A DNA stretch of 64,000 nucleotides from Candidatus Omnitrophota bacterium (GTDB lineage Bacteria > Omnitrophota > Gorgyraeia > JAGLLT01): assembly GCA_030632085.1 (NCBI GenBank), contig DAOVJY010000001.1, positions 271,402 to 335,401 on the forward strand. The letters run 5' to 3'. Positions 1 through 64,000 of the stretch are shown in pieces; the stretch's first letter is position 1; each line of letters opens with the position of its first letter. The translations under genes and the position numbers were made by a program. The notes under the pieces are model-generated. The model worked only from the letters and a program-made list of their open reading frames with translations. It had not been told where the DNA came from and made no database searches.

Positions 1-872
1 GCCAATATGCTGGCAGCACTTGTAAGTTTAGGCCATTCATTCTTCTCGGATAGATAACCGGTTCTTACTTTCTGAAGGTCAACTCTGGCATGTGAACAAA
101 GCAACCTTTGCACCAACTGCTCTTTAGACATTTCAAGACTGAATATAGCAACGGGCACAGAACCCTTAACTGCGGCATGTTCGAGCATCCTTAAAGCTAA
201 AGATGTCTTACCCATTGAAGGACGCCCTGCAATAACTACTAAATCAGACCTTTGAAGACCGGCAGTCATAACATCAAAGTCTGTTAAACCGGTAGCTACT
301 CCCGTCACATGAGTTTTATTTTGATATAACTTATCAATAGTCTCAATACTATCCTTAATAATATCCTTCAACGAAACAAAACCAGCTTCTACTTTGTGGC
401 TTGTAATATCAAAAATAAGCTTCTCTGCTTTATCGAGAAGCTCATCCACATTTTCATGCTCATCACTATAGCCTTCACTGACTATTTGAGTTGAGGCATT
501 AATCAATTTGCGTAAAACGCTTTTCTCTTTTACTATCTTTGCGTAATGCTCCACATTAGCCGCCGTAGGAACTTCAGAAGCTAAACATGTTAAATAAACA
601 GGGCCGCCTACTTCTTCCAATAAACCCTGCTTTTTTAGCATTTCCGTTAGTATCAAGATATCAGCTGCCCTATTTTCAGAAAAAAGATGACACATTACAG
701 AAAACACCCTTCTATTGGCGCTGCTGTAAAAATCATCTTCCTTCAATATCTCAATAGAAACTGATATTGCCGACTCCTCAATTAGCATAGAACCTAAAAC
801 AGCTCTCTCCGCCTCAAGGTTTTGAGGCGGCACTCTCTCTAAAATGCTATCTTTGGCTTTTAAACCTTTCAT
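1..872 (-). CDS. dnaB: Replicative DNA helicase DnaB, partial (C-terminus runs off the window start). The N-terminus begins at an ATG sharing one base with the rplI stop.
   Basis: Reverse translation gives MKGLKAKDSILERVPPQNLEAERAVLGSMLIEE... and a Walker A motif GRPSMGKTS near the window start. It follows rplI, as in the conserved rpsF-ssb-rpsR-rplI-dnaB block. The ORF track omits it because it is partial. Confidence 0.85.
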   Translation of the reverse strand, partial: MKGLKAKDSILERVPPQNLEAERAVLGSMLIEESAISVSIEILKEDDFYSSANRRVFSVMCHLFSENRAADILILTEMLKKQGLLEEVGGPVYLTCLASEVPTAANVEHYAKIVKEKSVLRKLINASTQIVSEGYSDEHENVDELLDKAEKLIFDITSHKVEAGFVSLKDIIKDSIETIDKLYQNKTHVTGVATGLTDFDVMTAGLQRSDLVVIAGRPSMGKTSLALRMLEHAAVKGSVPVAIFSLEMSKEQLVQRLLCSHARVDLQKVRTGYLSEKNEWPKLTSAASIL

Positions 873-1315
873 TATTCCTTAACTACCCAGACTTTGATAT
901 TAGCAATAACATCTGGATAAATTTTTATTGGAATTTGGTATACACCTAATTTTTTTATTGCGTCTTCGAGTTGAATTTTCTTTTTATCAATTTCGGCAAC
1001 TTCCTGCTTGATGCAGTCAGATATATCTTGAGCCGTTACCGCTCCATAAAGTTTATCATCAACACCTGCCTTGCAAGAAATGGTATATGAATGGTTCTCC
1101 AGTTCTTTGACAAATGCTCTGGCTTCTTCTTTATTTTTAGCTTCTTTTGCCTTCAACTTAGTTTGTTGCTGCTTTAAACTCTTTAAATTTGAAGCATTTG
1201 ATTCAACGGCTAAGCCCTTAGGAATCAAAAAGTTTCTGGCAAAGCCATCCTTAACTTCTTTAACTTCGCCTTTTAAGCCAACTTTATCAATATTAGATTT
1301 AAAAATGACCTTCAT
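872..1315 (-). CDS. rplI: 50S ribosomal protein L9
   Basis: MKVIFKSNIDKVGLKGEVKEVKDGFARNFLIPKGLA is the L9 N-terminal signature, and the gene sits in the expected context. Confidence 0.9.
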   Translation of the reverse strand: MKVIFKSNIDKVGLKGEVKEVKDGFARNFLIPKGLAVESNASNLKSLKQQQTKLKAKEAKNKEEARAFVKELENHSYTISCKAGVDDKLYGAVTAQDISDCIKQEVAEIDKKKIQLEDAIKKLGVYQIPIKIYPDVIANIKVWVVKE

Positions 1316-1338
1316 TTATAAACCTTTCGGTTAAAAAA

Positions 1339-1581
1339 TTAACGTGACCTACTTATATAAGGCACCAAAGCCATATATCTGGCTCTTTTAACAGCTGTAG
1401 CTAACATACGCTGATGCTTGGCGCAAGTACCTGTTATCCTAGATGGCACAATTTTGCCTCTATCAGTCATAAAGCTTTGCAGTATATTCACATCTTTGTA
1501 ATCCAAAATGTTAACTTTATCTTTACAAAATCTGCAAACCTTTTTTCTTCCAAAATTTTTCCTAAATCCTCTTTTAATCAT
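1339..1581 (-). CDS. rpsR: 30S ribosomal protein S18
   Basis: The basic protein with CRFCKDK...[17 protein letters not shown]...[28 protein letters not shown] is a typical S18. Confidence 0.9.
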
Positions 1582-1617
1582 TTTTTAAATTCTCCCTAAT
1601 AGACATCATCAATTATA

Positions 1618-2043
1618 CTAAAATGGTACTTCCTCATCGGCCGGTGAAATATCGGTGTCTTGATTTTGCTTATTATCAAAATTTTGGCCTTGATCATCCT
1701 GATTTTTACTCTGCCCTTTGCCCAAAAATTGAATACGCTTGGCTCTAACTTCAAGTACGTTTCTTTTCTGACCGTCTTGCGTTTGCCAAGATCGACTTTG
1801 AAGTGTTCCTTCTGCAAATAGCGGGCTACCCTTACTTAAATACTGACTACAGCTTTCCGCTAACTTCCCCCAAACAACAACGGTCAAAAAACAGGTAATA
1901 TCTTTCATTTCGCCATTTGAGTCTTTGTAACGTTCATTCACAGCCAGGCGTAAATTAGTAACTGCTGTTCCTCCTGGAATAAATTTAAGTTCTGGATCTC
2001 TAGTTAAATTACCAATTAAAAAAACACTGTTTAAACTAGCCAT
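1618..2043 (-). CDS. ssb: Single-stranded DNA-binding protein
   Basis: OB-fold N-terminus LNSVFLIGNLTRDPELKF, a Gln/Asn-rich linker and an acidic tail ending DEEVPF. Confidence 0.9.
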   Translation of the reverse strand: MASLNSVFLIGNLTRDPELKFIPGGTAVTNLRLAVNERYKDSNGEMKDITCFLTVVVWGKLAESCSQYLSKGSPLFAEGTLQSRSWQTQDGQKRNVLEVRAKRIQFLGKGQSKNQDDQGQNFDNKQNQDTDISPADEEVPF

Positions 2044-2328
2044 TTATGCCCCCTTTTTCAAAATAAAATGCCTAAGGAGCATGTTATCTAATTTATATAC
2101 ATTGTTTAATTCGGCAATAGTCTTTGTTGGAGCCTTAAAATTCAGCAAATAATATAAGCCTTCACTATATTTCTTTATATCATAAGCCATTTGTTTTTTA
2201 TCTGGTCCCTGAGCACTCTCTATTTGACCTTCGCGCTTGGTAATTTCTCCTTTGATAAACTCAACAGCTTTATCTTGAGATTCCTTATCAAGGTCAGGTC
2301 TGATTATAAATAAACCTTCGTATGTCAC
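2044..2328 (-). CDS. rpsF: 30S ribosomal protein S6
   Basis: MTYEGLFIIRPDLDKESQDKAVEFIKGEI. Confidence 0.9.
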   Translation of the reverse strand: MTYEGLFIIRPDLDKESQDKAVEFIKGEITKREGQIESAQGPDKKQMAYDIKKYSEGLYYLLNFKAPTKTIAELNNVYKLDNMLLRHFILKKGA

Positions 2329-2361
2329 CTAAAAATCCTCCTTTTTTATTGCAATCTAATA

Positions 2362-2937
2362 TTAATCTTTTGCTTTTTCGTTAAATAAATTCATACAATT
2401 ACCGATATCTTTTTCAAGCCAGGAATATACAGCATCTTTAGCTTTGCTAATAGCAGCTTCTAACTCAACCTGCACTTTTTTACTCGGCTTAGCTAATACA
2501 TAAGAAACTAAATTGCCTTTAGTCGCTATATCCTTACCTATACCAACTTTTAGTCGCGGATAATCATTAGTGCCCAGAACTCCGGATATAGACTTTAAAC
2601 CATTGTGGCCACCTTCACTGCCGCTGGCCCTAAAACGGATATTACCTACAGGTAAATTAACATCATCACAAACTATCAAAATATCATCTAAATCAAGCTG
2701 CTTTGCGTCAATAACCGCCTTAACGGCTTGACCGCTTAGATTCATAAATGTAAGCGGCTTCACTAAAATAACTTGTTCTGAATCTATTTTACCAATTCCG
2801 ATTAAAGAACTGTAAGAATTTTTCTTTATGGTTATTTTCTTATCGTCAGCTATGGCATCAATTACCTTAAAACCTATATTGTGACGCGTATCTTGGTAAT
2901 CTTTACCCGGATTTCCCAGGCCAACAATAGCTTTCAT
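2362..2937 (-). CDS. pth: Peptidyl-tRNA hydrolase
   Basis: MKAIVGLGNPGKDYQDTRHNIGF... matches the Pth family. Confidence 0.9.
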   Translation of the reverse strand: MKAIVGLGNPGKDYQDTRHNIGFKVIDAIADDKKITIKKNSYSSLIGIGKIDSEQVILVKPLTFMNLSGQAVKAVIDAKQLDLDDILIVCDDVNLPVGNIRFRASGSEGGHNGLKSISGVLGTNDYPRLKVGIGKDIATKGNLVSYVLAKPSKKVQVELEAAISKAKDAVYSWLEKDIGNCMNLFNEKAKD

Positions 2938-2952
2938 AAAAAATTATTTTGG

Positions 2953-3645
2953 CTACTCCTGAGTCTTGGTTTCGCCTTTTTCCTTCTGGCGTTCTTCTCG
3001 TTCCTTCTCACCAATAACCTCAGGTTCCTTAGCACCTTCTTCAGTAACCTCTTCTTCAGCTATCGGCTCTTCCTCAATTTTAGGATGTTCAACTATCATT
3101 ACAACTTCTTCGGGATCAGTCAGTATTTTTATGTCATTATCTACTTTAAGATCCTTGACATGAATAGAATCACCAATTTCCAACTCATCTACATTCACAT
3201 CAATTTTTTCGGGTATCTGTGTAGGCAAGCATTCAATGTCAAGTTCCCAAAGTACGTGCTCTAAAATACCGCCGTCTCTCTTAACACCCACGGCTTCTCC
3301 AACCGGATGAATAGGTACCTTAACCTGAATACTTTGTGTAAGTGAAATTTCACTAAAATCGATATGAATAATATTACCTCGTATAGGATGGTGCTGCATC
3401 TCCTTTATGATAACTGTTTTATGAGTCTTCTTTCCATCTTTCTCATACTCTAATTTAATAATGACGTTTTCACCGGCTGATGTATGCAGGGCATGAATAA
3501 GATCGACTGACTTTACAGCTAAATTAACACCTATTTTACCTTTTTTATAAACAATAACCGGAGCTAATCCGGCATTCCTCAGGCGCTTAGCCGCTTCTTT
3601 TCCCGTTGCCTCTCTTTGTTGGGCATGGATTATAATTTCTGCCAT
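2953..3645 (-). CDS. rplY: 50S ribosomal protein L25 / general stress protein Ctc, long form with an acidic C-terminal extension
   Basis: An L25 N-domain (REATGKEAAKRLRNAGLAPVIVY) is followed by a Glu/Lys-rich tail. The prs-ctc-pth order is conserved. Confidence 0.85.
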   Translation of the reverse strand: MAEIIIHAQQREATGKEAAKRLRNAGLAPVIVYKKGKIGVNLAVKSVDLIHALHTSAGENVIIKLEYEKDGKKTHKTVIIKEMQHHPIRGNIIHIDFSEISLTQSIQVKVPIHPVGEAVGVKRDGGILEHVLWELDIECLPTQIPEKIDVNVDELEIGDSIHVKDLKVDNDIKILTDPEEVVMIVEHPKIEEEPIAEEEVTEEGAKEPEVIGEKEREERQKEKGETKTQE

Positions 3646-3691
3646 ATCGTAAACCTCTTTCTTGTCTCAACAAATATTTTTTCTTGTATTT

Positions 3692-4630
3692 TTAAATAAA
3701 TAAAGCGCTCACTGATTCCTCTTTATGAATACGCATAATTGCTTCCGCGAACAGCGGCGCTACAGATAGAACTTTTATTCTATCACATTTCTTTGCTTTG
3801 TCAATTGCAATCGTATCAGTCACCAACAACTCTCTAAGATGCGAATTATTAATCCTTTCTATAGCCGGAGGAGCTAAAATTGGGTGGGTTATAGTAGCAT
3901 ATACATCTTTAGCACCTTCTTCTTTCAAAGCCACAATACCTTCAACTAAAGTTCCGGCTGTCGAGATAATATCATCAACCATTACAATATTCTTACCTCT
4001 AACATCACCAATTATATGCATAACTTCAGCTTGTTTATCGCTAACTCTTCTTTTATCAACTATAGCTAATTCCGCTCCCAGGTACTTGGCGTACGCGCGG
4101 GCCATCTTAATTCCACCTACATCAGGAGCAACAACACACAAATCTTTTATATTCATCTTAGAAAAATAACTAACAAATGTATTTACAGCATATAAATTAT
4201 CAACCGGCATATTAAAAAAACCCTGAATCTGCTCAGCATGCAAATCCATTGTCAAAACTCTATTAACACCTGCCGCCGCCAAAATATCGGCAACCAGTTT
4301 AGCGGTAATCGGAACTCTGGGTTGATCCTTTCTATCCTGCCTGGCATATCCGTAATAAGGCATAACGGCTGTAATGCGCCTTGCCGAAGCGCGCTTTAGA
4401 GCATCAACCAGAATAAGCAGCTCCATAATACTGTCGTTTGTTGGAGGAGAAGTTGGCTGAATCACAAAAACATCTTTACCGCGTACATTCTCTTCAATTT
4501 TTACTTTGACTTCCCCATCGGCAAATCTACTTATAGTTGATTTACCCAATGCTATTCTTAAATTTTTTGCGATATCCTCTGCAAGCTTAATATTAGCATT
4601 GCCGGAAAATAAAGCTATTTTCCCGTTCAT
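3692..4630 (-). CDS. prs: Ribose-phosphate pyrophosphokinase
   Basis: PRPP synthetase motifs are present: DLHAEQIQGFF, VVAPDVGG, DDIISTAGT. Confidence 0.9.
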   Translation of the reverse strand: MNGKIALFSGNANIKLAEDIAKNLRIALGKSTISRFADGEVKVKIEENVRGKDVFVIQPTSPPTNDSIMELLILVDALKRASARRITAVMPYYGYARQDRKDQPRVPITAKLVADILAAAGVNRVLTMDLHAEQIQGFFNMPVDNLYAVNTFVSYFSKMNIKDLCVVAPDVGGIKMARAYAKYLGAELAIVDKRRVSDKQAEVMHIIGDVRGKNIVMVDDIISTAGTLVEGIVALKEEGAKDVYATITHPILAPPAIERINNSHLRELLVTDTIAIDKAKKCDRIKVLSVAPLFAEAIMRIHKEESVSALFI

Positions 4631-5949
4631 TTTACGCTCCTGCCTTTGTTTGTTTTTTTAGTTTCTCTTTTTCTCTTTATTTCTTTGGCGGGTACTCCCA
4701 CCACAACAGCGCCGCTTCTAACTTTACCTTTAGTTACAAGTGAATTGGCTCCGGTGATAGCACCTTTACCAATCTCCACAGGAGCCACAAGAATACTACC
4801 GCTACCTATAAAAGCATTGTCCCCTATAATGGTCATATTTTTTTCTTTGCCGTTATAATTAGCGGTTACCGCGCCGGCTCCTATATTAACTTTTTCGCCC
4901 AGCTGGCTGTCTCCAATATACGCCAGATGACTAACTTTACTATTTGATTTTATTGTCGCCCTGACTATTTCAACAAAATTACCAAGCTTAACATTATCTT
5001 TAATAACTGAACCGGGTCTAATTCTTAAAAAAGGCCCTAGACGACATTTTTTGCCTATCTTAACATTTTTCTCTATCCTAACAAAAGGCTCAATAATTGT
5101 ATCCGCCCCTATTTCTACATTTTCATCAATATAAACCGTATCAGGGTCGATAATCGTTACTCCTCCTTCAATAATTCGTTTCACAATTCTCTTGCGCATA
5201 ATCTTATGAACCTGAATTAATTCAAAGCGTGAATTAATGCCGATAATCTCTTCTACATCAAGAGTCTCATAAGAATCAATTTTTAAATCCTGCAAAGAAA
5301 GCACTTCAATAATATCAGTAAGATAATATTCCCTTTTTATATTATTGCGCTTAATTTTATAAATATTATCAAAAAGACTTTTGGCTTTAAAACAATAGAC
5401 CCCGGTGTTAATCTCTTCAATAACCTTTTCATATAGTGAAGTGTCTTTTTCTTCGATAATTTTTACAACTCGGCCTTCATCGTTTCTTAGTATCCGGCCG
5501 TAACCGGTTGGGTTCTTAATCGTTGCCGTTAGAACACTACAATCCGCTTTGCTTTTTCTGCTAACTTCTATTAATGCCCGAAGAGTTTCGTTTGATATAA
5601 GCGGCGCGTCAGCACACAAAACTAAAACATCACCCTTAAACCCTGAAAGTTTCTTTATGCCCTGCTTCACAGCATCTGCAGTGCCTAGAAGTTTCTCTTG
5701 AATTACAATCTCACTTCTGGAGCCGATGAATTTAACAACATCCTTCGACTTATAACCGATTACAGTAACAACCTTTCCTATACCTAAAGACCGCAAAGTA
5801 TCTAAGGTATATTGAATTAAAGTTTTGCCGTAAATACTGTGCAGAACCTTGGGAATTTCTGAGTTCATTCTGGTACCTTCACCGGCAGCTAAGACAATAC
5901 AAGCTACATCGGTCAAGATTTTCATAGATTTGTTTGCCTTTTTTTTCAT
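4627..5949 (-). CDS. glmU: Bifunctional UDP-N-acetylglucosamine pyrophosphorylase / glucosamine-1-phosphate N-acetyltransferase
   Basis: The N-terminus has IVLAAGEGTRM and the C-terminus has left-handed beta-helix hexapeptide repeats. An alternative ATG start at 5925 (MKILTD) is possible. Confidence 0.9.
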   Translation of the reverse strand: MKKKANKSMKILTDVACIVLAAGEGTRMNSEIPKVLHSIYGKTLIQYTLDTLRSLGIGKVVTVIGYKSKDVVKFIGSRSEIVIQEKLLGTADAVKQGIKKLSGFKGDVLVLCADAPLISNETLRALIEVSRKSKADCSVLTATIKNPTGYGRILRNDEGRVVKIIEEKDTSLYEKVIEEINTGVYCFKAKSLFDNIYKIKRNNIKREYYLTDIIEVLSLQDLKIDSYETLDVEEIIGINSRFELIQVHKIMRKRIVKRIIEGGVTIIDPDTVYIDENVEIGADTIIEPFVRIEKNVKIGKKCRLGPFLRIRPGSVIKDNVKLGNFVEIVRATIKSNSKVSHLAYIGDSQLGEKVNIGAGAVTANYNGKEKNMTIIGDNAFIGSGSILVAPVEIGKGAITGANSLVTKGKVRSGAVVVGVPAKEIKRKRETKKTNKGRSVK

Positions 5950-6007
5950 TTAATGTCAGCCTTATTAAAATAGTGTTGAAAGTATTTATAGAACCGTTGC
6001 CCGGTAT

Positions 6008-6081
6008 TGGCTGCCCGGCGAGGATTCGAACCTCGAACCTCGCCTCCAAAGGGCGGTGTGATGCCATTTCACCACCGGGCA
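6008..6081 (-). tRNA. tRNA-Gln (anticodon UUG)
   Basis: A 74-nt cloverleaf folded by hand. It has a 7-bp acceptor stem with a U1-A72 pair, a D arm GUGA/UCAC, an anticodon loop CUUUGGA (U33, anticodon UUG), a T arm CGAGG-UUCGAAU-CCUCG and a 3' GCCA end. Confidence 0.8.
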
Positions 6082-6141
6082 AATACTTAAGATGCTGAAT
6101 TTAATTGCTAAAATAAAGAATATGCTACCTGCATAACTGTC

Positions 6142-6585
6142 TTAAGCTTTTGCCTGGTTGTTGTTATCTATATTTTCATCGCTCGTATGTGAATGGGTGT
6201 CGGACGCTTTCTCAGATTCAGGAAGCGAGTCGTATTTATCTAAAACGGCTTTCTGGATATGTTCTCTAAATTCAGAATTAATCGGATGAGCTATATCTCT
6301 ATGCTCACTTTGTCTTTCCTCTTTGTCCGTGGGAACGATTTCAATCATAGGTAAGGTAGCGCCACAGGCATTACAATATTTACTGCGAACCACATTTCTA
6401 TGACCACACTTAGAACAGCTTTCCTTCATCTTTCTGGAAGGCATAGCAACGAATAATCCTTTATTGCCTTGAATAACTTTAATATCACGTACAACAAAAC
6501 AATCATCGAAAGTTACAGTCGCGTATGCTTTTAACTTTTTATCCCTGCTTTCTCTTGGAAATATTCTAACCTCTGTAATTTCCAT
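6142..6585 (-). CDS. spoVG: SpoVG family protein carrying an inserted CxxC...CxxC zinc ribbon and an extended C-terminal tail
   Basis: SpoVG core motifs MEITEVRIFP, GLFVAMPSRK and RDIAHPINSEFREHIQKAVL are present. About 33 residues (CSKCGHRNVVRSKYCNACGATLP) are inserted between AMPSRK and RDIAHPI. Confidence 0.8.
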   Translation of the reverse strand: MEITEVRIFPRESRDKKLKAYATVTFDDCFVVRDIKVIQGNKGLFVAMPSRKMKESCSKCGHRNVVRSKYCNACGATLPMIEIVPTDKEERQSEHRDIAHPINSEFREHIQKAVLDKYDSLPESEKASDTHSHTSDENIDNNNQAKA

Positions 6586-6633
6586 TGGTTACTCCTTTCA
6601 CGACGTTGATAAACTGCTCTGCCGCCAACAATT

Positions 6634-7497
6634 TTATACAGTGCGACAAATAAAAATACTTACATCCCCCAACATACTGCTTACGCTTGCTTTAACTGCC
6701 TCCGCCTCCCCTTCTGTTTGACAAATACCAAAAACACACGGACCGCTACCTGACAACAACACGGCCTCAACACCAGCAGCTCTTAGTGCTTTTTCGGCGT
6801 TTTGAACCTCTTTATATGAAGCTCCCACCACAGACGCCAGATCATTATAAAGAACCGGAGCGATTTCTTCTAAATTTGCGCTTTTAAGAGCGCGAATCAT
6901 TATTGTAGCACCGGGCTTTTTCTTTGTCAAGCTTAACTTAAAATGCTCGTAAGCCCATTTACTGCTTATATGAATTTTAGGGTAAATTATTACATACCAG
7001 TAAGTAGGAACATTTTTTACAGGCTCTAAAACTTCCCCTATACCGCAACCTAAGGCACACGATTCATCCAATAAAAAAAATGGAACATCAGCTCCTAATT
7101 TTATCCCCATTTTAAGTAATTTCGCCTGGCTAACACCTAAACTACACATCTTATTTACAGCCTTCATTACAGTTGCGGCATTACTACTACCTCCACCTAA
7201 ACCGGCGGCTACAGGTATCACTTTATTAATGTGAATTTTTAACCCAATTTTAGCGCCCGTTTCATGAAATAACAATTCAACGGCTTTATAGGCAAGATTT
7301 GAAGAATTATTAGGAACCGCCGGATGCTTACAGGTAATTTGAATATCTGTTTGATTGATTTTTTCTATTAGGATGGTGTCGTGCAGATTCACTCTTTGAA
7401 AAAGAGTTTCAATTTCGTGATAACCGTCACTTCTTTTTTTCTTAATTTCTAAATATAAATTAACTTTTGCTGGCGAGTTAACCTTTATTCTGCGCAT
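6634..7497 (-). CDS. ispE: 4-diphosphocytidyl-2-C-methyl-D-erythritol kinase
   Basis: GHMP kinase motifs are present (PAKVNLYL, PVAAGLGGGSSNAA). The ORF track starts at a TTG at 7512. An ATG at 7497 (MRRIKV...) is the more likely start. Confidence 0.85.
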   Translation of the reverse strand: MRRIKVNSPAKVNLYLEIKKKRSDGYHEIETLFQRVNLHDTILIEKINQTDIQITCKHPAVPNNSSNLAYKAVELLFHETGAKIGLKIHINKVIPVAAGLGGGSSNAATVMKAVNKMCSLGVSQAKLLKMGIKLGADVPFFLLDESCALGCGIGEVLEPVKNVPTYWYVIIYPKIHISSKWAYEHFKLSLTKKKPGATIMIRALKSANLEEIAPVLYNDLASVVGASYKEVQNAEKALRAAGVEAVLLSGSGPCVFGICQTEGEAEAVKASVSSMLGDVSIFICRTV

Positions 7498-7508
7498 GGC
7501 AGCCTCTA

Positions 7509-8447
7509 TCAAACCCCTAGTAGTTCTTTGGCTCGTTTTACAATATCATCTGCCGTAAGCTCATAATATTTCATCAATTCTTCTGTCGTACCGGATTGAC
7601 CAAATCGATTCTTAACACCCATTAACTTCATAGGAACCGGATTATTTTGACAAACAACCTCGGCAACCGCCGAACCTAAACCCCCAAAAACAGTATGCTC
7701 TTCACAGGTAATAATACCCTTGGTTTCTTTGGCGGCTTTAAGAACGATTTCTTCATCTAATGGTTTAGGAGTATGCATGTTTATAACTCGCAAACTTACA
7801 CCCTGCCTTTGAAGCGTTTTGGCCGCATCTAACGCCTCAAAAACCATATTGCCGCAAGCGATAACTGTCAGATCATCGCCCTCTTTTAACGTCTTAGCTT
7901 TGCCAATAATAAATTCATCTTCTTCTTTTGAAATCAGAGGAACCCCGCTACGCGTAAAACGTAAATATACCGGATGCTGAATGTTGGCAGCTGCAATTGT
8001 CGCTTTTCTAGCTTCAATAGCGTCAACTGGAACAACCACAATCATATTGGGCAAAGCTCTCATAAGAGTGATCTCTTCTAAAGCCTGATGTGTCGCCCCA
8101 TCCGGCCCCACAGAAATCCCTCCGTGAGTTCCGGCAATATTAACGTTTAAATCCATATAGCTGACAGATATGCTTAACTGATTCCAAGCTCTACCGGCGG
8201 CAAAAACTCCGAAAGTACAACAGAAAGGAACCTTGCCTTCTAAAGCCAAACCGGCGGCAACGCTCATCATGTTTTCTTCAGCTACTCCGCAGGAAATAAA
8301 TTTCTCCGGATACTCATTTTTAAACCAGTTAGCTCTGGTTGACTCTGTTAAATCAGCCGAAAGAACCACTACATCCTTATTTTTTTTACCTAGTTCCAGC
8401 AGTCCTTTACCAAAACCGTCTCTCGTAGGAACTTTTTTAATCTCCAT
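7509..8447 (-). CDS. Transketolase, C-terminal subunit
   Basis: The pyrimidine-binding and C-terminal domains of a split transketolase (GFGKGLLELGKKN...). Confidence 0.9.
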   Translation of the reverse strand: MEIKKVPTRDGFGKGLLELGKKNKDVVVLSADLTESTRANWFKNEYPEKFISCGVAEENMMSVAAGLALEGKVPFCCTFGVFAAGRAWNQLSISVSYMDLNVNIAGTHGGISVGPDGATHQALEEITLMRALPNMIVVVPVDAIEARKATIAAANIQHPVYLRFTRSGVPLISKEEDEFIIGKAKTLKEGDDLTVIACGNMVFEALDAAKTLQRQGVSLRVINMHTPKPLDEEIVLKAAKETKGIITCEEHTVFGGLGSAVAEVVCQNNPVPMKLMGVKNRFGQSGTTEELMKYYELTADDIVKRAKELLGV

Positions 8448-8471
8448 TTATTTCTCCTAAAATAAAATCTA

Positions 8472-9302
8472 CTATTGCTTCTTAAGTTCAGCCAGGGCTT
8501 TTTTAACCTCATCTTCTTTAGGTGCTACTCCATGCCAAGAGGCTTTATTTTCCATAAAGGAAACACCTTTACCTTTAATGGTATCAGCTAAAATCACCGA
8601 TGGTTTTCCTTTAGTTGCCCGCGCCTTATCAAAAGCATCCATCAGACTTACAAAATCATGGCCGTCAGTTTTAATAACTTCCCAGCCAAATGATTGCCAC
8701 TTATCGGCCAGAGGTTCTATGCTCATAACATCTTTCAAAAAGCCATCTATTTGGATTTTATTACTGTCTACAATACCACAAATATTATCCAATTTATTAA
8801 AAGAAGTCATCATGGCTGCTTCCCAAATTTGACCTTCTTGAAGCTCGCCGTCACCCATAAGGCAATATGTCCTGTAATCCCTGTTGTCCATTTTGGCTGC
8901 TAAAGCTAAACCCAAAGCAATAGAAAGACCTTGCCCCAATGAACCGGTTGAAGCTTCCAAACCAAGCGAAATATCTCTCTGCGGGTGCCCTTGAAGCTTA
9001 GACTTCATCTTTCTTAGAGTCCAAAGTAAATCTTCGCTAAAATAACCACAGTCCGCTAAAACAGCATACAACGTTGGACATCCGTGACCCTTAGAAAGGA
9101 TAAATCTGTCCCTCTGGGGCCAATCAGGTTTTTTGGAATTATGCGACAATTCATAATTATATAAACTAAGGATAATTTCTACTTCAGAAAGTGAACCTCC
9201 TGTATGTCCACTACCGGCTATCTGGAGCATTTTTAAAATAGTACCTCTTATTTTTAAAGCCTTTTCTTTTAATTCATTTACATCAGGCCTTTTTCTCATC
9301 AT
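8472..9302 (-). CDS. Transketolase, N-terminal subunit (TPP-binding)
   Basis: GSGHTGGSLS and GDGELQEG are TPP-binding motifs. The gene is adjacent to the C-terminal subunit. Confidence 0.9.
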   Translation of the reverse strand: MMRKRPDVNELKEKALKIRGTILKMLQIAGSGHTGGSLSEVEIILSLYNYELSHNSKKPDWPQRDRFILSKGHGCPTLYAVLADCGYFSEDLLWTLRKMKSKLQGHPQRDISLGLEASTGSLGQGLSIALGLALAAKMDNRDYRTYCLMGDGELQEGQIWEAAMMTSFNKLDNICGIVDSNKIQIDGFLKDVMSIEPLADKWQSFGWEVIKTDGHDFVSLMDAFDKARATKGKPSVILADTIKGKGVSFMENKASWHGVAPKEDEVKKALAELKKQ

Positions 9303-10819
9303 CTCTTCAACCTTTCGATCTTTTCCTCAACGCCTTTTATGTCAGGGTCAATTTCTAATGATTTACGCCAACTTTCTTCGGCTTTCTCCATCTGGCCTCT
9401 TTTATAATATATGTCACCCAAATGATCAAAAATAATCGGGTCTTCAATTAATTGTGATGCCTTCTCAATTAATTCTTGGGCTTTTTCGAGTTTATCTAAT
9501 TTATAATATATCCACCCTAAACTATCTATAAATGCCCCATTATTCGGTACTATTTCAAGGGCTTTATTTAACATTTTTTCTGCCTTTTCTAAATTAATCC
9601 CTTCCTCAGCATACATGTACCCTAAATAATTAAGGGCATCGGCATTATTAGGATTTAATTCAATTGCTTTCTCGAACTCACCCGCGGCCTTATCCCTCTC
9701 ATTATTATTTTCATAATAAACACCTAAATAAAAATACGCCAGGTCACTTTCAGGATTAACCTCTTGAGCATTTCTATAAGATTCGATGGCTAAATCATTG
9801 ACACCCTGTTTCTGATAGATAGTGCCTAAAGCAATATAAACTCTGCCGAGTTGAGATACATTTTCTTCAAGTGCCTTTTTCAAAATCTCGATGCTTTTAT
9901 CAAGTTGTTCTTCATCAGCATACAAATAAGCTAAAGCTATATATGAAGAAGTATCTTCCGGATACAACTTAAGCACCAACTCATATCTAACAATTGCTTT
10001 TTCATAATCCTTTTTATTAATATAAAGTTGTCCCAGCTGTTTATAGACGTTGATGTTTAAGGGATCTCTTTTTAAAGACTCCTCATAATAAAATATTGCC
10101 TGATCGCTATTTCCTTGAATTTCATTTATAAGAGCTAAACTCAAATAGGCGGGCACAAAATCATCATCAAGCTCACGGGCCTTATCAAACCGATTAATAG
10201 CTTTATCGAAATCTTCAATGTGCAGGTAAATGAGACCTAGATTAAAATAGAGAATCGGCAAATCATCAACTTGCTCAACAAGCTTTTCATAAATCTCAAT
10301 AGCCTTCTGATTCTTGCCTTGAAAAACTAATATATCAGCCAAAGACGATAAAGCAATTTTATCTATTGGGTTAACTTCAATAATTTTCTCGTATTCAGCA
10401 ACGGCTAAATCATAATTTTTTTCAAAGGTGTGGATATAAGCCAGAAGCGCATGCGCCTCAATACTTTGAGGATTAACTTGCAGCGCTTTATCAATATATT
10501 GTTTAGCATTCTCAAATTCATTAAGATTAATATAATCTTGGGCTATTTTAAGATAAATCCAGGAAGCGCCTTCATTATACTCCAAAGCCTTATTATATTC
10601 GGCTATGCCCTTATCAAGCTCTCGCTGCTTGTCAAATATCAAACCCATCATAAAATGAGCATACGCTTTCGCATCACGCTCAGTTTGCACATTTTTTGCA
10701 TTAACTTTGGCGCTTAAAATAGGGGTTCCCGCGAAGTTCAACGTCGCTATAATTACCAAGAATAAAAGTGGCGCCAGGCAGGCCCTAAGTTTAGGAAAAC
10801 TTATAGACAAATGCCTCAT
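9299..10819 (-). CDS. Tetratricopeptide-repeat protein with an N-terminal signal/anchor
   Basis: A hydrophobic N-terminus is followed by at least 10 TPR-like repeats (AxxYxxAL patterns). Confidence 0.7.
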   Translation of the reverse strand: MRHLSISFPKLRACLAPLLFLVIIATLNFAGTPILSAKVNAKNVQTERDAKAYAHFMMGLIFDKQRELDKGIAEYNKALEYNEGASWIYLKIAQDYINLNEFENAKQYIDKALQVNPQSIEAHALLAYIHTFEKNYDLAVAEYEKIIEVNPIDKIALSSLADILVFQGKNQKAIEIYEKLVEQVDDLPILYFNLGLIYLHIEDFDKAINRFDKARELDDDFVPAYLSLALINEIQGNSDQAIFYYEESLKRDPLNINVYKQLGQLYINKKDYEKAIVRYELVLKLYPEDTSSYIALAYLYADEEQLDKSIEILKKALEENVSQLGRVYIALGTIYQKQGVNDLAIESYRNAQEVNPESDLAYFYLGVYYENNNERDKAAGEFEKAIELNPNNADALNYLGYMYAEEGINLEKAEKMLNKALEIVPNNGAFIDSLGWIYYKLDKLEKAQELIEKASQLIEDPIIFDHLGDIYYKRGQMEKAEESWRKSLEIDPDIKGVEEKIERLKR

Positions 10820-10820
10820 T

Positions 10821-10916
10821 TTACTTATTCTTTTTCTTGTGCCTATCTCTTTTTAATCTTTTCTTGCGTTTATGTTTAGCTATTTTTTTTCTTTTTCTTT
10901 TTTTACCGCAAGGCAT
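10821..10916 (-). CDS. Small, extremely basic bS22-like ribosomal protein (31 aa), absent from the ORF track
   Basis: Translation gives MPCGKKRKRKKIAKHKRKKRLKRDRHKKKNK, which follows the bS22 pattern [20 protein letters not shown]. It sits immediately upstream of the TPR gene, with its stop 1 nt from the TPR start. Confidence 0.45.
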   Translation of the reverse strand: MPCGKKRKRKKIAKHKRKKRLKRDRHKKKNK

Positions 10917-11126
10917 TTTACACTCCTCATATAATATGTCTATTAGACGCGTTAAATAACCAATAACCAAGTTACAAGATACAAACAATATTCAAATTCC
11001 AATATCCAATCACCAAACCGCTATCCTTGTTTTATTTCTGTTTGATTATTCGAATTTGGTTATTGGTCATTGTTTGGTTATTGTATCTTGTTTCTTGTAT
11101 CTTAAAGTTATCATTTTACCCCATTA

Positions 11127-11996
11127 TTAGTAAATCGCTTTATTTAAAGGATATTCAATGATTCCAACAACTCCGGCCCGCTTGAGCTTGGGTATCAACT
11201 CTCTAACTTCTTTTTCAGATATAATGGTTTCAACCGCTACCCAATTGCTTTGAGTTAAACTGGATATAGTAGGCTTTTGCATGGCAGGAAGAATTTTTAA
11301 AATTTTCTTCAAATTTTTCTCCATAACATTCATTTTAAGGCCAACCATCTCTTCTGCCAATATCGCCCCTTTTAAAAGAAGGGCCATATTCTCAATTTTT
11401 TTCTTCTTTGACGCGTTCTTCCAGGTTTTCTTATTTGCTATCAACCAAGTCGTTGAATAGCAAACAACATCAATTATTTTAAGATTATTAGCGCGAAGGC
11501 TTGAGCCGGTTTCAGTTAATTCAACAATAGCATCAACCAGTTCCGGAACCTTAATCTCTGTGGCTCCCCAGCTAAATTCAACTTCAGCATTAACTTTGTT
11601 CCTCTTGAGATATTTCTTGGTAACATTTACCAGTTCGGTAGCTATTCTGCAACCTTTTAAGTCTCTTACTTTTTTAATAGGAGAATCCTTAGCAACGGCG
11701 ACCACCCATCTAACGGGATTAAGGCTCTGCTTGGCATATCTTAATTCAGCTACCCTGACAACATCAGATGAGTTCTCTTCAATCCAGTCGTTACCCGTTA
11801 AACCGCAATCTAAAACACCTTCTTCAACATACCTGGACATCTCCTGCGCTCTTATTAGTAGACAGTTTATCTCATCATCATCTATCGATGGTATATAAGA
11901 ACGTGAAGAACAAGCCACACTGAACCCGGCTTTTTTAAATAATTTAAAAGTTGCCTCTTGCAAGCTGCCCTTTGGTAATCCCAACTTAACTTTCAT
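11127..11996 (-). CDS. hisG: ATP phosphoribosyltransferase, long form with a C-terminal regulatory domain
   Basis: [25 protein letters not shown]... over 289 aa. No other his genes lie nearby. Confidence 0.85.
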
Positions 11997-12250
11997 CTAA
12001 TTTTTCCTCTTTTAAAACCTTATAATTTTCCTTATTTGACCACATTGCGTTTATAGCGCTTCTTAGCATCTTTCGCTCTGGTTTTTGGATTAATATCCCA
12101 TGTTTTTCGTATCTTGATAGAAGTATCACCTTTAAATCACTGGAAATTTATTTTATACTATGTATCGGGCTAATGTCAACTAAAAATATATAAATTCTTT
12201 ATATTAGACCCGGATTATGTACCTATTGCAAATATCTTATTATTTTTTCC

Positions 12251-12278
12251 TTGTAAAAGGCTTTAGGTGTGATATAAT
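12251..12278 (+). promoter_or_regulatory. Sigma-70-like promoter for the PpiD-like gene
   Basis: TTGTAA (-35), a 16-nt spacer, then an extended -10 TGaTATAAT. An AGGAG ribosome-binding site lies 7 nt before the GTG start at 12320. Confidence 0.4.
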
Positions 12279-12319
12279 TTTTCCATTACCGAATTTTACA
12301 TTTCTTAAAGGAGAAAAAA

Positions 12320-13921
12320 GTGCTTAATATACTAAGAAAAAAAGAAAACATGCGTGTAATACTTTGGGTCATATGCGTTATTATTATAGTTACCTTTGTC
12401 TTTTTCGGAATGAGGGCACCGAATATTAATCGGGGGCCTTCTTCACAATACGCCGGAATTGCCTTTGGAAAGAAAATATCAAACGAAGATTATGCCAAAA
12501 GCTACAAAGCTTGCTATAATCAAGCTCTCATGCTCTACGGAAACGAACTGCCTAAAGCCATTGAGCATCTTAATTTAAAAATGCAGGCATGGGAAAGAAT
12601 CATCCTTACAAAAGAAGCAAACAATCAACATATAGCCATCAGTGACGATAAGGTTAGAAACAGGATAATTGCCATTTTTGGGGGCCCGGAGGACTTTGAC
12701 AAAGAAAAATATGAGGTTATATTAGCTAACTATTTTAATACATCCCCACGCGCTTTTGAAAAAGAAATTAGAGATTCTCTAAAAATTAGTAAGCTTCTTG
12801 AAACCGTTGCTTCAAATATAATTATTTCTGATGAAGAAATTTTAGAAATGTACAAAATGGAAAATGAAAAAGTAAAAGTTGCCTATATTACAGTAGAACC
12901 GGCGAGTTTTGTTGATACAATTACCCCCAGCGACACTGCCCTAAAAGCATATTATAATGAAAATAAAGATTTATTTAAAACCCAACCAAAAATTAATGTG
13001 CAGTATATAGTTCTATCCACAAACAAAAACATAAGTAATGTTGAAGTGAGCCAGGAGGAAATTGAAAGTTATTATGCTTCATATAGGGAAAATTTCCTAA
13101 TTGCATTAGAAGCCGGGACGGAATCAGAAGAACCACAATACAAGCCTCTCGCTAATGTTAAAAAGGAAATTGAAACAGTTCTTTTAAAACAACAAGCTAA
13201 AGAACTAGCTCTTGATCAAGCGGTCATAGCTGAACAGCAAATCAGCGATGGTGCAACTCTTGACGAAGTCGCCAAAAAATGTAACTTAGAAATCAAAGAA
13301 ACCGGCCTTTTCTCGGCCGCTGAATCTATCCCCGAAATAGGTTGGAATTTCCAATTCTTAAAAACAGCTTTTAGTTTACAAGAAGGTGAGGAAAGCGAAA
13401 TCACTGAAATGCCTGACGGATACTACATCTTAAAGCTAAAAGAAAGAAAAAGTTCTTATATTCCGGAATTCAATGGTACAAAAGATAGAGTCAAACAGGC
13501 ATATGTGGCCAAAGAGGCGGTTGCATTAGCAAACAATAAAGCCGCCGACTATCAAGCCGACTTCAAAAATCAAATAACTGAGGTTAAAAATTTTAAAGAA
13601 ATAGCTAAATCGTTAAATTTAAAAGTAGAGGAAACCGACTTCTTTTCATACAATGACTATGTTCAGGGCGTAGGCAAGTCTCCTGATTTTAACAATGCGG
13701 CTTTTACATTAAAAAAAGGTCAAGTTTCAGATGTCATCGCCACTTCAAAAAACTTAATTATTCTAACTCTTAAAGATAAGTCTTTTATAGATAAAAAACA
13801 GTTTGAAAGTGACAAAGAAGAATTCAGTAAAAAGGCTCTTCAAATAAAAGAAGAGGAAATCTTTCAGGTTTGGCTTAATAATCTTTTGGAAAAGGCTAAT
13901 TTAAAAAATAACACACAGTAA
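12320..13921 (+). CDS. PpiD/SurA-like periplasmic chaperone, N-terminally membrane-anchored
   Basis: A single N-terminal TM segment (VILWVICVIIIVTFVFFGM) precedes a long SurA-N-like chaperone region. The start is GTG with a strong RBS. No clear parvulin catalytic motif was seen. Confidence 0.6.
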   Translation: MLNILRKKENMRVILWVICVIIIVTFVFFGMRAPNINRGPSSQYAGIAFGKKISNEDYAKSYKACYNQALMLYGNELPKAIEHLNLKMQAWERIILTKEANNQHIAISDDKVRNRIIAIFGGPEDFDKEKYEVILANYFNTSPRAFEKEIRDSLKISKLLETVASNIIISDEEILEMYKMENEKVKVAYITVEPASFVDTITPSDTALKAYYNENKDLFKTQPKINVQYIVLSTNKNISNVEVSQEEIESYYASYRENFLIALEAGTESEEPQYKPLANVKKEIETVLLKQQAKELALDQAVIAEQQISDGATLDEVAKKCNLEIKETGLFSAAESIPEIGWNFQFLKTAFSLQEGEESEITEMPDGYYILKLKERKSSYIPEFNGTKDRVKQAYVAKEAVALANNKAADYQADFKNQITEVKNFKEIAKSLNLKVEETDFFSYNDYVQGVGKSPDFNNAAFTLKKGQVSDVIATSKNLIILTLKDKSFIDKKQFESDKEEFSKKALQIKEEEIFQVWLNNLLEKANLKNNTQ

Positions 13922-14048
13922 TTTTATTTTACGGATGGTTTTTACTGCAGTTTTTTTATTCTCATAGTACTATAAATTGGAAGCATTACATAAATAAATA
14001 ACATCTCAATGTATCTAATGGTACCCCCCCCCTAAATAGTAAAGGTTT

Positions 14049-14118
14049 AATAAAAAAATAACAAGAAAACCTCCAGCTAATTAGTGCGCCTAAAATATGG
14101 CGCAAATAATACTGGAGG
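14049..14118 (-). terminator. Nested-stem rho-independent terminator for the nrdD-nrdH operon, between convergent genes
   Basis: Outer stem CCTCCAG/CTGGAGG, inner stem TGCGCC/GGCGCA, followed on the minus strand by a U-rich tract. Confidence 0.45.
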
Positions 14119-14159
14119 CCAATGAAAGACTTTCTAATCGTCTTTAAAGATTTTCTACA

Positions 14160-14426
14160 TCATAAAATGTAAGTTTTAAATTCGTCCGATTTAGGAACCT
14201 CTCCGTCCCAACGAGCTACAACACTACCATCTTTTTCTAAGATTGTCGCTGGAATATTAAGAACATCATTCATAGCTGCTTCAGTAAGGCCTTCAACTGA
14301 ATCCATATCAAGAAATGAAATCTTCAACCTGTTTGCCAAGTTCCACTTGTTTATAAAAAATTCTATTTTACTCTTAGTGGTCTTACACTTGGCGCAATTT
14401 TGTTTGCCGAATATTTTAATATGCAC
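14160..14426 (-). CDS. nrdH: NrdH/glutaredoxin-like redoxin
   Basis: CAKC (CxxC) lies near the N-terminus of an 88-aa thioredoxin-fold-sized protein directly downstream of nrdD. The start is GTG. Confidence 0.65.
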   Translation of the reverse strand: MHIKIFGKQNCAKCKTTKSKIEFFINKWNLANRLKISFLDMDSVEGLTEAAMNDVLNIPATILEKDGSVVARWDGEVPKSDEFKTYIL

Positions 14427-14464
14427 AGCTTTGCCCTCCCTAAATATATAAGGATAATAATATT

Positions 14465-16900
14465 TTATATAATGTTGTATTCACCCTTTTGACGATCTTT
14501 TAATTCACCTATTTTAGATTTATTCCAGTTATCAATTCTAGAATAATATCCAACAATTCTGGTTATACCGTAAATGTTATTTGATTCACAATGTCCGCAA
14601 TTTTCCACCAATCCCCTGGTTACCTTGCCGCAATCATTGCAAATGGTAAATTCAGGTGATATAGTCAACTGGGCCGCTTGAGTATTTTTATATGTTCTTT
14701 CCACCAGTTTAAGAATAGCCTCTTTAGACGGTTTGTTCTCACCAACAAAAGCGTGAATTATTGCACCCGACTCAATCATGGTATGAAATCTGCTCTGTTT
14801 TTGGATGCGGGTAATTAAGTCAATATCAGCATCAGCTCTAAAGTGAATTGAGTTTGTGTAATAAGGTTCATCTTTCTCGATATCACCTTTAACAACAATG
14901 TGGGCTTCAGGATAATCCTTAAGATCCACCTTGGCCAACCTTCTCGCGGCTGATTCTGCCGGTGACTCTTCCAATGAGAAATTCAAACCCAACTTCTTTT
15001 CTTCTTGTTTTGACCTTAAGAACATATGCGAAATAATCTTTAACCCCAGTTTATAAGCTTCGTCATTCTCATGAAGCTCCTTACCAATTAAAGCCTGGAC
15101 ACATTCATTAAGGCCGATAATGCCAACAATATAAGTGGCTTGATCTAAATCTATATACGGCCTACCATCCTTAGCTATCTTACCAACTTCCCACATGGGC
15201 ATACCGGGCTCACTCATTAGCTTGGCAATAAACTCTCTCTTCTGCATATGCGCCTTAAAAACTAAGTTCATAGCTTTATCTATCTCATCAAAAACTCCCT
15301 GGATATTATCCTTACCGGCTCTATAAGCTGCCTGAGGTAAGTTAACAGTTACATTCTGAAAACCACAGAACCTCATTGACTCCGGATGTTTTATCATGTA
15401 GTTATCTGTTATTTGAGTTCTGAGTCGACAACAAGCAGAAAGAGTTACCTCATCTCTATCAAAGATAAAATAAGTAGAGCCATTTTCACTGGCTATCTGA
15501 GCGGCATAATCTAAAAGTTCACGTTGCTTCGGATCCTCAAATGATTCTTCAGTAATATGAAAATCACACTTAGGGAACGCAAAAGGATGTCCGTCGCGAT
15601 CACCTTCGCGCCAAACGCTCAACATTGCTTTGGCAAATTCACGAGCCGCTTCTTCATAATCTCCGTAACTCCTGCCCGTAAGTTTACCTCCCGCACCAAT
15701 AGCTGGAATATCTTTAAGGTAATTAGGTATACCCGCGTGAATATTAAAATCAATAAATAAACTTTGACCGCCTCTGGAAAACGCGTTCTGGCTGCCTGAG
15801 AATATCAAATACTGCGCTTCTTGTCTCATCTCTTTAAAACTCATGCCTTCTACATAAGGGGCATAAAAAATATTAACATAAGCTATACCCAAAGCCCCCG
15901 CGTAATAAGCCTGCATAGAAGCTAGGTAAGTATTAAGATGTCCTGTTAGTGTCCTGGCATGAGATGCCGGAGCGCTTGATGTATCCAAATTGCCTAAGTC
16001 CAAACCGTATTTCTTAATATATTCCAAAGAATGACTACTGCAATAAACTCGGGGATATCCAAGATCATGGATATGAACCACGCCTTTTAAATGTCCTGTA
16101 GCCACATCCGTAGAGAAAACATTCTGCAGCATATACTGTTTTAATGTTGTCTCGGCTATGGCCAGATTAATCGCTTCCGGATTATTAGACGTAATATTGC
16201 TATTTTCGGCACTTTTAGAATAAATAAGTTGTTCGATATCAAAGGAGGGCATACCAATCATAGCTTGCTTTTTAAGTTTCTTGCCTAAACCTCTTTCAAA
16301 AAGTTCATTATCTACCAGCTCTCTAATAAGAGAGGTGGATATCTGTCCGATTCCTGACTTGAATATTTTTCGCTCAACACTTGAAGCTATTTCCCAAGAA
16401 AGGTCTTCGGCAATCTTGGCCTCTTTCTGAAGGGCCTGAGCAATTCTCTGTTTCTCCCAATTTAATACTCTGTCCTTAGCTAAAGGAGTAACCAGTAATG
16501 CCAAATCGGTGGAATCTGTTCTTTCCTGAACTCTTTTTCTTACTTGGAGTTTCGTTCTTAAGTCCGCTCTTTTCTCACGATAAATAATATAGGCCTTAGC
16601 TGTTCTGGCGTGGCCTGTTTCAATCAAAACTTTTTCAACAATATCCTGAATTTCTTCAATCGAAGGATTTCCATCAACAAATTTCTTTTTTAGATAAAGA
16701 GTAACTACATTAGAAAGCTCTTCCGCCAGTAGCTTGTCTTCACCGCCTACCGCCTTAGCCGCTTTAAAAATCGCGACCTCAATCCTCTCTTTTAAAAATG
16801 GAATAACTCGGCCATTCCTCTTTCTGACATGCGTAAAACAGGGAGTCGTTTTGATGCCTGATGCAACTTTATTATTTGCGGCGGCAGTACCTTCTAACAT
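14465..16900 (-). CDS. nrdD: Anaerobic ribonucleoside-triphosphate reductase (class III)
   Basis: It has an N-terminal ATP-cone, a PFL-like core, a C-terminal Zn ribbon CNDCGK...CGHC and a glycyl-radical motif RIVGYYSR. A strong RBS GGAGA precedes the gene. Confidence 0.9.
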   Translation of the reverse strand: MLEGTAAANNKVASGIKTTPCFTHVRKRNGRVIPFLKERIEVAIFKAAKAVGGEDKLLAEELSNVVTLYLKKKFVDGNPSIEEIQDIVEKVLIETGHARTAKAYIIYREKRADLRTKLQVRKRVQERTDSTDLALLVTPLAKDRVLNWEKQRIAQALQKEAKIAEDLSWEIASSVERKIFKSGIGQISTSLIRELVDNELFERGLGKKLKKQAMIGMPSFDIEQLIYSKSAENSNITSNNPEAINLAIAETTLKQYMLQNVFSTDVATGHLKGVVHIHDLGYPRVYCSSHSLEYIKKYGLDLGNLDTSSAPASHARTLTGHLNTYLASMQAYYAGALGIAYVNIFYAPYVEGMSFKEMRQEAQYLIFSGSQNAFSRGGQSLFIDFNIHAGIPNYLKDIPAIGAGGKLTGRSYGDYEEAAREFAKAMLSVWREGDRDGHPFAFPKCDFHITEESFEDPKQRELLDYAAQIASENGSTYFIFDRDEVTLSACCRLRTQITDNYMIKHPESMRFCGFQNVTVNLPQAAYRAGKDNIQGVFDEIDKAMNLVFKAHMQKREFIAKLMSEPGMPMWEVGKIAKDGRPYIDLDQATYIVGIIGLNECVQALIGKELHENDEAYKLGLKIISHMFLRSKQEEKKLGLNFSLEESPAESAARRLAKVDLKDYPEAHIVVKGDIEKDEPYYTNSIHFRADADIDLITRIQKQSRFHTMIESGAIIHAFVGENKPSKEAILKLVERTYKNTQAAQLTISPEFTICNDCGKVTRGLVENCGHCESNNIYGITRIVGYYSRIDNWNKSKIGELKDRQKGEYNII

Positions 16901-16905
16901 TCTGC

Positions 16906-17367
16906 TTATCTCCTTTCCTTATCTAATATTTGCTTGAGTTCTTTCATGAATTGATTAACATCCTTAAATTCTCTGTACACAGAGGCAAATCTAACATACG
17001 CCACCTGGTCTAATTTTCCCAAGCGCTGCATTATAAGCTCCCCTATTTCAACAGATGCGACTTCTTTATCGAAATTTCTTTGAAGAGTTCTTTCAATATC
17101 ATCTACGGTTTCTTCTAATTTTTCAACACTAATCGGTCTCTTTTCACAAGACTTCACAAGTCCTGAAAGTACCTTTTTCCTGTCAAACGATTCTCTGCGG
17201 CCATCTTTTTTAAACACCATTAAAGATACGCCTTCTATATGTTCATAGGTTGTATAACGCCTTTGACATTTAAGACATTCCCTTCTTCGTCTAATGGCAT
17301 CACCTTCCTGTGAGGATCTGGAATCAACCACTTTGTCTTCTTCGTGACCGCAATAGGGACATTTCAT
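16906..17367 (-). CDS. nrdR: Transcriptional repressor NrdR
   Basis: MKCPYCG...[12 protein letters not shown] is a zinc ribbon, followed by an ATP-cone. The ORF track starts at an upstream TTG. The ATG at 17367 (MKCPYCG) is the canonical start. Confidence 0.9.
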
Positions 17368-17406
17368 TTTTTGATTGTTCCTTTTTATCAAATTTGGCGG
17401 GAAACC

Positions 17407-17450
17407 ACACTATATTGTGTATCAGTAGCTTAATTATACACTATATTTAG
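17407..17450. promoter_or_regulatory. Tandem NrdR boxes upstream of nrdR-nrdD-nrdH
   Basis: ACACTATATTGTGT (17407-17420) matches the NrdR box consensus acaCwAtATaTwGtgt. A second, half-degenerate box ACACTATATTTAG starts exactly 31 bp downstream. Confidence 0.6.
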
Positions 17451-17530
17451 GATTTGTCAAGGTGTAAAAAAATTATAATTTTTAATTATTTTAACAAAAA
17501 AGGATAATAATAAAACCCTTACATAAGCCA

Positions 17531-17989
17531 TTATTTCTTAAGATTACGAACCTTAATACCACTTTCCTTAAGAAGTTTTTTTGATTCTTTGTCAGGATAA
17601 GCCGCCGAAGTAATTATTTCTTTTATCCCTGAATTGATAATCATTTTGGCGCAGATAATACATGGATGAGTCGTACAATATAAAACGGAGTCTTTAATAC
17701 TTACTCCGTGAACCGCAGCCTGAATAATAGCGTTTTGCTCGGCATGCAGTCCTCGGCATAATTCGTGACGCTGCCCGGAAGGCACATGCATCTGTTCCCG
17801 CAGGCATCCACCTATCTGACCACAATGTTTTAGGCCTGAAGGCGCCCCGTTATAACCTGACGCAAGTATTCTTTTATCTTTAACAATTATCGCTCCGACT
17901 TTGCGTCTAAGACAAGTCGATCGCTTAGAGACAACCTTGGTTATTTCAATGAAATATTCATCCCAGCTAGGCCTAGTATTATCCTTCAC
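17531..17989 (-). CDS. dCMP deaminase (ComEB-like)
   Basis: A zinc-dependent CDA fold with HAEQNAI...[13 protein letters not shown]. Confidence 0.85.
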
Positions 17990-17994
17990 TTTTT

Positions 17995-19257
17995 TTAAGC
18001 TTTCTGCATCGACCTAATTCGCTCTTTGTAAAGAGGAAATTTATCAGTCAATTCTTTAACTATTTCTTTAGCGGTTTTTAATTTAGATCCGTTTTCAGGG
18101 TTTTTTAAAAGCATGTCAATTATTTCAGCGATTTTTACCATTTCAGCTTCTTTCATGCCTCTGCTGGTTACCGCCGGTGTTCCCATGCGAATTCCGCTGG
18201 TAACTAACGGTGAATTCTGATCAAAAGGAATCATATTCTTATTTACCGTAATTTTGGCTTCATCTAAAATATTAGCCGCGTCTTTTCCGGTTAAACTCAC
18301 GCTTGTTACATCTATTAAAAATAAATGGGTATCTGTTCCGCCTGAAACTATTCTTAAACCTCTTTTATCCAGTTCGGATGACAAGGCAGCGGCATTTTTC
18401 ACTATCTGTTTTTGATATTCTTTAAATTCCGGCTTCAAGGCCTCCTTGAAGGCAACGGCCTTAGCGGCAATAACATGCATTAAGGGCCCTCCCTGAATAC
18501 CTGGAAATATATTTACATCCACTTTCCTGGCGTACTCTTCTTTACACATTATCATACCGCCCCTGGGGCCACGAAGAGTTTTATGAGTTGTGGTGGTTAC
18601 AAAATCTGAAACTGCAACCGGATCCGGATGAAGTTTAGCGGCAACTAAGCCGGCAATGTGAGCTATGTCCACCATTAAGTAAGCGCCTACTTTCTTGGCA
18701 ATAGCGGAAAATTTCTCAAAATCCAGAATTCTGGGATAAGCACTAGCTCCGGCGACAATCATATTAGGTTTATGCTCAAGGGCAATCTTCTCTAATTCAT
18801 TATAATCAAGCTGCTCTGTCTCTTTATTTACTCCGTAAGGCACCACTTTGAAAAACTTGCCGGAGAAATTCATCTTATGCCCGTGAGTCAAGTGTCCTCC
18901 ATGAGCTAAATCAAGGGTCATTATTGTATCACCCGGTTTTAGTACTGATAAATAAGAAGCCATATTAGCTTGAGAACCGGAATGAGCCTGAACATTAACA
19001 TGTTCAGCCCCAAAAAGCTCTTTAGCTCTTTCAATCGCCAGGCTTTCGGCAACATCCACGAACTGACAACCGTTATACCAACGCTTGCCCGGATAACCTT
19101 CGGCGTATTTATTAGTCAGAGTCGAACCCTGAGCAAAAAGAACATTTTCAGAAACAAAGTTTTCGCTGGCTATAAACTCTAAATTATCATTTTGTCTTAT
19201 AGTTTCATCTAGAATAGCCTGGAATAATACCGGATCTGCGGCTTTAAGGTTGTGCAT
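17995..19257 (-). CDS. glyA: Serine hydroxymethyltransferase
   Basis: The PLP-binding region [16 protein letters not shown] and the overall SHMT sequence. Confidence 0.95.
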
Positions 19258-19336
19258 TTTTTCTTACTCCTAGATTTAGGATTAATATTACAAAGATAAA
19301 AGTTACTATAAACAAGAATGAATTAATTTGCAAGCC

Positions 19337-19786
19337 TTATTTTGAATATTTTTTTTCAATCTCGTTAATTTTATCAACACGCCTCTGATGCCTGCCGCCC
19401 TCAAAGAAAGATCCAAACCAGATATCCAGCATTTTTTGGGCTTCTTCGACTGAAGTATATTTAGCCCCAAAAACGATAATATTAGCGTCATTATGAAGGC
19501 GTGAAAGTTTCGCCTGATCCTCATTTAAGCATAGGGCGGCTCGGACTCCCGGCACTTTATTGGCTGTCATTGACTGGCCTATACCTGTAGTACATATTAG
19601 AATGCCTTGATTGGCTTCCTTCTCGACCACCATATTAGCCACTACCAGGCCAAAGTCAGGATAATCCACACTCTGTTTAGAATCAGTCCCGCAATCAACT
19701 ACCTCGATTTTTTTAGATTTCAAATAACCTATCAACGATTCCTTTAACTCATAACCTCCGTGATCTGCTCCAATTGCAATTTTCAT
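19337..19786 (-). CDS. rpiB: Ribose-5-phosphate isomerase B
   Basis: MKIAIGADHGGYELKE... The ATG at 19786 has an AGGAGA RBS. The ORF track starts at an upstream TTG. Confidence 0.9.
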   Translation of the reverse strand: MKIAIGADHGGYELKESLIGYLKSKKIEVVDCGTDSKQSVDYPDFGLVVANMVVEKEANQGILICTTGIGQSMTANKVPGVRAALCLNEDQAKLSRLHNDANIIVFGAKYTSVEEAQKMLDIWFGSFFEGGRHQRRVDKINEIEKKYSK

Positions 19787-19799
19787 TTTTTCTCCTATC

Positions 19800-21107
19800 T
19801 TAAAACTCAATACTTAATAAACTCTCTTCTGATTCATCAACACCATTATCTTCTAAATTCTCACCCACACAATAGATTATTTTATCTTTTTTTGAATATT
19901 TGATTGGTTCGCCGTTATATGGATCTATTGGAACCTGGTCAAAATAAGCAGGTACAAGCTCATCCAGACTCTCGGGTAACTGTCCACACTCATCCTTGTA
20001 GGCCTTTAAAGCAATGAGGATTTGGGTAGTGCGTAGTTCAAAAATGTCTTTGTATTTCTGAGCAATACCCATCTCTAAGCCTGGTATACATAAAGTACAA
20101 GTAAGTTCACCCCAAAAGTTTTCTGTATACCACATTTCGCGTATCTGTTCAGGCATCCAATCTTTCGTTTCCCAGGCCTGCGCAAACTGTTCTGGATTGT
20201 CAATTTTTCCCAGGCCTTCAAAATATTGACTTGCATTTTCTATAGTTATGTCAAGATTAATAAATTTGACGTCTTTATAGTATCTTTTGCCAGCATTTTC
20301 AATTAAAATTCTAGTTATATCAGCAAATTTTCTCTTGGTTTTATTGGGCTTGAAGTAAACTTTAGTTAATAATTTCTTATACATCGACTTGTTTTTAGCC
20401 TCTTTAGCACTTCCTTTTGCAATAATGTTTATAGTCCACAACATAATATACTTATACTCCACCTGACATACCTGCTTCAGAGCTTCTTTGCTATCTTCAT
20501 ATTGGGTAAGTTGTCTAATTATGCTTTTATATTCTTTTTTGGATAAATTTATCTCAGAGTTTATTTTTAAAACCTCCTTAGTTCCTATGCTTTTGATAAC
20601 TGATCCTATCATATAATTAACCAAACCACCTTTTGCATGTTGTATCATATCTCCAAATTTAATAACTCTGAATATTTCATCAAGAGTCACTTTTTGCTCG
20701 CCTTGCTTTATAAGATATTTTGATTTTAAAATAGAAAGTTGAGCTATATTTAGCCATGAGAAAATATAATCTAATGGTTCTATTAAACCTTGAGTGTATT
20801 CAGGCACCTGGAATTTATCCTTGGTTAAACCTTCTTCAAAATACTCAAAAGTTTTTTTATTTTTATCAAGTATTTCTTTTGCAAATTCCACATCCTCATC
20901 TTTTATACCCTCTTCTAACATTTCATATATTCTATCTTTTTCACTTTCCGGAAAATACATCGCTTGATTTGCTTTATCAAAATAATAAAAAGCGTTTTGT
21001 TTTTGAGGGATGTCTTCATAAATCAAGGCAAGATCAGAATCATCAATTGGGAGCATATCCAAAGTTAGATAAATTACACCACCGATTACAATAAGAATGG
21101 CCGTCAT
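19800..21107 (-). CDS. Hypothetical protein with an N-terminal TM anchor
   Basis: A 435-aa ORF with a single N-terminal hydrophobic helix and no recognisable motifs. It lies between the tsaC::ptp fusion and rpiB. Confidence 0.5.
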   Translation of the reverse strand: MTAILIVIGGVIYLTLDMLPIDDSDLALIYEDIPQKQNAFYYFDKANQAMYFPESEKDRIYEMLEEGIKDEDVEFAKEILDKNKKTFEYFEEGLTKDKFQVPEYTQGLIEPLDYIFSWLNIAQLSILKSKYLIKQGEQKVTLDEIFRVIKFGDMIQHAKGGLVNYMIGSVIKSIGTKEVLKINSEINLSKKEYKSIIRQLTQYEDSKEALKQVCQVEYKYIMLWTINIIAKGSAKEAKNKSMYKKLLTKVYFKPNKTKRKFADITRILIENAGKRYYKDVKFINLDITIENASQYFEGLGKIDNPEQFAQAWETKDWMPEQIREMWYTENFWGELTCTLCIPGLEMGIAQKYKDIFELRTTQILIALKAYKDECGQLPESLDELVPAYFDQVPIDPYNGEPIKYSKKDKIIYCVGENLEDNGVDESEESLLSIEF

Positions 21108-21150
21108 TATAATTATAATTATTGTTTTTCTTATCTTCTTTTCCTTTTCT

Positions 21151-22239
21151 TTAAATAAAATCCTTAATCCTTAAAATCTCTTTTTTAATCTCTTCGACTA
21201 CTCTTTCATAAACTTCCAGGCTTTGACCTATTGGATCAGCAATTTCAAAATTAGTCCCGCCGGATGAATCTTTATATTTCCTTAAAAGAAATACCTTGTC
21301 GCTTATTTCCGGAAGAACGTCCAAAATATAATTTTTATGCCTTGTTTGCATAACTAAAATAACGTCGGCTCTTTTAATCATTCCCAAAGTTATATGTTTG
21401 CTTCTTTCGCCTGAAACATCAATCTGTTCCCTTTGCATAACTTCTATGGTTTCCTTAGTGGGAGCAAATCCGTTAATAGCCGCCGTCCCGGCGGAATCAA
21501 CAATAACCTCTTTGCGATGCTCTAATACTTTTTTAAGAAAACCCTTGGCCATAACACTGCGGCAACTGTTTCCCGTACAAATCACAAGTACATTTTTTAC
21601 CTTTAAGAACTTACCTTCAGCCGAAAATTCTTTATTTAACTGCCTGCTGTCAATAACCCCTTCTCTTAAAACCAAATAAGGCTCCTGAGTTAGGTCAACA
21701 ATAGCTGACTCCACCTCATTAGCCCCACTTTCAACCTCAATAATCCCTTCAATAATTCCCTCGAAACTTACAATTACATCCTGAACACCTCTGGGTGCCG
21801 GCTCTCCCGAGAAGTTCGCGCTAGGAACATATAAAGGCAAGCCGCACTCCCTTAAAACCTCCAGGGCAATCTCATCCCGGGGTATTCTAAAGGCCAACTT
21901 ATCTTTATTCTTGCTTTTTAATATTATTGTAAGGGGTCCCGGCCAGAACTTATTCATCAGAACCCGGGCATCTTCATTAATTTCAACATTAAATTCATCC
22001 AACTTGTCTATAGATGAAATCTGAATGACAAAAGGTTTTGTTAATGGCCGGCGTTTTATATCATAAAGTCTCTTGACCGCTTCCTTGTTTCGGCTACTCA
22101 CCGCCAGGCCGTAAACCGTATCTGTCGGCAGCGCTAAAAGTCCGCCTGATATTAATATTTCAGAGGCCCGCTTTATTTTATCAGCATCAATCTTTTCATA
22201 ATCCAGTTTAAATATCTGTGTTTTAGGCATCTGCTTCAC
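21151..22239 (-). CDS. Fusion of L-threonylcarbamoyladenylate synthase (TsaC/YrdC/YwlC) with a low-molecular-weight protein phosphatase (YwlE-like)
   Basis: The N-terminal domain has the YrdC motifs LLALPTDTVYGLAV. The C-terminal domain has the LMW-PTP P-loop VLVICTGNSCRS and a DSAGT motif. Confidence 0.8.
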   Translation of the reverse strand: MKQMPKTQIFKLDYEKIDADKIKRASEILISGGLLALPTDTVYGLAVSSRNKEAVKRLYDIKRRPLTKPFVIQISSIDKLDEFNVEINEDARVLMNKFWPGPLTIILKSKNKDKLAFRIPRDEIALEVLRECGLPLYVPSANFSGEPAPRGVQDVIVSFEGIIEGIIEVESGANEVESAIVDLTQEPYLVLREGVIDSRQLNKEFSAEGKFLKVKNVLVICTGNSCRSVMAKGFLKKVLEHRKEVIVDSAGTAAINGFAPTKETIEVMQREQIDVSGERSKHITLGMIKRADVILVMQTRHKNYILDVLPEISDKVFLLRKYKDSSGGTNFEIADPIGQSLEVYERVVEEIKKEILRIKDFI

Positions 22240-23035
22240 CGGTCTGCAAACAATAAACCTTCTTTAAGAACCCGGCTACCGCTTTTACATTTTTAAGCTT
22301 ATACATTGCCTTTGATTTCTTGTTAGTACCTATATGGATACTTACATCTCTTTTGCTCATCACCTCAAAAACATCTTCATCGGTTACATCATCACCCAAA
22401 TATATCAATACGGGCGCTTCCTTAAGATGCATTTTTTTAAGCTTTAAAACAGCCGTACCTTTATTTTGATTTTGCGGCAGCCTTATCTCCAACACCTTCT
22501 TGCCCTTCGTAACCCTCACCAACTTCTTTTTTTCAATTTCATGAGTAACCTCACCGAAAATCCTTTTAGCTATCAAGGCATTCTTCTTATCGGCCATACG
22601 ATAATGTAAGCTGAGTGAATACTTTTTATCTTCTAACCAAACACCTTCATAGGGCTTTATCTTTTTTCTTAAAATACCAACTATATCTTTAAGCAACTTA
22701 AGTGATTTTTTTATTTTATTCTCAGATAAAATTTCTACTTTGCGGCTCTTTGGTTTTTTTAATTCTAAGCCATGGTTACCCACATAATAGACATCCTTCA
22801 ATTTAAGATGCTTTTTTACATCAGCTACCGGCCGGCCACTGACAAAACCCAAAATGATTCCTTTGGTTCTATTCAGTTTTTTTAGGATGGATTTAATATC
22901 TCTATCTACTTCGACTAAATCGGGATGGTTTACTATGGGGCATAAAGTACCATCAAAGTCTAGAAGAAGAAATATGGAGGTACTTTTTTTAATTTTCGCG
23001 GATACGGTTTTCCAGCTCTTAAATAAATCCTTCAT
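22223..23035 (-). CDS. otsB: Trehalose-6-phosphate phosphatase (HAD family)
   Basis: FLLLDFDGTLCPIV is the HAD motif I. The gene is adjacent to otsA. Confidence 0.8.
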   Translation of the reverse strand: MKDLFKSWKTVSAKIKKSTSIFLLLDFDGTLCPIVNHPDLVEVDRDIKSILKKLNRTKGIILGFVSGRPVADVKKHLKLKDVYYVGNHGLELKKPKSRKVEILSENKIKKSLKLLKDIVGILRKKIKPYEGVWLEDKKYSLSLHYRMADKKNALIAKRIFGEVTHEIEKKKLVRVTKGKKVLEIRLPQNQNKGTAVLKLKKMHLKEAPVLIYLGDDVTDEDVFEVMSKRDVSIHIGTNKKSKAMYKLKNVKAVAGFLKKVYCLQTGEADA

Positions 23036-23039
23036 TTTT

Positions 23040-24521
23040 TTAGTATAGATAAAATTTTGATAATTCCAAAATAACGGTTGCCGCCCATTTATAAATATTA
23101 TTTTCAGAAACTATATCTCTTAGAACTTTCATTCTCTTTTCTTTTTCTTTGGCGGACATGTCTATAGAGCACTTCAAAGCTTCTACAAATTCATTAATAT
23201 TATAAGGGTTAATAAAAATAGCCTCCTGTAATTCTCGGGCAGAGCCGGTAAACTGGCTTAAAATAACCGTTCCCTTGTTATCAAACTTCGAGGCAATATA
23301 TTCTTTGGCGACTAAATTCATGCCATCATGCAGTGAGCTAATAACAATAACATCAGAAATACGGTAAAAAGCCAAGATATCCTTATAAGGAATGAACTCC
23401 TTTGAAAAAACAATAGGCGCCCATTCACTCGTCGAATGTTTCCAGTTGATTTCACCTACCAAGCGGTTAATTTCACTGTTAATGTTCGCGTACGACTTTA
23501 AAAGAATACGGCTGACAGCTCCAATCTGCACAAAAACAACTTTTTCTTTATATTGCGGGTATTTATCCAGGAACTTATCAAAAGCAATAAGTCTCTCCGG
23601 AATACCTTTAGTATAATCAATCCTGTCACAGCCCAGGAATATGATTTTATTTTCTAAGGATAGTTCTTTTTTAAGCTCGTTAGCTCTTTCTTCAGTTTCT
23701 TTTGAGGTTACCTGGTTCTCGATATCCTGAGCATCAACACTTATAGGAAATGACCTAACCAGAGTTTCGTGGCCTTCTTTGATAATAGAGTTTCTTTCCC
23801 TGTCGGTTTTGGCCTCCACTTCTCTCTCAACCGTATCAATAAAGTTATCAGCATGGTACCTGATGTGAAAACCAACCATATCATTAGCTAAAATCCCATC
23901 AATAATTTCTTTCCTAAAGGGACAAATTCTAAAAACTTCCGGATTAGGCCAGGGTATATGCCAGAAATAAGCGCAGATGACGTGGGGATTTTTCTCTTTG
24001 ATGTATTTGGCAACCAGAGCCATATGAAAATCCTGCAGCCAGACAATAGTCTTCTTTTTATCTGAATGATTAATCTCACTTAAAACGGCATCAGCAAATT
24101 TCTTATTAACCTTTTTATACTGTTGCCAGTCGCTTTCTCTAAAAACCGGCCTGGTATAAGAAATGTGGCATAAAGGCCAGAGCGTCTCATTGGCAAAGCC
24201 ATAATAATAACCTTTTTCTTCTTCCTTATCAAGCCAGACCCTTTTTAGAGTATATCGCGGGTTTTCAACCGGTACTTTAATTTTTCCGTCTCTATCAACT
24301 ACTTTTTTATCACCGTTACCGCTTCCATGCGCAATCCAAGTGCCACCACAGGCTTTCATAATTGGATCAAGCGCGGTTACAGCGCCGCCGGTCGGCCTCC
24401 AAACAACAATCTTATCCTCTTTCATAATATGGATATAGGGCTCTCTATTAGAGACAACTATCAGGTTGTACTCTCCTAATTCACTTACAATTGTATTTTT
24501 TAAATCCTCTTTTGTATACAT
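23040..24521 (-). CDS. otsA: Alpha,alpha-trehalose-phosphate synthase (GT20)
   Basis: LIVVSNREPY...FANETLWPLCHI and the conserved GT20 C-terminal domain. Confidence 0.85.
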   Translation of the reverse strand: MYTKEDLKNTIVSELGEYNLIVVSNREPYIHIMKEDKIVVWRPTGGAVTALDPIMKACGGTWIAHGSGNGDKKVVDRDGKIKVPVENPRYTLKRVWLDKEEEKGYYYGFANETLWPLCHISYTRPVFRESDWQQYKKVNKKFADAVLSEINHSDKKKTIVWLQDFHMALVAKYIKEKNPHVICAYFWHIPWPNPEVFRICPFRKEIIDGILANDMVGFHIRYHADNFIDTVEREVEAKTDRERNSIIKEGHETLVRSFPISVDAQDIENQVTSKETEERANELKKELSLENKIIFLGCDRIDYTKGIPERLIAFDKFLDKYPQYKEKVVFVQIGAVSRILLKSYANINSEINRLVGEINWKHSTSEWAPIVFSKEFIPYKDILAFYRISDVIVISSLHDGMNLVAKEYIASKFDNKGTVILSQFTGSARELQEAIFINPYNINEFVEALKCSIDMSAKEKEKRMKVLRDIVSENNIYKWAATVILELSKFYLY

Positions 24522-25573
24522 TAAGTTTTATTTTCCTTCATATAAACGTCTGTAATGGGAAATGGAATAATAATGTTTTCTTTATTATACCTTGCGTGTA
24601 AACGCTTAATAAATTCATGCTTAATGAGATAATTATCCACGAACTCCTTGCACCTTAAAATAACTGAAAAGTTAATACTAAAATCATCAAAGGTATGATA
24701 CCTGATAAAAGGCTTAAATTCTATAACTCCACCCTGAATTTCTTTTAAAGTTTCTTCTCCTACTTCGATAGTTACTCTTTCCACCTTCTTTAAATCACTC
24801 TCATAATGAACGCCCACCTGGATTAAAACCGACATTTCCGTCTCAGGCATATAATAATTAGTAAGAACCGATTGGCCCAGTTTTGAATTTGGAATTATAA
24901 CAATATTGTTCGGCAGCATTCTCACTTTAGTTGCCCTCCAACCGATATCAACTACATAGCCTTCCTCTCCGCTTTCAAGTTTAATAAAATCACCAATTCT
25001 TACGTGCTTGGCGATGGTCACATATATACCGCTAAAAATATTAGTTAACGTTTCCTGTAGGGCTAAAGCCACAGCAATACCACCAACACCCAGAGTACCT
25101 AAAATAGGCGTAATAGAAATACCTAAGGAACGCAGAATAATTAAGGAACCAATTAAAAAGATAACCATGCGGGTAATATTCTTGGTAAGGCTGCTTATCG
25201 CCAAGGCGCCTTCCTCTTTTTCAGCTAAAAGACTTAAAGCCGTTGAGAATATATTAGCCGCCGCTACAGTTATAGTTAAAATCACAGCTGTGATGAGTAA
25301 CTTACCCATGAAGTTGGTCTGGGTAACAGCTATGCCCCACATATCAAGGGCAATATATAAACCTATGATAAAAGCCCAGAAAGGAAGCCAGCGCCTTAAG
25401 TTCTCAATTAAAACATCATCCCATTTAATCCTGGTCCTCTTAACCCAGGCCAATAGATATTTTGATACCAAAAATCTTAAAATAACGCCCAATAACAAAG
25501 AAAGGGCGATAACTAATAACGGTAATACCGCTTTAAATGTAGGATTTTCAATTATAGACTGGAAGTTCTGCAT
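24521..25573 (-). CDS. Mechanosensitive ion channel, MscS family
   Basis: Three N-terminal TM helices, an MscS pore helix and a beta-domain (GDFIKLESGEEGYVVDIGWRATKVR). Confidence 0.85.
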   Translation of the reverse strand: MQNFQSIIENPTFKAVLPLLVIALSLLLGVILRFLVSKYLLAWVKRTRIKWDDVLIENLRRWLPFWAFIIGLYIALDMWGIAVTQTNFMGKLLITAVILTITVAAANIFSTALSLLAEKEEGALAISSLTKNITRMVIFLIGSLIILRSLGISITPILGTLGVGGIAVALALQETLTNIFSGIYVTIAKHVRIGDFIKLESGEEGYVVDIGWRATKVRMLPNNIVIIPNSKLGQSVLTNYYMPETEMSVLIQVGVHYESDLKKVERVTIEVGEETLKEIQGGVIEFKPFIRYHTFDDFSINFSVILRCKEFVDNYLIKHEFIKRLHARYNKENIIIPFPITDVYMKENKT

Positions 25574-25645
25574 AAAACACCTCTTTAATTACTTTTACTT
25601 ACACTATAACAATTACTTATACTTAAAATCAAGGAAAACCTTAAA

Positions 25646-26128
25646 TTAAAACTTTATTTTAAGTATAGCTTTAGCCATTTCTTTCTTGTGGCTTTCAAGT
25701 TTTTTCGCAAGTTTAGTATCCAAAAGGGCTAAAATCTCTATGGCATATAAAGCCGCATTCTTAGCCCCCGTAGAACCAATAGCCATACAAGCCACCGGTA
25801 CACCGGAGGGCATCTGGACCGTTGAAAACAAGGAGTCAATGCCTTTTAAATCCCTGGTGTCCATAGGTACACCAATAACCGGCAAAATAGTATGTGCCGC
25901 GATTACTCCGGCTAAATGAGCCGCCTTACCGGCCAAGGCAATAATAACTTTAATGCCTTTGCCTTTTGCTTTTTCTATATAAATAGCTGTAGCTTTTGGA
26001 GTCCTATGAGCGGATAAAACCTTCATCTCATATTGAACTTTAAAATCTTTCAAAATTTTTTCTGCCTCTTGTGCAACTTTTAAATCAGACTTACTACCCA
26101 TAATAATAGCTACATCAACTTTTTTCAT
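25646..26128 (-). CDS. purE: N5-carboxyaminoimidazole ribonucleotide mutase
   Basis: VAIIMGSKSDL...SAHRTP...GVPM motifs. Confidence 0.9.
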   Translation of the reverse strand: MKKVDVAIIMGSKSDLKVAQEAEKILKDFKVQYEMKVLSAHRTPKATAIYIEKAKGKGIKVIIALAGKAAHLAGVIAAHTILPVIGVPMDTRDLKGIDSLFSTVQMPSGVPVACMAIGSTGAKNAALYAIEILALLDTKLAKKLESHKKEMAKAILKIKF

Positions 26129-26140
26129 AAAAATCTCCTT

Positions 26141-26479
26141 CTACGAAACCATACTGCCAATAAACATTAACCCTAAAATAAGCAGGATTAAACAACCGTT
26201 AAAAATAAGGCCTAAAACTCCGAATAATTTCTTGGCCTTATTCTGAACAACCGCCGCAATACCCAGGCCAATACCAACTAAGTTGGCAAACATCCCCAGC
26301 ATGATCAACATCCCAACCACCATCACAACAGCTGAAGCATCACTCATCTGACCCTGAACCTCTAAAACACCGGCTGAAATAATAACAAAAAATTCGATAA
26401 CACCGGCAATCAATGAAATTACAAATGAAGCTACTCCTAAACCGGAATGTTTTAAAATATCATTTGCACTGTTTTCCAT
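26141..26479 (-). CDS. Small polytopic membrane protein, hypothetical, embedded in the pur operon
   Basis: 112 aa with 3-4 hydrophobic helices and no motif. Confidence 0.4.
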   Translation of the reverse strand: MENSANDILKHSGLGVASFVISLIAGVIEFFVIISAGVLEVQGQMSDASAVVMVVGMLIMLGMFANLVGIGLGIAAVVQNKAKKLFGVLGLIFNGCLILLILGLMFIGSMVS

Positions 26480-26496
26480 TCTTTTAACTCCTCTTT

Positions 26497-27768
26497 TTAT
26501 CTACTTACAGCTTTACGGCCAATATCTTTTCTATAATACATTTTATCGAAAAATATAAGCTCAACCGCCTTATAGGCCTTATCAATAGCTTGAGCTATAT
26601 CATCCCCTAAAGCTGTCACACCAAGCACTCTGCCGCCGCTGGTATAAAACTTATTACTTTCTTTTTTGGTGCCGGCATGATAAACAATTACATCTTTTTG
26701 TTTAGCGGCTTTATTCAAACCCGTAATTTCTTTTCCTTTTTCATAACTGCCCGGATAACCGCCCGAAGCAATAACTACACAAATACAACTTCTCTTATCC
26801 CACTTAATTTCAATTTCATCTAATTTACCGTCAACCGTTGCCTCTAAAGCTTCAAGAAAATCTGATTCTATTCTGGTTAAAACCGCCTGAGTCTCCGGAT
26901 CTCCGAAGCGAACATTATATTCTAAAAGCCGGGGGCCGTCATCTGTCATCATCAGCCCGGCATAAAGAACACCTTTATAATTTATACCTTCTTCTTTAAG
27001 AGCGTTAATGGTTGGACGGATTATATCTCTCATGATTTCATCATATAAACCATCATCTATAATTGGAGCTGGCGAATATGCACCCATGCCGCCCGTATTA
27101 GGGCCTCTGTCTTCATCGTAAATTTGTTTATGATCCTGGCTGGTTGCCAAAGGGCAGATATTGTCTCCGTCACATAAAACCAGAATAGAAACTTCTTCTC
27201 CGTAAAGACGTTCTTCGACGGTAATTCTTTTTCCGGCATCTCCAAAGGCTTTATCCTGCATCATTAAATCTACGGCTTTTTTAGCCTCACATCTGTCCGC
27301 GGCTACAACTACGCCTTTACCGGCGGCCAAACCATCAGCCTTAACAACCTGAGGTTTATCACATTTATCAATATAAGCCTTGGCCTTTTTAGGATCATCA
27401 AAAACCATATAGCCGGCTGTGGGGATATTATATTTTCTGCATAACTCCTTGGTAAAAACTTTACTAGCTTCTAAAGAAGCGGCTTTTTTGTTAGGGCCGA
27501 ATATCCTTAAATTTCTTTCTTGAAAAAGATCCACGACACCTTTAACTAAGGGAGCTTCGGGCCCGACAATAGTCAAGTCAATTTCATTCTCCGCGGCAAA
27601 GTCAGCCAGCTTCTCTATCTCATCCGCCTTAATATTAACAACTTCAGCTATATCTTCTATGCCTCCGTTACCCGGGGCAACATAAATTTTAGATAATTTT
27701 CTACTTTGTGAAATCTTCTCGACCAAGGCATGTTCTCTTCCGCCCGAGCCAACAACCAGTACTTTCAT
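26497..27768 (-). CDS. purD: Phosphoribosylamine--glycine ligase
   Basis: MKVLVVGSGGREHAL... with an ATP-grasp fold. Confidence 0.9.
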   Translation of the reverse strand: MKVLVVGSGGREHALVEKISQSRKLSKIYVAPGNGGIEDIAEVVNIKADEIEKLADFAAENEIDLTIVGPEAPLVKGVVDLFQERNLRIFGPNKKAASLEASKVFTKELCRKYNIPTAGYMVFDDPKKAKAYIDKCDKPQVVKADGLAAGKGVVVAADRCEAKKAVDLMMQDKAFGDAGKRITVEERLYGEEVSILVLCDGDNICPLATSQDHKQIYDEDRGPNTGGMGAYSPAPIIDDGLYDEIMRDIIRPTINALKEEGINYKGVLYAGLMMTDDGPRLLEYNVRFGDPETQAVLTRIESDFLEALEATVDGKLDEIEIKWDKRSCICVVIASGGYPGSYEKGKEITGLNKAAKQKDVIVYHAGTKKESNKFYTSGGRVLGVTALGDDIAQAIDKAYKAVELIFFDKMYYRKDIGRKAVSR

Positions 27769-27781
27769 ATAACTTTTCTTT

Positions 27782-28777
27782 CTATCCGATTATAACTGAT
27801 TTCTTATTTGATTTCCTGCACATACCGATAATATAAGCATCAGTTTTTTCTTCCTTTAAAATTCGAAGAGCCTTATCGGCTTCTTTTTTTGAAACCACAA
27901 CCACCATGCCTATGCCCATATTAAAAGTACGGTACATTTCTTTCATTGAAGCCTTGGTTTTTTCCTTAAGCAAAGTGAAAACCTCGGATACCGGCCAGCT
28001 GCTCTTAAAAATTTCGCAGGTTATTGCCTTTGGTAATATCCTGATAATATTATCAAAAAATCCCCCTCCGGTTATATGAGCAATCCCTTTAATTTTTACT
28101 TTATCTTTTAGTTTCAAGATGGGTTTTACATATAATCGCGTTGGCCTATAAAATAATTTTTTATTGGCCTTAATATACTTTAGAGAAAAAGCCTTTCTTA
28201 CAAACGAGTAACCGTTAGAGTGGATTCCGTTTGAAGCCAGACCAATAATTACATCGCCATTTTTTATTTTTGAACCGTCTATGATTTCTTTTTTATCTAC
28301 TAACCCTACACAAAAACCGGCCGCGTCATATTCATCGTTTTCATAAAAACCGGGCATCTGCGCCGTCTCACCACCAAGAATAACGCAACCGGACTCTTTA
28401 CAAGCTTTAGAAATTCCTTTAATAAAGGCTGTTAAATCTTTTAGCTTAAGGCTGCTTGAGGAAACATAGTCCAGAAAAAATAAAGGCTTGGCTCCACAGG
28501 CTATCAAGTCATTAACGTTCATGGCTACCAAATCAATACCCGCCGTCTCATGCTCACCTATATAAAAAGCCAGCTTCAATTTCGTCCCTACACCATCACA
28601 ACTGGCGGCCAAAATAGGTTGCTTAATCTTTTTTAAATCCAATTGATAGAAACCGGAAAAACCCCCGATAGAACCCAAAACAGCCGGGTTACTGGTTTTG
28701 GCAAGGCTTTTAATTGAAGCGATAAGTTTATCCGCTTTAGCAATATCAACGCCTGATTTTTTATAAGTTAATGCCAT
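27782..28777 (-). CDS. purM: Phosphoribosylformylglycinamidine cyclo-ligase (AIR synthetase)
   Basis: The PurM N- and C-domains (GGFSGFY..., DGVGTKL). Confidence 0.9.
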   Translation of the reverse strand: MALTYKKSGVDIAKADKLIASIKSLAKTSNPAVLGSIGGFSGFYQLDLKKIKQPILAASCDGVGTKLKLAFYIGEHETAGIDLVAMNVNDLIACGAKPLFFLDYVSSSSLKLKDLTAFIKGISKACKESGCVILGGETAQMPGFYENDEYDAAGFCVGLVDKKEIIDGSKIKNGDVIIGLASNGIHSNGYSFVRKAFSLKYIKANKKLFYRPTRLYVKPILKLKDKVKIKGIAHITGGGFFDNIIRILPKAITCEIFKSSWPVSEVFTLLKEKTKASMKEMYRTFNMGIGMVVVVSKKEADKALRILKEEKTDAYIIGMCRKSNKKSVIIG

Positions 28778-28800
28778 TTCTGTCCCCTGTTGTAAATAAA

Positions 28801-29580
28801 CTATAATAAATTATTCTTAACATAATTAATCGCGTTCTTAAAGATTATATTGCCGTCAAGCGGCTTGGCGTCTTTTAATCTTTGAGCTCTGGGGTTGTGA
28901 TTCAAAATTAAAAACCTTTCCGGATGCGGCATAAGACCGAAAATCCTGCCTGTTTTATCACATATACCGGCGATATCATCCATCGAACCGTTAGGATTAT
29001 CGGGATAACTCCCCGTCTCGCCTTGGGCATTTACATATTTAAAAACAATTTGGTTATTATCACTCAAGGATTTAATAACTTCTTTATCCGCCATGAACTT
29101 ACCCTCGGCGTGAGCTATAGGCAATTCCATTAAATCCTTAATATTTTTGGTCCAAATGCAGGGACTATCAGGATTGGCTTTTAAGTATATCCACCTATCT
29201 TCAAACTTACAGCTGTCATTTAAATTCAAGGTAGCTGCCTGGCTAAAGGTATCTTTATTGGGCAAAAGCCCCGATTTAACCAATACCTGAAATCCATTAC
29301 AAATACCGATTATCAACTTGCCATCATTTATAAATTTCAAAACGCAATCTTTTAAATTAAATTTGAGTTCATTAGCCAGAATCCTGCCGGAGGCAATATC
29401 ATCACCATAAGTAAACCCGCCGGGTATAGCCAGAATATGATATGAAGATAACTTTTTCTTTTTATTCTTAAGCTGATTAATATGAACTAATTCAACTTCA
29501 GCGCCCTGCCTAATAAAAGCTTCGACTGTTTCTCTATCGCAATTGGTACCCGCCGCGCGTATGACTATTACTTTAATCAT
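28801..29580 (-). CDS. purQ: Phosphoribosylformylglycinamidine synthase, glutaminase subunit
   Basis: A class I glutamine amidotransferase with GICNGFQ (catalytic Cys). It is adjacent to purL. Confidence 0.85.
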   Translation of the reverse strand: MIKVIVIRAAGTNCDRETVEAFIRQGAEVELVHINQLKNKKKKLSSYHILAIPGGFTYGDDIASGRILANELKFNLKDCVLKFINDGKLIIGICNGFQVLVKSGLLPNKDTFSQAATLNLNDSCKFEDRWIYLKANPDSPCIWTKNIKDLMELPIAHAEGKFMADKEVIKSLSDNNQIVFKYVNAQGETGSYPDNPNGSMDDIAGICDKTGRIFGLMPHPERFLILNHNPRAQRLKDAKPLDGNIIFKNAINYVKNNLL

Positions 29581-29581
29581 T

Positions 29582-32470
29582 CTACCACCTTAAAGGCTTC
29601 TGCCAACTTTCTTTTAATTTAGCTATATCTTCTTTAATCACACACTTGCCGCCTATGCCGTTTACTATAAGCTCTTTCGCGCCTTTAATGAGGCCAACTT
29701 TCGCGAAACATGCTCCCTCAAGTACTTTTTCAAAGGCCTCTTTCTTGTCAACCGCGACTTCAACTACAAAGCGGCTCATTGACTCCGAAAAAAGCAGTTT
29801 ATAGTCTTTAAGATCGTCTATGTTGTTGGGAACTTTCTTCAAATCTATATCGGCTCCCAAGCCGCCGCCAAAGGCCATCTCGGTGAATGTTACGGCCAGC
29901 CCGCCCTCAGAACAATCGTGGATACTTTCAGCGAGGCCCTTAGAAGTTGCCTTCGATAAGGTATCCATTAACAATTTATTACTTTCTATACTGCCCGTAG
30001 GTACATTAGCTCCCATAAAACCCTTTAGCCTGTAGTAGGCCGAAGCCCCTAATTCATCTTTAGTTTCACCGACAACATATATTAAATTCCCCGCTTTTTT
30101 AAAATCTGATGAAATTGTTTTAGTAACGTCATCAATAACCCCCATCGCCGAGATTAAAAGGGTTCCGGGTATGGCTCTGGTTTTACCATGTTCATTATAT
30201 TCATTATTTAAACTATCTTTACCTGAGATAAAAGGTGCCTGATATCCCATAGAGGCATCAAAACAACCGATAGACGCCCGCACCAGGCCGCCCAACTGGT
30301 CTTCATCTGTAGGCGCGCCCCAGCAAAAATTATCCAACAAAGCCACTCTCTCTAAATTGCCGCCCGAGGCAACTATTTGCCTTAAAGCCTCATCAATCAC
30401 ATTAATCGCCATCCAGTAAGGATCTAATAAACCGTAATACGGATTTATGCCGCAAGATAATAATAAACCTTTTTTGGAATTATACAGGGGTTTTATGCAG
30501 GCAGCATCATTGGGTGTATCTTTGTTTTCTCCACCCAAAGGTTTTAAAACCGTCTGGGCCTGAACTTCATGATCGTACTGCCTTATAATCCATTCCTTTG
30601 AAGAAATATCATAAGTACCTAATAACTTATGCAAGGTATTAGCATAATCATCTTTTTCTTTTAAAGTCGGCTCACTTGTATCCGGTTTCCTCCAAACAGC
30701 TTTCTGTTTGAATCTGGGCATACCCTTATAAAGAAACTGTAAATCTAAATCGCAAACCTGATGACCTTCATAAAATATCTCTACTTTTTTAGTATCCGTA
30801 AATTCACCGATAACCGTACCTTCAACATCTTCTGAGGCAAATAATTCCAAAAGAGTATCTATTTTGCTTTTCTCAACCGCAAGGACCATTCTCTCCTGCG
30901 ACTCTGAAATCCAAATTTCATCATAGCTAAGGCCTTTATATTTTAAGGGAACCTTATCCAGCTCAACCCTTAAACCCAACTTCTCACCCATCTCGGTTAC
31001 CGCGGACGAAAAACCTCCGGCCCCGCAGTCATTTATCGACTTATACAAATTTTTATCTCTGGCTTTTAGTATAACATCTGTCATCTTTTTCTCGGTAATC
31101 GGATCGCCGATCTGAACCGCCGAACTTGAGACTTCTTCCGATTCGTGAGTTAATTCACCGGATGAAAATGTAGCTCCATGAATTCCGTCTCTACCGGTCT
31201 TTCCACCTACAGCCACAATCAAATCACCGCTATCAACTTTCTTAAAACATTTATCTTTAGGCATAATACCTACATTGCCGCAATAAACTAAAGGATTACC
31301 GATATAACTTTTATCAAACAACACCGCCCCGTTAACCGTGGGAATACCCATCCTGTTTCCGTAATCCCTTACACCGGAAACCACACCTTTAATAATTCTC
31401 TTGGGATGCATACTGCCTTTGGGAACTTCCTCGTGCGGATAATCAGGAGGGCCAAAACAAAAAACATCAGTATTGGCTATGGGCCTAGCCCCTAAACCCG
31501 TACCCAGAATATCTCTGATAACCCCGCCAACTCCGGTAGAAGCTCCACCGTAAGGCTCTAAAGCCGAGGGATGATTGTGGGTTTCAACTTTGAAACAAAC
31601 GGCATTTTCTTCATCAAAGTCAATAATCCCCGCGTTATCCTCAAAGACAGAGATACACCAATCCTTATTTAAAAGCTCAGTAGCCCTCATAATGGTTGAT
31701 TTTAACAAACCGTCAATCTCTTTACCTTCATATTCAATTAAACCTTTAAAGGTTTTATGAAAACAATGTTCCGACCAGGTTTGCGCGATTATTTCCAATT
31801 CACAATCAATGGGTTTTCTGCCTAGGTTCCTGAAATACCTCTGAATAGCCCGCATTTCCTCCAGGCTCAGATAAAGCTGACCCTCTTTAGAAATTTGCGT
31901 CAGTTTCTCATCATCAACTTCAAGTAAATCAACTTCAATAAGTTTAAATTTATATTTAGGTAGGTCTTTCTTCAGATATGGTTCTTTAGAGTATATTTCT
32001 TTACTAGTTCTGATATGCTGGATAAGTTTATTATACAAAACTTTCTGAGTCAAAGATTTAATTTTCTTCAAATCTAAATCTGTCTCAATTAAATATAGTT
32101 TCGCCGTCTTAACATCATCTAATTTCTCAATCCCTAAATCTTTTACAGCCTTGGTAATGCTGGCCTCCCACGGATCCATTACCCCCGGGTTATGAGCTAC
32201 TTCTACAGCTTTAATTGCCTGAGGAATAATTCCCGAAGTAATATTTTCCTCATTAAAAATCTGATACTGCTGGATAACTTTATCCACCAACAAATTATCA
32301 ACTATTTCTTTAACTTCAGTTTCCTTCAGGGAGCCGTAAAGGATATAAACTTCCCTGACTCTAATGCTCTTTATGCCCTCAACTCCTAAATCTTTTATGC
32401 TTTTTTTAGCCGCGTCTCCCTGGGCATCAAAAACGGCGGGTTTATTTTCAACTTCAATTCTCCAAAACAT
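29582..32470 (-). CDS. purL: Phosphoribosylformylglycinamidine synthase subunit PurL with an N-terminal PurS-like extension (fusion)
   Basis: 962 aa against about 740 for a stand-alone PurL. The first ~200 aa resemble PurS (KPAVFDAQGDAAKKSIKDLGVEGIKSIRVREVY). The remainder is the PurL core. Confidence 0.85.
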   Translation of the reverse strand: MFWRIEVENKPAVFDAQGDAAKKSIKDLGVEGIKSIRVREVYILYGSLKETEVKEIVDNLLVDKVIQQYQIFNEENITSGIIPQAIKAVEVAHNPGVMDPWEASITKAVKDLGIEKLDDVKTAKLYLIETDLDLKKIKSLTQKVLYNKLIQHIRTSKEIYSKEPYLKKDLPKYKFKLIEVDLLEVDDEKLTQISKEGQLYLSLEEMRAIQRYFRNLGRKPIDCELEIIAQTWSEHCFHKTFKGLIEYEGKEIDGLLKSTIMRATELLNKDWCISVFEDNAGIIDFDEENAVCFKVETHNHPSALEPYGGASTGVGGVIRDILGTGLGARPIANTDVFCFGPPDYPHEEVPKGSMHPKRIIKGVVSGVRDYGNRMGIPTVNGAVLFDKSYIGNPLVYCGNVGIMPKDKCFKKVDSGDLIVAVGGKTGRDGIHGATFSSGELTHESEEVSSSAVQIGDPITEKKMTDVILKARDKNLYKSINDCGAGGFSSAVTEMGEKLGLRVELDKVPLKYKGLSYDEIWISESQERMVLAVEKSKIDTLLELFASEDVEGTVIGEFTDTKKVEIFYEGHQVCDLDLQFLYKGMPRFKQKAVWRKPDTSEPTLKEKDDYANTLHKLLGTYDISSKEWIIRQYDHEVQAQTVLKPLGGENKDTPNDAACIKPLYNSKKGLLLSCGINPYYGLLDPYWMAINVIDEALRQIVASGGNLERVALLDNFCWGAPTDEDQLGGLVRASIGCFDASMGYQAPFISGKDSLNNEYNEHGKTRAIPGTLLISAMGVIDDVTKTISSDFKKAGNLIYVVGETKDELGASAYYRLKGFMGANVPTGSIESNKLLMDTLSKATSKGLAESIHDCSEGGLAVTFTEMAFGGGLGADIDLKKVPNNIDDLKDYKLLFSESMSRFVVEVAVDKKEAFEKVLEGACFAKVGLIKGAKELIVNGIGGKCVIKEDIAKLKESWQKPLRW

Positions 32471-32493
32471 ACATATCCTCTATTATAGTTATA

Positions 32494-32561
32494 AGTCACA
32501 AGTCTAAAGTCACAAGGCACAAGATACAAGATACAAGATACAAGATACAAACAATATTCAA
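32494..32561. repeat. Tandem heptad array (NNCACAA/GATACAA x ~9) upstream of purL, ending in a 30-mer shared with the 10967-10995 region
   Basis: gtcacaa gtctaaa gtcacaa ggcacaa gatacaa x4, then acaatattcaa. The string caag[a/t]tacaagatacaaacaatattcaa matches at 29 of 30 positions between 32532-32561 and 10966-10995. Confidence 0.6.
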
Positions 32562-32689
32562 TCATCAAGAAACAATTACAATGTTGCCAGTTAAAAGTTT
32601 TTATTTTATTTGCTTTTACTTAATCCTTAGAGCTTACCATTAGCAAGCTGCTAGTAAGCGTCTTAATTCTTAATCCTGTTTTTTGTTTT

Positions 32690-33985
32690 TTAAAGTCCAA
32701 CACGCTTATAAATTTTATTAATATTTCTTAAATAATGTTTGTAATCAAAAAACTTTTCTACGTCTTTAGGTTTAACGTAACTCAAAAACTTCTTATCGCT
32801 TAAAAGAACTTTTTTAAAAGGTACCTGTTTCTCCCAGGCGCAGAGAGCTGACTTCTGTATTAATTCATAGGCCGTCTTTCTAGTTAGGCCCTTTTCCTGA
32901 ATGAGATAAAGCATTATCCTCTGAGAAAAAACCAAACCTTGAACTTTCTCTAAATTAAAAATCATCTTTTTAGGATAAACCACCAGATTATCAACTATAT
33001 AAGTTATTTCACCTAAAACATAATCCAGCAATAATGTCGCGTCAGGCAGAATAACCCTTTCAGCCGAGGAATGGCTTATATCCCTCTCGTGCCATAAGGC
33101 CACATTATCCAAGGCGGTCTGGACATAACCCCTCAAAACCCTCACCAAACCACAAACTCTCTCACTTCTAACGGGATTTCTTTTATGAGGCATGGAGGAA
33201 GACCCCTTCTGGCCTTTTGAAAAATACTCCTCAACTTCCAAAACGTCCGTCCTCTGTAAATTACGAATTTCCAAGGCAATCTTCTCTAGAGAAGCTCCCA
33301 CTATAGCTATAGTGGCTATAAGCTGCGCGTGCCGATCGCGCTGTAAAACCTGGGTTGAAATTAAAGCCGGCTTCAAATTTAATTTCTTTAATGCCTTATC
33401 TTGAATATCCGGATCCAGATGTGAAAATGTTCCTACCGAACCGGAAATTTTTCCCACCCCTATAATCTCTTTGGCGTCATTTAAACGCTTGAGGTTTCTT
33501 TTAGCTTCCTCATAAAACAAGGCCATCTTAAAACCAAAAGTCGTCGGCTCGGCATGAATACCGTGCGTTCTACCGGCACAAATTGTATTTTTGTACCTCA
33601 GGGCCTTCTTTTTTAAAACTTTCATCAAAACCATTAAATCTTCAATTAAAATACTACTTGCTTCTTTTAATTGCATTGCCTGGCCGGTATCAACCACATC
33701 ACTTGAAGTCAAGCCCCAGTGGATATATTTTCCCTTTTTGCCCATGTAACTTGAAACATTATTTACAAAGGCGGCTACATCATGCTTGGTTATTTTCTCC
33801 AGTTCTTTAATTTTGGCTGTGTTAAAGCGGGCCTTTTTTTTGATAACTTTAAAATCACTTTTAGGTATAATTCCTTTCTCGGATAGGACCTCGCAAACCG
33901 CCAACTCTACATCAAGCATCTTTTGAAGCTTATTATCTTCACTCCAGACATCCTGCATTTTCTTTCGGGAATATCTTTCTATCAT
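32690..33985 (-). CDS. purB: Adenylosuccinate lyase
   Basis: A fumarate-lyase fold with the GSSSMPHKRNP signature. Confidence 0.9.
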   Translation of the reverse strand: MIERYSRKKMQDVWSEDNKLQKMLDVELAVCEVLSEKGIIPKSDFKVIKKKARFNTAKIKELEKITKHDVAAFVNNVSSYMGKKGKYIHWGLTSSDVVDTGQAMQLKEASSILIEDLMVLMKVLKKKALRYKNTICAGRTHGIHAEPTTFGFKMALFYEEAKRNLKRLNDAKEIIGVGKISGSVGTFSHLDPDIQDKALKKLNLKPALISTQVLQRDRHAQLIATIAIVGASLEKIALEIRNLQRTDVLEVEEYFSKGQKGSSSMPHKRNPVRSERVCGLVRVLRGYVQTALDNVALWHERDISHSSAERVILPDATLLLDYVLGEITYIVDNLVVYPKKMIFNLEKVQGLVFSQRIMLYLIQEKGLTRKTAYELIQKSALCAWEKQVPFKKVLLSDKKFLSYVKPKDVEKFFDYKHYLRNINKIYKRVGL

Positions 33986-34108
33986 TAAAAATACTCCTGT
34001 TTTTTAAAGGTGGGTAGTTAACTAAAAACAATTTATATGATAACAGATAAAAAAGCGACCGTCAATAACATAAAATGCTATTAAAGGTATTTATTTTAAT
34101 AAATGCTT

Positions 34109-35164
34109 TTACTCAACTGCAGAAAGACTGTTTAGGTGAGTTTTTATAGCTTCCTGGATTTCGGAATCTAAATTAGATGCTGCCCCAAGTGCTTTCCTGA
34201 AGGCCTCTTTGGCTTTTTTATAATCTTTCCTTTTTAAATAAATAAGACCCAGTGTATCATAATAATAACCTTTTTTTTCAGAAGGCAGCGTCAAAGCCTG
34301 CATAGCATAATCTTCAGCCATATCCAGATTACGCCCGTCTAAATACAGACTGTAAGCTATATTATTATAAGCATCCGCGTATTCTTTATCAATCTCAATC
34401 GCTTTATTATAATAAACTGTCGCCTGAGCATATTCATTAAGCTTCAAATAAACATTGCCCAGATTAAAAAAGTATAAGGCTCGCGTGTTATCTGCTTTTA
34501 TGGCCTTTTTATAATAAACAACTGCCAGGTCATTTAAGCCCGACTTTTCATATATTAATCCCAGTTTATTTAAGTAATAGCTGTCTAACTCCCAGTCCAC
34601 TTTCTGAGGCGGAGCAACTACCAATGCCCACTTACCGGCTGATTCCCACTTTCTGATGAAATCACCATAAGTCATCAATTCAGGTTCTTCTTTGCCCGAA
34701 TAAACCAGCACCGCTTGCCGGGTTTCATCATAACCAAAGAGAACCATATAGTGATTTTTCTTAATAAAAGGCATTACCTGCAGCATAACAATAACAGGGA
34801 TACCTTCTCTTATCTTGGGCCCCAATTCATCTAGTTCAAACTCACCCGCCTGGGCAAAAAAACCTCTTTCAAAGGCATAATTTTCTAAGTCTATCGTCAG
34901 GCTTCCCTTAATGGACGTACGATAAATAGATTCAGCTATTTCCTCCTGGGTAACTTTATCACCCCAGTAATTTATGACTACGGCTAAAGCGGATGGCCCA
35001 CAGAAGTTTTTATCCTGTTTAAAAAAAAGAAGGCCATCAATATAATGGCCTTCATCAATATCATTATCCAAATCGGCTTTTATAACAGTATAGTTTAATC
35101 CCGCGCAGCCGCAAAGAAGAAAAAAACAACTTATAACTACTATAAAAAGTTCTCTTTTCTTCAC
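34109..35164 (-). CDS. PA2778-like lipoprotein: C39-like papain-fold cysteine peptidase domain plus C-terminal TPR repeats
   Basis: A lipobox LLCGCAG, a C39-type catalytic Cys motif FCGPSALAVVINYWG and TPR repeats in the C-terminal half. Confidence 0.6.
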   Translation of the reverse strand: MKKRELFIVVISCFFLLCGCAGLNYTVIKADLDNDIDEGHYIDGLLFFKQDKNFCGPSALAVVINYWGDKVTQEEIAESIYRTSIKGSLTIDLENYAFERGFFAQAGEFELDELGPKIREGIPVIVMLQVMPFIKKNHYMVLFGYDETRQAVLVYSGKEEPELMTYGDFIRKWESAGKWALVVAPPQKVDWELDSYYLNKLGLIYEKSGLNDLAVVYYKKAIKADNTRALYFFNLGNVYLKLNEYAQATVYYNKAIEIDKEYADAYNNIAYSLYLDGRNLDMAEDYAMQALTLPSEKKGYYYDTLGLIYLKRKDYKKAKEAFRKALGAASNLDSEIQEAIKTHLNSLSAVE

Positions 35165-35167
35165 TTC

Positions 35168-35593
35168 CTATGAATTCTTCTCTATTGTTACCGGATTGTG
35201 TAATTTAACCTTGCGATCAGTCGCGTATAGGAAAAGTATGCCTATCAAAAGAACAACCAGTAGAATTATAGCTATTCCGGCACCACTGCCGGCCTTATCA
35301 AGCGTTTTGACTTTCTGAGCCATTTGATGTAATTGGTGTTCATCCATTGTAGATAAACTCACCTTAATTTCATCAGCCGATAAACCCAACTTTGCTAATC
35401 TTTCAACCACTATTTCTTTTTCCAAGAAAGAAGAAACAGCCTCCAAATCAGCTCTGTAAGCCGCCGAGACAACTTTAGCTGAAGAAGATACCGGAAGCGC
35501 AAAAGCATTAATCGGCAAGCAACCTAAAATAAGTCCGAGTACAAACATAAAAATATAAACGCGCTTTTGTTCAAAGATCCTCTTAAAAAACAT
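35168..35593 (-). CDS. PA2779-like small protein (signal peptide, soluble segment, C-terminal TM)
   Basis: 141 aa with a signal-like N-terminus and a C-terminal hydrophobic helix. It is the conserved partner of the C39-TPR lipoprotein. Confidence 0.4.
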   Translation of the reverse strand: MFFKRIFEQKRVYIFMFVLGLILGCLPINAFALPVSSSAKVVSAAYRADLEAVSSFLEKEIVVERLAKLGLSADEIKVSLSTMDEHQLHQMAQKVKTLDKAGSGAGIAIILLVVLLIGILFLYATDRKVKLHNPVTIEKNS

Positions 35594-35607
35594 CTGCTAC
35601 CTCCTAT

Positions 35608-35967
35608 TTATTTAGTAAAAATCATTTTAATTGCGATAACAAGCATGCAAACTCCGAACATTCTTCTTAAAACCGTTTCGGAAATATGTTCTACAAAACT
35701 GGCTCCAATAAAACCGCCCACAAAAAAACCCATAGCAATAAATATAGCTACGGTAATATTAACCTGACCTTGGGAATAATACTTCATAGCCGCCAATAAG
35801 CCAATAGGAAGAACCATAACCGCCAGGGTTGTCCCCTGGGCGCCATGTTGAGAAAATCCAAAAAGATAAACTAACGCGGGAATCATAACAATACCGCCGC
35901 CTATACCTAAAAGGCCGCTTAGTATTCCCGCAACAAGTCCGACTACTATAAACAAGTAGTTACTCAA
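35608..35967 (-). CDS. TSUP (TauE/SafE) family membrane protein, short single-repeat form
   Basis: The GxxSGxxGxGGG signature (GILSGLLGIGGGIV) with 4 TM helices. It is about half the usual length. Confidence 0.6.
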   Translation of the reverse strand: MSNYLFIVVGLVAGILSGLLGIGGGIVMIPALVYLFGFSQHGAQGTTLAVMVLPIGLLAAMKYYSQGQVNITVAIFIAMGFFVGGFIGASFVEHISETVLRRMFGVCMLVIAIKMIFTK

Positions 35968-36120
35968 ATTTGCCTCCCCCGTTATCTTTCAATAAGAATA
36001 CTACAAAAACCATTCAGCGTCAAGATATTATACAACTTATTAGTAACAAAAAAACCCGCGAGAACTTACTCTTTTGGGTTTTGGAGACTGCGGATAATTT
36101 ATTTTCATATATATGAATGA

Positions 36121-36798
36121 TTAATTTATTTGGAAGACGATAGCCACATCCATCGTGAGACTTGAACGTTTTAAGTCGCCGGGTATAGGCATAAAGGGGC
36201 TAGCCCTTTTTACTGTAGCTACAGCCGCAGAATCAAGTATGTTAATCCCCGATGATTTGATAAGACTAATATTAGCAACTTCCCCGCTCAATAAAGTCGT
36301 AAACCTGATACATGCAGCACCTTCAAGCCCTTGCTTCTTGGCCCAACTTGGATATCTGCGCGAACTTTCAATTTTCTGTTTTATCATATCCTGATATCTA
36401 AGTATAGCCTCATCTTGCGGATTTTTTACTTCAATAAATTCTTCTTTTGGTTCTGGGATATATTTTTTATTCGCAATTTCTTCTATTGCGCTATCCTCAA
36501 CTTCTTCTTTTTCCTTAGGCTCTTCTATATTTTTGGGTGTTTGCGCCTGAGGCTCTAACTCCGGCATATCTTCTTTTACCGGTTCTTTAACTTTTTTTTC
36601 CTTCCCTAATATATCTATTTTAGGTAATAGAGGTGGTTTTTCAAACTGAAGCTCAATAATAATTTCTTCATTTTCTTCTAAAATCTCTGGTGAAGATGTC
36701 AAATTAAACTTTGGCAGCCAAAAAAGAATAATGTGCAGCAAAAGAGATAAAAAAAAGAATGCTACTATTGCTTTTTCTTCGGAATAATATCTCATCAA
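36121..36798 (-). CDS. tonB: Energy transducer TonB
   Basis: An N-terminal TM helix, a Pro/Glu/Lys-rich spacer and a C-terminal TonB domain. It follows exbB-exbD. Confidence 0.75.
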   Translation of the reverse strand: MMRYYSEEKAIVAFFFLSLLLHIILFWLPKFNLTSSPEILEENEEIIIELQFEKPPLLPKIDILGKEKKVKEPVKEDMPELEPQAQTPKNIEEPKEKEEVEDSAIEEIANKKYIPEPKEEFIEVKNPQDEAILRYQDMIKQKIESSRRYPSWAKKQGLEGAACIRFTTLLSGEVANISLIKSSGINILDSAAVATVKRASPFMPIPGDLKRSSLTMDVAIVFQIN

Positions 36799-37283
36799 TA
36801 ACTTTCTGCATTCAAAGATGAATTAAGTTCATTAATCGCCGGCTCATTATAAGTTCTGGTTGATATAGCTATACCTTGAGCATTAGCATCTTTGGCTATA
36901 TCCATAATTTTAACAGCTAAACCCAGGTTAACCTTTTCATCAGCCTTCAGAATAACTGTTTTTTCCTGATTCATTTCCAACTTCTTCTCAAGAAAATCCT
37001 TAAGATTTTTAAGAGCCACTTCCTCATCATTAAGATAAACCTTATTATTCTCACTAATGAATACAATGATATTCTCTTCTTCCTGGGGCATTGCCGTTCT
37101 GGCCATTGGTAAAGATATTTTTATTGCCGGCCGCATTATAAAATTAGCTGTAAGCATAAAGAAAATAAGAAGCAAAAAAACAATATCAATTAAAGGGGCG
37201 ATATCAAAATGTGTTTTTATCCTTCTTCTTGAATCAAATTCCATACTCAACATCCTCCCCGGGACTTCTCTTTTCTTTGGCAA
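36795..37283 (-). CDS. exbD: Biopolymer transport protein ExbD/TolR
   Basis: A single TM helix and an ExbD periplasmic domain. It overlaps tonB by 4 nt. Confidence 0.85.
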   Translation of the reverse strand: MPKKREVPGRMLSMEFDSRRRIKTHFDIAPLIDIVFLLLIFFMLTANFIMRPAIKISLPMARTAMPQEEENIIVFISENNKVYLNDEEVALKNLKDFLEKKLEMNQEKTVILKADEKVNLGLAVKIMDIAKDANAQGIAISTRTYNEPAINELNSSLNAESY

Positions 37284-37896
37284 TGCCGGTGTTTTTTATG
37301 TGCAGCCATTCCAATAGCTCTTCACCGGCATCTTTCATTTGAGCATAGGTATTATCTACTCTACCTTCGAAATAATGATAAAAGATAATTGCCGGAATGG
37401 CTACAGTCATACCGGCAGCCGTAGTAATTAGGGCTTCCGCGATACCTCCGGCCAAAACGGAGGCATCAACTCTCCCGCCAAGCTCTTGAATCTTTACAAA
37501 ACACTTTATCATTCCCGTGACCGTACCCAGCAAACCAAGAAGAGGTGTTATGTGGCCTATAATACCCAAGGGCCTGAGGTTTTTATCAAGCTTTTTTATT
37601 TCTCTTGAACCTATCCTTGAAAGATTTTTTTCAATATCTTTCTCAGGTCTTTTTCGTAAATGAATACCGGTACCTAATATTTTAGCAACCGGCCCGGGTG
37701 TTTTCCGGCAAAATTTTTCAGCTTCATTCTCTTTATTATCTACAACTAAAAGCTTAACCTGTTCTAAAAAATTAGGTATCTTATTTCTTGCGCGGTGAAA
37801 ACAATGCGCCCTTTCAAAAACAATAGCAATCATCAGCACCGAACAAAAAACAATCGGCCAAATAAAAAAACCACCCTTTAATAAAAATTCAAACAT
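37234..37896 (-). CDS. exbB: MotA/TolQ/ExbB proton channel
   Basis: Three TM helices and the ExbB signature GLLGTVTGMI. Confidence 0.85.
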   Translation of the reverse strand: MFEFLLKGGFFIWPIVFCSVLMIAIVFERAHCFHRARNKIPNFLEQVKLLVVDNKENEAEKFCRKTPGPVAKILGTGIHLRKRPEKDIEKNLSRIGSREIKKLDKNLRPLGIIGHITPLLGLLGTVTGMIKCFVKIQELGGRVDASVLAGGIAEALITTAAGMTVAIPAIIFYHYFEGRVDNTYAQMKDAGEELLEWLHIKNTGIAKEKRSPGEDVEYGI

Positions 37897-37947
37897 ATAT
37901 TTCTCCTTTTAATCCCACCCACCCAACCTTTTTTGTTTTCTATTTTA

Positions 37948-40143
37948 CTAGAACGATAATTTCATTCCCGCGTAAATAATTCTGCCGTAATAAGGAGCAT
38001 ACATAAAGGCTGCATCATCCGGCCTTTTGTCTTTTTGGATTTCATCAAACAAATTCCTTGCCCCAATATAGGCCGTAAGATTTTCTCTCAAGAAATTATG
38101 CTTAGATATTTTCATATTAGCCACCCAAAAACCTTTAGTATGCACAATTTCAGAACCGGGGTTATCCACGTCATCATTTTCATAATAATCTATATACATT
38201 CTGCCGGTATAATCCGTCCCAAAATTTATCTCCCAGTCTTTTGGTGTCAGGGCAAAACCTACTCCGGAGGTAAACTTTGGAACTCTGGAAATATGTTTAC
38301 TATCTGAAGCGTATTGATTTCCGTGAACCGGATGATGGACCCAATCGGCTCTTTCATTATCATATTTGGCATCGGTATAGGTAAAATCCACCTCAAGCTG
38401 AACCAGATCAGAGAAAACAAAATCTGAACCAACTTCTACGCCCTGCGTATAAGCATCGCCCAAGTTCTCCCATTCATAATCATAACCCATTGCCCTAGCC
38501 GTAGCACTAGCATCAACTAAACCTATCTTATTTTCTAAATTTGTTCTAAATAAACTCACATAAGGTACAAACCGGCCAATCTTATAATCAGCTGAGAGGT
38601 TTGCGCCAAGCGATTCTTCAGACTTAAGGTCCCCAGGCTTAAAAACTCTGGGAGAACCACTGCAAAGATGCAAATCCTCAGAAAATCCATAAGGAACTCT
38701 AAACCCTTTCCCAACAGCGAGTCTTAACGAAAGGTCATTTATAGGCTTATACATCAAACTTGTCCTGGGATTGAAGGATTTCTCATTTAATTCATTTGAT
38801 ACTGACTTTCCGTAAGTATCTCCGCTACCCGCAAAACTATCTTCTGAGCGGTGAATATCATATCTAGCGCCTATTAACCAGGTTAGATTATCTAAAATTG
38901 CTATCTCATCCTGGAGATAAATACCATATTCATGGGCGTGCTTCTCGCTGGTTGACTCATACGCGTTTCCATAATCAGAAGCAGTATCATCAACAACAAC
39001 GTATTTACCGCTCTCATCAAGCTTATTGTAACTATATTGAAAACCCCCCAAAAACTGGTGCCTTTCACCTATCAGGCGATGGTAATTAATATCAATGTTA
39101 TATTGTTGCTCTTTAGCTCTATACGGCTCCATTTCATTTAATGACGGCTCCGCGTCAGCATGTGTACTTTTATAATCTCCTAAGAAAGTATCGTTGGTAG
39201 CATCACGATAGTGTTGAAACATGGAAAAAGTCATATTAAACATATCAATATCAGAAAACGGTTTCTCATAACCGGCCTGCAATTCATATCTGTCGGAATC
39301 TATGCTTTCTGAAGCTGCCGCAAACGGATTAGTATAGGTTTCCAGCTCACCGCCTTTTCTTTCTTCACTATAAATTCGAGCGCCAAGAGTCAATTTATCC
39401 TCACCAATAACATCTTTAAAATTTAATCTCGTACCTAAAGTATTAGACCTTGACCAAACTCTATCCAGCATATGACTACTGCCGGGCTTTTCACCATCAT
39501 ATATTTCATCACCCTCATCTCTTTGGGCATATATTAAAACATCTACATTTTCAGTCGGATATGACCCCAATATAGAATATTTATTAGTTCTATGTTCTCC
39601 AAATACGGTTTCAACTTCAAAGGCCGGATCTTCAGATGGTGTTTTAGTAATAACATTAATAACACCGGCAATAGCACTGGAACCATATAAAGCGGAACCC
39701 GGCCCCTTCACCACCTCAATTCTATCAATCATTGATGCCGGTATCTGCTGCAGGCCGTAAACCGAAGTTACCCCGGTAAATAATGGTTGCCCATCTATTA
39801 ATATTTGGACGTGCCCCGATTCCAAACCCTGCATTCGCACATCGGAAAAATTACAATATGAACATTGTTGTTCAACTCTTATACCGGGAACACTTTCCAA
39901 TGCTTCATAAAGATTTGTAGCTCCCTTAGCGCTAATCTCATCAGAACTTATAACTTCCGTTCTTATGGGCACATCACTTAAGATTCTTTCCGTCTTGGTA
40001 GCTGTAACAACTACCTGCCCCAAATCGTAATCGGAGGCATCACCTTCAGCCCCGACGTTATTCGACACTGAAAATAAAAAAACACAAACTAAAATAGGCA
40101 GAAAACATAAAGATACCGACTGCCAAGCAAATAAACGTTTCAT
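37948..40143 (-). CDS. TonB-dependent outer-membrane receptor
   Basis: A signal peptide, a plug domain and a beta-barrel ending in a C-terminal aromatic residue (LSF). Confidence 0.85.
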   Translation of the reverse strand: MKRLFAWQSVSLCFLPILVCVFLFSVSNNVGAEGDASDYDLGQVVVTATKTERILSDVPIRTEVISSDEISAKGATNLYEALESVPGIRVEQQCSYCNFSDVRMQGLESGHVQILIDGQPLFTGVTSVYGLQQIPASMIDRIEVVKGPGSALYGSSAIAGVINVITKTPSEDPAFEVETVFGEHRTNKYSILGSYPTENVDVLIYAQRDEGDEIYDGEKPGSSHMLDRVWSRSNTLGTRLNFKDVIGEDKLTLGARIYSEERKGGELETYTNPFAAASESIDSDRYELQAGYEKPFSDIDMFNMTFSMFQHYRDATNDTFLGDYKSTHADAEPSLNEMEPYRAKEQQYNIDINYHRLIGERHQFLGGFQYSYNKLDESGKYVVVDDTASDYGNAYESTSEKHAHEYGIYLQDEIAILDNLTWLIGARYDIHRSEDSFAGSGDTYGKSVSNELNEKSFNPRTSLMYKPINDLSLRLAVGKGFRVPYGFSEDLHLCSGSPRVFKPGDLKSEESLGANLSADYKIGRFVPYVSLFRTNLENKIGLVDASATARAMGYDYEWENLGDAYTQGVEVGSDFVFSDLVQLEVDFTYTDAKYDNERADWVHHPVHGNQYASDSKHISRVPKFTSGVGFALTPKDWEINFGTDYTGRMYIDYYENDDVDNPGSEIVHTKGFWVANMKISKHNFLRENLTAYIGARNLFDEIQKDKRPDDAAFMYAPYYGRIIYAGMKLSF

Positions 40144-40244
40144 ATCTCTACTCCTTCATTGTTCCCTCTGGCTGTCCAGTCGGTCTTTTAAAATTAACTC
40201 ACTTTTTTTGTTAGCCCTGCGTATACAGTAGCTGCTTTTTCAAC

Positions 40245-40391
40245 TTAAAACCTTTTTTTCTCTTTTTTTTCTATCTGCACAACTTCCGAATTATGTATCG
40301 TGACCACCACCTCTCCAAAGTTAATTTGTTCTATGCAATTAATGATTTCCTCTAAAATGTTCTTGTCTTTATTATTCTGAGAGTCATTCAT
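40245..40391 (-). CDS. DUF2292/YezD-like small protein (48 aa), absent from the ORF track
   Basis: Translation gives MNDSQNNKDKNILEEIINCIEQINFGEVVVTIHNSEVVQIEKKEKKRF, which matches the YezD pattern GEVxIxVxDGKVVQIEKxEK. It overlaps the upstream small ORF by 8 nt. Confidence 0.5.
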   Translation of the reverse strand: MNDSQNNKDKNILEEIINCIEQINFGEVVVTIHNSEVVQIEKKEKKRF

Positions 40392-40593
40392 TTTTATTCT
40401 GTCCTGTTATTTCCGAAAGTCCTTTTTCTATAAATTTTGAACAGGCATTTCTAATCAAATAAGCAAATCCCATAAACGCTTCTTCTGAAAAATGCAAAGA
40501 AACGCCTTTTAAATTTATATGGATATTTCCACAAGGGCATTTGAAAACATTACCCACTTTTTCAGTTTTCTCGAGATAATTAACTTCATCCAT
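40384..40593 (-). CDS. Hypothetical small Cys-containing protein (69 aa)
   Basis: An ORF with a CPCG motif. It is the first gene of the putative DtxR-controlled operon. Confidence 0.35.
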   Translation of the reverse strand: MDEVNYLEKTEKVGNVFKCPCGNIHINLKGVSLHFSEEAFMGFAYLIRNACSKFIEKGLSEITGQNKNE

Positions 40594-40631
40594 AATAAAG
40601 CTTCCCTTCTTTTTAAATTTGATGATAATTG

Positions 40632-40646
40632 TTAGATGTCTCTAAC
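40632..40646. promoter_or_regulatory. Candidate DtxR-family operator TTAGA-N4-TCTAAC upstream of the small-ORF/TonB-dependent-receptor/exbBD/tonB operon
   Basis: ttagatgtctctaac has the same TTAGA-N4-TCTAA palindrome as the site upstream of dtxR. Its architecture matches the IdeR/DtxR box core TTAGG-N4-CCTAA. Confidence 0.4.
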
Positions 40647-40663
40647 TTTACAATCAAAAAAAA

Positions 40664-41161
40664 TTATGGTTCTTTCTTTTCTGTCGCAAGCTCACGCATC
40701 TTACATTTAGGCCTCTTACCCGTTTTTATATAATAGTTGAATCCCTTTAGCCATTCGGGCTTCTTGCCATTTAAATCACCTTCAACAAACTGCATAAATT
40801 TAGCTAATTTGCTAAATGTTTGCGAACTAATAGCATGCTCCATTTTACACGCGTCTTCACTTGCAATACCTTTATTAATGCCCAAAACAGTTGAAAGAAA
40901 CTTTAATAACGCGTCATGCTTGCTTTGGATATTCCCGGCAACTTCTTCCCCATCCGGAGTGAGTTTCACGTACCCATATCTTTCATGATCAACATATCCT
41001 TTTCCGGAGAGTGTCTTGAGGGCCGCGTTAACACTTGAACTTTTAACCCCAATAGATTGGCTAATATCACGTACTCGCACTACGTCATTTTCCTTTTTCA
41101 AGGCAGCGATAGCCTCTAAATAATCTTCCATATTTGAACTTAATTTTCTATCTCTCATCAC
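40664..41161 (-). CDS. DtxR/MntR-family metal-dependent transcriptional regulator
   Basis: An N-terminal wHTH (MEDYLEAIAALKKENDVVRVRDISQSIGVKSSSV) and a metal-binding/dimerisation domain. Confidence 0.85.
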   Translation of the reverse strand: MMRDRKLSSNMEDYLEAIAALKKENDVVRVRDISQSIGVKSSSVNAALKTLSGKGYVDHERYGYVKLTPDGEEVAGNIQSKHDALLKFLSTVLGINKGIASEDACKMEHAISSQTFSKLAKFMQFVEGDLNGKKPEWLKGFNYYIKTGKRPKCKMRELATEKKEP

Positions 41162-41228
41162 TGATCTTCACCTGATAATTCACCTTATTTTAGACACATC
41201 TTTAATTTTTAGACTAATCTAACAAATT

Positions 41229-41243
41229 CTTAATTCTTTGTCA
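41229..41243. promoter_or_regulatory. Candidate autoregulatory DtxR-family operator TTAGA-N4-TCTAAC
   Basis: ttagactaatctaac, in the promoter region of the dtxR-like gene. Confidence 0.4.
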
Positions 41244-41290
41244 AGTATTTTTTTAAAGCATCTTATTCCTATTTGAATTATTCTCCAACA

Positions 41291-41363
41291 AATAACCCGA
41301 AAGAACTTAATCTTTCGGGTTAATGATTATAGTACCCTAAACTTATGCTAAACATAACGGATA
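41291..41363 (-). repeat. Degenerate copy (a) of the box-plus-terminator repeat family, 3' of the patatin gene
   Basis: The hairpin AACCCGAAAG-aacttaat-CTTTCGGGTT is identical to that of copy (d). The adjacent box tagtaccctaaacttatgctaaacataacggata has about 22/36 identity to the consensus. Confidence 0.5.
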
Positions 41364-41390
41364 ATTTAATTTTACAAAAAATTAGACTGT

Positions 41391-42383
41391 TTATATTAAT
41401 TTTTGTAAATTCGAAATTATTTCTTCTGTAGCTTTATATCCTTCCAGTATCGCCTCTTTTCCTCGATAAAATTCTAATGACGCGATATTCCTTGTATCAG
41501 GAAATATTGTAAAATCCGCTTCTAAACCTTTTAACTCCGCTATTTCATACTCCATTATATAAAATGCTTGTATTATTGTATCAAATAGATTGGGTGTATT
41601 AGGGTCTATTTTTTGGGTTTCTTTGTAAACTTTTGCTTTAAAAGTATCCATAAATTTTTGGAAACTCTGGATTTTATCTTTATTTTCCTGAATAAGCATA
41701 CTAATTTTATTATTTAACGCTGCCGGAGTCGCGTTTTTTATCTGCGCTTTAGTTAAAAAAGAATTCTTTTGTTTTTTTGCAGGAGGCTCAGTGTATTTTC
41801 TTTTTAGGCGTTTATGAATTACATTACAAGCAATAACAAACGTCGCGCCCATGTCTTTAACAACATTAACCGGAACAGGATTTATTATACCGCCATCCAT
41901 TAAAAATCTACTTTTGAACTTCACCGGTGTAAATATGGCCGGAATGGAAGTGCTGGCCCTCACCGCTTCCGCTACCGACCCTTCCTTTATTCTTATTTCC
42001 TCGCCAGTATCAACATCTGTAGCCACTATAACCAATGGAATTTTTAAATCTTTGAATTCAATATCACCAATAATAGCTCTTAATAATTTTTTAACTTTCT
42101 GCCCATGAATAAAACCTTTAAACATAAGCGCTAAATTAGGATCCGCCAACTGAAGCAATTGCTTAAAATCTACTTTTAAGATCATCTCCTCAAAGTCAGC
42201 TATATCTCCTTTTCTAGCATAGCAAGCGCCAACAAGCGCGCCCATACTTGAACCTGCCAACAAATCTATAGGTATATTGTTTTCTTTTAAGGCCTTTAAA
42301 ACTCCAATATGAGCCAAGCCTCTTGCCGCGCCACTACCTAAAGCCAATCCTATTTTAGATTTTTTCTTTTCAAAAAATTTCAT
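41391..42383 (-). CDS. Patatin-like phospholipase
   Basis: GLALGSGAARGLAHIG (oxyanion hole), GSSMG (GxSxG) and DGG. Confidence 0.85.
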   Translation of the reverse strand: MKFFEKKKSKIGLALGSGAARGLAHIGVLKALKENNIPIDLLAGSSMGALVGACYARKGDIADFEEMILKVDFKQLLQLADPNLALMFKGFIHGQKVKKLLRAIIGDIEFKDLKIPLVIVATDVDTGEEIRIKEGSVAEAVRASTSIPAIFTPVKFKSRFLMDGGIINPVPVNVVKDMGATFVIACNVIHKRLKRKYTEPPAKKQKNSFLTKAQIKNATPAALNNKISMLIQENKDKIQSFQKFMDTFKAKVYKETQKIDPNTPNLFDTIIQAFYIMEYEIAELKGLEADFTIFPDTRNIASLEFYRGKEAILEGYKATEEIISNLQKLI

Positions 42384-42401
42384 TTACAATTTTGCTCCTG
42401 A

Positions 42402-44084
42402 TTACAGCTTTCCTGAACGTAATATAGCTATGGCCAACCATAGCCCCATAAAACCGGCAATAAGAAAGCCCAAGATACCCAGCACAGGAAAATCCATAAA
42501 GAGAGGGCCCTTGTCGGTTTGCATTATTATGGAAGAACCGACAATTAGAGAAGCGATAATTACGCTAAAGGTAATCCGGTTGCTTACCTTATCCATCTGT
42601 AAAATTAAATTCTCCAGCCCCTTATGCTCAAATTCTACTACAAGACTCCCTTTTTTTATCTTACCGAGAACTAAACTTATATCCCGCGGCAGTGAACTTG
42701 TAAGAGCGTAAAGTCCTCTTGCAAACCGTTTTATTTCCCTGGCTATCCTTTTGGGATTATATTTTTGTTTTATGAGTTTCTCTATAAACGGTTTTGTTCT
42801 GGTAACCATATTAAAGTCAGGGTCTAATTTTCTGCCAATACTCTCAATGGTTATTAGAGCTTTTGCCAAAAGAAATAAATCAGGCGGTATCTTTATCCTG
42901 TTTTGTGAAATAACCTCTATTATATCGGTCAAAAACTTCCCCATCCTCAATTCTTTTAGGGAAATAGTATAATAACTCTCCATAAAATCCGCGAGATCCA
43001 ATTCCAACCGCCTGCTGTCCGCTTCATCCACCGCGCCCATTAACATAAATACCTGCGCTATTTCAGATACATCCCTCTCAATAAAAGCAATCAAAATAGC
43101 GGCAATCTGTTCTTTTGTCTTTTCGTCAACGCGTCCTGCCATACCGCAATCTAAAAAGGTAACTCCATTGTTATCTATGGCAAATATATTTCCTGGGTGT
43201 GGATCAGCATGAAAAAAACCGTCTATAAAAATCTGCTTTAAGACAGCGTTAGCCCCAGTTATAGCGAGTTGTTTTCTGTCCAATCCCGATTTATTTATTT
43301 TTTCTACGTCGTTTATTTTTATTCCGTTAATTTGTTCTATGGTTAAAATTTTCTTGCTTGACAAATCATGAAATACCGCGGGAAAGCATACCTTTTCATT
43401 ATCCTTAAAGTTTCTTCTAAAGATATCAATATTTCGAGCTTCCCTGTTAAAATCCACTTCTTTTAAAATTGTTTTTCTAAATTTATCTATTACTTCGACG
43501 GGATTATAAATTTTGCTTTCTTCGATATATTTCTCTGCTAATTTAGCCAAACTATACAAAATCTCTAAATCTGTGGTAATTATCTTTTTTATGCCTGGCC
43601 TTTGAACCTTCACTACAACCTTCTGGCCACTCCTTAACTCAGCTATATGAACCTGAGCTAAAGACGCGGCGGCTATAGGTTCAGGAGAAAATTTCTTATA
43701 TATCTTTTTAATAGGCTGTTTAAACTCACTACTGATTTGCTCCTCAACTTTTTCATACTCAAACGGAGGAACTTTGTCCTGCAGCTTCTCAAGCTCCTCG
43801 CAGAACTCTACAGGAATAAGGTCGGCGCGAGTACTTAAAATCTGTCCTAATTTAATAAATGTTGGCCCCAACTCTTCCAATACCTTGCGCGCCCTAACTG
43901 CAACAGTCTGATCAAAAACGTCTAACCTCCTGATAGGCTTAATGTTAATGACTTTTTTGCCTATAACATTTTGCTCAATATGCAAACGGTCAACAAGATA
44001 ACCAAAACCATATCTAATAAAAACATGTAGTATCTGACGCAGCCTCCGGACATTATGAACTTTCCGCGTAATATCCCTTAACAT
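42402..44084 (-). CDS. ABC1/UbiB-family atypical protein kinase
   Basis: An ABC1 domain (AAASLAQVHIA, HADPHPGN) with two C-terminal TM helices. Confidence 0.85.
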   Translation of the reverse strand: MLRDITRKVHNVRRLRQILHVFIRYGFGYLVDRLHIEQNVIGKKVINIKPIRRLDVFDQTVAVRARKVLEELGPTFIKLGQILSTRADLIPVEFCEELEKLQDKVPPFEYEKVEEQISSEFKQPIKKIYKKFSPEPIAAASLAQVHIAELRSGQKVVVKVQRPGIKKIITTDLEILYSLAKLAEKYIEESKIYNPVEVIDKFRKTILKEVDFNREARNIDIFRRNFKDNEKVCFPAVFHDLSSKKILTIEQINGIKINDVEKINKSGLDRKQLAITGANAVLKQIFIDGFFHADPHPGNIFAIDNNGVTFLDCGMAGRVDEKTKEQIAAILIAFIERDVSEIAQVFMLMGAVDEADSRRLELDLADFMESYYTISLKELRMGKFLTDIIEVISQNRIKIPPDLFLLAKALITIESIGRKLDPDFNMVTRTKPFIEKLIKQKYNPKRIAREIKRFARGLYALTSSLPRDISLVLGKIKKGSLVVEFEHKGLENLILQMDKVSNRITFSVIIASLIVGSSIIMQTDKGPLFMDFPVLGILGFLIAGFMGLWLAIAILRSGKL

Positions 44085-44141
44085 AAAACTAAAACTCCTA
44101 CACAGGAACCTCTCTCTGACTAAAGATAAGGTCCTCTTATT

Positions 44142-44429
44142 TTATTTTTTCCTTAGTTTTTCAATCTCGGACTTAAGTTCATTAAGCTCTTTGCGAGTGG
44201 GCAAGTCTAATTTTTCGAAAATTGCTTTAACCATCTTCTCAACATGAACCTCAATGTCCTTTTTTCCTTCTTTTCCTTTATCGACCAGTTCCTTGACCAA
44301 CTTTTCACCTTCTTCTTGACCTACTTCACCTTTCTTAACCAGCTCATCAACAACCGCCTCTACTTTTTCCTTGGTTACCACCAGTGCTCCCAACCCCAAA
44401 TTTACCGCTTTCTCCAGAAAATCCTTCAC
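44142..44429 (-). CDS. Phasin-like protein (COG3937 family), commonly adjacent to ABC1 kinases
   Basis: MKDFLEKAVNLGLGALVVTKEKVEAVVDELVKKGEV... is Lys/Glu-rich and helical. Confidence 0.55.
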   Translation of the reverse strand: MKDFLEKAVNLGLGALVVTKEKVEAVVDELVKKGEVGQEEGEKLVKELVDKGKEGKKDIEVHVEKMVKAIFEKLDLPTRKELNELKSEIEKLRKK

Positions 44430-44554
44430 AACTACTGCTCTCCTTTCTGCTTGTTTTACTCAGATATTTCCTTTTATACATTTTCTATTTTGTATAATAT
44501 CGTACAGGCATATTATATCATAAATATTATGCCGCAAACTCATTTAAATCTTTG

Positions 44555-45427
44555 TTACTCATTCTTTGCATCCTGCCACAAATTTCTTATCCAGTACCAT
44601 TGCTCGGGATATTTTTCAATATATCCTTTAAAAAAATTAAAAAGTTTTTCAACGGTCGCTTCAAGACTTTTTTCCCTGTTCTGTTTCGTCTCTATTGTTT
44701 CAGGACTCCCTATAATAATTTTATGAGTATCGTTGCTCTGCCTAATTATCACTGCCGGTAAGATTGGTATATCCTGCTTTTGAGCAAACGCGAAAGCCCC
44801 TCGCATTATCCTGATTTCTCTTCCCCAACAATTAAGCCTTACCCCTTTATTGCCGCCGCTTAAATCAACCATCATAGCCACTATTTCGTTTCGCTTAAGC
44901 GCATTCAGAATATCTTTAGCGGCATGATGGGAGTAAATAATCCTAACGCCCTTAGCTTGTCTTGTAGCTTGAAATAACTTGTCGACTCTTTTATTCACAT
45001 CTTCCCAAACCACAACATTTATGCTGTAACCCTTAAGCGCCAGAAGAGATGCGGCAAATCCGCCGTTTCCTATATGAAGTCCGGCCAATATAGCTCCCTT
45101 GCCCTCCTGTAAAACGGCATCTAAATTCTCCTGCCCCGCGATTTCAACGCAATTATTTAAATAATCTTTGTTTAATTTCGGGATGCGAAAAAAATCCACA
45201 AGACTTTTATTAAAGTCCTCAAAGCCGGCTCGAATTATCCTTTGGGCCCGTTTATGTGTAACTTTACCCTCAAATATCCTTTCAATAATTTTCGTCCGCT
45301 CCTGTCTGTCTTTTCTCCTCAAAAGATAAGCAACCCCGCCAACCCTTTTAGCTATCCGGTAGCTTGCCTTTAGGGGTAACCTCAGAATCAATTTTTCATA
45401 AAGCCGATAGATAAAATAGATTATCAC
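44555..45427 (-). CDS. Lysophospholipid/lipid A acyltransferase, LpxL/HtrB family
   Basis: An N-terminal anchor and a lipid A biosynthesis acyltransferase-like region (GAILAGLHIGNGGF). Confidence 0.65.
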   Translation of the reverse strand: MIIYFIYRLYEKLILRLPLKASYRIAKRVGGVAYLLRRKDRQERTKIIERIFEGKVTHKRAQRIIRAGFEDFNKSLVDFFRIPKLNKDYLNNCVEIAGQENLDAVLQEGKGAILAGLHIGNGGFAASLLALKGYSINVVVWEDVNKRVDKLFQATRQAKGVRIIYSHHAAKDILNALKRNEIVAMMVDLSGGNKGVRLNCWGREIRIMRGAFAFAQKQDIPILPAVIIRQSNDTHKIIIGSPETIETKQNREKSLEATVEKLFNFFKGYIEKYPEQWYWIRNLWQDAKNE

Positions 45428-45429
45428 AG

Positions 45430-47100
45430 TTAATCAACTTTCCGCTTAGATAAACTAACCCCGGATTTTTTTAAATAAGCATCTATGGTATCCATAATTA
45501 AAACAGCACTTTTTACGGCCGCAAGCGGTTTGGCGACAGCCATTGCTTTTCTTCTCATTTGTTTCAAGCGGGTAGGATTTTCAAGTAACATTTGAATCAT
45601 ATCAGGCAGCTCACTTATTTTTTCTATCTTACAGGCAGCGCCTTTACTAATTAGATATTCACCATTAGCCTCTTCCTGCCCCGGTATTACGTTTATGAGT
45701 ATAGCCGGCAGCCCCTTAGTCAACAGTTCCGAGCTAATAAGCCCTCCCGGTTTGGTTACGGCAATGTCAGATACACTCATAAGCTCATCAATATTACAAA
45801 TATAGCCGTAAATCTTAAGAAGTATTTTTAATTTTGGTAAACTTTTCTCTAACCTCTTTTTTAACATTTTGTTCTTGCCGGTTACGACAATAAGTTGGAG
45901 TTTCATCTTTGAACTATTTAAATGTGTCACAGCTTTAACAATCGGCCCCAGTCCCCAGCCTCCGCCCATTATAAGAACAACCGGCAAATCTTCCTCCAGA
46001 TGCAGTTTCTTTTTTAAGTCGGAGATATTTTGTTCCTGAGAAAAAAGCGGGTGAACGGGAATCCCAAAAGCGTAAACTTTATCTTCCGCTATTCCCTGAG
46101 CCATAAACTTTTTCTTTATCTCATTCGTCGGCACAATAAACTTATCTATGTGTTCATTAAACCAATAAGGATGAACATCATAATCAGTCACCACCGCTAT
46201 CAGCGGCGCGGAAATCTTTCCGTTTTCCTTAAGAATTGAAGTGAATCTGGAAGAAAGTGCTTGCGTGCAAACTATCGCGTTAGGGTTAAAATCGTTAATA
46301 GCTCTTTCGTATTTTTTGATTAACGGTATACTTAGAAAGCGGCTGGCCGGTTTTCTTCCGGGATCTTTCTTTTGAGCATTATATACATAATTTAAAGCCT
46401 GCCGCATCAGTTGAATTGTTTTTACGTAGACTTTGGCTGCTACCTTCTCAATGATGGGCAAAAGATAATCAAAATAAGTATCAGTTTGCGTTTTAAGGGA
46501 CTTAGGACTTATTATTTTCAGCGCCGCCTGAATAGCCTCAGCGGCCCGCTTGTGCCCGGACCCAATAGAAGTTGTAAGAAAAAGTATTCGCTTTTCTTCA
46601 GCAATTTTTTTCTTATTTTTTAGATAATCGCCTAATAAATCATCTAAAGCTTCCGCTTGACTTTCATAAACCTGAACTACAGATTCCAGGTTTGCAATTT
46701 TTAAATATTCTTTTAAAACAGAAGTTATATTTACAATACCCAGTTTCCTATTACGCTTCTTAAGCTCATTTAAAAGTTTGATAAGTGAAGCTAAAGTAGC
46801 ACTATCCACATGAGTAACTTCTTTAAAATCCAGCAGGATATGTTTATCTAAATATTTTTCTATTTTGTTTTCAAAATTAGCACTTATAATAGGAAGCGCG
46901 TGAAAGTCTATAGATCCTTTTAATTTAATTATTACTAGAATGTCTATTTCTTTGATTTCTTTAACGTAAGTAAAAATCTTTCCATTTTTATTTTTGAAAA
47001 TGTCCCTTATGCTAAATATCTTAACATTCTTCTCTACGCCCTGCATTATTCGCCGTACCTTTACTCCGACTCTCTTTACACTGCGTTTATTAAACTTCAT
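45430..47100 (-). CDS. STAS domain fused to a GT28 (MGDG-synthase/UgtP-like) glycosyltransferase
   Basis: The N-terminal ~150 aa form a STAS domain. The C-terminal part has the MGDG-synthase N-terminal motif LFLTTSIGSGHKRAAEAI and a GT-B C-domain. Confidence 0.7.
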   Translation of the reverse strand: MKFNKRSVKRVGVKVRRIMQGVEKNVKIFSIRDIFKNKNGKIFTYVKEIKEIDILVIIKLKGSIDFHALPIISANFENKIEKYLDKHILLDFKEVTHVDSATLASLIKLLNELKKRNRKLGIVNITSVLKEYLKIANLESVVQVYESQAEALDDLLGDYLKNKKKIAEEKRILFLTTSIGSGHKRAAEAIQAALKIISPKSLKTQTDTYFDYLLPIIEKVAAKVYVKTIQLMRQALNYVYNAQKKDPGRKPASRFLSIPLIKKYERAINDFNPNAIVCTQALSSRFTSILKENGKISAPLIAVVTDYDVHPYWFNEHIDKFIVPTNEIKKKFMAQGIAEDKVYAFGIPVHPLFSQEQNISDLKKKLHLEEDLPVVLIMGGGWGLGPIVKAVTHLNSSKMKLQLIVVTGKNKMLKKRLEKSLPKLKILLKIYGYICNIDELMSVSDIAVTKPGGLISSELLTKGLPAILINVIPGQEEANGEYLISKGAACKIEKISELPDMIQMLLENPTRLKQMRRKAMAVAKPLAAVKSAVLIMDTIDAYLKKSGVSLSKRKVD

Positions 47101-47261
47101 CCTCTAAACCCTCCGCAAAATCTCCGTGCCTGCCATGCCCTTTTTATTCAGCTTTCCTTAAGAAGAATTCAGCACCTAAATCTTCCGCTCCTTAATTTTA
47201 CTCCAAATAAAAACCTTCCGCAATATATTTATTTGTAAACACCCTTTCTTACTACAAGCAA

Positions 47262-47298
47262 ATGCCCCTCCAAGTTAAGCGCTTACAGGGGCATTTAA
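47262..47298. other. Strong stem-loop (10-bp GC-rich stem) downstream of the acyl carrier protein gene
   Basis: AAATGCCCCT-ccaagttaagcgcttac-AGGGGCATTT. No clear U tract follows, so it may be an attenuator or RNA-processing site. Confidence 0.3.
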
Positions 47299-47335
47299 CC
47301 AACCCACAGTTGTAAAAAAAGGGGGCAAGGTAAAT

Positions 47336-47608
47336 TTATCTTGTATATAAATATTCTACTACACTCTCAATTGTTAAAAATTTCTCAGCAACGTCCTCTG
47401 GAATTTCTATGCCAAATTCTTCCTCGATAACTATCAAGACCCAAATATTTCCTAAAGAATCAATATTAAGATCTTCTTTAAAGCGAGTCCAAGGTTTTAT
47501 AGCTCTTTCAGAAATTTTAAATTCCTGTGACAAAGCTTTCTTTAATCTATTTAAAATTTCTTGACGCCGCATGGAAGGTACCTTTGATTTCTTCTTTAAA
47601 AATTTCAC
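47336..47608 (-). CDS. Acyl carrier protein (stand-alone, lipid-module associated)
   Basis: The phosphopantetheine-attachment motif DLNIDSLGNIWVL in a 90-aa acidic protein. Confidence 0.7.
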   Translation of the reverse strand: MKFLKKKSKVPSMRRQEILNRLKKALSQEFKISERAIKPWTRFKEDLNIDSLGNIWVLIVIEEEFGIEIPEDVAEKFLTIESVVEYLYTR

Positions 47609-47622
47609 TGTACTTTCAATTT

Positions 47623-50600
47623 TTATTCTTCTCCAATTAGTCTTTTACTTACTTCTTTTCTTGTTCGATGAGCAATGTCGTCTAAAATGCTATAAACTGT
47701 AGGAACAATTATTAGAGTTAGGAAAGTAGAAACTATTAACCCACCAATAACTGCTAAAGCCATAGGTGATCTTAATTCTGATCCTTCTGAAGAACTTATA
47801 GCCATAGGAAGCATTCCAAACATGGCCGTGGCCGCTGTTAATAAAACTGCTCTTAATTTAGTTACTCCACCCTGGATAAGTGCTTCATTTTTACTCATAC
47901 CCTTAGCTCTAAGCTGATTAACATAATCTACAAGGACTATGCCATTATTAACCACAACACCGACAAGAATAATGATACCCAAAAGAGAAACCATAGAAAG
48001 ACTATTGCCGGTTAATATCAATATCAAAATCACACCAATCAATCCAAAGGGAACAGTAAACATTACTGTAAGGGGATATACCAACGATTCAAACTGAGCG
48101 GCCATAATCATATATACCAAAATAAGAGCTAAAATAAATACGCTACCTAAGGCAATAAACGTCTCACGCATTCGTTTTGCCTCCCCGCCATATTCAATAA
48201 AATATCCTGAGGGTAAACGTGTCTCTTTTACCTTGGCTTTTATTTCATTTAATATGCTTCCCAAATCCCTGCCAGAGAAATTAGCGACAATAGATGCTTT
48301 TCTTTTCTGATTTTCCCGATAAAGCTTAACAGGGCCTTTCCCCTCTATAATTTTTGCCACATCTTCTAAATGATGTTGAGAACCAAGATTTGAAAAAATA
48401 ACCGCACGCTTCACATCATCAAAACTTTCAGCATCTTCATCTCTGTATTGTACCCGCAAATCAAACTCATCACCGGCTGTCCGGTAACGGGTAGCAACCT
48501 GGCCTTCAAAATTTGCCCGCATAATAGAAGCTATTTGAGCAACATTTAATCCTAATTGAGATGCTTTATCTCTATCTATCACAAACCGTAATTCCGGCTT
48601 ACCGCTTCGAAGGGTTGTATCTACATCATAAAGGCCTTCTATCGGCTTTATTTTGGCCGCAATTTCATTTGCTATCTGTTCCAATTTAATCAAATCCTTG
48701 CCAAATATTTTTATCTCGATAGGAATCTGCCCCGTACCTCCAGAGGTAATAAACCTGGCCAAATCAAGAAACTCGATTTTGGTTCCTTCGATTTGGGGGA
48801 ACTGTTTACGAATAGCATCTTGTATTTGCACACTCGAACGCTTTCGTTCACTCTTATCAACCAAATGAGCAAATATCATTGCCTCATTCACGCCGGTATT
48901 ACCTATTCCGCTGCCGCTAAAGGCGATATCTACCTTTGATCCTTCCATTAACCCCGTAAAAGTTCCCAAGACATCCGCTTCTTTTTGACGCATCATAATA
49001 TCTTCTACTTGTTTAACCACCCGGTCAGTTTCCTCCAAACTTGTACCAACAGGCGTCTTAACTTTAACTATAACTAATCCGGGGTCAATTACCGGCATAA
49101 ATTCTTTGCCCACGAAGGGCAAAAAGCACATACTTACGAAAAATATCGCTATGGCAGCCAGGGAAACCTTAACACGATGATGAAGAGCAATGGTAAGAGT
49201 TTTCTTATACCAATTTTTTAAAAAATTAAAACCCCTTTCTCCGAAATGGAGTTCATAATCTTTTTTCGCTTTTCTCTTAACAAATATCTTAGAGGCCATC
49301 ATCGGGATTAAAGTGAGGGCGGTAAATAATGAACCGATAAGCGCGAAGGTAACGGTAAGCGCCAATCCTTGAGAAAGTTTTCCCGCAATACCTGTAGCAT
49401 AGATTAATGGCAAAAAGACAGCGATAGTAGTAAGAGTAGAAGCAGTAATAGCCGCACCCACTTCACTTGTACCTACAATAGCAGCTTGATTTCTATTCTT
49501 ACCTTCCTCTAAATGCCGGAAGATATTTTCAATAACAATAATGGCATTGGAAACCAGCATACCTACGCCCAAGGCAAGGCCGCTCATGGTCATTATGTTC
49601 AAGCTGAAACCCGCGAAATACACAGCGATAAAGGTAGCTAAAATAGATAAGGGGATAGATAAGGCAATAGCCAGGGTTGGCCTCCAGTTACGTAAAAATA
49701 AAAAAAGAATTACAACTGCTAAAAGTCCACCCCAGAAACAATCACCGGCAGTGGTAGAAATCATCAATTGAGTAATCCTTCCCTGATCTAAAGCGGTATA
49801 TATCTTAATATCAGAGGGAAGGTCTTTTTTTACCTCTTTTAATTTTTTCTTTATGCCGCTTGCTACCTCTAAGTCATTTGCTCCCGATTCCTTAGTAACG
49901 GCTAATATAAGGCCGTTCTTTTTGTTGGTGCGGCTATAATTTCGGACCTCAGTATGGGTATCATAAACTTCAGCAAAATCCTTTAGATATACCGGCTTCT
50001 GCTCTCTGACAGTAATTACTGTATTTCTTATCTGATCTAAGTTTTCAAATTCTCCCAGTGTGCGTAATAGATATTCTGTATAACCCCTGGTTACATGCCC
50101 GCCGGAAAGATCGAGATTCTCATATCTTAAAATAGACACTACCTGCAAAATAGGGATATTGAGTGCTTTAAGTTTTTCTTTATCAATCCTTACCTGAATC
50201 TCCCTTTCCCTTCCCCCCATAATCATACAAGTAGCAACACCATCAACCATCTCAAGGCGGTCTTTTATCTGGTCTTTAACCAACGTTCTTAAATCTCTTA
50301 AATCTCTTTCTCCGGTAATTCCCAAAGCGATAATCGGAATAATTGATGGGTCAAACTTGATAACGATGGGTTTGTCTATACCCTCAGGAAGAAAGTCTTC
50401 AACTATCCCAATAGCGTCACGCATATCCTGAGCGGCAAAATCCACATTAGTACCCCACTCAAACTCCACCATTATAATAGAGATTTCTTCTTGGGAAATG
50501 GAATCCACGGTCTTAACATTCTTGACTTTGCTTACCGCTGCCTCAATGGGTTTTGTAACAAGGGTTTCTATATCTTCTGAAGCGGCGCCCTCATAGGTGC

Positions 50601-50745
50601 TAATAACCGAAGCCGTAGGATAGGTCAAATCAGGCATAACCTCTACAGTTAACTTGGATAGAGATATAACACCTAAAACGACAATAATACCGATTAACAT
50701 CAAAACCGTAACTGAGCGATTTACAGAAAATTCAGGTAATTTCAT
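47623..50745 (-). CDS. RND efflux transporter permease (AcrB/CusA superfamily)
   Basis: 1040 aa with 12 TM helices and two large periplasmic loops. Confidence 0.9.
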   Translation of the reverse strand: MKLPEFSVNRSVTVLMLIGIIVVLGVISLSKLTVEVMPDLTYPTASVISTYEGAASEDIETLVTKPIEAAVSKVKNVKTVDSISQEEISIIMVEFEWGTNVDFAAQDMRDAIGIVEDFLPEGIDKPIVIKFDPSIIPIIALGITGERDLRDLRTLVKDQIKDRLEMVDGVATCMIMGGREREIQVRIDKEKLKALNIPILQVVSILRYENLDLSGGHVTRGYTEYLLRTLGEFENLDQIRNTVITVREQKPVYLKDFAEVYDTHTEVRNYSRTNKKNGLILAVTKESGANDLEVASGIKKKLKEVKKDLPSDIKIYTALDQGRITQLMISTTAGDCFWGGLLAVVILFLFLRNWRPTLAIALSIPLSILATFIAVYFAGFSLNIMTMSGLALGVGMLVSNAIIVIENIFRHLEEGKNRNQAAIVGTSEVGAAITASTLTTIAVFLPLIYATGIAGKLSQGLALTVTFALIGSLFTALTLIPMMASKIFVKRKAKKDYELHFGERGFNFLKNWYKKTLTIALHHRVKVSLAAIAIFFVSMCFLPFVGKEFMPVIDPGLVIVKVKTPVGTSLEETDRVVKQVEDIMMRQKEADVLGTFTGLMEGSKVDIAFSGSGIGNTGVNEAMIFAHLVDKSERKRSSVQIQDAIRKQFPQIEGTKIEFLDLARFITSGGTGQIPIEIKIFGKDLIKLEQIANEIAAKIKPIEGLYDVDTTLRSGKPELRFVIDRDKASQLGLNVAQIASIMRANFEGQVATRYRTAGDEFDLRVQYRDEDAESFDDVKRAVIFSNLGSQHHLEDVAKIIEGKGPVKLYRENQKRKASIVANFSGRDLGSILNEIKAKVKETRLPSGYFIEYGGEAKRMRETFIALGSVFILALILVYMIMAAQFESLVYPLTVMFTVPFGLIGVILILILTGNSLSMVSLLGIIILVGVVVNNGIVLVDYVNQLRAKGMSKNEALIQGGVTKLRAVLLTAATAMFGMLPMAISSSEGSELRSPMALAVIGGLIVSTFLTLIIVPTVYSILDDIAHRTRKEVSKRLIGEE

Positions 50746-51665
50746 TGGGCATTTCCCTTAGTTTCTATAAAAACATTTGCGCCGTCCTTAAGGCCGTAGT
50801 TTCCCTCTATAATTACATCCTCGCCAACACTTAGCCCTTCTACAATCTCTACAAAATCTTTTTGATATATTCCTGTCTTTACTTTTTTCTTGTGGGCAAC
50901 AGAGCCATTAACAACAAAGACAAATTTGCGATTATTTTCGCTGAGCACTGCTTGAATAGGTACAATAAGGGAATTTTCTTTTTTCTTTAAAATGATGTCT
51001 ACCCTGGCAAACATTCCCGGTTTAAGCTGATGTTCTTTATTAGCAATTTCTATCTCTACTTCAGCTGTCCGCGTGCTAAGGTCAACTAAAGGAGCAATCC
51101 TTGTGATCTCACCAAGAAAAACCTCATCAGGATAGGCATCCACTTTGACTTTTGCCTCAGCTTTTTCTTTTAATCTGCCTAAATATTTCTCAGAGACATT
51201 CACCAACACCTTTATTCTATCAATATTAGCTACCATAATCACAGGAACTCTCATTATCGGACTTACACTCGGTTCAACTTGGGAACCTTTATCTAAAAAT
51301 TTTTTTATTACCATTCCATCGATTGGCGATTTGATCGATGCCTTCTCATATTTCATCCCCTCTATATCTCTGTCAATCAATACCAGGACATCACCTTTTT
51401 TTACTTTATTTCCTTCCTTGACAAGAAAGCTATCAATCTTTCCTGGAATCTTACTCATCAAGGTCACCATTTCCTGGCCGGCAATATTACCTACGCAAGA
51501 TATTTTATCTTCAACCTCTCCTTTTATAACCTGGGTTACCTTAACAGTAGGAACCCTTGCCTCTGTTTGACGCCCATCATTATTATTCTTTATCCCCTTA
51601 ATAATTCTAAAACCACCCAGTACTATTAAAAAAATTATTAAAGTTAAAATTACAAATTTCTTCAT
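50742..51665 (-). CDS. RND efflux periplasmic adaptor (membrane fusion protein)
   Basis: The HlyD/MFP fold. It overlaps the permease gene by 4 nt. Confidence 0.85.
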   Translation of the reverse strand: MKKFVILTLIIFLIVLGGFRIIKGIKNNNDGRQTEARVPTVKVTQVIKGEVEDKISCVGNIAGQEMVTLMSKIPGKIDSFLVKEGNKVKKGDVLVLIDRDIEGMKYEKASIKSPIDGMVIKKFLDKGSQVEPSVSPIMRVPVIMVANIDRIKVLVNVSEKYLGRLKEKAEAKVKVDAYPDEVFLGEITRIAPLVDLSTRTAEVEIEIANKEHQLKPGMFARVDIILKKKENSLIVPIQAVLSENNRKFVFVVNGSVAHKKKVKTGIYQKDFVEIVEGLSVGEDVIIEGNYGLKDGANVFIETKGNAQ

Positions 51666-51667
51666 AA

Positions 51668-53092
51668 TTATTCGCCTCCTGATTTCTTTGCCGAAACTTT
51701 TGCTCTCTCCTTAGCCAAAGCTTCGGAGGACAAGTCAGCAGACAGGCCTATTGCTTTTTCTAACCTTGCCTGACTTAAAATACAATTATATATTGCTTCA
51801 AGATGGTTTGTCTGAGTTTCAGTTAATGCTAATTGAGCAGCCAACACTTCTACATTATCTACTCGCCCATTTTTATACCCAATCTGTGTACTGTTCAGAC
51901 TTTCTTTGGCTTGGATTACTGCTTTCTCTGATACCTTAATCCTCTTTTTAGCCTCTTCTAAATTTAATAGAGATCTCTTTACCTCCAAAGCAATTCCATC
52001 TTTTAACTGGGCTTGGAGATATTCTAATTCTCTTAGGGCAGATCTTGCCTGGCCTACCTGGACTTTAGTTTCTCCCCAATTCCAGATATCCACACTAACA
52101 TTCGCACCTACCATCCAACCTTCTTTCCACTCTATAATCGGCTCATCACCCTTATGATATTTATAATTTCCAAAAAGTCCTACTTGCGGCCAGTAATTAC
52201 TTTTAACTACACCAATACCCGCTTTAGCCATCTCGATATTATGTTTCATTTTATAAATCTCAGGCCGATTATTTTCAGCCTCTTTAAACAACCGGTCTAC
52301 GTTATAATCTTGTTCTATAACTTCAAATACATCAACCACATCCACAGGCAAATTTAGTTCCTTGGCTAATATAATATTAAATGAAGACTTTGCCAACTTA
52401 ACACCATTTTCAGCCTTAATGAGTGCCTGTTCAGCATTTGCCGATTGCACCTCAGTCCTTAAAAGGTCAGTTCTCGGAACAGTTCCGGCATTATAGAGGC
52501 CTCTTACTGTCTCAAGATGCGCCTTCATCTGCTCTACTGCATCCCGGCAAACCTCCGTATACTTTTGGGTCACTAATATCCCAAAATAAGCCTCCTTAAC
52601 TTGTAAGATTAAATTTTGTTTTTCCTCTTCATAATTATATTTTGTGGCCTCTAAATTATTTCTTGCCTGTTTATTTAAAGAAAGAATCTTGCCTCCCGTA
52701 AAGAGTGGCTGCCGGACTACAGCTTGGAGATTATATATATTATCATCGCCGACTTTTATAGATAAGGCCTGCGGAGTAAGAACACCTGCTTCCAAATCTA
52801 AACTTGGAGGTTCATTCAGATGAATATAGGAAGATTCTGCTTTAAATTTTGGCAAAAATAAAGTCTTTGCTTCCCAGATTTTTTCTTCGGCGCCGGTAAT
52901 TTTTTCTGAGGCGGCTTTTAACCCGTAATTATTTTCTAAGGCAATATTAATACTATCATTTAAAGTAAGCACCTCGGACGTTGTTTTAACTTCTTCAGCA
53001 TACGAATACATTGGTAGTAGAAGCAACAAAATAAAAACAACCGTATATTTTACTTTTTTCTCAACTATTGCCAATATCATTGAATTTTTCAT
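51668..53092 (-). CDS. TolC-family outer-membrane efflux protein
   Basis: A signal peptide and duplicated TolC repeats. Confidence 0.85.
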   Translation of the reverse strand: MKNSMILAIVEKKVKYTVVFILLLLLPMYSYAEEVKTTSEVLTLNDSINIALENNYGLKAASEKITGAEEKIWEAKTLFLPKFKAESSYIHLNEPPSLDLEAGVLTPQALSIKVGDDNIYNLQAVVRQPLFTGGKILSLNKQARNNLEATKYNYEEEKQNLILQVKEAYFGILVTQKYTEVCRDAVEQMKAHLETVRGLYNAGTVPRTDLLRTEVQSANAEQALIKAENGVKLAKSSFNIILAKELNLPVDVVDVFEVIEQDYNVDRLFKEAENNRPEIYKMKHNIEMAKAGIGVVKSNYWPQVGLFGNYKYHKGDEPIIEWKEGWMVGANVSVDIWNWGETKVQVGQARSALRELEYLQAQLKDGIALEVKRSLLNLEEAKKRIKVSEKAVIQAKESLNSTQIGYKNGRVDNVEVLAAQLALTETQTNHLEAIYNCILSQARLEKAIGLSADLSSEALAKERAKVSAKKSGGE

Positions 53093-53694
53093 TTAACTAT
53101 CCCTGAAAAATATATTTTCAACAGCATAGGAACTTTTTCTACAATTGGATATTTTCTACCTTCTATCTGCCACATATACACAAGGCCATTTAGCATATTT
53201 GTCAAAATACCAATTGCACCCTTGACATCTATTTTCTTTATCTGACCTTTAGCTATACCCTGACGGAATACTTCTTCCATTTTATTGATGTGTTCATAAT
53301 AATGATCAAAGTATCTTTTTTGGATCCTCTTTTGGAATTCACTCTGTTCATGAATTAATATTCTAATAAGATTTGAGTTATCTTCAAAAAACTTTAAATA
53401 TGCCTCTATCGCTTTTTTTATCCTATCCAGCGGCTCTTTTTCTTTTACCATCGCCTCTAATACTAAATCCTTTAAATTTTCTATACCTTTATCCGCGACA
53501 GAGAGAAAAAGGCTTTTCTTGTCTTTAAAGTACCTATAAACCGTACCTTTTCCTAAACCTGCCAGGTTTGCAATTTCATCAACCTGGGTTCTGGCAAATC
53601 CCTTTTTAGAAAAAACACGAGCCGCGACATCAAGTATCTGCTTCTGCCTCATTTGGGTAAGTTCTTTTTTCTTTGCTTTATCTGTAATCTTCAT
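53089..53694 (-). CDS. TetR/AcrR-family transcriptional regulator
   Basis: An N-terminal HTH ILDVAARVFSKKGFARTQVDEIANLAGLGKGTVYRYF. It overlaps the TolC gene by 4 nt. Confidence 0.85.
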   Translation of the reverse strand: MKITDKAKKKELTQMRQKQILDVAARVFSKKGFARTQVDEIANLAGLGKGTVYRYFKDKKSLFLSVADKGIENLKDLVLEAMVKEKEPLDRIKKAIEAYLKFFEDNSNLIRILIHEQSEFQKRIQKRYFDHYYEHINKMEEVFRQGIAKGQIKKIDVKGAIGILTNMLNGLVYMWQIEGRKYPIVEKVPMLLKIYFSGIVK

Positions 53695-53711
53695 TTTCCA
53701 ACTCCTTTAAG

Positions 53712-53764
53712 CGGACTGACAAGTCCGTCCGTTGTAAATATACACTACATTTCGTGACATGTCA
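53712..53764. promoter_or_regulatory. Candidate TetR operator palindromes in the 5' leader of the efflux operon
   Basis: CGGACTgacaAGTCCG (53712-53727) has perfect 6-bp arms. TGACATGTCA (53755-53764) is a perfect 10-bp palindrome. Confidence 0.35.
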
Positions 53765-53812
53765 AGAGACATTCTATCAAAATTTTCTCATGTATTTTTT
53801 TCAAACTCCTAA

Positions 53813-53885
53813 TAAAAAACCCGAAAGATTAATTTCTTTCGGTTTATAATTTGGTAGCTCCAGGCCATGCTAACAATTAGGGATA
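53813..53885 (-). repeat. Degenerate copy (b) of the box-plus-terminator repeat family
   Basis: The hairpin AAACCCGAAAG-attaattt-CTTTCGGTTT is followed on the minus strand by a U6 tract. The box ttggtagctccaggccatgctaacaattagggata has about 24/36 identity to the consensus. Confidence 0.5.
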
Positions 53886-53962
53886 CCTTCAAGCTCACCA
53901 ACGCAATTGAGTATTGCTAAATTACCTCTTAGAGCAGCACTTCGTTGACCACTTTTTTAATT

Positions 53963-54337
53963 TTATATGATTTCACATACTTTCCAACTTTCATCAACCC
54001 ATAACCCGATAATTTCAATTTCCCTATACCGTTGACGAAGAAATTCAATCGCTTTTTTAATATGTATCGCTTGCTCTTCTTTCGGTGCTGGATTCCCGGC
54101 GCAGTCATAGTGTCCCGCAATCGCAACTCCAATAGACTGGTGGCTTTCAATTGAAATCTTCAGTCTCGCGAGAATAGATTCTACTAATGCTTTATTGTTA
54201 TTTTCTGACAAAATCAGATTTGGCGCCGGCTCAGTAATAGAATCTACATAATCCACGTTGAAACGATTGCGCAGATAGCTAATCACAGGTATCTGAACAC
54301 GCCCATCCATACAGTTAATAACTGTGCAAAATCTCAT
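53963..54337 (-). CDS. Small beta-carbonic-anhydrase-like protein (124 aa)
   Basis: A CxDxR motif (INCMDGRVQ) and an HxxC-G motif (AGHYDCAG) with the spacing typical of beta-CA zinc ligands. The protein is much shorter than canonical beta-CAs. Confidence 0.4.
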   Translation of the reverse strand: MRFCTVINCMDGRVQIPVISYLRNRFNVDYVDSITEPAPNLILSENNNKALVESILARLKISIESHQSIGVAIAGHYDCAGNPAPKEEQAIHIKKAIEFLRQRYREIEIIGLWVDESWKVCEII

Positions 54338-54562
54338 TATAGCTCCTTTTAGTGAATGCCCCTGTTGTTTAAGAACTTAATCCCATAATTATATCACACT
54401 CTGCCTTAGAGAAAACCTTTCTTAAATATTATAAGGCTTATAATAGGATACTATTAAGCACAACACCTATTTGATGTTACTTGTATTTCGCGTATTTGAC
54501 AAGTGTGGTGTTCTATGTTATGTTTATAATAGCTTCTTTAAAAAGAGAACAAAACCTTTAAA

Positions 54563-55288
54563 ATGATGATTGAAATTATGAAAAAAAGTATACGAGTACT
54601 CTCTATATTATTTTTTATCTTTTTAATCGGCAATCAGTTTAATAACTTAAAAGCCGCCGACAACTTCTTTAATAAGCGTCGGGAAATGGTTGAAACTCAA
54701 ATTGAAGAAAGAGGCATAAAGGACAAAGTTACCTTAGAAGCTATGCTTTCTACCCCAAGACACAAATTCGTCCCGCCGGCTCATAGAGCCTATGCTTACG
54801 CGGATCGTCCTTTGCCTATAGGCCATGGGCAAACCATATCACAGCCTTATATCGTCGCCCTTATGACTTCTCTATTAAATCTCAATTCCAAATCTGTTGT
54901 TTTAGAGGTGGGAACCGGCTCGGGATATCAGGCCGCGATTTTATCCGGGATATGCAAAGAAGTCTACACAATAGAAATTATTCCCCCTTTAGGCAAAAAT
55001 GCCGCCGCTCTTCTTAAAGAATATGATAATGTTACAGTTGAGATTGGTGATGGTTATTATGGCTGGGAAGAATATGCCCCTTTTGACGGCATTATGGTTA
55101 CCGCGGCAGCTACCTACATCCCTCCTCCCTTAATCAAACAGCTTAAGCCCGGCGGCAAGATGATTATACCAATAGGTGGTGTTTTTCAAGTCCAGAGATT
55201 GATGCTTATTACAAAAAAACAAGATAGCACTCTAATAAGCGAAAATATCATTCCGGTCCGCTTTGTTCCTTTAACCAGAGCGGATTAA
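54563..55288 (+). CDS. pcm: Protein-L-isoaspartate O-methyltransferase with an N-terminal signal peptide/anchor
   Basis: The SAM methyltransferase motif VLEVGTGSGYQAA and PIMT signatures (TISQPYIVA). Confidence 0.85.
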   Translation: MMIEIMKKSIRVLSILFFIFLIGNQFNNLKAADNFFNKRREMVETQIEERGIKDKVTLEAMLSTPRHKFVPPAHRAYAYADRPLPIGHGQTISQPYIVALMTSLLNLNSKSVVLEVGTGSGYQAAILSGICKEVYTIEIIPPLGKNAAALLKEYDNVTVEIGDGYYGWEEYAPFDGIMVTAAATYIPPPLIKQLKPGGKMIIPIGGVFQVQRLMLITKKQDSTLISENIIPVRFVPLTRAD

Positions 55289-55300
55289 CTGTGAGTAATT

Positions 55301-57709
55301 ATGATAATAACATTTTTAACTCTTTTCTTAGCCGCTGTTGCTTTCTTAATATATGAAATACTGTTAATGAAAACCTTAAGCATAGTCGGCTGGAGCCATT
55401 ATGCTTATATGGTTGTAAGCCTTTCTATGCTGGGCTTGGGTTTTAGCGGCGTAATTTTAGGCCTCTTTCCTAAATTTTTCCGGCAAAACCGCGACATTTG
55501 TATATTAATCGGCGGTTTCCTGTTCAGCCTTATGCTGCCTATAACTTTTTACATAAATCAAAAACTGCCCTTAAATTATCTTTATCTGGTATGGGACTGG
55601 CGGCAGTTCATATATATAGGGGTAAGTTATTTTTTATACGGAATTCCTTTTTTAATAATCTCTACCATATTAGCCATTTTCTTCATTAGGCACCCTAAGA
55701 AAACAAATCAAGTATATTCGGTAAACCTGTTCGGTTCGGGGCTTGGTGTTTTCTGCGCTGTCGTTATTATGCATTATGTTCAGCCGGAAAAGTATATCTT
55801 TGTATGCAGTGTTTTGGGCGCTTTAATGGCTTTTGTTTGGGGACTAAGATACAAAAAGTTAAGCAAGAGACTTATTCTCAGCTTCGTTTTTATAATAATC
55901 TTTTTAATAAACTTCTTTCTCATCCCCTCTTCTTTAATACAATATATCTCTGAATATAAAGGACTGCCTTCGCTTTTAAGATTACCGGGAACAAAAATAG
56001 TAGATACATACTTTAATCCTTTCGGCTATCTGCATGTTGTAGAAGGCAAAAAGGTAAGAATAGCTTCAGGTTTGAGCATAACCTATAAAGAGAAGATACC
56101 GTTACAAAAAGCTATTACATTTGACGGTGATGCCCCCTCTCCTATTTTAGATCCGGACAATATAAGTTCCGCTTTTTTTGATGATTTAATTTTTTCAGCC
56201 GCTTATAGCGTTAAGTCAAAACCTAAAGTACTTCTGATAGGAGCCGGTGGTTTTGGCAACGCTCTGCTGGCTAACTATCATAACAGCAGATACATTAATG
56301 TATTAGAGATAAATCCCAAGGTTATTACAGCGCTAGAAAAGAATATGACAAGTTCTTTTGGCCGGTGGATAAAAAAGGCAAATGTAAAAATAACCAAAAC
56401 AGACGCCCGAAGCTACATAGAAAAATCTCAAGAGGAATTTGATATTATTCAAATGGATCCCGCCGGCACCCTGACTTCGTCCGCTTCCGGACTATTCGCG
56501 CAAAATGAAGACTACTTAAATACCGTTGAATCATACAAACTTTTTATAAATAGACTTGCCCCTGATGGTATATTTATGATAAGCCGGTGGATGAGCACAC
56601 CGGCAAAAGGTGGAATAAAATTATTCGCTACCGGAGTTAGGGCATTAGAAGAGCTCGATATAGAAAACCCCCAAAACAACTTAGTCTTGATTAAAAACTG
56701 GGACATTATAACCCTGCTGATAAAAAAAGAACCCTTTACTGCGACCGAACTAAAAAATATAAAAAATTTCTGCAATAAAAAACATTTTGATATTTCGTAT
56801 TTTCCCGAGATACAAAAATCCCAGGCAAACCGCTTTCACATTCTGCCTGAGCCAATATATTATCTGGCGGCGCAGAGCATAATAAACAAGCAAGCGCGAG
56901 AAGATTTTTTTACAAATTACATATTTAATGTTAGGCCGGCTGTTGACAATAAACCTTACTTTTCACATTTTTTTAAATGGTCCGCCCTGCCTTATCTTAT
57001 TGGAACTTTAGGTAGAGAGTGGATTCCTTTTTCTGAATATGGTTATTTAATGCTCTTGGCTTCTTTCGTTCAATCTTTGGTGGTAGGTGGATTACTTATA
57101 CTTTTGCCTTTAGGAATTTTGGTTTTTAGGCGCAAAAAAGAAAACAGCGTTAAATTTAAATTTAATACCTGGTTCTATTTTGTATTTTTAGGCTTATCAT
57201 TTATGATTTTAGAAATGGGCTTAATTCAAAAGTTCATCCTTTTTCTGCATAACCCTATATATTCCGCCTCTATTGTAATAGGTTCATTTCTTACCATCTC
57301 AGGTATTGGGAGCATGATAAGCAAAAGGCTTTTTAATAAACAGGTGAAATATCAGATAATACCTTTTATAATAATTATAATTTTAGCCATTTTATATGCT
57401 TGTTTTCTTGATCCACTTTTTTCCAAACTAATGGGATTAAATATTTATATTAAACTCTTGCTTTCGATTATAATTATTGCCCCTTTGGCTTTGCTTTTAG
57501 GCATTCCTTTTCCCCTCGGAATGAGAAAAATATCTCCCACCGGTGAAGTCAACACAGGTATAGCTTGGGGATGCAATGGGTTTTTCTCGGTAATAGGTGC
57601 TATTTTAACCCCTATATTAGCCATGCTTTTGGGGTCTCAAATCGTGATTTTGATAGGCGGGCTAGGTTATCTTTTGGCAATGCTTATGTGGAAGATTAAG
57701 TTTGACTGA
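55301..57709 (+). CDS. Polytopic membrane protein with a central spermidine-synthase-like (aminopropyltransferase fold) domain
   Basis: About 8 N-terminal and about 5 C-terminal TM helices flank a Rossmann methyltransferase-like domain (VLLIGAGGFGNALL...IIQMDP). Confidence 0.7.
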   Translation: MIITFLTLFLAAVAFLIYEILLMKTLSIVGWSHYAYMVVSLSMLGLGFSGVILGLFPKFFRQNRDICILIGGFLFSLMLPITFYINQKLPLNYLYLVWDWRQFIYIGVSYFLYGIPFLIISTILAIFFIRHPKKTNQVYSVNLFGSGLGVFCAVVIMHYVQPEKYIFVCSVLGALMAFVWGLRYKKLSKRLILSFVFIIIFLINFFLIPSSLIQYISEYKGLPSLLRLPGTKIVDTYFNPFGYLHVVEGKKVRIASGLSITYKEKIPLQKAITFDGDAPSPILDPDNISSAFFDDLIFSAAYSVKSKPKVLLIGAGGFGNALLANYHNSRYINVLEINPKVITALEKNMTSSFGRWIKKANVKITKTDARSYIEKSQEEFDIIQMDPAGTLTSSASGLFAQNEDYLNTVESYKLFINRLAPDGIFMISRWMSTPAKGGIKLFATGVRALEELDIENPQNNLVLIKNWDIITLLIKKEPFTATELKNIKNFCNKKHFDISYFPEIQKSQANRFHILPEPIYYLAAQSIINKQAREDFFTNYIFNVRPAVDNKPYFSHFFKWSALPYLIGTLGREWIPFSEYGYLMLLASFVQSLVVGGLLILLPLGILVFRRKKENSVKFKFNTWFYFVFLGLSFMILEMGLIQKFILFLHNPIYSASIVIGSFLTISGIGSMISKRLFNKQVKYQIIPFIIIIILAILYACFLDPLFSKLMGLNIYIKLLLSIIIIAPLALLLGIPFPLGMRKISPTGEVNTGIAWGCNGFFSVIGAILTPILAMLLGSQIVILIGGLGYLLAMLMWKIKFD

Positions 57710-57745
57710 TGCGGAAGCCCTAACGGAAGTCAAACATTACGGATA
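57708..57745 (-). repeat. Degenerate box-only copy (f), 5 nt 3' of the MBL-fold gene stop
   Basis: gcggaagccctaacggaagtcaaacattacggata aligns without gaps to the box consensus, with about 20/35 identity (gccctaac vs gccccaac and a shared cattacggata tail). Its position relative to the stop codon matches copy (c). Confidence 0.35.
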
Positions 57746-57750
57746 GATAT

Positions 57751-58680
57751 TTATTTAACATAGGTATTTTTTAGAAATTTCTTAGTACTAACCTTACCCT
57801 TGGCATAATCTTCATGCCAGCTTTTAGGAACAGGCATATCTTTATACAACTGCCTGCGTTTAGCTTCAAGTAACATTCTGGGTCTTTTCATGAAATCGGC
57901 CGCGCAAATAACTTTTTTTCCTGTCTCAAGAGATAGGCGACTTAACCATCTAACTCCTTCCAAATTCCTCAACAAATGATGGTCAAGAATTAAAATATCA
58001 ACTTTAAAAGCAAGTTGTTTGGCGTTGTGCCAGGCTCTTTCAATTTGATTTTTAGAAAGTCTGGATAAATAAAGAGGAGGTCCACCAGTCAGTACTATAT
58101 TAGGAGACCAAGATAATATTTTAAAGATTGCTTCATCATTAAGGAGTTGAATATCAGAAGCATGTACAAATACATCTCTGCCTTCCTCGAATTTCGTCAT
58201 CATTACTGTCTCTGAATTATCATTTGCTTCTCCATGAGGCACCGATTTAGAAAAAGTCATTGGTCCTTTTCTTTTTCCTTCTACTGAAATCAAATTTTTC
58301 TTCAGGTTAAGAGACAAAGACTCTACTCGTTTTTTCTCAATAGCGGACAAATGGGACAAATCTTTGCTCAAAATCCTGATTTTTTGATTTAAGCCAATTA
58401 CTCTTTTAAGGGCGAGTTGATAAGGATTAGCATTTGCTAAAGGGATATGGTCTCCATGAAAATGGCTAATTACTATATCAGTAGCTTGCGACCATCTTTT
58501 TATAATCTTTTTTTGTATCCTCTCACCTACTGCTACCTGAATTGGATGGGGCAGCAAATCATATCTTCTATAACCTAAAGCTACTCCCGGGTCAATTAGA
58601 ACTTTACGGTTGCCGGTTTTTACAAAGCAACATAGACCTCTAACCCCTAAAGACTCAGCTCCTATAATTTCAATATCCAT
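57751..58680 (-). CDS. MBL-fold metallo-hydrolase
   Basis: An HxHxDH motif (SHFHGDHI) and further His/Asp ligands. Confidence 0.7.
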   Translation of the reverse strand: MDIEIIGAESLGVRGLCCFVKTGNRKVLIDPGVALGYRRYDLLPHPIQVAVGERIQKKIIKRWSQATDIVISHFHGDHIPLANANPYQLALKRVIGLNQKIRILSKDLSHLSAIEKKRVESLSLNLKKNLISVEGKRKGPMTFSKSVPHGEANDNSETVMMTKFEEGRDVFVHASDIQLLNDEAIFKILSWSPNIVLTGGPPLYLSRLSKNQIERAWHNAKQLAFKVDILILDHHLLRNLEGVRWLSRLSLETGKKVICAADFMKRPRMLLEAKRRQLYKDMPVPKSWHEDYAKGKVSTKKFLKNTYVK

Positions 58681-58974
58681 CTAACACCATTATTCTATCT
58701 TCTCCAAACGTGCTCATGGCAATTAGAAATGTCATAAGAATTAGGGATGTTGCTTAAAGTTTAAATTTACGCAAACACTCTATGCGGCTGTTGTTATAAG
58801 GAATTTTAATATTATACATACATATTATACATTACGCGTATATAATTTTCAAACTCAGTTCTTTGGTTCTATTTCGCATTTCATCTGTACTAACATAATA
58901 TATGAAGTTCGTATGATAAGGAGTTTGTGGCAAAATGAAAGATATGTCTGTTTATGAATCTTAGATAACTCAAC

Positions 58975-59047
58975 AATAAACCCGAAAGAAATTAATCTTT
59001 CAGGTTGTTTTTATGGTAGCCCCAACCTGTGCTGTTCACTACGGATA
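58975..59047 (-). repeat. Copy (c) of the box-plus-terminator repeat, immediately 3' of mazF
   Basis: The hairpin AAACCCGAAAG-aaattaat-CTTTCAGGTT is followed by the box ATGGTAGCCCCAACCTGTGCTGTTCACTACGGATA. The box ends 5 nt before the mazF stop codon. Confidence 0.6.
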
Positions 59048-59052
59048 CTTTA

Positions 59053-59391
59053 TTACACTCCAATAATTTCATTTAATCCTTCAACCACAAGACTTAACTC
59101 TTCAGGCAATATACTACCGGCTTTTTTTCCTAACCGCTTAACCGACAAAGTGCGAATTTGGTTTATTTTAACCCACGATTTTTTAGGTAATTTTGAACCG
59201 CTAAGTTCTAACGTTAACGGAAATCCCGCTCGCTGAGACTGACTTGTAAGAGCAACTGCTATAACAGTACCAGATCTTTCATTAAAAACTTCATGGCTAA
59301 GAATAAGTACAGGTCGTTTACCGGCCTGCTCGCTTCCTCTAACCGGATTTAAATCCGCCCAAACAACATCACCCCTCAATATTCCGGCCAT
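59053..59391 (-). CDS. mazF: MazF/PemK-family type II toxin endoribonuclease
   Basis: [26 protein letters not shown] is the typical PemK/MazF N-terminus. Confidence 0.85.
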
Positions 59392-59618
59392 TGTTCAATC
59401 TCCTCCGAAAAACCTTCCTCCGCTATAGCTTGTTCAAATGAGGAGTCTAATTTCGCGCATTCCCTGGCAAGGCGGCTATGATCAAGGCGTGCCAATTTTT
59501 CCCTAACCGCGTCCTGCACAATCTTGCTTCTGCTTGGAAATACATGGGATTTAACAAGCCGATCTAATCTAGCCAACAACTTATGTTCAATACTAATAGC
59601 TACTTTTGATGTTCTCAT
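59376..59618 (-). CDS. Ribbon-helix-helix (CopG-like) antitoxin partner of MazF
   Basis: 80 aa with an RHH N-terminus ([18 protein letters not shown]) and an acidic C-terminus. It overlaps mazF by 16 nt. Confidence 0.7.
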
Positions 59619-59732
59619 GATTGCCTCCTTTGGTATTACTATACATCATACCGGAAGTTTTTACAAGTATATTTTGAATCCTTGCTTTTATTTCGTAATT
59701 TGTCTGTAATAACATAAAATGAGGCGCCAACA

Positions 59733-59804
59733 AATAACCCGAAAGAACTTAATCTTTCGGGTTATCAACATGGTAGCCCCAACCCGTGCTGTTCACTACG
59801 GATA
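59733..59804 (-). repeat. Copy (d) of the box-plus-terminator repeat, 3' of abiEii
   Basis: The hairpin AACCCGAAAG-aacttaat-CTTTCGGGTT is followed by the box ATGGTAGCCCCAACCCGTGCTGTTCACTACGGATA. Confidence 0.6.
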
Positions 59805-59869
59805 GGTTATTTCTATTAAATCTTTGCAATTTTTTCGCCCATCATTATATCATAATTCTTTCTAAAATT

Positions 59870-60784
59870 TTATTTCCATGGTCCGGAAACTTTCCATTTC
59901 GCATTAAATTTCTCATTTTTATTAATCGCAATAAGTGGTTTAATAAGAAACTTTTCTATCTCTCTGGCTATTATGTTCAACTTTTCCGGTACATACTTAA
60001 TATCTACCTTTTTCAGAAAGGCCCTCCATAATGTCTGACGATCGGACTTTTCGTCATAAATTTCTCCGGCAAACAATGGTTTACATTGTGGTAAAAAAGT
60101 TTTACGCTGTTTAAAAGTTCTTTTTAACGCTTCAGCAAGCCTTAATCCGTCAAAGTTAAACTGACGCATCATGAGCCAAATATCATAAAAATCTTTCATC
60201 CGGCTATTAAGAAGGCCCAGTTTTATCATAGCTTCAAATTTCTCACTAATAACGCTCTCCGCCGGATATCCTTTAAGTTTAGGTTTAGGAAAATCTAAAA
60301 TAACAGGATATTCAATTATTTTCGGCTTTGGATAAATGCTATCTCCAAAGCCTAAATCAATTTGCATAGGAATGCGAGAACGCTCAAGCACTCCGACAAA
60401 CTTAACCCGCACTCCTTCATAATCGGCATCTTCTTTGATGCGTTGACCTTTCACGCCATTAGAATCAAATATAATACCATCTGAAATCACATCTATTTTA
60501 CAAATATCCTTCATCATTTTCTCAATACTAAATATCTGGTTATCATATTGCGCTGAAAAATCTATATCAAGGGTTGCCCTTCGCTCGGGCACATGCCACA
60601 CAGTAAACATCAAAGCCCCCTTAAGAATAAACTTATCCGCATATTTAGACTGACTAACACGATAAAGAAATCTCTCTATTCCATAATATTGCAAAACCTC
60701 TGAAAATGGACGATTGCTTTCTCTCGCCTTATTTTGAAGCTGAGCCCGGATAGAGGCTTTTAAATTTTTAATGTCTTTTTTCAT
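59870..60784 (-). CDS. abiEii: AbiEii/AbiGii-family nucleotidyltransferase toxin (type IV toxin-antitoxin / abortive infection)
   Basis: The nucleotidyltransferase motif KGALMF...DIDF (GG/GS...DxD), a length of about 300 aa and a 4-nt overlap with the upstream AbiEi gene. Confidence 0.75.
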   Translation of the reverse strand: MKKDIKNLKASIRAQLQNKARESNRPFSEVLQYYGIERFLYRVSQSKYADKFILKGALMFTVWHVPERRATLDIDFSAQYDNQIFSIEKMMKDICKIDVISDGIIFDSNGVKGQRIKEDADYEGVRVKFVGVLERSRIPMQIDLGFGDSIYPKPKIIEYPVILDFPKPKLKGYPAESVISEKFEAMIKLGLLNSRMKDFYDIWLMMRQFNFDGLRLAEALKRTFKQRKTFLPQCKPLFAGEIYDEKSDRQTLWRAFLKKVDIKYVPEKLNIIAREIEKFLIKPLIAINKNEKFNAKWKVSGPWK

Positions 60785-61383
60785 ATCATTGTTTCAAGCA
60801 TTGGTTTAATAATTTTATGTACACGGCAAATCTTAGCGTATTTCATTATTTCGAGTGGTTTTATGCCCTTTACGGTAACCGCTATCTTAAGTGCATCCAT
60901 GGCAATATTTACACCTATTCTATTGCGAAACTTAAAACAATCAGCGACCGTTTTAGCAAGGCTGTAAACTCTGATTTTATGCCCTTCAGCTTGATGCACT
61001 TCAACGCCGGCATTCCAAGTTTTAACTGAAAAACGATAAAATCGTACTGGTGGGTATTTAATTTTATTGGTACGAGTCCCCGCGGGAATTGCAATATCTA
61101 CATACCCGGGTATCTCGTTCGTTGCTTCATGAAAAAAAAGGGCCGACACAAGACAAACAATCCCTCTTAGCGCCTGAAGAGACGCAATGACAAGATCAGG
61201 ATGCGGTCCAAACGTATAATGAGTCATCCGGTAAAGTCCCCTGGCAATCTTCTCTATTTCACCTTCTTTTTCAAGTTCTTTAAGCGTATCCGAATGAAAC
61301 CCCGCTTTTATAATTGAAGAAAACCGTGCAATGCCACCATGTTTTTTAAAATAGTTAAACATTTTCTCTGTTTTTTGTTTCAT
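60781..61383 (-). CDS. abiEi: AbiEi-family antitoxin / transcriptional regulator
   Basis: An N-terminal wHTH-like region (FSSIIKAGFHSDTLKELEKEGEIEKIARGLY) and a C-terminal AbiEi domain. It pairs with AbiEii. Confidence 0.7.
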   Translation of the reverse strand: MKQKTEKMFNYFKKHGGIARFSSIIKAGFHSDTLKELEKEGEIEKIARGLYRMTHYTFGPHPDLVIASLQALRGIVCLVSALFFHEATNEIPGYVDIAIPAGTRTNKIKYPPVRFYRFSVKTWNAGVEVHQAEGHKIRVYSLAKTVADCFKFRNRIGVNIAMDALKIAVTVKGIKPLEIMKYAKICRVHKIIKPMLETMI

Positions 61384-61407
61384 AGCCTCTCCGTATAAAT
61401 TGTCATT

Positions 61408-61421
61408 ACTTATAAATAAGT
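61408..61421. promoter_or_regulatory. Perfect 14-bp palindrome ACTTATAAATAAGT in the abiEi promoter, a candidate AbiEi operator
   Basis: ACTTAT/ATAAGT inverted repeat 24-37 nt upstream of the abiEi ATG. AbiEi proteins autoregulate through promoter inverted repeats. Confidence 0.4.
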
Positions 61422-61539
61422 ATATACACTTTATACGATTATGTCAATGCTTTTTTTATTGCAGGGAAAAGTTACTATACACATAGCACAATGCCAATTC
61501 TTTATAACAACTATTCATAATGATATGGTGAATAAAAAA

Positions 61540-61618
61540 TCCTCTCCTAATTTTATTTTAAGAGAGGACTTCTATACTAAACTATGGTAGCCCCAACCCG
61601 TGCTGTCCACTACGGATA
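61540..61618 (-). repeat. Copy (e) of the box-plus-terminator repeat, with a different hairpin
   Basis: The hairpin TCCTCTCCTAA-ttttatt-TTAAGAGAGGA is followed by the box ATGGTAGCCCCAACCCGTGCTGTCCACTACGGATA (1 mismatch to copy d). A U6 tract follows on the minus strand. Confidence 0.6.
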
Positions 61619-61904
61619 CTTTATTTATATTTACAGTTGATGGCATATAACACTAGCGCTCATAGGCCACTGGACAGAAAACGTGGCGTTCCTTGTGCAG
61701 CGATTGCATCAGACATTGAATTATATTACTCCAGAGATGATGGAATTAAAGACTGTCGCTTAATTAATCTGTCTGTTAAGCCCGGCATAGCTCATTATGT
61801 CTCTTTAATTCATTCTTGGCTTGTGCTGGGAAAACGTTAAGAAAAATAATGCCTAGGAAAAGATACGCTAGCCTTGTATCGTCAGGAGGAATGATTAAAA
61901 CACT

Positions 61905-62531
61905 TTATCGATGAAATAGTTTTTTATATTCCCCTTCTAAAACAGATTGCGCATCATCTATAATTTTGTCGTATTTCGCTATTAAATTTAGCAAGCCGCG
62001 CTTGTAGCACATCAGTAATCCAATTGTGCAGATTATAATAAGTGCGATTGCAAGAGCCCAAGACCGCAACTGCTCTATTATTATAACATTAGAGATAAGT
62101 TCATTAATAAGAACTCCTATAATGCAGATAATAGCTACAATAAAATACACGATACCGTGAAACGAAATAACTGGTCTTGTTTCGTTCTTTCTATCAATAA
62201 CATCAAGAGCGAATGTATCTTTTAGGCGCCTCTCGATTTTCGTATCTTCTATTTGTTGTATCTCATCATTCTTGTCTTTTAATTCATTAATTTCATAATT
62301 AGAGTATGCTAATCCTATACCTATGCTTGACATAGCAAAAACTGCAAAGAAAATGTTGGTTGTTGCGCTTGAGACACAGGTAGGAATTTTATGCTTATAA
62401 CAAAGCATGCCTATTATAATTAAAAGAGCAAAATAACTAAAGCGGATAACGTGTTTTATAATTGGCGTAGTTTGTTTTAGTTTGAAAAAAGGAAGAAAAA
62501 AAATCATTTTCAGGAAGGGATTTTCTGCCAA
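61905..62531 (-). CDS. Hypothetical 4-TM membrane protein (duplicated 2-TM hairpin plus charged helix)
   Basis: Four hydrophobic helices arranged as two 2-TM hairpins, each followed by a Lys/Glu-rich helix. It overlaps the upstream gene by 22 nt. Confidence 0.5.
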   Translation of the reverse strand: MAENPFLKMIFFLPFFKLKQTTPIIKHVIRFSYFALLIIIGMLCYKHKIPTCVSSATTNIFFAVFAMSSIGIGLAYSNYEINELKDKNDEIQQIEDTKIERRLKDTFALDVIDRKNETRPVISFHGIVYFIVAIICIIGVLINELISNVIIIEQLRSWALAIALIIICTIGLLMCYKRGLLNLIAKYDKIIDDAQSVLEGEYKKLFHR

Positions 62532-63037
62532 ATGGCATCAAATGTCTCTTCTAATTTTTTGGCTACTGGCGGGTTGTAAAAGTTAACATTACCCTTAACT
62601 ATACTATCCTCATCATTTTCGTCTTCTGGGTTATGCAGATCTTCTATCCGGTATCCTTTTTTATCTACCACAGCAAAGTGTTTAACCCAATTTTCTTGTA
62701 TACGCTCAGAGTCGACTGTTTTTATCTCAACCTTTCCTCCAAAATCGCTTTTCAATGTGTCTAAAATTTCATCCATTTTAATTTTGTGCCAGACAATTAC
62801 CTTTATTGATATGTTTTTTTTCACAAGTTTTTTAAAAGATTCTATCATTCCTTGGTGATTAAAGAACCGTTCGCTCAAGGTACCCGTGAGAATTTTGACA
62901 CTTTTTTCCGCTTTCTCAAATAGCAAATCTGTAAGATATACTGCATGCTCTAACGTGCTATTTGGTATGTTTATATTCTCTCGTCTATCTCTTGCTAATT
63001 TCGCTCGTTCTTTATAGTCGACTATGTCCATGTTCAT
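62510..63037 (-). CDS. Hypothetical soluble protein with PLD-like-domain resemblance (no intact HKD motif)
   Basis: The pattern KSVKILTGTLS...ISIKVIVW...VKHFAVVDKKGYRIED...FDAIWQ resembles the secondary-structure rhythm of a Nuc/PLD-like domain. The spacing does not fit HxK-x4-D. Confidence 0.4.
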   Translation of the reverse strand: MNMDIVDYKERAKLARDRRENINIPNSTLEHAVYLTDLLFEKAEKSVKILTGTLSERFFNHQGMIESFKKLVKKNISIKVIVWHKIKMDEILDTLKSDFGGKVEIKTVDSERIQENWVKHFAVVDKKGYRIEDLHNPEDENDEDSIVKGNVNFYNPPVAKKLEETFDAIWQKIPS

Positions 63038-63497
63038 GCCTCCTGTTATTTTAAGTTCTGTATCCCCATAAGATTATCTCGCTATGTTCACCACGTACAC
63101 TTCTGATGTGATTCATTTTGATGAAAAAAATAGCACGAAATCGAACATTCGCGCTCTTGTATACAATTAAGTACTCCTTCAATCATAAACCTCTCCTTGG
63201 GGACCATAAAAGGCTCGTTGCAGGTTATAGTTTGGATGTTTAAAGTATACATCACTCGCTTGCCCCTTGTCAAGTCCAAACTAATATTTCTTTTTGGCTC
63301 CCATTGTGCTATTTAAATTCTCAACATTGATAAAGCCTGCTCCCTGAAGGAGGAGAAGTTCACGGCAATGGACTTACCAATATCTCCCAATTTCTTAAAT
63401 CAATCAGTCGCACTTTTATCCAATTTCGAATATTGCCACACTTTTTTATCCATTTTTTTACCATAACAATTAATATCCAAACTGTTTTCTTTAAGTA

Positions 63498-64000
63498 TCA
63501 CGGATACTCTATTTCCATCAAATCTTCGCAATTCCTTATTCCCATTATTATATCATACTCCGCATTTTTATAAATCATAATTTTAGCCGTTTTTTCTCTT
63601 GGATTTACTATTATTTCTTTTACAAATTGCCTTATAAACTTCTTCTTTTCCTCCATAGCACCATGCTCTAAAACATCGTTAAAGTTATCTAAATAGCCTA
63701 ACATCTTCTTTGTAATTCTCTCTATATCAGTTTTCCCTTCCAGGTTTGTTGTAATTTTAATACGTTCATCTAAAAGCATATCTCTTGTATGCTCCAGCTT
63801 ATTTATATTGGCCACTGCCCGGTCTAAATTGAGGCCCCTTTCTATCGCTTCCTCCCAATTCCTGATTTTTAAAGCTATTTCCTTAATCTGTATATCCAAT
63901 TCCCTGAGCCTGTTATCTGACCTATCCTGCATTAGAGAGATCTTTTCTCTCAGCTTATTTTCTAAATCTTCTCTCCACGTTCCGGTATCCAGCTTTTCCA
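63498..64000 (-). CDS. Large serine recombinase, C-terminal coiled-coil/tail region (partial; N-terminus beyond the window end)
   Basis: The ORF is open upstream to position 64000 (...EKLDTGTWREDLENKLREKISL-MQDRSDNRLRELDIQIKEIALK...). The coiled-coil and the terminal EEKKKFIRQFVKEIIVNPREKTAKIMIY match the typical large-serine-recombinase C-terminus (EEKRELIRLLIDKIEV...KIEIHY). Confidence 0.5.
   Translation of the reverse strand, partial: EKLDTGTWREDLENKLREKISLMQDRSDNRLRELDIQIKEIALKIRNWEEAIERGLNLDRAVANINKLEHTRDMLLDERIKITTNLEGKTDIERITKKMLGYLDNFNDVLEHGAMEEKKKFIRQFVKEIIVNPREKTAKIMIYKNAEYDIIMGIRNCEDLMEIEYP

Follow-up and report, generated by a model that had tools for sequence, protein, structure and literature searches.

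A 64,000-nt stretch of DNA from an uncultivated Omnitrophota bacterium (the window, numbered from its first base) ends inside an accessory island of ~9.5 kb. In our judgement this island is probably a tandem array of cassettes, SCC-like or tycheposon-like, in which large serine recombinase (LSR) elements would have targeted the T-arm/acceptor junction of a tRNA-Glu(CTC) gene and which would now lack a recombinase of its own. The link between the island and LSRs proposed in the initial annotation of this DNA holds, in the sense that LSR elements appear to have built it.

Extent and cargo of the island

The part of the island within the window (57714-64000) is its distal two-thirds and makes up 6.3 kb at the window end. 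Sequence past base 64000 is carried by the ENA scaffold L002, which agrees with the window throughout their overlap (0/10503 mismatches), and all sequences used for comparison are metagenome assemblies. The proximal end of the island is tRNA-Glu(CTC) at L002:6748-6825, 3.25 kb past the window, and the distal end lies at ~57714, with homology to the sister genomes L011 and L012 restarting at 57707 and 57711, respectively. Both limits agree with the initial annotation, which had placed the start at 57708 and the other boundary beyond 64000. Its description of an accessory island with typical toxin-antitoxin (TA) and Abi cargo is likewise borne out by a lack of synteny in the close relatives L011, L012 and L013, which are ~90% identical over pcm and the 802-aa gene and then carry other genes. 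Specifically, content differences among relatives are confined exactly to the span between the att relics described below and the 802-aa gene. Reading outward from the tRNA-attL, the order is MqsRA-like, DUF2971, relic LSR, DUF7931-TM, rep3, AbiE, rep2, MazEF, rep1, MBL, rep0 and the 802-aa gene. The features within the window are as follows.

57714-57751, minus: rep0, putative degenerate outermost att relic, TATCCGTAATGTTTGACTTCCGTTAGGGCTTCCGCAT (nhmmer E 0.0067)
57751-58680, minus: cassette C0, MBL-fold protein, putatively of the PRK04286 family (HFHGDH motif, NCBIfam NF003288)
58972-59006, minus: terminator hairpin opening C0, following the tRNA-like CCAT of rep1; member of a 5-copy hairpin family
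59013-59053, minus: rep1 (J1), predicted attR-type relic; P arm AAAGTATCCGTAGTGAACAGCACAGGT then TGGGGCTACCAT, the tRNA-Glu 3' end
59053-59618, minus: cassette C1, mazF (59053-59391) and RHH antitoxin mazE (59376-59618), from Pfam
59727-59763, minus: terminator hairpin opening C1; identical copy at 41285-41321
59770-59888, minus: rep2 (J1) with the preceding ~85-nt recombinase 3'-end relic (nhmmer E 1.9e-26)
59870-61383, minus: cassette C2, abiEii (59870-60784) and abiEi (60781-61383), from Pfam and PADLOC
61535-61572, minus: terminator hairpin opening C2
61584-61624, minus: rep3 (J1), predicted attR-type relic (35-nt motif and profile match)
61625-61904, no strand: non-coding stretch, from comparison with L011
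61905-63037, minus: two-gene module, DUF7931/PLD-like gene (62510-63037) overlapping a gene for a 3-4-TM protein (61905-62531), from Pfam and hydropathy
63464-63482, minus: J2 motif GTTTGGATATTAATTGTTA, junction repeat of a second type, immediately 3' of the stop codon of the relic recombinase
63498-64000, minus: 5'-truncated LSR relic, its 5' side ending 76 nt past the window (homology to intact P0004)

With respect to cargo, the initial gene list (MBL-fold, MazEF, AbiEi/AbiEii and a two-gene module, all on the minus strand) was essentially right in content and position. The MBL-fold call stands, though the match to Pfam Lactamase_B is under cutoff (E 3e-4), as HFHGDH fits the HxHxDH metal-binding motif and NF003288 (PRK04286) is matched with E 7e-116, at a score (386.6 bits) under the family cutoff of 409. 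This gene is replaced by different genes in L011, and its product is unrelated to the MBL-like protein that the intact element L004 carries as cargo. In C1, MazF matches PemK (PF02452, E 1e-29), the antitoxin matches RHH_1 (E 2e-5) and the two ORFs overlap by 16 nt; by sequence this is a MazEF type II TA module, with the toxin preceded by a small overlapping antitoxin that has a predicted DNA-binding fold. In C2, abiEi (PF13338; PADLOC 5.9e-64) is followed, with a 4-nt overlap, by the gene for the nucleotidyltransferase AbiEii (PF08843, Pfam E 8e-42; PADLOC 3.5e-98), which is the predicted gene arrangement of an AbiE (type IV TA/abortive infection) system. The module initially left as unknown does consist of two genes and can now be assigned: one product passes the Pfam cutoff for DUF7931 (E 1e-6), with weak matches to PLDc_2 and to PADLOC MkoC, and the other is the 3-4-TM protein.

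PDB sequence searches with the MBL protein, the DUF7931 protein and the recombinase ORF gave chance-level matches only, and neither the DUF7931 protein nor AbiEii had an identical database entry in exact-protein look-ups. Prophage markers (virion, terminase and lysis genes) are absent from the island, its PHROGs matches being an integrase tail and one function-unknown family, and its Pfam annotations contain no replication hallmark genes (primase, helicase or polymerase). A promoter scan yielded 25 matches against 23.4 expected, which is chance level. Only the three 11/12 matches are worth noting; these lie 5' of the DUF7931, abiEi and MBL genes.

The recombinase gene is a truncated relic

A recombinase-derived ORF does occupy the window edge on the minus strand, where the initial annotation had placed it. 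The further claim that a large serine recombinase runs off the window did not survive: on L002 the ORF has a GTG start and a length of 192 aa, reaches only 76 nt beyond 64000 and corresponds only to residues 357-543 of the intact 543-aa relative P0004 (93% identity, E 8e-108). In agreement with this, tblastn with intact P0004 recovered residues 358-543 alone in L002 and the window. The ORF also matches the PHROG integrase phrog_95 (E 7e-8, profile positions 414-564 of 651), and its C-terminal coiled-coil/tail region is homologous to bona fide LSRs. In P0004, the Recombinase domain (PF07508) spans residues 193-296 and the zinc beta-ribbon (PF13408) residues 316-373; the relic begins at residue ~357, within the ribbon, and neither domain was detected in it by Pfam. 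The initial annotation had proposed a search of extended sequence for the N-terminal catalytic domain, allowing that the call would fail for a truncated gene with no such domain upstream. That search found no resolvase catalytic domain (PF00239) with its serine nucleophile, either in the 192-aa ORF (zero Pfam matches) or in the DNA upstream, which is the result that the annotation itself had named as refuting.

An intact LSR continuing past the window, which would mobilise the island as one unit between att sites both lying outside the window, would explain the recombinase origin of the ORF and is in keeping with the one island boundary that does fall there. We nonetheless regard this as scarcely credible. 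The ORF has only 192 aa, nucleotide homology to intact recombinase genes begins at L002:10018, and the DNA 5' of the relic holds remains of an unrelated gene of 188 aa, followed by a DUF2971 gene; no second recombinase was found in the 64-kb window or the following 10 kb (74 kb total). The ENA and Logan assemblies are concordant, and an intact gene is refuted unless both are wrong at L002:9757-10018. With its recombinase a relic, the island would now be unable to move by itself.

The relic is followed just past its stop by J2, which has a partner copy beyond the window (L002:8922-8940) and also follows the intact recombinases of the P0004 type that L019 and L053 encode. The relic probably belongs to a nested element of a second, J2-bounded type. 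Since its own 3' junction is of the J2 type common to intact relatives, the J1 sites described below were probably not made by the truncated recombinase. A stand-alone "C-terminal-only" family for the 192-aa ORF was also considered and rejected, given the heterogeneous N-termini and the continuum of fragment lengths. Many ~190-aa matches to the ORF begin near the same position.

Attachment-site relics and the tRNA-Glu gene

The repeat units initially reported between modules are three copies of a 35-nt motif, J1 (59013-59047, 59770-59804 and 61584-61618), together with the degenerate fourth copy rep0. The J1 copies have at most one mismatch to the motif (chance expectation 0) and are 97-100% identical to each other, with flanks that cannot be aligned. 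Rep0, the outermost copy, is also the most degenerate; it lies immediately after the MBL stop, touches the convergent 802-aa gene at its stop codon and forms the distal limit of the island. The segment 61584-61706, which begins with rep3, is 85% identical to DNA upstream of a J1 copy in L011.

In terms of composition, each 35-nt repeat combines the recombinase stop codon and a P arm with the terminal 12 nt of the tRNA. Common to all three repeats is GTTGGGGCTACCAT, the 14-nt end of the tRNA region, in which 12 nt belong to the tRNA itself. Directly after the tRNA stands TCACTACGGATACTTT, which repeats the left (P) arm of the motif in inverted orientation, perfectly over 16 nt. The inverted arm at the tRNA and the arm of the repeat sit at exactly symmetric offsets about T|T, and the attP reconstructed from them is 54 bp long and dyad-symmetric, with perfect 16-nt terminal inverted repeats and T|T at its centre. 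The same dyad geometry occurs in L016 and L015. In seven intact relatives (L006, L007, L008, L010, L021, L020 and L024) the TAG stop codon of the LSR gene lies within the same motif. LSR genes of this family have their stop codon within the P arm of their own attachment site, and the opposite element end consists of the inverted P arm, a tRNA 3'-end copy and then a terminator hairpin. From this architecture it follows that integration at the central TT would restore the tRNA (attL) and leave the P arm with a displaced tRNA 3' end (attR). On sequence grounds, the 35-nt repeats inside the window are relics of recombinase attachment sites. The initial expectation that the att sites lie beyond 64000 is hence true of the tRNA-attL end, but not of these repeats.

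Intact relatives from other Omnitrophota have the same arrangement at tRNA-Glu. One is in the complete Omnitrophota genome CP070837, in which tRNA-Glu(TTC), 9.5 kb of defence cargo, an LSR and a tRNA 3'-end copy follow one another with the same symmetry (20/31), and in L038 and L050 the LSR gene lies 6.6-9.5 kb downstream of tRNA-Glu. Exact-pattern scans for the 35-nt motif in genome, metagenome and viral contig sets were empty, these patterns being too strict for relatives that differ at 2-4 positions. A CRISPR repeat was rejected as there are three copies only, at spacings of 757 and 1814 nt and each followed by a terminator, and a known structured RNA is not supported, as Rfam gave no match here, whether with its gathering thresholds or with E values up to 5.

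It could also be supposed that the repeats are generic intergenic sequences of the terminator or REP-like kind, and that homologous recombination gathered the modules at a hotspot without any site-specific recombinase. The terminator-hairpin family does occur at five places in the window, some of them outside the island, and segment swaps between relatives break at hairpins. The hairpin and the 35-nt motif are, however, separate sequences; the motif includes the tRNA 3' end and, in intact relatives, the stop codon of the recombinase gene, and it has an inverted partner beside the tRNA at symmetric spacing, which makes this supposition very unlikely.

Proposed assembly of the array

Taken together, our preferred reading is that of an array laid down by LSR elements at tRNA-Glu(CTC). 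Successive insertions beside the tRNA would have pushed older elements outward, older units would have lost their recombinase genes and kept short "tail" relics, and addictive or defensive cargo would have been retained in units that have a promoter and a terminator of their own. If a matching LSR and directionality factor were given in trans, pairing between attL and rep1-3 could still take place. In favour of this reading, the outermost repeat is the most degenerate one, and the MazEF cassette with both of its J1 copies stands beside other genes in L053, as detailed below. Tandem integrations with partial tRNAs between them and fragmented integrases have been described for tRNA islands (bioRxiv 10.1101/2020.12.28.424599). 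The rep2 tail relic shows 79-80% identity across 85 nt with the tails of intact recombinase genes and was also found by tblastn against P0100.

Several observations run against such an array. The left ends of the rep1-3 cassettes are without the inverted P' arm of canonical element ends, the junction of the relic LSR itself is J2-type rather than J1, and the hairpin family extends beyond the island. Several cassettes, here and in L053, end in the same ~85-90-nt recombinase-tail relic, which suggests that the "tail + J1" unit spread as a repeat and not by independent deletions. To our knowledge LSRs are not expected to target attL, and for this reason the route to a tandem array counts as unproven.

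In an integron-like alternative, non-autonomous cassettes would share a "recombinase-tail + P-arm + tRNA-end" site, and an intact LSR encoded elsewhere would act in trans, capturing and stacking them, excising nested groups and carrying out exchange at tRNA-Glu; the cargo of such a platform in Omnitrophota would be TA, Abi, nucleases and possibly nutrient-uptake operons. The near-identity of J1 copies between unalignable flanks is consistent with this, as are the tail relic as a common repeat family, arrays directly 3' of LSR genes in L053, L004 and L006/L007, and the presence of the same J1-bounded MazEF cassette in two arrays with different neighbours. Specifically, the MazEF cassette and both flanking J1 repeats recur in L053 at 84.6% identity over 838 nt; homology stops exactly at CCAT, and of the inverted arm, which is lost here, L053 still has the 5 nt CACTA. 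A circularised cassette would, however, lack a symmetric P' half-site, the left ends matching the inverted arm at 1-6/12 positions, this genome has no known intact LSR, shared cassettes were found once (n=1), and recent common descent with homologous recombination accounts for the same data. We therefore consider such a system doubtful; if real, it would be an active gene-capture platform rather than a graveyard, and the array in the window would still be mobilisable.

Returning to the tandem array, its recognition corrects the annotation of the recombinase to a relic and hence of the island to one that is not self-mobile. It also defines, from sequence alone, an Omnitrophota LSR family with a predicted 54-bp attP, overlapping the stop of the recombinase gene itself, and with an attB predicted at the T-arm/acceptor junction of tRNA-Glu, with central TT. 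Serine integrases mostly have protein-coding targets, and a defined attP/attB pair is the basis of their use in genome engineering; both predictions are open to direct test. Moreover, in a streamlined uncultivated phylum, defence and TA modules are seen to pile up as small repeat-bounded cassettes, resembling SCC composite and tycheposon islands.

Comparison with known systems

In the composite SCC/SCCmec islands of staphylococci, the LSRs CcrAB or CcrC act at rlmH, and psi-SCC elements also occur. As in the present island, LSR-delivered elements enter the 3' end of a conserved gene and regenerate that end, and units stack in tandem with short direct repeats of integration-site sequence between them, some being recombinase-less. 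The best NCBIfam match of intact P0004 is indeed CcrB (E 1e-25), but at 90 bits against a cutoff of 900 it falls far below the Ccr cutoffs and is not a Ccr family member. The present island also differs from SCC in its target (tRNA-Glu, not rlmH), its uncultivated Omnitrophota host, its much smaller units (0.76-1.8 kb) and a repeat that takes in the recombinase stop codon and P arm.

Cis-mobilisable elements (CIMEs), which go with the accretion-mobilisation model for integrative elements, were described with tyrosine integrases in Firmicutes. They share with this island att-bounded segments without recombination genes, which would derive from decayed integrative elements and could be mobilised by a related recombinase. 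Sedentary chromosomal integrons carry cassette arrays rich in TA modules, and the likeness extends to short, co-oriented, self-contained cassettes that each end in a conserved repeat resembling a recombination site and bear TA cargo. Unlike integron cassettes, those here have their own promoters and terminators, and no IntI or tyrosine recombinase domain is found in any island ORF. The repeats were rejected as attC on inspection, being without the R''/L''/L'/R' hairpin and the RYYYAAC/GTTRRRY boxes and followed by ordinary terminators.

Tycheposons of Prochlorococcus occupy tRNA islands, and a minority have a large serine recombinase (bioRxiv 10.1101/2020.12.28.424599). Most have tyrosine recombinases and often replication modules, neither of which is seen here, and the partial tRNA copy in this island is only 12-14 nt, as expected for a serine recombinase, for which a long core is unnecessary. 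Common to both are a location beside a tRNA, older elements pushed outward, partial tRNAs between units, further scattered partial tRNAs and fragmented integrases. A complete tRNA on one side, tandem units with partial tRNA repeats between them and degraded integrases are features of a tycheposon-like tRNA island that are present here.

Cargo genes of the island

Every substantial ORF between 57751 and 64000 lies on the minus strand, and G+C content is constant across the region. With the recombinase set apart, the initial annotation is mostly right; its gene list was borne out by matches in Pfam, PADLOC and NCBIfam.

Cargo genes within the window
57751-58680, minus: MBL-fold protein, 309 aa; Lactamase_B match sub-threshold, HFHGDH motif present
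59053-59391, minus: MazF; Pfam PemK, E 1e-29
59376-59618, minus: RHH antitoxin of MazF; overlaps mazF, pair confirmed by Pfam and PADLOC
59870-60784, minus: AbiEii; Pfam and PADLOC
60781-61383, minus: AbiEi; Pfam and PADLOC
DUF7931/PLD-like protein, 175 aa: part of the initially annotated 'unknown two-gene module'; overlaps its 208-aa partner
208-aa partner of the DUF7931 protein: 3-4 hydrophobic helices; overlaps the DUF7931 gene

The 309-aa protein also matched NCBIfam NF003288 (PRK04286), an MBL-fold family labelled 'hypothetical protein', at E 7e-116, a score slightly short of the curated cutoff.

A relic recombinase in a probable nested element

With respect to the last ORF of the window, which gave no Pfam match, a word-indexed homology search located a 192-aa protein identical to it on a scaffold of 349-414 kb. 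This scaffold (L002) shows 0 mismatches to the window over 10,503 nt and adds 10 kb (window position = 74077 - L002 position). The ORF had been annotated as a large serine recombinase running off the window, a reading that the extension overturns: it begins at a GTG just 76 nt past base 64000 and lacks the catalytic part. An exhaustive HMMER search identified an intact 543-aa relative, P0004, with Resolvase, Recombinase and Zn_ribbon_recom domains. The ORF is 93% identical to P0004 residues 357-543, and PHROGs aligns it to an integrase profile (positions 414-564 of 651). The initial annotation had named a truncated ORF with no upstream catalytic domain as the result that would refute its call, and this is the result obtained: tblastn with P0004 detected no N-terminal part in L002 or in the whole 64-kb window. 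Nucleotide homology with all intact recombinase genes begins abruptly at L002:10018, and L003, assembled independently in Logan, shows no difference over this junction. The upstream sequence holds what is left of the 3' end of an unrelated 185-188-aa gene, preceded by a DUF2971 gene. Taken together, the missing N-terminal part, the abrupt start of homology and the agreement of L003 identify the ORF as a 5'-truncated relic, and the recombinase of the island is dead.

The relic is followed not by the 35-nt repeat of the island (J1) but by a second junction motif, J2 (...AAAACAGTTTGGATATTAATTGTTA). J2 (AAAACGAAGTTCGTATATTAATTGTTA-like) also directly follows the stops of intact P0004-type recombinases in two relatives (L019 and L053) and occurs upstream of cargo genes.

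Copies of J2
Window 63464-63482: after the relic recombinase
L002:8922-8940: upstream of DUF2971
L004:4639-4657
L011:1234-1252 and 9114-9132
L019:1798-1816 and 2779-2797

Given the J2 copy after the relic, its partner at L002:8922-8940 and the placement of J2 after P0004-type genes, the relic is probably part of a J2-bounded element, ~1.7 kb long, that is nested within the J1 array. J2 may be the att site of the P0004-type subfamily; no tRNA end serves as its target.

J1 repeats as attachment-site relics

Three copies of the J1 motif (TATCCGTAGTGAACAGCACGGGTTGGGGCTACCAT, gene strand) are present, none with more than 1 mismatch, where 0 are expected by chance, and each copy sits directly 3' of a module and directly 5' of a terminator hairpin. 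The right part of the motif is the final 12 nt (TTGGGGCTACCA) of a tRNA-Glu(CTC) at L002:6748-6825, which lies 3.25 kb beyond base 64000 and places the other boundary of the island outside the window, as initially supposed. Directly after this tRNA, TCACTACGGATACTTT repeats the left arm of the motif in inverted form, perfectly over 16 nt, and the two arms stand at exact mirror-image distances from the central T/T. The reconstructed 54-bp attP reads AAAGTATCCGTAGTGAACAGCACGGGT/TGGGGCTACCATCACTACGGATACTTT, with predicted crossover at TT; in a circular form, the junction would read P arm-TT-GGGGCTACCATCACTACGGATAC.

Intact relatives share this geometry. The recombinase stop TAG falls inside the motif, as ...TAC CCG TAG TGGACAGCGCGGGTTGGGGCTACCA (P0103 on L006, L007, L008 and L010; also L021, L020 and L024). 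The complete Omnitrophota genome CP070837 carries, in order, a tRNA-Glu(TTC), ~9.5 kb of cargo that includes restriction-modification genes, the recombinase P0109 and a copy of the tRNA 3' end, with mirror symmetry at 20 of 31 positions. In L038 and L050, a tRNA-Glu lies 6.6-9.5 kb upstream of a family recombinase and is followed by a homologous arm and hairpin. On the strength of the tRNA end and stop codon within the motif, the symmetry of the inverted arm and the geometry of CP070837, L038 and L050, we assign the tRNA-Glu(CTC) with its flank as the putative attL, and the three J1 repeats as attR-type sites, each comprising a P arm that overlaps with the recombinase stop, a central TT and a displaced tRNA 3' end. 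The att sites had been presumed to lie beyond 64000; their relics are the repeats within the window.

Some relatives carry other arrangements. At the hybrid site L053:1814-1848, a longer tRNA-Glu stretch (TTCAAATCCCGTTGGGGCTA) directly adjoins the P arm of a recombinase tail (TATCCGTAGTG), and the inner left half is B-type rather than P-type, which is unexpected in a simple attR. At L015:11620-11690 and L020:2189-2250, a complete attP-like site comes after the recombinase stop; it consists of a P arm, core and inverted P' arm and lies in chromosomal or contig context. Such sites would be expected where elements are in tandem or circular.

Extent and order of the island

A search profile that combined recombinase tails with the motif recovered a fourth, degenerate copy (rep0, 57714-57751) directly after the MBL stop, where it touches the stop of a convergent gene of 802 aa. 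Three Omnitrophota sisters (L011, L012 and L013) share ~90% DNA identity over pcm and this 802-aa gene, with homology starting at 57707/57711. Past that point L011 has other genes, namely a PNP/PRT fusion and several unknowns, along with its own motif copy, a difference in content which upholds the accessory island. From rep0 and the start of sister homology, the island is placed between the tRNA (window-equivalent 67251) and ~57714, a predicted span of about 9.5 kb.

Order of the island from the tRNA
attL at tRNA; MqsR-like/MqsA-Panacea pair; 69-aa ORF; DUF2971; relic recombinase; DUF7931 + TM
rep3; AbiE; tail relic + rep2; MazEF; rep1; MBL; rep0

Newcomers would insert beside the tRNA, an order under which the outermost copies should decay; rep0, the outermost, is the most decayed. 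Every inner unit starts with a terminator hairpin right after ...CCAT, and an element entering a tRNA 3' end would have to bring its own terminator, as such hairpins could provide.

The cargo closest to the tRNA (L002:7058-8471, beyond the window) pairs an MqsR-like toxin (weak, E 4e-4) with a 349-aa antitoxin of unusual architecture, an MqsA zinc-ribbon/HTH (TIGR03830, E 8.5e-28) fused to a SocA/Panacea domain. Between the membrane-protein gene and rep3 lies a 280-nt non-coding gap (61625-61904) that could be a relic gene or small RNA; 61584-61706 is 85% identical to the region upstream of the L011 motif copy, and an opposite-strand 67-aa ORF (61637-61840) gave no family match.

The MazEF cassette and shared tail relics

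L053, from another sample, encodes a MazF 94% identical to that of the window, within a block (tail relic-J1-hairpin-mazE-mazF-J1) that shows 84.6% identity over 838 nt to 59013-59850. Homology ends exactly at ...CCAT, and the neighbors differ: downstream of a P0001-type recombinase gene, L053 encodes a nuclease of Mrr-like type alongside two genes of unknown function. The left end of the L053 cassette retains 5 bases (CACTA) of the inverted arm that are lost in the window, which argues that these cassette left ends are canonical element ends that have eroded. On L054, a MazEF that is more distant has a core-like context without the motif. Several cassette ends have in common an ~85-90-nt recombinase-tail relic for which independent deletions offer no ready explanation, which leaves room for the 'tail + J1' having spread as one unit. 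From these comparisons, cassette-exchange behavior is possible.

The cargo of intact family members (L004, L006-L009, L015 and L016) consists mostly of defence genes: NgoPII-type RM with Vsr, Cap2-like E1/E2 + JAB with an MBL-like protein, GmrSD, PLD and NYN nucleases, BpuJI-type RM and MNT-like nucleotidyltransferases.

Hairpins and relics elsewhere in the window

Near-identical terminator hairpins (AACCCGAAAGAnnTTAAnnTCTTTCGGGTT) recur across the window; two copies are identical at 37/37 positions, and inter-relative rearrangement breakpoints fall at hairpins.

Terminator hairpins
36035-36081
41276-41322
53811-53845
58961-59007
59718-59764

The first two flank a 5.3-kb iron-uptake module (36035-41376) comprising a DtxR-like repressor, TonB-dependent receptor, ExbB, ExbD and TonB; a degenerate recombinase-tail/P-arm relic (41329-41376) adjoins a patatin gene. 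L012 has a hydrolase gene and the pcm/802-aa pair in place of this module; possible readings are a further variable segment of cassette type and a chimeric L012 contig. A short recombinase 3'-end relic (54372-54416, minus) lies between pcm and a carbonic-anhydrase-like gene, adjoining the point where homology to relatives stops (54410-54477); at the same place in L013 the relic is clearer (102 nt, 77% identity) and a different gene follows. With relics here and on the island side, the conserved pcm/802-aa block is flanked on both sides. Heptamer tandem repeats (ACAAGAT or complement) at two distant intergenic sites, 10955-11103 and 32512-32579, are each followed by a shared ~50-nt sequence and bear no relation to the island.

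Comparison with known systems

Overall, the accessory island is real and was built by serine recombinases; the initial interpretation holds in these respects and in placing the far boundary outside the window, although the recombinase is dead and the att sites map within the window. Ccr family membership was rejected (score 90 bits, cutoff 900), as were an integron (neither IntI nor attC architecture) and a prophage (PHROGs search). The added value is modest: for a recombinase family so far uncharacterised, the island yields a predicted attP/attB pair, along with the possible cassette exchange; our literature search found no paper linking Omnitrophota to serine recombinases. Classically, it is tyrosine integrases that target the 3' ends of tRNAs. 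In SCC composite islands, Ccr serine recombinases stack elements, some of them recombinase-less, at the rlmH 3' end, and the pattern here matches that arrangement. Large serine recombinases occur in a minority of Prochlorococcus elements, and the island shows the same pattern as the Prochlorococcus tRNA islands, in which tandem integrations are parted by partial tRNAs and accompanied by fragmented integrases (bioRxiv 10.1101/2020.12.28.424599).

Follow-up and report, generated by a model that had tools for sequence, protein, structure and literature searches.

Repeat units in a composite island at a tRNA-Glu gene of an uncultured Omnitrophota bacterium as probable attachment-site scars

Repeat units that combine a 35-nt box with a terminator hairpin punctuate the window (the whole stretch of 64,000 nucleotides analyzed here) from a Candidatus Omnitrophota bacterium. 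With a probability of roughly 85%, these units are scars (attR and internal att junctions) left as integrative elements entered a tRNA-Glu(CTC) gene, one by one, at its 3' end. What seemed to be a new repeat can thereby be annotated: it belongs to a composite island of 31 kb at tRNA-Glu, with six datable junctions, in an uncultured cold-seep bacterium. The island represents a known way of genomic-island growth, tRNA-targeted accretion, and not a new type of repeat.

Six repeat units and the segments they bound

The box pattern ATGGTAGCCCCAACCYGTGCTGTYCACTACGGATA has three exact matches with 0 mismatches (59013-59047, 59770-59804 and 61584-61618, all on the + strand), and none in 100 dinucleotide-preserving shuffles. 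Single-base variants distinguish the boxes (GTGGACAG versus GTGAACAG, and CACAGG versus CACGGG). On the minus strand, which is the gene strand, each unit runs from the box through a spacer of 6-15 nt to a stable hairpin and a T-run; the hairpin of the copy at 61.6 kb (TCCTCTC...GAGAGGA) is unrelated to the others, and one box lies 5 nt downstream of the mazF stop codon (59053-59055). Between the units, Pfam confirms MazE/MazF and AbiEi/AbiEii, in modules of 0.76 kb and 1.8 kb with near-consensus promoters. On all these points the preliminary description was accurate, as it was in seeing self-contained, unit-bounded modules in a cassette-like array and in finding neither integron attC nor dif sites, no conserved core sites being present in the unit sequences.

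The repeat family is wider than these three boxes. Diverged units are also found at 53.8, 41.3 and 36.1 kb, the first two complete and the third with a truncated box, and all three have hairpins of the same family. The genes that precede them are a carbonic-anhydrase gene, a patatin gene and tonB, not toxin-antitoxin cassettes. The idea of an array of toxin-antitoxin and abortive-infection cassettes does not survive this wider view, as units also bound segments of 5-12 kb with efflux, lipid and iron-uptake genes. The features are as follows.

61535-61627, minus strand: unit u61; P arm AAATAAAGTATCCGTAGTGGACAGCACGG (61626-61598), tRNA-Glu 3'-end repeat GTTGGGGCTACCAT (61597-61584), spacer, unrelated terminator hairpin (~61540-61568); junction of the presumably newest segment (Panacea, DUF2971, integrase remnant, DUF7931, 4-TM) with the AbiE module
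59729-59813, minus strand: unit u59; P arm and tRNA-Glu 3'-end repeat (box 59804-59770), spacer, tRNA-Glu-type terminator hairpin (59735-59762); junction of the AbiE and MazEF modules
58972-59056, minus strand: unit u58; box (59047-59013), spacer, tRNA-Glu-type terminator hairpin (58979-59006); junction of the MazEF module with the MBL/PCMT/carbonic-anhydrase segment
53811-53893, minus strand: unit u53; box 24/35 identical to u59, tRNA-end part 10/14, tRNA-Glu-type terminator; 3' of the carbonic-anhydrase gene and 5' of the TetR/RND-efflux segment
41283-41372, minus strand: unit u41; diverged box 23/35, tRNA-end part 10/14, tRNA-Glu-type terminator; 3' of the patatin gene and 5' of the DtxR/TonB-dependent iron-uptake segment
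36045-36105, minus strand: unit u36, the distal island boundary; P-arm remnant AAAATAAATTATCCGCAGT only (36105-36087), then the original tRNA-Glu terminator (36080-36053)
36082-64000, no strand: part within the window of the 31,170-bp composite island
63498-64000, minus strand: large serine recombinase gene, 5'-truncated; 192-aa ORF at L006 8456-9034, 144-aa ATG ORF inside the window
59870-61383, minus strand: AbiEi/AbiEii module with its own promoter, between u61 and u59, without integrase
59053-59618, minus strand: MazE(RHH)/MazF module with its own promoter, between u59 and u58, without integrase
35608-35967, minus strand: tauE, the first core gene past the island; directly after tRNA-Glu and its terminator in the empty-site relative

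The tRNA-Glu gene and the boundaries of the island

Beyond the end of the window, at a distance of ~3.2 kb, is the tRNA-Glu(CTC) gene (L006 5203-5280), on the same strand as all units; the island runs 3.25 kb beyond the window to reach it. The last 13-14 nt of the three near-identical boxes are identical to the 3' end of this tRNA, and GTTGGGGCTACCAT occurs as a direct repeat four times, once at the end of the tRNA and once in each of these boxes (chance 0.03). In the relative L019/L020/L021 the site is empty and reads ybaB, tRNA-Glu, AAT, AAACCCGAAAGATTAATTTCTTTCGGGTTT and then the tauE promoter. The unit hairpin matches the native tRNA-Glu terminator of this arrangement (ybaB–tRNA-Glu–terminator–tauE), a unit HMM matches the empty-site tRNA end plus terminator with E = 1.3e-10, and u58 scores 88% against the tRNA end plus terminator of L019, a fairly distant relative (YbaB 68% identical, ~73% nucleotide identity).

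Comparison by blastn with the empty site delimits the insertion. On the left flank, homology stops exactly at the CCA end of the tRNA (L006 5280) and non-syntenic DNA begins at 5281; on the right flank, the alignment resumes at the u36 hairpin (window 36081; L019 10439). The insert therefore comprises 31,170 bp between the tRNA CCA end and the terminator. At the distal boundary, u36 has lost the tRNA part and kept the native terminator, which is orthologous, together with the tauE promoter, to that of the empty-site relative. All six units (6/6) fall inside the insert and are co-oriented with the tRNA, and no units were found in window 1-36000 or L006 1-5200. Box identity drops with distance from the tRNA, from 34/35, 35/35 and 34/35 in the nearest three to 24/35, 23/35 and a truncated box in the farthest. 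Island boundaries, the homology of each unit part and the divergence gradient are established by these comparisons. Occupancy of the site is variable, since closer relatives (L011-L017 and L022-L025) have the same tRNA-Glu and the same left end with different defense cargo, and the L019 type is empty. In base composition the island shows no anomalous G+C content. Orthologues of the MBL gene beside u58 are not syntenic in relatives and yield no empty site, and exact look-ups of the AbiEii and MBL proteins returned no record. The contig of a 98%-identical strain (L007) starts too near the MBL gene for a unit to appear.

The co-orientation of units and genes could also be read in terms of RNA. 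The preliminary description had proposed a 3'-UTR element selected together with a terminator. If the box were such a functional element (a stabilizer, a processing site or a protein-binding site) downstream of many operons, one might expect what is seen on the coding strand, where units always lie just past stop codons and end in strong terminators. Hairpin pairing is 91% kept across copies, and the box difference between u58 and u59 (CACAGG versus CACGGG) is complementary to the difference in their hairpin 5' arms (AACCTG versus AACCCG). We nevertheless regard this reading as very unlikely. Hairpin covariation was no better than in shuffles, and variants A, B and C of the box are each predicted to fold differently; other terminators in the window have no box, and copies are confined to the island. 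Every unit part has a simpler source in the tRNA end, the tRNA terminator and the integrase gene end, and box and terminator are linked because both descend from the tRNA gene end. No Rfam family accounts for the units, as searches at gathering and E-value thresholds gave only tRNA-Gln and chance matches. Several other identities were considered and set aside: a stand-alone tRNA 3' end (the box has no T-arm), a CRISPR repeat or T-box (no fit on inspection), and a common RNA fold of the box (none across the six units).

A dispersed repeat of the REP/BIME or MITE type, carrying a terminator and spread between genes by transposition, is a shade less probable again. Six copies within 26 kb, the break of a Logan assembly contig inside a unit hairpin, and the GTAG followed by an imperfect palindrome on the + strand of the box, as in REPs, would suit such an origin. 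Against it, the other 41 kb examined of the same genome (89 kb examined in all) contain 0 copies, all copies share a single orientation, no RAYT or transposase is present, and the units, copies of the end and terminator of a tRNA-Glu gene, are co-linear with that gene. When genome, metagenome and viral contigs (185,579 species genomes, JGI metagenomes and IMG/VR) were scanned with a degenerate box pattern of 17 fixed and 4 two-fold positions, only chance matches within coding regions, or none, came up, and an attL-type pattern was absent from viral contigs. These scans of genome and metagenome contigs found no second genome with boxes, so that no gain or loss of single cassettes at the units was seen.

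The recombinase gene end and the symmetry of the reconstructed attachment site

The part of the unit that precedes the tRNA repeat points to a recombinase. The unit P arms are homologous to the last 19 nt of the recombinase gene, GAAATAGAGTATCCGTGAT. A 19-mer taken from the 3' end of the serine-recombinase gene in another genome (L010) has matches in u36, u58, u59, u61 and the recombinase remnant of the window and nowhere else, with 0.04 matches expected by chance. This remnant matches the phrog_95 integrase family (E 6.7e-8), and PF13408 is found in the adjoining frame of the relative L010. Only C-terminal fragments of the recombinase were seen (L006 8456-9034 and L010 1-689); a homologue search with the fragment returned four short fragments and no full-length gene, and a PDB sequence search gave no match. 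No other integrase occurs among the annotated ORFs from tRNA-Glu to tauE (Pfam, PHROG).

The sequence just after the tRNA, TCACTACGGATACTTT, forms a perfect 16-nt inverted repeat with the box arm. When the u61 arm and the attL arm are joined, the reconstructed attP, AAAGTATCCGTAGTGAACAGCACGGG-TT-GGGGCTACCATCACTACGGATACTTT, has perfect inverted arms of 15-16 nt, symmetric about the TT of CACGGG-TT-GGGGC. The attP sites of large serine recombinases are ~50 bp long and have imperfect dyad symmetry around a central dinucleotide.

The nature of the enzyme is a separate matter from that of the scars, and we judge it about evenly balanced that the recombinase behind the insertions was a large serine recombinase as opposed to a tyrosine integrase. 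The att scars at tRNA-Glu could possibly, though we think it doubtful, stem from a lost tyrosine integrase, with the serine remnant as a passenger and the boxes multiplied by homologous recombination or gene conversion. Most tRNA-targeted islands (910/937) use tyrosine integrases (10.1101/2020.12.28.424599), a direct repeat of 14 nt plus a ~45-nt terminator is more typical of tyrosine-integrase identity blocks, and the symmetric arm of a serine-integrase attP is missing at the internal junctions. Searches of the island turned up neither a tyrosine integrase nor a fragment of one, however, and the similarity of the unit arms to the end of the serine-recombinase gene far exceeds chance. The ~50-bp dyad symmetry of the reconstructed attP is typical of large serine recombinases, and at ssrA, serine-recombinase islands laid out in this way have been described (PMC3146451).

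The least probable of the readings weighed here is an integron-like platform, in which the units would be new attC-type sites that fold as single-stranded DNA and capture cassettes one by one. Self-contained modules as small as 0.76 and 1.8 kb, each bounded by units, and a toxin-antitoxin cargo typical of chromosomal integrons are what such a platform would hold. Searches of all ORFs from tRNA-Glu to tauE (Pfam and PHROG) found no IntI-type integrase. Each cassette carries its own promoter, the source of the units is the end of a tRNA gene, and the GTTRRRY/RYYYAAC core sites are absent, with a chance GTTGAGT in u58 alone. The earlier suggestion that the repeats might be recombination sites of a new kind is upheld in one respect, that they are best explained as derivatives of recombination sites, and not in the other, as they are most probably att junctions of a tRNA-targeted integrative element.

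Proposed serial integration and its relation to known systems

Under the favored reading of successive insertion at tRNA-Glu, each unit comprises three parts: an element arm of ~30 nt, AAATAAAG-TATCCGTAGTG-AACAGCACGG, that includes the last codons and stop of the large serine recombinase gene; GTTGGGGCTACCA-T, made up of the final 13 nt of tRNA-Glu and one further base; and a spacer with a duplicate of the rho-independent terminator that belongs to the tRNA. An arriving circular element would bring a copy of the tRNA 3' end, and recombination would restore the tRNA at the left junction and shift the prior tRNA end, its terminator and the older modules outward. Repeated rounds would yield a 31-kb composite island of six segments, in which the hairpins would go on terminating the module upstream of each. 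An empty attB would be expected as tRNA-Glu...GGGGCTACCA followed by the spacer of u61, u59 or u58.

Several observations count against this scheme. The island has no intact integrase, only a 5'-truncated remnant that does not adjoin a unit. In the older segments, from 36 to 58 kb, the genes are housekeeping-like (RND efflux, lipid enzymes, iron uptake) and the G+C is ordinary; rearrangement, and not the arrival of mobile elements, may have brought these segments here. Simple serial integration predicts the symmetric arm TCACTACGGATAC after the tRNA repeat, whereas the internal junctions carry terminator hairpins in its place; the older elements therefore had a different right arm, or the history was more complex. 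The scheme is further weakened by the distance of the empty-site relative and by the failure of the scans to find a second genome with boxes.

As the MazEF and AbiE modules have no integrase and are flanked by intact-looking sites, they would be CIME-like and mobilizable only in trans, should they still move at all. It is improbable, but worth considering, that the near-identical units are still active and that MazEF and AbiE are free-standing mini-cassettes captured and shuffled at the tRNA gene by a large serine recombinase acting in trans; the three near-identical units keep exactly one recombinase half-site length of the element arm. If true, this would be a serine-recombinase analogue of the integron, in which each cassette has its own promoter and a tRNA-type terminator. 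The locus also shows that intact-looking att sites can enclose defense and toxin-antitoxin modules of less than 2 kb. For annotation, a short conserved box with a terminator that recurs downstream of accessory genes is best checked against the ends of neighboring tRNA genes before a new RNA motif or recombination site is declared.

Close precedents are the ssrA islands of Dehalococcoides (PMC3146451), the tycheposons, a minority of which use large serine recombinases (10.1101/2020.12.28.424599), and CIMEs (PMC5704250). Beyond Dehalococcoides and picocyanobacteria, the island adds a case in which elements would have integrated one after another at a stable-RNA gene, with a large serine recombinase as the likely agent. 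In the ssrA islands (McMurdie et al. 2011, PMC3146451), as here, tandem islands lie 3' of a small stable-RNA gene and each is bounded by a repeat of its 3' end, directly upstream of which stands a conserved, element-derived motif that does not align with the RNA gene. Both share insertion in the T-arm region and islands without an integration module, which in Dehalococcoides are many and are read as cis-mobilizable elements; the integrase of the ssrA islands is a CcrB-type large serine recombinase, as the one here may have been. They differ in target (tRNA-Glu(CTC) here, tmRNA there), in the repeat (~60 nt in total with a terminator copy here, 20 bp there), in the position of the recombinase gene (its end overlaps the arm at the right edge here, while the integration module is at attL there) and in cargo (defense, toxin-antitoxin, efflux and iron uptake here, rdhA there), and the integrase here is found only truncated.

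The tycheposons and tRNA islands of Prochlorococcus (Hackl et al., 10.1101/2020.12.28.424599) likewise show repeated integration at one tRNA, where newcomers push older elements inward, with scattered partial tRNA copies and fragmented integrases and a cargo of nutrient-uptake and defense genes. Unlike them, the present island belongs to an uncultured cold-seep bacterium and has no replication module, and its partial tRNA is only 13-14 nt, plus a terminator. Site-specific accretion of the ICESt1/ICESt3 type and its CIMEs (PMC5704250) differ in that the locus described here has no conjugation or mobilization genes, that its modules are far smaller (0.76-1.8 kb), and that its target is a tRNA in place of fda or another protein-coding gene. 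Chromosomal integron arrays share with it co-oriented small modules, toxin-antitoxin pairs among them, separated by a repeated recombination-site-like sequence; here, in contrast, there is no IntI and no attC core site, the modules have their own promoters, and the repeat comes from the end of a tRNA gene and the end of an integrase gene.

Repeat units and their anatomy

A scan of the window gives exactly three copies of the 35-nt pattern (59013-59047, 59770-59804 and 61584-61618, all on the plus strand) and 100 dinucleotide-preserving shuffles give none, bearing out the three near-identical boxes claimed in the preliminary description. Nearly all local genes lie on the minus strand, and read in that direction each unit runs from the box through a short spacer to a stable hairpin and a T-run, as had been described; Pfam likewise places MazE(RHH)/MazF and AbiEi/AbiEii between the units as the intervening cassettes. 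The earlier list was correct for these copies and incomplete for the family: a repeat search, MAFFT alignment and nhmmer, run with a profile of the copies, uncovered three further units, u53, u41 and u36, with hairpins of the same family (AACCCGAAAG...CTTTCGGGTT). The profile found no unit in window 1-36000, and the other terminators in the window are unrelated hairpins with no box.

Box and hairpin units, named by window position in kb, with distance from tRNA-Glu(CTC) and box identity to u59
u61: box at 61584-61618; 5.6 kb; 34/35
u59: box at 59770-59804; 7.4 kb; reference box, 35/35
u58: box at 59013-59047; 8.2 kb; 34/35
u53: 53811-53893, after a carbonic-anhydrase gene; 13.4 kb; diverged, 24/35
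u41: 41283-41372, after a patatin gene; 25.9 kb; diverged, 23/35
u36: 36045-36105, after tonB; 31 kb; box truncated

Logan assembly contig L001, which covers this same sequence, begins inside the u59 hairpin, its position 1 being window position about 59745, so the repeat breaks short-read assemblies. Elsewhere in the window, tandem heptamer arrays (CAAGATA/CAAGAAA) that form a long imperfect palindrome lie at 10900-11060 and 32500-32590, both intergenic, in unrelated regions and upstream of minus-strand genes. The 520-nt gap between a DtxR-like repressor gene and a TonB-dependent receptor gene (40144-40663) holds two unannotated short ORFs with ribosome-binding sites, and a 66-codon ORF antisense to its neighbours (61643-61843, plus strand) lies in the 286 nt that separate u61 from the 4-TM gene.

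Insertion at tRNA-Glu(CTC)

Exact look-up of the 4-TM protein led to a 349-kb ENA scaffold, whose source is a cold-seep metagenome from the South China Sea (sample identified via PMC9357000). The locus of the same genome taken from this scaffold (L006) reaches 8.5 kb past the window end and carries tRNA-Glu(CTC) at 5203-5280, 3.2 kb beyond the window end and on the strand of all units. The three near-identical boxes share their 3' end, GTTGGGGCTACCAT, exactly with the last 13 nt of this gene plus one following base, forming a four-copy direct repeat with a chance expectation of 0.03 in the window. The 16 nt immediately after the tRNA, TCACTACGGATACTTT, reverse-complement without mismatch to AAAGTATCCGTAGTGA, at the 5' edge of these boxes.

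Syntenic loci in relatives were reached through homologues of YbaB, whose gene lies just upstream of tRNA-Glu. Three of these (L019, L020 and L021; YbaB 68% identical) have the site empty and read ybaB, tRNA-Glu(CTC), AAT, AAACCCGAAAGATTAATTTCTTTCGGGTTT with a T-run, a TTGACG promoter and tauE, followed by DUF6627, C39/TPR, purB, purL, purQ, purM and purD, the gene order from tauE on being that of the window from 35967 down to 26100. In blastn, alignment of the left flank stops at the tRNA CCA (L006 5280) and that of the right flank starts at the u36 hairpin (window 36081). The source genome therefore carries an insertion of 31,170 bp, placed precisely between the end of the tRNA and the terminator native to it. 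The unit profile matches the empty-site tRNA end and terminator at E = 1.3e-10, and the unit hairpins are roughly 22-28/30 identical to the native terminator in an alignment judged by eye. The unit hairpins are thus the terminator of tRNA-Glu itself or its copies, and that of u36, followed by the tauE promoter, is the original.

The preliminary description had taken the units for 3'-UTR elements, an idea that is not supported. Rfam returned no match for the units at gathering or permissive thresholds, box structure differs among the six units in single-sequence folds, and covariation in the shared hairpin, where 91% of the pairing is kept across copies, is no better than in shuffles, as expected of homologous copies. 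The sole box difference between u58 and u59, CACAGGTT versus CACGGGTT (59013-59047 versus 59770-59804), is complementary to the sole difference between their hairpins in the 5' arm, AACCTG versus AACCCG (58979-59006 versus 59735-59762), so the box is able to pair with the terminator 5' arm in both copies; this may be a coincidence, or it may point to an alternative pairing of the anti-terminator type. When a degenerate pattern that covers every box variant was scanned, 185,579 species genomes and the JGI metagenomes yielded only chance matches within coding regions, and IMG/VR yielded none. Integron integrase, RAYT and transposase genes are absent from the island.

Cargo and the recombinase remnant

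The closer relatives L011-L017 and L022-L025 (YbaB 79-80% identical) share the same 115-nt left end after tRNA-Glu and differ in cargo, marking the site as a hot spot with variable occupancy: L011 (10555-20306) carries a PLD nuclease, DUF3644/EC042_2821 and a type I restriction-modification system, and L022 (764-6216) an IS256-family transposase and DUF6088-AbiEii. Other defence cargo lies at the same tRNA-Glu at L023 3768-5053, and a conserved 74-aa ORF of unknown function is always first past the left end in these relatives. In the source genome the first cargo after tRNA-Glu (L006 5513-6926, past the window end) is an ORF weakly resembling the MqsR toxin (115 aa, E = 4e-4), then a 338-aa fusion of MqsA/HTH and SocA-Panacea domains; together they form a Panacea-type toxin-antitoxin pair. 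In a sister sample, a strain 98% identical to this one carries an additional metallo-beta-lactamase-fold gene of ~200 aa between the leader and the MBL gene next to u58 (L007 57-664), which the window genome lacks (58681-58727).

A 192-aa ORF in the island (window 63498 onward) matches the C-terminal part of the phage-type integrase family phrog_95 (E = 6.7e-8), and the relative L010, 93% identical, carries the recombinase zinc-ribbon PF13408 (E = 3.4e-10) in the frame adjoining it upstream; by these two matches the ORF is a 5'-truncated large serine recombinase. A search for homologues retrieved no full-length gene. The 19-mer GAAATAGATTATCCGTAGT, drawn from the L010 gene at its 3' end and including the stop codon, matches at no more than three mismatches only u36, u58, u59, u61 and the window's recombinase remnant (chance expectation 0.04), so the end of that integrase gene and the 5' part of the box are homologous. 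Each unit has three parts. The first is an element arm of ~30 nt that takes in the stop codon of the integrase gene, the second is the 3' end of tRNA-Glu, and the third is a spacer carrying a terminator of the tRNA type. A second short repeat, with GAAGTTCGTAT and ATTAATTGTTA, lies upstream of cargo genes and just past the recombinase remnant in two genomes (L006 7361-7395 and 9034-9068; window 58896-58925, inverted; L010 1660-1710); it may represent a common promoter/operator or a further junction motif.

Proposed serial integration and known islands at stable-RNA genes

This unit structure is that expected of attR-type junctions for elements with a copy of the tRNA end in attP. The attP of an incoming element would carry the tRNA-Glu end, integration would restore the tRNA at attL and push the previous tRNA end and terminator outward, and elements integrating serially would leave the newest nearest tRNA-Glu. 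All six units are co-oriented with tRNA-Glu and confined to the insert, and box identity to u59 drops with distance from the tRNA; together with the variable cargo, these features fit such an order. The preliminary suggestion of recombination sites between cassettes was partly right, in that the units are att-type junctions; the sites belong to a known kind.

An attP rebuilt from the u61 arm and the post-tRNA sequence has perfect inverted arms of 15-16 nt, symmetric about the TT of CACGGG-TT-GGGGC, a layout typical of large serine recombinases (phiC31- and Bxb1-type sites). A large serine recombinase is the inferred catalyst; the truncated copy is the only integrase present and is not adjacent to any unit. 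A tyrosine integrase, since lost, is a serious alternative. Internal junctions bear terminator hairpins instead of the symmetric arm, which implies either that older elements had a different right arm mimicking the native tRNA flank or that recombination between units multiplied the three near-identical boxes. Efflux, lipid-metabolism and iron-uptake genes of ordinary G+C are found in the older segments. Doubts about recombinase type, right arms and older cargo leave the reading of the units as att-type junctions unaffected. It is improbable that the near-identical units are active sites; if they were, a serine recombinase acting in trans would be shuffling the toxin-antitoxin modules as mini-cassettes.

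Among known systems, the tandem ssrA-specific genomic islands of Dehalococcoides come closest. They are inserted in the T-loop region, bounded by a repeat of the tmRNA gene 3' end with a conserved element-derived motif just upstream of every repeat, and associated with a CcrB-type large serine recombinase; those without an integrase have been read as cis-mobilizable elements (PMC3146451). Prochlorococcus tycheposon islands contain partial tRNAs and fragmented integrases and, as proposed here, new arrivals push older elements outward (10.1101/2020.12.28.424599); CIMEs and accretion are reviewed in PMC5704250. Unlike these precedents, the target here is tRNA-Glu(CTC), the repeat takes in the tRNA terminator, the arm overlaps the end of the integrase gene, and the modules are very small (MazEF 0.76 kb, AbiE 1.8 kb).

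Follow-up and report, generated by a model that had tools for sequence, protein, structure and literature searches.

A co-conserved gene pair encoding a lysine-less PLD-fold protein and a small membrane protein is a candidate toxin or anti-phage module

Two small minus-strand genes, A and B, were studied in a 64,000-nt stretch of a Candidatus Omnitrophota genome (contig DAOVJY010000001.1, positions 271,402 to 335,401), which is referred to here as the window. The following features were assigned to the locus:

62510..63031, minus strand: gene A (ORF), 173 aa, cytoplasmic single-domain PLD-superfamily protein, DUF7931 family
62510..63037, minus strand: the same ORF from an alternative start of gene A (ATG at 63037), 175 aa
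61905..62507, minus strand: gene B (ORF), 200 aa, inner-membrane protein with four predicted TM helices
61905..62531, minus strand: the same ORF from an alternative start of gene B (TTG at 62531), 208 aa
63244..63273, minus strand: promoter-like site of the A-B operon (TTGACA, 18 nt, TATACT; 11/12 matches in a consensus scan)
63132..63155, minus strand: hairpin and U-run in the leader, between the promoter-like site and A (terminator-like scan)
61531..61574, minus strand: intrinsic terminator of the A-B operon (16-bp stem, 7-nt loop, then UUUUUUAUU)
61584..61631, minus strand: att-like repeat 3, in the 3' untranslated region of the A-B transcript and at the distal edge of the A-B island segment

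The ORFs of 175 and 208 aa (the latter with a TTG start) described in the initial annotation are both present on the minus strand. For gene A the most likely start is the second ATG, at 63031 (173 aa), because an AGGAGG lies 7 nt upstream, the same MDIVDY start is found in a homologue, and public gene calls agree. The 22-nt overlap of the two genes that had been proposed holds if B starts at the TTG (62531) and is lost if B starts at the ATG (62507), which lies 2 nt past the stop codon of A (TGAAAATG); no good Shine-Dalgarno site was found at either candidate start of B. The tight linkage of A and B is certain, their overlap is not. The promoter of the pair is a consensus match only, from which the transcription start was inferred; its two blocks (-35 and -10) can be aligned with the TTGACA/TATAAT of a promoter-like site that precedes the homologous pair in locus L002. 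The leader between this site and A is roughly 200 nt long. The hairpin within it (-11.4 kcal/mol, z -2.45 on folding) could be an attenuator or chance, and showed no visible conservation in L002, L012 or L017. A structured leader or riboswitch upstream of A was considered and rejected, since the leader as a whole is not significantly folded (z -1.0) and is not conserved; an Rfam search of positions 57000-64000 returned no match. The terminator at 61531..61574, which the consensus scan had missed, was detected by folding (-19.1 kcal/mol, z -4.46; 0/200 shuffles fold as well).

The pair resides in a tRNA-Glu island together with AbiEi/AbiEii, PemK/RHH, a Panacea-domain gene and PDC-S31. The reported proximity of an AbiE cassette and of a repeat unit was borne out: AbiEi/AbiEii lie directly downstream of the pair, and the repeat was located at 61584-61631. 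Within this repeat, 14 nt are identical to the 3' end of tRNA-Glu, and ahead of them stands, in inverted form, the 15-nt sequence found just after the tRNA. Three copies of the att-like repeat are present in the window, where 0 would be expected by chance. Because they consist of copies of the tRNA-Glu 3' end with the inverted tRNA-distal flank, the three repeats are read as putative att-site scars rather than attC sites, a reading that rests on comparison with the tRNA-Glu locus in L005. An integron-like cassette array, with the repeats 3' of the PemK, AbiE and A-B modules as attC sites, was rejected on the same grounds, the repeats being tRNA-Glu-derived copies; no IntI-type integrase was found in the island. 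The neighbouring recombinase of the initial annotation, read here as an integrase remnant, is a 192-aa ORF that begins at 63498 and runs off the window (to about 64076). It matches the large serine integrase family PHROG 95 (E 7e-8), but the match covers only the C-terminal third of the integrase (positions 414-564 of 651), and no Pfam domain was detected in the ORF.

The suggestion that protein A carries a Nuc/PLD-like domain was confirmed at the level of fold. The AlphaFold2 model of A (pLDDT 75, pTM 0.73) has the PLD/Nuc alpha/beta fold, with Foldseek matches to Zucchini, Nuc, PLD3/4, F13, PPK and TrmB/TrmBL2 (probability 1.0, TM 0.5-0.64) and to poxvirus PLD proteins in BFVD. A profile of the A family matched the poxvirus nicking-joining enzyme (E 4e-4), Nuc (0.033) and PLD3 (0.08), and in these profile alignments H118 and D123 of A fall on the HKD His and Asp. 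The four peptide strings quoted earlier are all present in A, and conservation together with the profile alignment agrees that the canonical HxK-x4-D motif is absent. In place of H-x-K-x4-D-x6-G-S-x-N, A has the variant H118-x4-D123-x4-R128-x-E130-x2-H133 ... N150-F151, in which His and Asp are spaced as H-x4-D, the Lys position is lost by deletion, and R-x-E-x2-H stands where HKD enzymes have their G-S-x-N block. Conservation was assessed in 67 relatives with only 23-55% identity to the A of the window. E130 is invariant, Y6, N24, H118, D123, R128 and H133 are each conserved in at least 90%, and the residue at His+2 is not conserved. Because one residue is invariant and six are kept at this level at 23-55% identity, the conserved residues speak for a working pocket and against a dead scaffold. 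The HKD lysine is essential in the PLD enzymes studied so far, and since it is missing, A may be non-catalytic.

The initial annotation had stated that neither protein matches a nameable family. For A this does not stand, as it scores 28.9-29.0 bits against Pfam DUF7931 (PF25559; gathering score 27, E 1e-6, residues 33-172), a marginal membership. DUF7931 was also matched by 23/67 of the A relatives (best E 1.4e-15). The score of A against DUF7436 (PF24217) was 22.7 bits, below the gathering score of 34.2, with matches in 5/67 relatives, and PLDc_2 was reached at 17 bits. Both DUF7931 and DUF7436 are uncharacterised Pfam families, and no mention of either was found in the literature searched. 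One A-family member matched Pfam Regulator_TrmB and another FilR1_middle. No HTH domain was found by Pfam in A or in nine longer family members; fused domains were also sought in the longer members and none was found, their N-terminal extensions having no Pfam match. A 1605-aa kinesin (P0093) was rejected as a family member, its match being a spurious low-complexity one.

For protein B the statement holds, with no Pfam, NCBIfam, PHROG or PADLOC family match. It had been described as two duplicated 2-TM hairpins, each followed by a charged helix. The four TM segments and the charged helices were recovered: hydropathy places hydrophobic segments at 16-34, 48-66, 116-134 and 149-167, and the AlphaFold2 model, a single-sequence prediction of low confidence (pLDDT 60), has helices at 15-38, 47-87, 116-138 and 145-198. 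TM2 and TM4 run on into long charged helices at about 69-105 and 168-198. No duplication was detectable at the sequence level, hhalign of the two halves giving a probability of 0.5%. The predicted topology is N-in/C-in, and positive-inside charges put both charged helices in the cytoplasm, leaving predicted periplasmic loops of only about 8 and 14 residues in the protein of the window. Both long charged helices are thus predicted to face the compartment in which A resides. A conserved motif, S-x-G-x-G-x3-S-N-Y-E-x2-E-L-K, was observed at the cytoplasmic end of TM2. B homologues with 30-39% identity are encoded downstream of A homologues in L002, L012 and L017.

An exhaustive search yielded 837 A-family clusters of standalone proteins of 160-250 aa, which come almost only from uncultured bacteria. 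No member of the family was found in phage and plasmid collections (tblastn), in IMG/VR viral contigs or in GTDB species-representative genomes, and two broader A-family alignments contained no stretch conserved enough for a DNA scan. In each of the 14 distinct loci examined (14/14) A is followed on the same strand by a gene for a small membrane protein, with a gap of -22 to +35 nt. The partners are 158-213 aa long, and in each of them one or two TM helices are separated from one or two others by about 20-100 hydrophilic residues. Co-conservation of the two genes, which the proposal of a defence or toxin module requires, was thus supported, both by these loci and by a second lineage in which A is 54% and B 36% identical. 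With two small, co-directional, tightly linked and co-conserved genes in 14/14 loci, the pair has the organisation of a toxin-antitoxin or abortive-infection module. No third conserved gene was common to the loci examined. B homologues co-vary with A subfamilies, and between subfamilies their sequences diverge beyond recognition. Divergence is much faster in the partners than in A, and hhalign connects partner groups in only two cases (probability 82% and 95%); such fast divergence is typical of pore or holin-like effectors. Matches of B and its partners to SLATT, holin and other named membrane effector families were all below cut-offs (Pfam, NCBIfam, PHROG). These sub-threshold matches vary between partners, which is consistent with noise from TM composition. 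Ten partner proteins searched against PADLOC gave nothing below E 0.03. Neither A nor B matched a housekeeping family, the absence of which the proposal of a defence or toxin module had presupposed.

Mobile, toxin-antitoxin or defence genes were observed near A-B in about 9/14 loci, a raw count that takes in toxin-antitoxin, defence, transposase, recombinase, excisionase and ParB genes. The neighbours include Panacea, HepT/MNT, AbiEii and AAA_14 (L001), IS21 (L002), IS1595 (L020), a Mutator transposase (L010), excisionase-like HTH genes (L015 and L016), ParB and a DUF5906 primase (L019), and a large serine recombinase with ParB/RepB (L022). Panacea-domain genes are close to A-B in two lineages. 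The expectation that homologues would be found near defence genes was only partly realised, as three to five of the 14 contexts show neither such genes nor mobile genes. The contexts of L007 and L018 are metabolic, and the L024/L025 pair lies between fusA and tuf (str operon); the flanks of L012, L017 and L026 are too short to judge.

Several known systems resemble A or the pair in part. Like A, Nuc (Salmonella pKM101, PDB 1byr) and Zucchini/PLD6 consist of one PLD domain of about 150-170 aa, and their folds match that of A with a Foldseek probability of 1.0 and TM 0.55-0.64. In the comparison with Nuc, H118, D123 and the C-terminal N-F-N strand of the A family align to the HKD His, the HKD Asp and the matching strand. 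Nuc and Zucchini homodimerise to form one active site. In contrast to these enzymes, A has the 'xK' of HxK deleted, so that the Asp is at His+5 rather than His+7, has R-x-E-x2-H instead of GSxN, carries a family-specific N-terminal extension with the conserved Y6 and an I-P-N-S-T motif, and is always paired with a membrane protein; nuclease activity of A is a candidate activity only. The C-terminal effector-binding domain of TrmB/TrmBL2, which gave the best Foldseek E-values, shares with A a PLD-like fold without the HKD motif. It differs in that A has no N-terminal winged-helix DNA-binding domain, has a His at the PLD nucleophile position and a conserved Arg, Glu and His, and has a membrane protein rather than DNA as its partner.

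Among defence systems, A itself gave weak partial PADLOC matches, with E 1e-4 for the PLD region of MkoC and 1e-3 for pAgo, and the 67 relatives gave weak matches only, to MkoC, DrmC and JetC. For the PLD nuclease domains of MkoC (Mokosh) and DrmC (DISARM) the best E was 2.6e-5, with 8/67 relatives matching MkoC and 2/67 DrmC. In both cases the matched region is confined to the N-terminal half of a PLD domain within a large multidomain protein; at A-B there is no helicase, ATPase or other component of Mokosh or DISARM, and HKD is not retained. Lambda RexA/RexB and Kiwa KwaA/KwaB are abortive-infection or defence systems in which a cytoplasmic protein is combined with a small 4-TM protein (about 150-200 aa); the soluble protein is encoded first in Rex, and neither RexA nor KwaB has a PLD fold. 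The two-gene logic of a soluble and a 4-TM protein is the same as in A-B, but the likeness is one of architecture only, as there is no sequence relationship and no PADLOC model matches B or its partners. In type V GhoS/GhoT, the upstream gene encodes the soluble partner, which is a nuclease. GhoS/GhoT, PanA/PanT(D11) and the RosmerTA toxin RmrT(D5) resemble A-B in that a small soluble protein is encoded beside a small TM protein, but no homology to A-B was detected. It has been shown that TM toxins such as PanT(D11) and RmrT(D5) depolarise the membrane, that soluble antitoxins neutralise such toxins, and that some of these pairs defend against phage (PMC10440598). A belongs to none of the Panacea, HTH and RHH antitoxins, and a toxin-antitoxin role of A-B is suggested by analogy.

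The pair is conserved across many uncultured bacteria and appears to lie mostly on mobile or defence islands, which makes it a credible candidate toxin or anti-phage module. Our preferred reading, put forward tentatively and at somewhat less than an even chance, is that A and B together make up a self-contained module, of the toxin-antitoxin type or for abortive infection, that is spread horizontally; in it, B would be the membrane effector and A a controller that binds a phosphodiester. Its mobility is suggested by the island context. A would form dimers with a single active site between the subunits, as Nuc and Zucchini do. With H118, D123 and the family-specific conserved residues R128, E130, H133 and N150 it would bind, and possibly cleave, a phosphodiester-containing molecule such as nucleic acid, a nucleotide or a phospholipid head group. 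A would act as a cytoplasmic controller that docks on the charged helices of B and couples the activity of B to the state of its conserved phosphate-binding pocket. Once released or activated, B would oligomerise and depolarise or permeabilise the membrane, and as an outcome, cells that are infected or have lost the element would stop growing. Several observations stand against this reading: A is missing the HKD lysine, its best Foldseek matches are non-enzymatic ligand-binding domains (TrmBL2/TrmB), B has no pore-former family match and a model of pLDDT 60, three to five of the 14 contexts show neither mobile nor defence genes, and the searches of phage, plasmid and viral-contig collections and of GTDB species-representative genomes found no family member, which leaves the evidence for mobility indirect. 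A wider form of the proposal, in which the pair represents an unrecognised, widespread immune or addiction family whose lysine-less PLD-fold enzyme pocket senses or processes a phosphodiester signal and gates a fast-evolving small pore, is rather doubtful. This signal could be the end of a nucleic acid, a nucleotide or the head group of a lipid.

The roles may instead be reversed, with A as a Nuc/Zucchini-like dimeric nuclease effector that degrades DNA or RNA and B as a membrane sensor or anchor that keeps A inactive until phage entry or envelope stress is sensed, a logic that is that of Kiwa or Zorya. In favour of this, the catalytic-type His of A is conserved, and among enzymes A comes closest, in fold and sequence, to nucleases (Nuc, Zucchini, PLD3/4, the poxvirus nicking-joining enzyme and the SauUSI PLD domain). 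It also has weak PADLOC matches to the nuclease-type PLD domains found in MkoC and DrmC, and a sensor surface caught in an arms race could account for the rapid divergence of the partners. We consider this unlikely, however, as A has lost the HKD lysine and carries another sequence in place of GSxN, the short periplasmic loops of B (about 8 and 14 residues) leave little sensing surface outside, and a nuclease free in the cytoplasm would normally require an inhibitor of its own. The PLD superfamily also includes cardiolipin and phosphatidylserine synthases and phospholipases, some of which are among the fold matches of A (3hsi, 7e0m, PLD1/2), and the bacterial synthases carry a membrane anchor in cis. 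The pair could in this way be a split membrane-lipid enzyme, B being the anchor and an A dimer the PLD-type catalytic unit, that remodels or hydrolyses phospholipids in envelope adaptation or as a lipid-degrading effector. The membrane partner in 14/14 loci and the non-mobile contexts of L007, L018 and L024 fit such an enzyme. To our knowledge, the full HKD motif is kept in all characterised PLD-type lipid synthases and lipases, and A is without it; moreover, the sporadic, island-borne distribution is unlike that of a core lipid pathway, lipid-metabolism genes are not consistently near the loci examined, and there is no evident reason for the anchor of a conserved enzyme to diverge so fast, all of which makes a split enzyme quite improbable.

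It can also be proposed that A is a non-catalytic ligand-binding domain, like the C-terminal domain of TrmB, which reports a metabolite to a membrane protein outside genetic conflict, for example a transport or signalling accessory. The top Foldseek matches of A (TrmBL2 and TrmB, E 1e-7 to 1e-5), the single family members matching Regulator_TrmB and FilR1_middle, and the loss of the catalytic lysine all point in this direction. No DNA-binding or signalling output domain was found in the family members examined, the conserved His, Asp, Arg, Glu and His of A occupy PLD active-site positions, and toxin-antitoxin, defence and mobile genes dominate the neighbourhoods, in which neither a transporter nor a kinase is conserved; such a role is accordingly judged very unlikely.

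The A-B pair matched no system in PADLOC-DB v2.0.0, in which a near full-length match to A or B was sought, and no description of a small PLD-like protein paired with a membrane protein was found in the literature searched. If it is a working toxin or defence module, it would be a new compact system of about 1.1 kb, and would show that two small proteins suffice to wire cytoplasmic sensing to membrane disruption. Its core would be a PLD-fold protein without the lysine thought essential, yet with a strongly conserved alternative pocket, and a function would be assigned to Pfam DUF7931 and DUF7436. If the pair represents an immune or addiction family, new PLD-superfamily chemistry and a new effector class would be added. 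A split lipid enzyme or a plain accessory protein would be of modest value, for family annotation. The strict pairing of a conserved soluble gene with a membrane partner that is variable in sequence and constant in architecture provides a handle for finding more modules.

Both minus-strand open reading frames (ORFs) of the initial annotation, 62510-63037 (gene A, soluble protein, 175 aa) and 61905-62531 (gene B, membrane protein, 208 aa, TTG start), are present in the window. Apart from P0002 (54% identity), word-index searches returned no further close A, and they returned no B homologue. In 4 of 4 contigs the gene after P0002 specifies a protein of 192 aa with 36% identity to B (E 2e-32). 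A-family members were sampled at decreasing similarity, which gave 14 distinct loci. In every one of these a gene for a membrane protein of 158-213 aa comes next after the A homologue, on the same strand and at a gap of -22 to +35 nt. The co-conservation on which the initial annotation had made a joint module depend was thus observed in 14/14 loci. No third gene common to the loci was found among those compared.

Membrane partners of A homologues by contig locus, with transmembrane (TM) segments
Window, L002, L012, L017: 4 TM, 30-39% mutual identity
L015, L016: 3 TM
L010, L019, L020: 3 TM
L022, L024: 3 TM
L007, L018: 2 TM
L026: 4 TM, without BLAST similarity to the other partners

All partners share a layout of one or two TM segments, a hydrophilic stretch of about 20-100 aa, and one or two further TM segments; a charged tail forms the C-terminal end in all except L026. 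Only two sequence links among the groups were detectable by hhalign: the 4-TM group to L015/L016 (82%, over TM2 and the start of the charged helix), and L010/L019 to L020 (95%). Given the invariable pairing and the divergence of the partners, A is the conserved core, and the membrane partner is fast-evolving or replaced, with its architecture kept. The partner after P0070, the A homologue in L020, was missed by the source gene calling (L020 4655-5197). It is an intact ORF for a 180-aa, 3-TM protein that starts at TTG behind an AAGGGA ribosome-binding site, so automated annotation may under-report membrane partners.

Protein A belongs to the PLD superfamily at the fold level and is a marginal member of Pfam DUF7931 (29 bits, barely above the cut-off of 27). 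Matches to DUF7436 and PLDc_2 fell below their cut-offs, and PADLOC gave only weak partial matches to the PLD region of MkoC and pAgo. The AlphaFold2 model (pLDDT 75, pTM 0.73) retrieved PLD-fold structures in Foldseek at probability 1.0 and TM 0.5-0.64, namely the C-terminal domains of TrmBL2/TrmB, Zucchini, Nuc, PLD3/4, vaccinia F13, PPK C-domains and the SauUSI PLD domain; BFVD matches were PLD proteins of poxviruses and giant viruses. An exhaustive HMMER search at E<=1e-3 yielded 837 cluster representatives, of which 124 reach E<=1e-10. Almost all are standalone proteins of 160-250 aa, and no additional domain was found in the longer members. Conservation was measured on 67 aligned sequences that are 23-55% identical to the window's A: E130 is invariant, and Y6, N24, A30, H118, F119, D123, R128, H133, F151 and F164 are at least 90% conserved. 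In the matches of the family profile to Nuc, PLD3 and the poxvirus nicking-joining enzyme, H118 and D123 fall on the histidine and aspartate of the canonical HKD motif (H-x-K-x4-D-x6-G-S-x-N), with a two-residue gap at 'xK', so that the motif of A reads H-x4-D-x4-R-x-E-x2-H ... N-F-N. The HKD lysine is missing, and coherent conserved polar residues occupy the location of the PLD active site. The proposal of a PLD-like fold lacking canonical HKD was therefore correct, and A is not to be filed as a canonical PLD enzyme.

Hydropathy places four TM segments in B (16-34, 48-66, 116-134 and 149-167), and a single-sequence AlphaFold2 model of low confidence (pLDDT 60) has helices at 15-38, 47-87, 116-138 and 145-198. 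Both agree with the suggested pair of hairpins, the second helix of each extending into a long charged helix. A sequence relationship between the halves was undetectable, so the 'duplicated' 2-TM unit of the initial annotation describes architecture only. The N-terminus carries charges of +4 and 0, hardly any charge falls on the two short outer loops, and the linker and tail hold 9 and 7 K/R; these charges favour an N-in/C-in topology with both charged helices cytoplasmic. B has no match in Pfam, NCBIfam, PHROG or PADLOC, and the view that neither protein belongs to a family thus stands for B and not for A.

Neighbours of the pair elsewhere
L001: Panacea, HepT/MNT, AbiEii, AAA_14
L002: IS21
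L010: Mutator transposase
L015, L016: excisionase-like HTH
L019: ParB, DUF5906 primase
L020: IS1595, P63C
L022: large serine recombinase, ParB/RepB
L007, L018: metabolic genes only
L024 (5001-6088), L025 (808-1895): pair between fusA (EF-G) and tuf (EF-Tu)

These contexts mark the pair as an accessory, horizontally moving unit, often, not always, amid conflict genes. In the 'HFLVSD' subfamily, a 66-68-aa gene directly upstream of the pair (L015 4381-4581; L016 3849-4055) looks, by inspection, like an excisionase/AlpA-type helix-turn-helix gene; L015 also holds small phage-like ORFs. This points to a small integrative element there, with the pair as its cargo. Searches of GTDB representative genomes, PLSDB plasmids, GenBank phages and IMG/VR detected no A-family member. 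In the L024/L025 lineage a 173-aa A precedes a 188-aa 3-TM protein, the last base of A being the first base of B. This pair lies inside the rpsL-rpsG-fusA-tuf-rpsJ ribosomal gene cluster, an unusual site for an accessory module.

A-B is a well-supported candidate module on this comparative evidence. We tentatively favour a toxin-antitoxin or abortive-infection function, in which B would be an effector that perturbs the membrane and A, probably a Nuc-like dimer, its cytoplasmic controller, with occupancy or turnover of a phosphodiester ligand in A coupled to B activity. This explanation draws on the PLD fold of A with its conserved variant pocket, the predicted N-in/C-in topology of B with cytoplasmic charged helices, the strict operonic pairing, and the mobile and defence contexts. 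Other readings of these features are less probable. It is unlikely that A is a nuclease effector restrained by a membrane sensor, and still less likely that A and B form a split PLD-type lipid enzyme whose anchor is encoded separately. Least probable is A as a TrmB-like, non-catalytic ligand sensor serving a non-conflict membrane function.

Rex and Kiwa are functional precedents for a soluble protein paired with a membrane protein. For the favoured toxin-antitoxin reading, soluble antitoxins paired with membrane-depolarising TM toxins have been documented (PMC10440598). The architecture of a soluble enzyme-like protein with a small membrane effector is already known; no description appears to exist of the A-B pairing or of its PLD core without the lysine. 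No PADLOC system matched A or B, the literature search found DUF7931/DUF7436 in no paper, and the source databases attach no names to A-family proteins.

The start of A is most likely the second ATG (63031, 173 aa), since AGGAGG is found 7 nt before it, the alignment of P0002 begins at the same MDIVDY and public gene calls agree. The TTG start of B gives a 22-nt overlap with A; an alternative ATG at 62507 lies 2 nt past the TGA of A (TGAAAATG), and a convincing Shine-Dalgarno site is absent at both. The B start must precede residue 16, as TM1 is kept in homologues. The reported tight linkage holds, while the overlap is uncertain and hinges on TTG versus ATG. Predicted transcription signals are as follows:
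63273-63244, minus strand: promoter-like site (TTGACA, 18 nt, TATACT), which aligns with that of the homologous pair in L002
about 61574-61531, minus strand: strong intrinsic terminator with a trailing U-run (-19.1 kcal/mol, z -4.5)

Between the promoter-like site and the A start, a hairpin followed by AUUUUUUU (63132-63155, minus strand; -11.4 kcal/mol, z -2.45) could be an attenuator in a leader of about 200 nt; it has no visible conservation in homologous loci. About 270 nt (61632-61904) separate the B stop codon from the next direct repeat and would be a long 3' untranslated region. This stretch has no minus-strand ORF, and its sole plus-strand ORF (61637-61840, 67 aa) is without a family match.

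The window is part of a metagenome-assembled scaffold of 349 kb, read past the window end as L005. The island order is tRNA-Glu, 115-aa ORF, MqsA/HTH/Panacea protein, 69-aa ORF, DUF2971 protein, serine-integrase remnant, A-B, repeat 3, AbiEi/AbiEii, repeat 2, RHH/PemK and repeat 1. Its main features are:
L005 5703-5780 (about window 67252-67329), minus strand: tRNA-Glu(ctc), about 4.2 kb upstream of A-B on the same strand
L005 7914-8711, about 1.3-2.1 kb past the window end: DUF2971 protein, 265 aa, strongly matching PDC-S31 (E 3e-59)
63498-64000, running to about 64076 (L005 8956-9534): 192-aa ORF
61584-61631: repeat 3, just 3' of A-B
59770-59817: repeat 2, just 3' of AbiE
59013-59060: repeat 1, just 3' of PemK/RHH

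PDC-S31 is a PADLOC single-gene defence candidate, and AbiEi/AbiEii match PADLOC at E 6e-64 and 4e-98; with these toxin-antitoxin and defence neighbours, the description as a defence-type island holds. The supposed recombinase is not intact: the 192-aa ORF covers the C-terminal third only of a large serine integrase (PHROG 95 positions 414-564 of 651, E 7e-8), has no Pfam domain, and is a putative integrase remnant or coiled-coil protein.

Each repeat holds 14 nt identical to the tRNA-Glu 3' end (GTTGGGGCTACCAT) and, ahead of these, an inverted copy of the 15-16 nt next to the tRNA gene on its 3' side; the two parts together reconstruct a symmetric attP-like site. The repeats suggest that elements integrated one after another at tRNA-Glu by site-specific recombination and then decayed, leaving mostly toxin-antitoxin and defence cargo in the island, although the internal junctions are without the expected second arm. 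Repeats 1 and 2 can be followed over 104 nt at 80% identity (58971-59074, 59728-59831). Within each lies a copy of one hairpin terminator, at 58979-59010 and at 59732-59763 (-14.7 kcal/mol, z -5.1), which is probably the one native to tRNA-Glu. A copy of the tRNA 3' end with this terminator therefore stands on either side of the PemK/RHH cassette, an arrangement unpredicted by simple integration.

A SocA_Panacea gene lies upstream of A-B in both lineages with the close subfamily (L005 6410-7426; L001 5428-5994; L002 3748-4305; L003 624-1181). In the window's genome the domain is part of an MqsA/HTH fusion; in the P0002 contigs it forms a protein of 185 aa, with a 117-aa ORF after it. Common island ancestry or a functional connection may explain the position upstream of A-B in both lineages.
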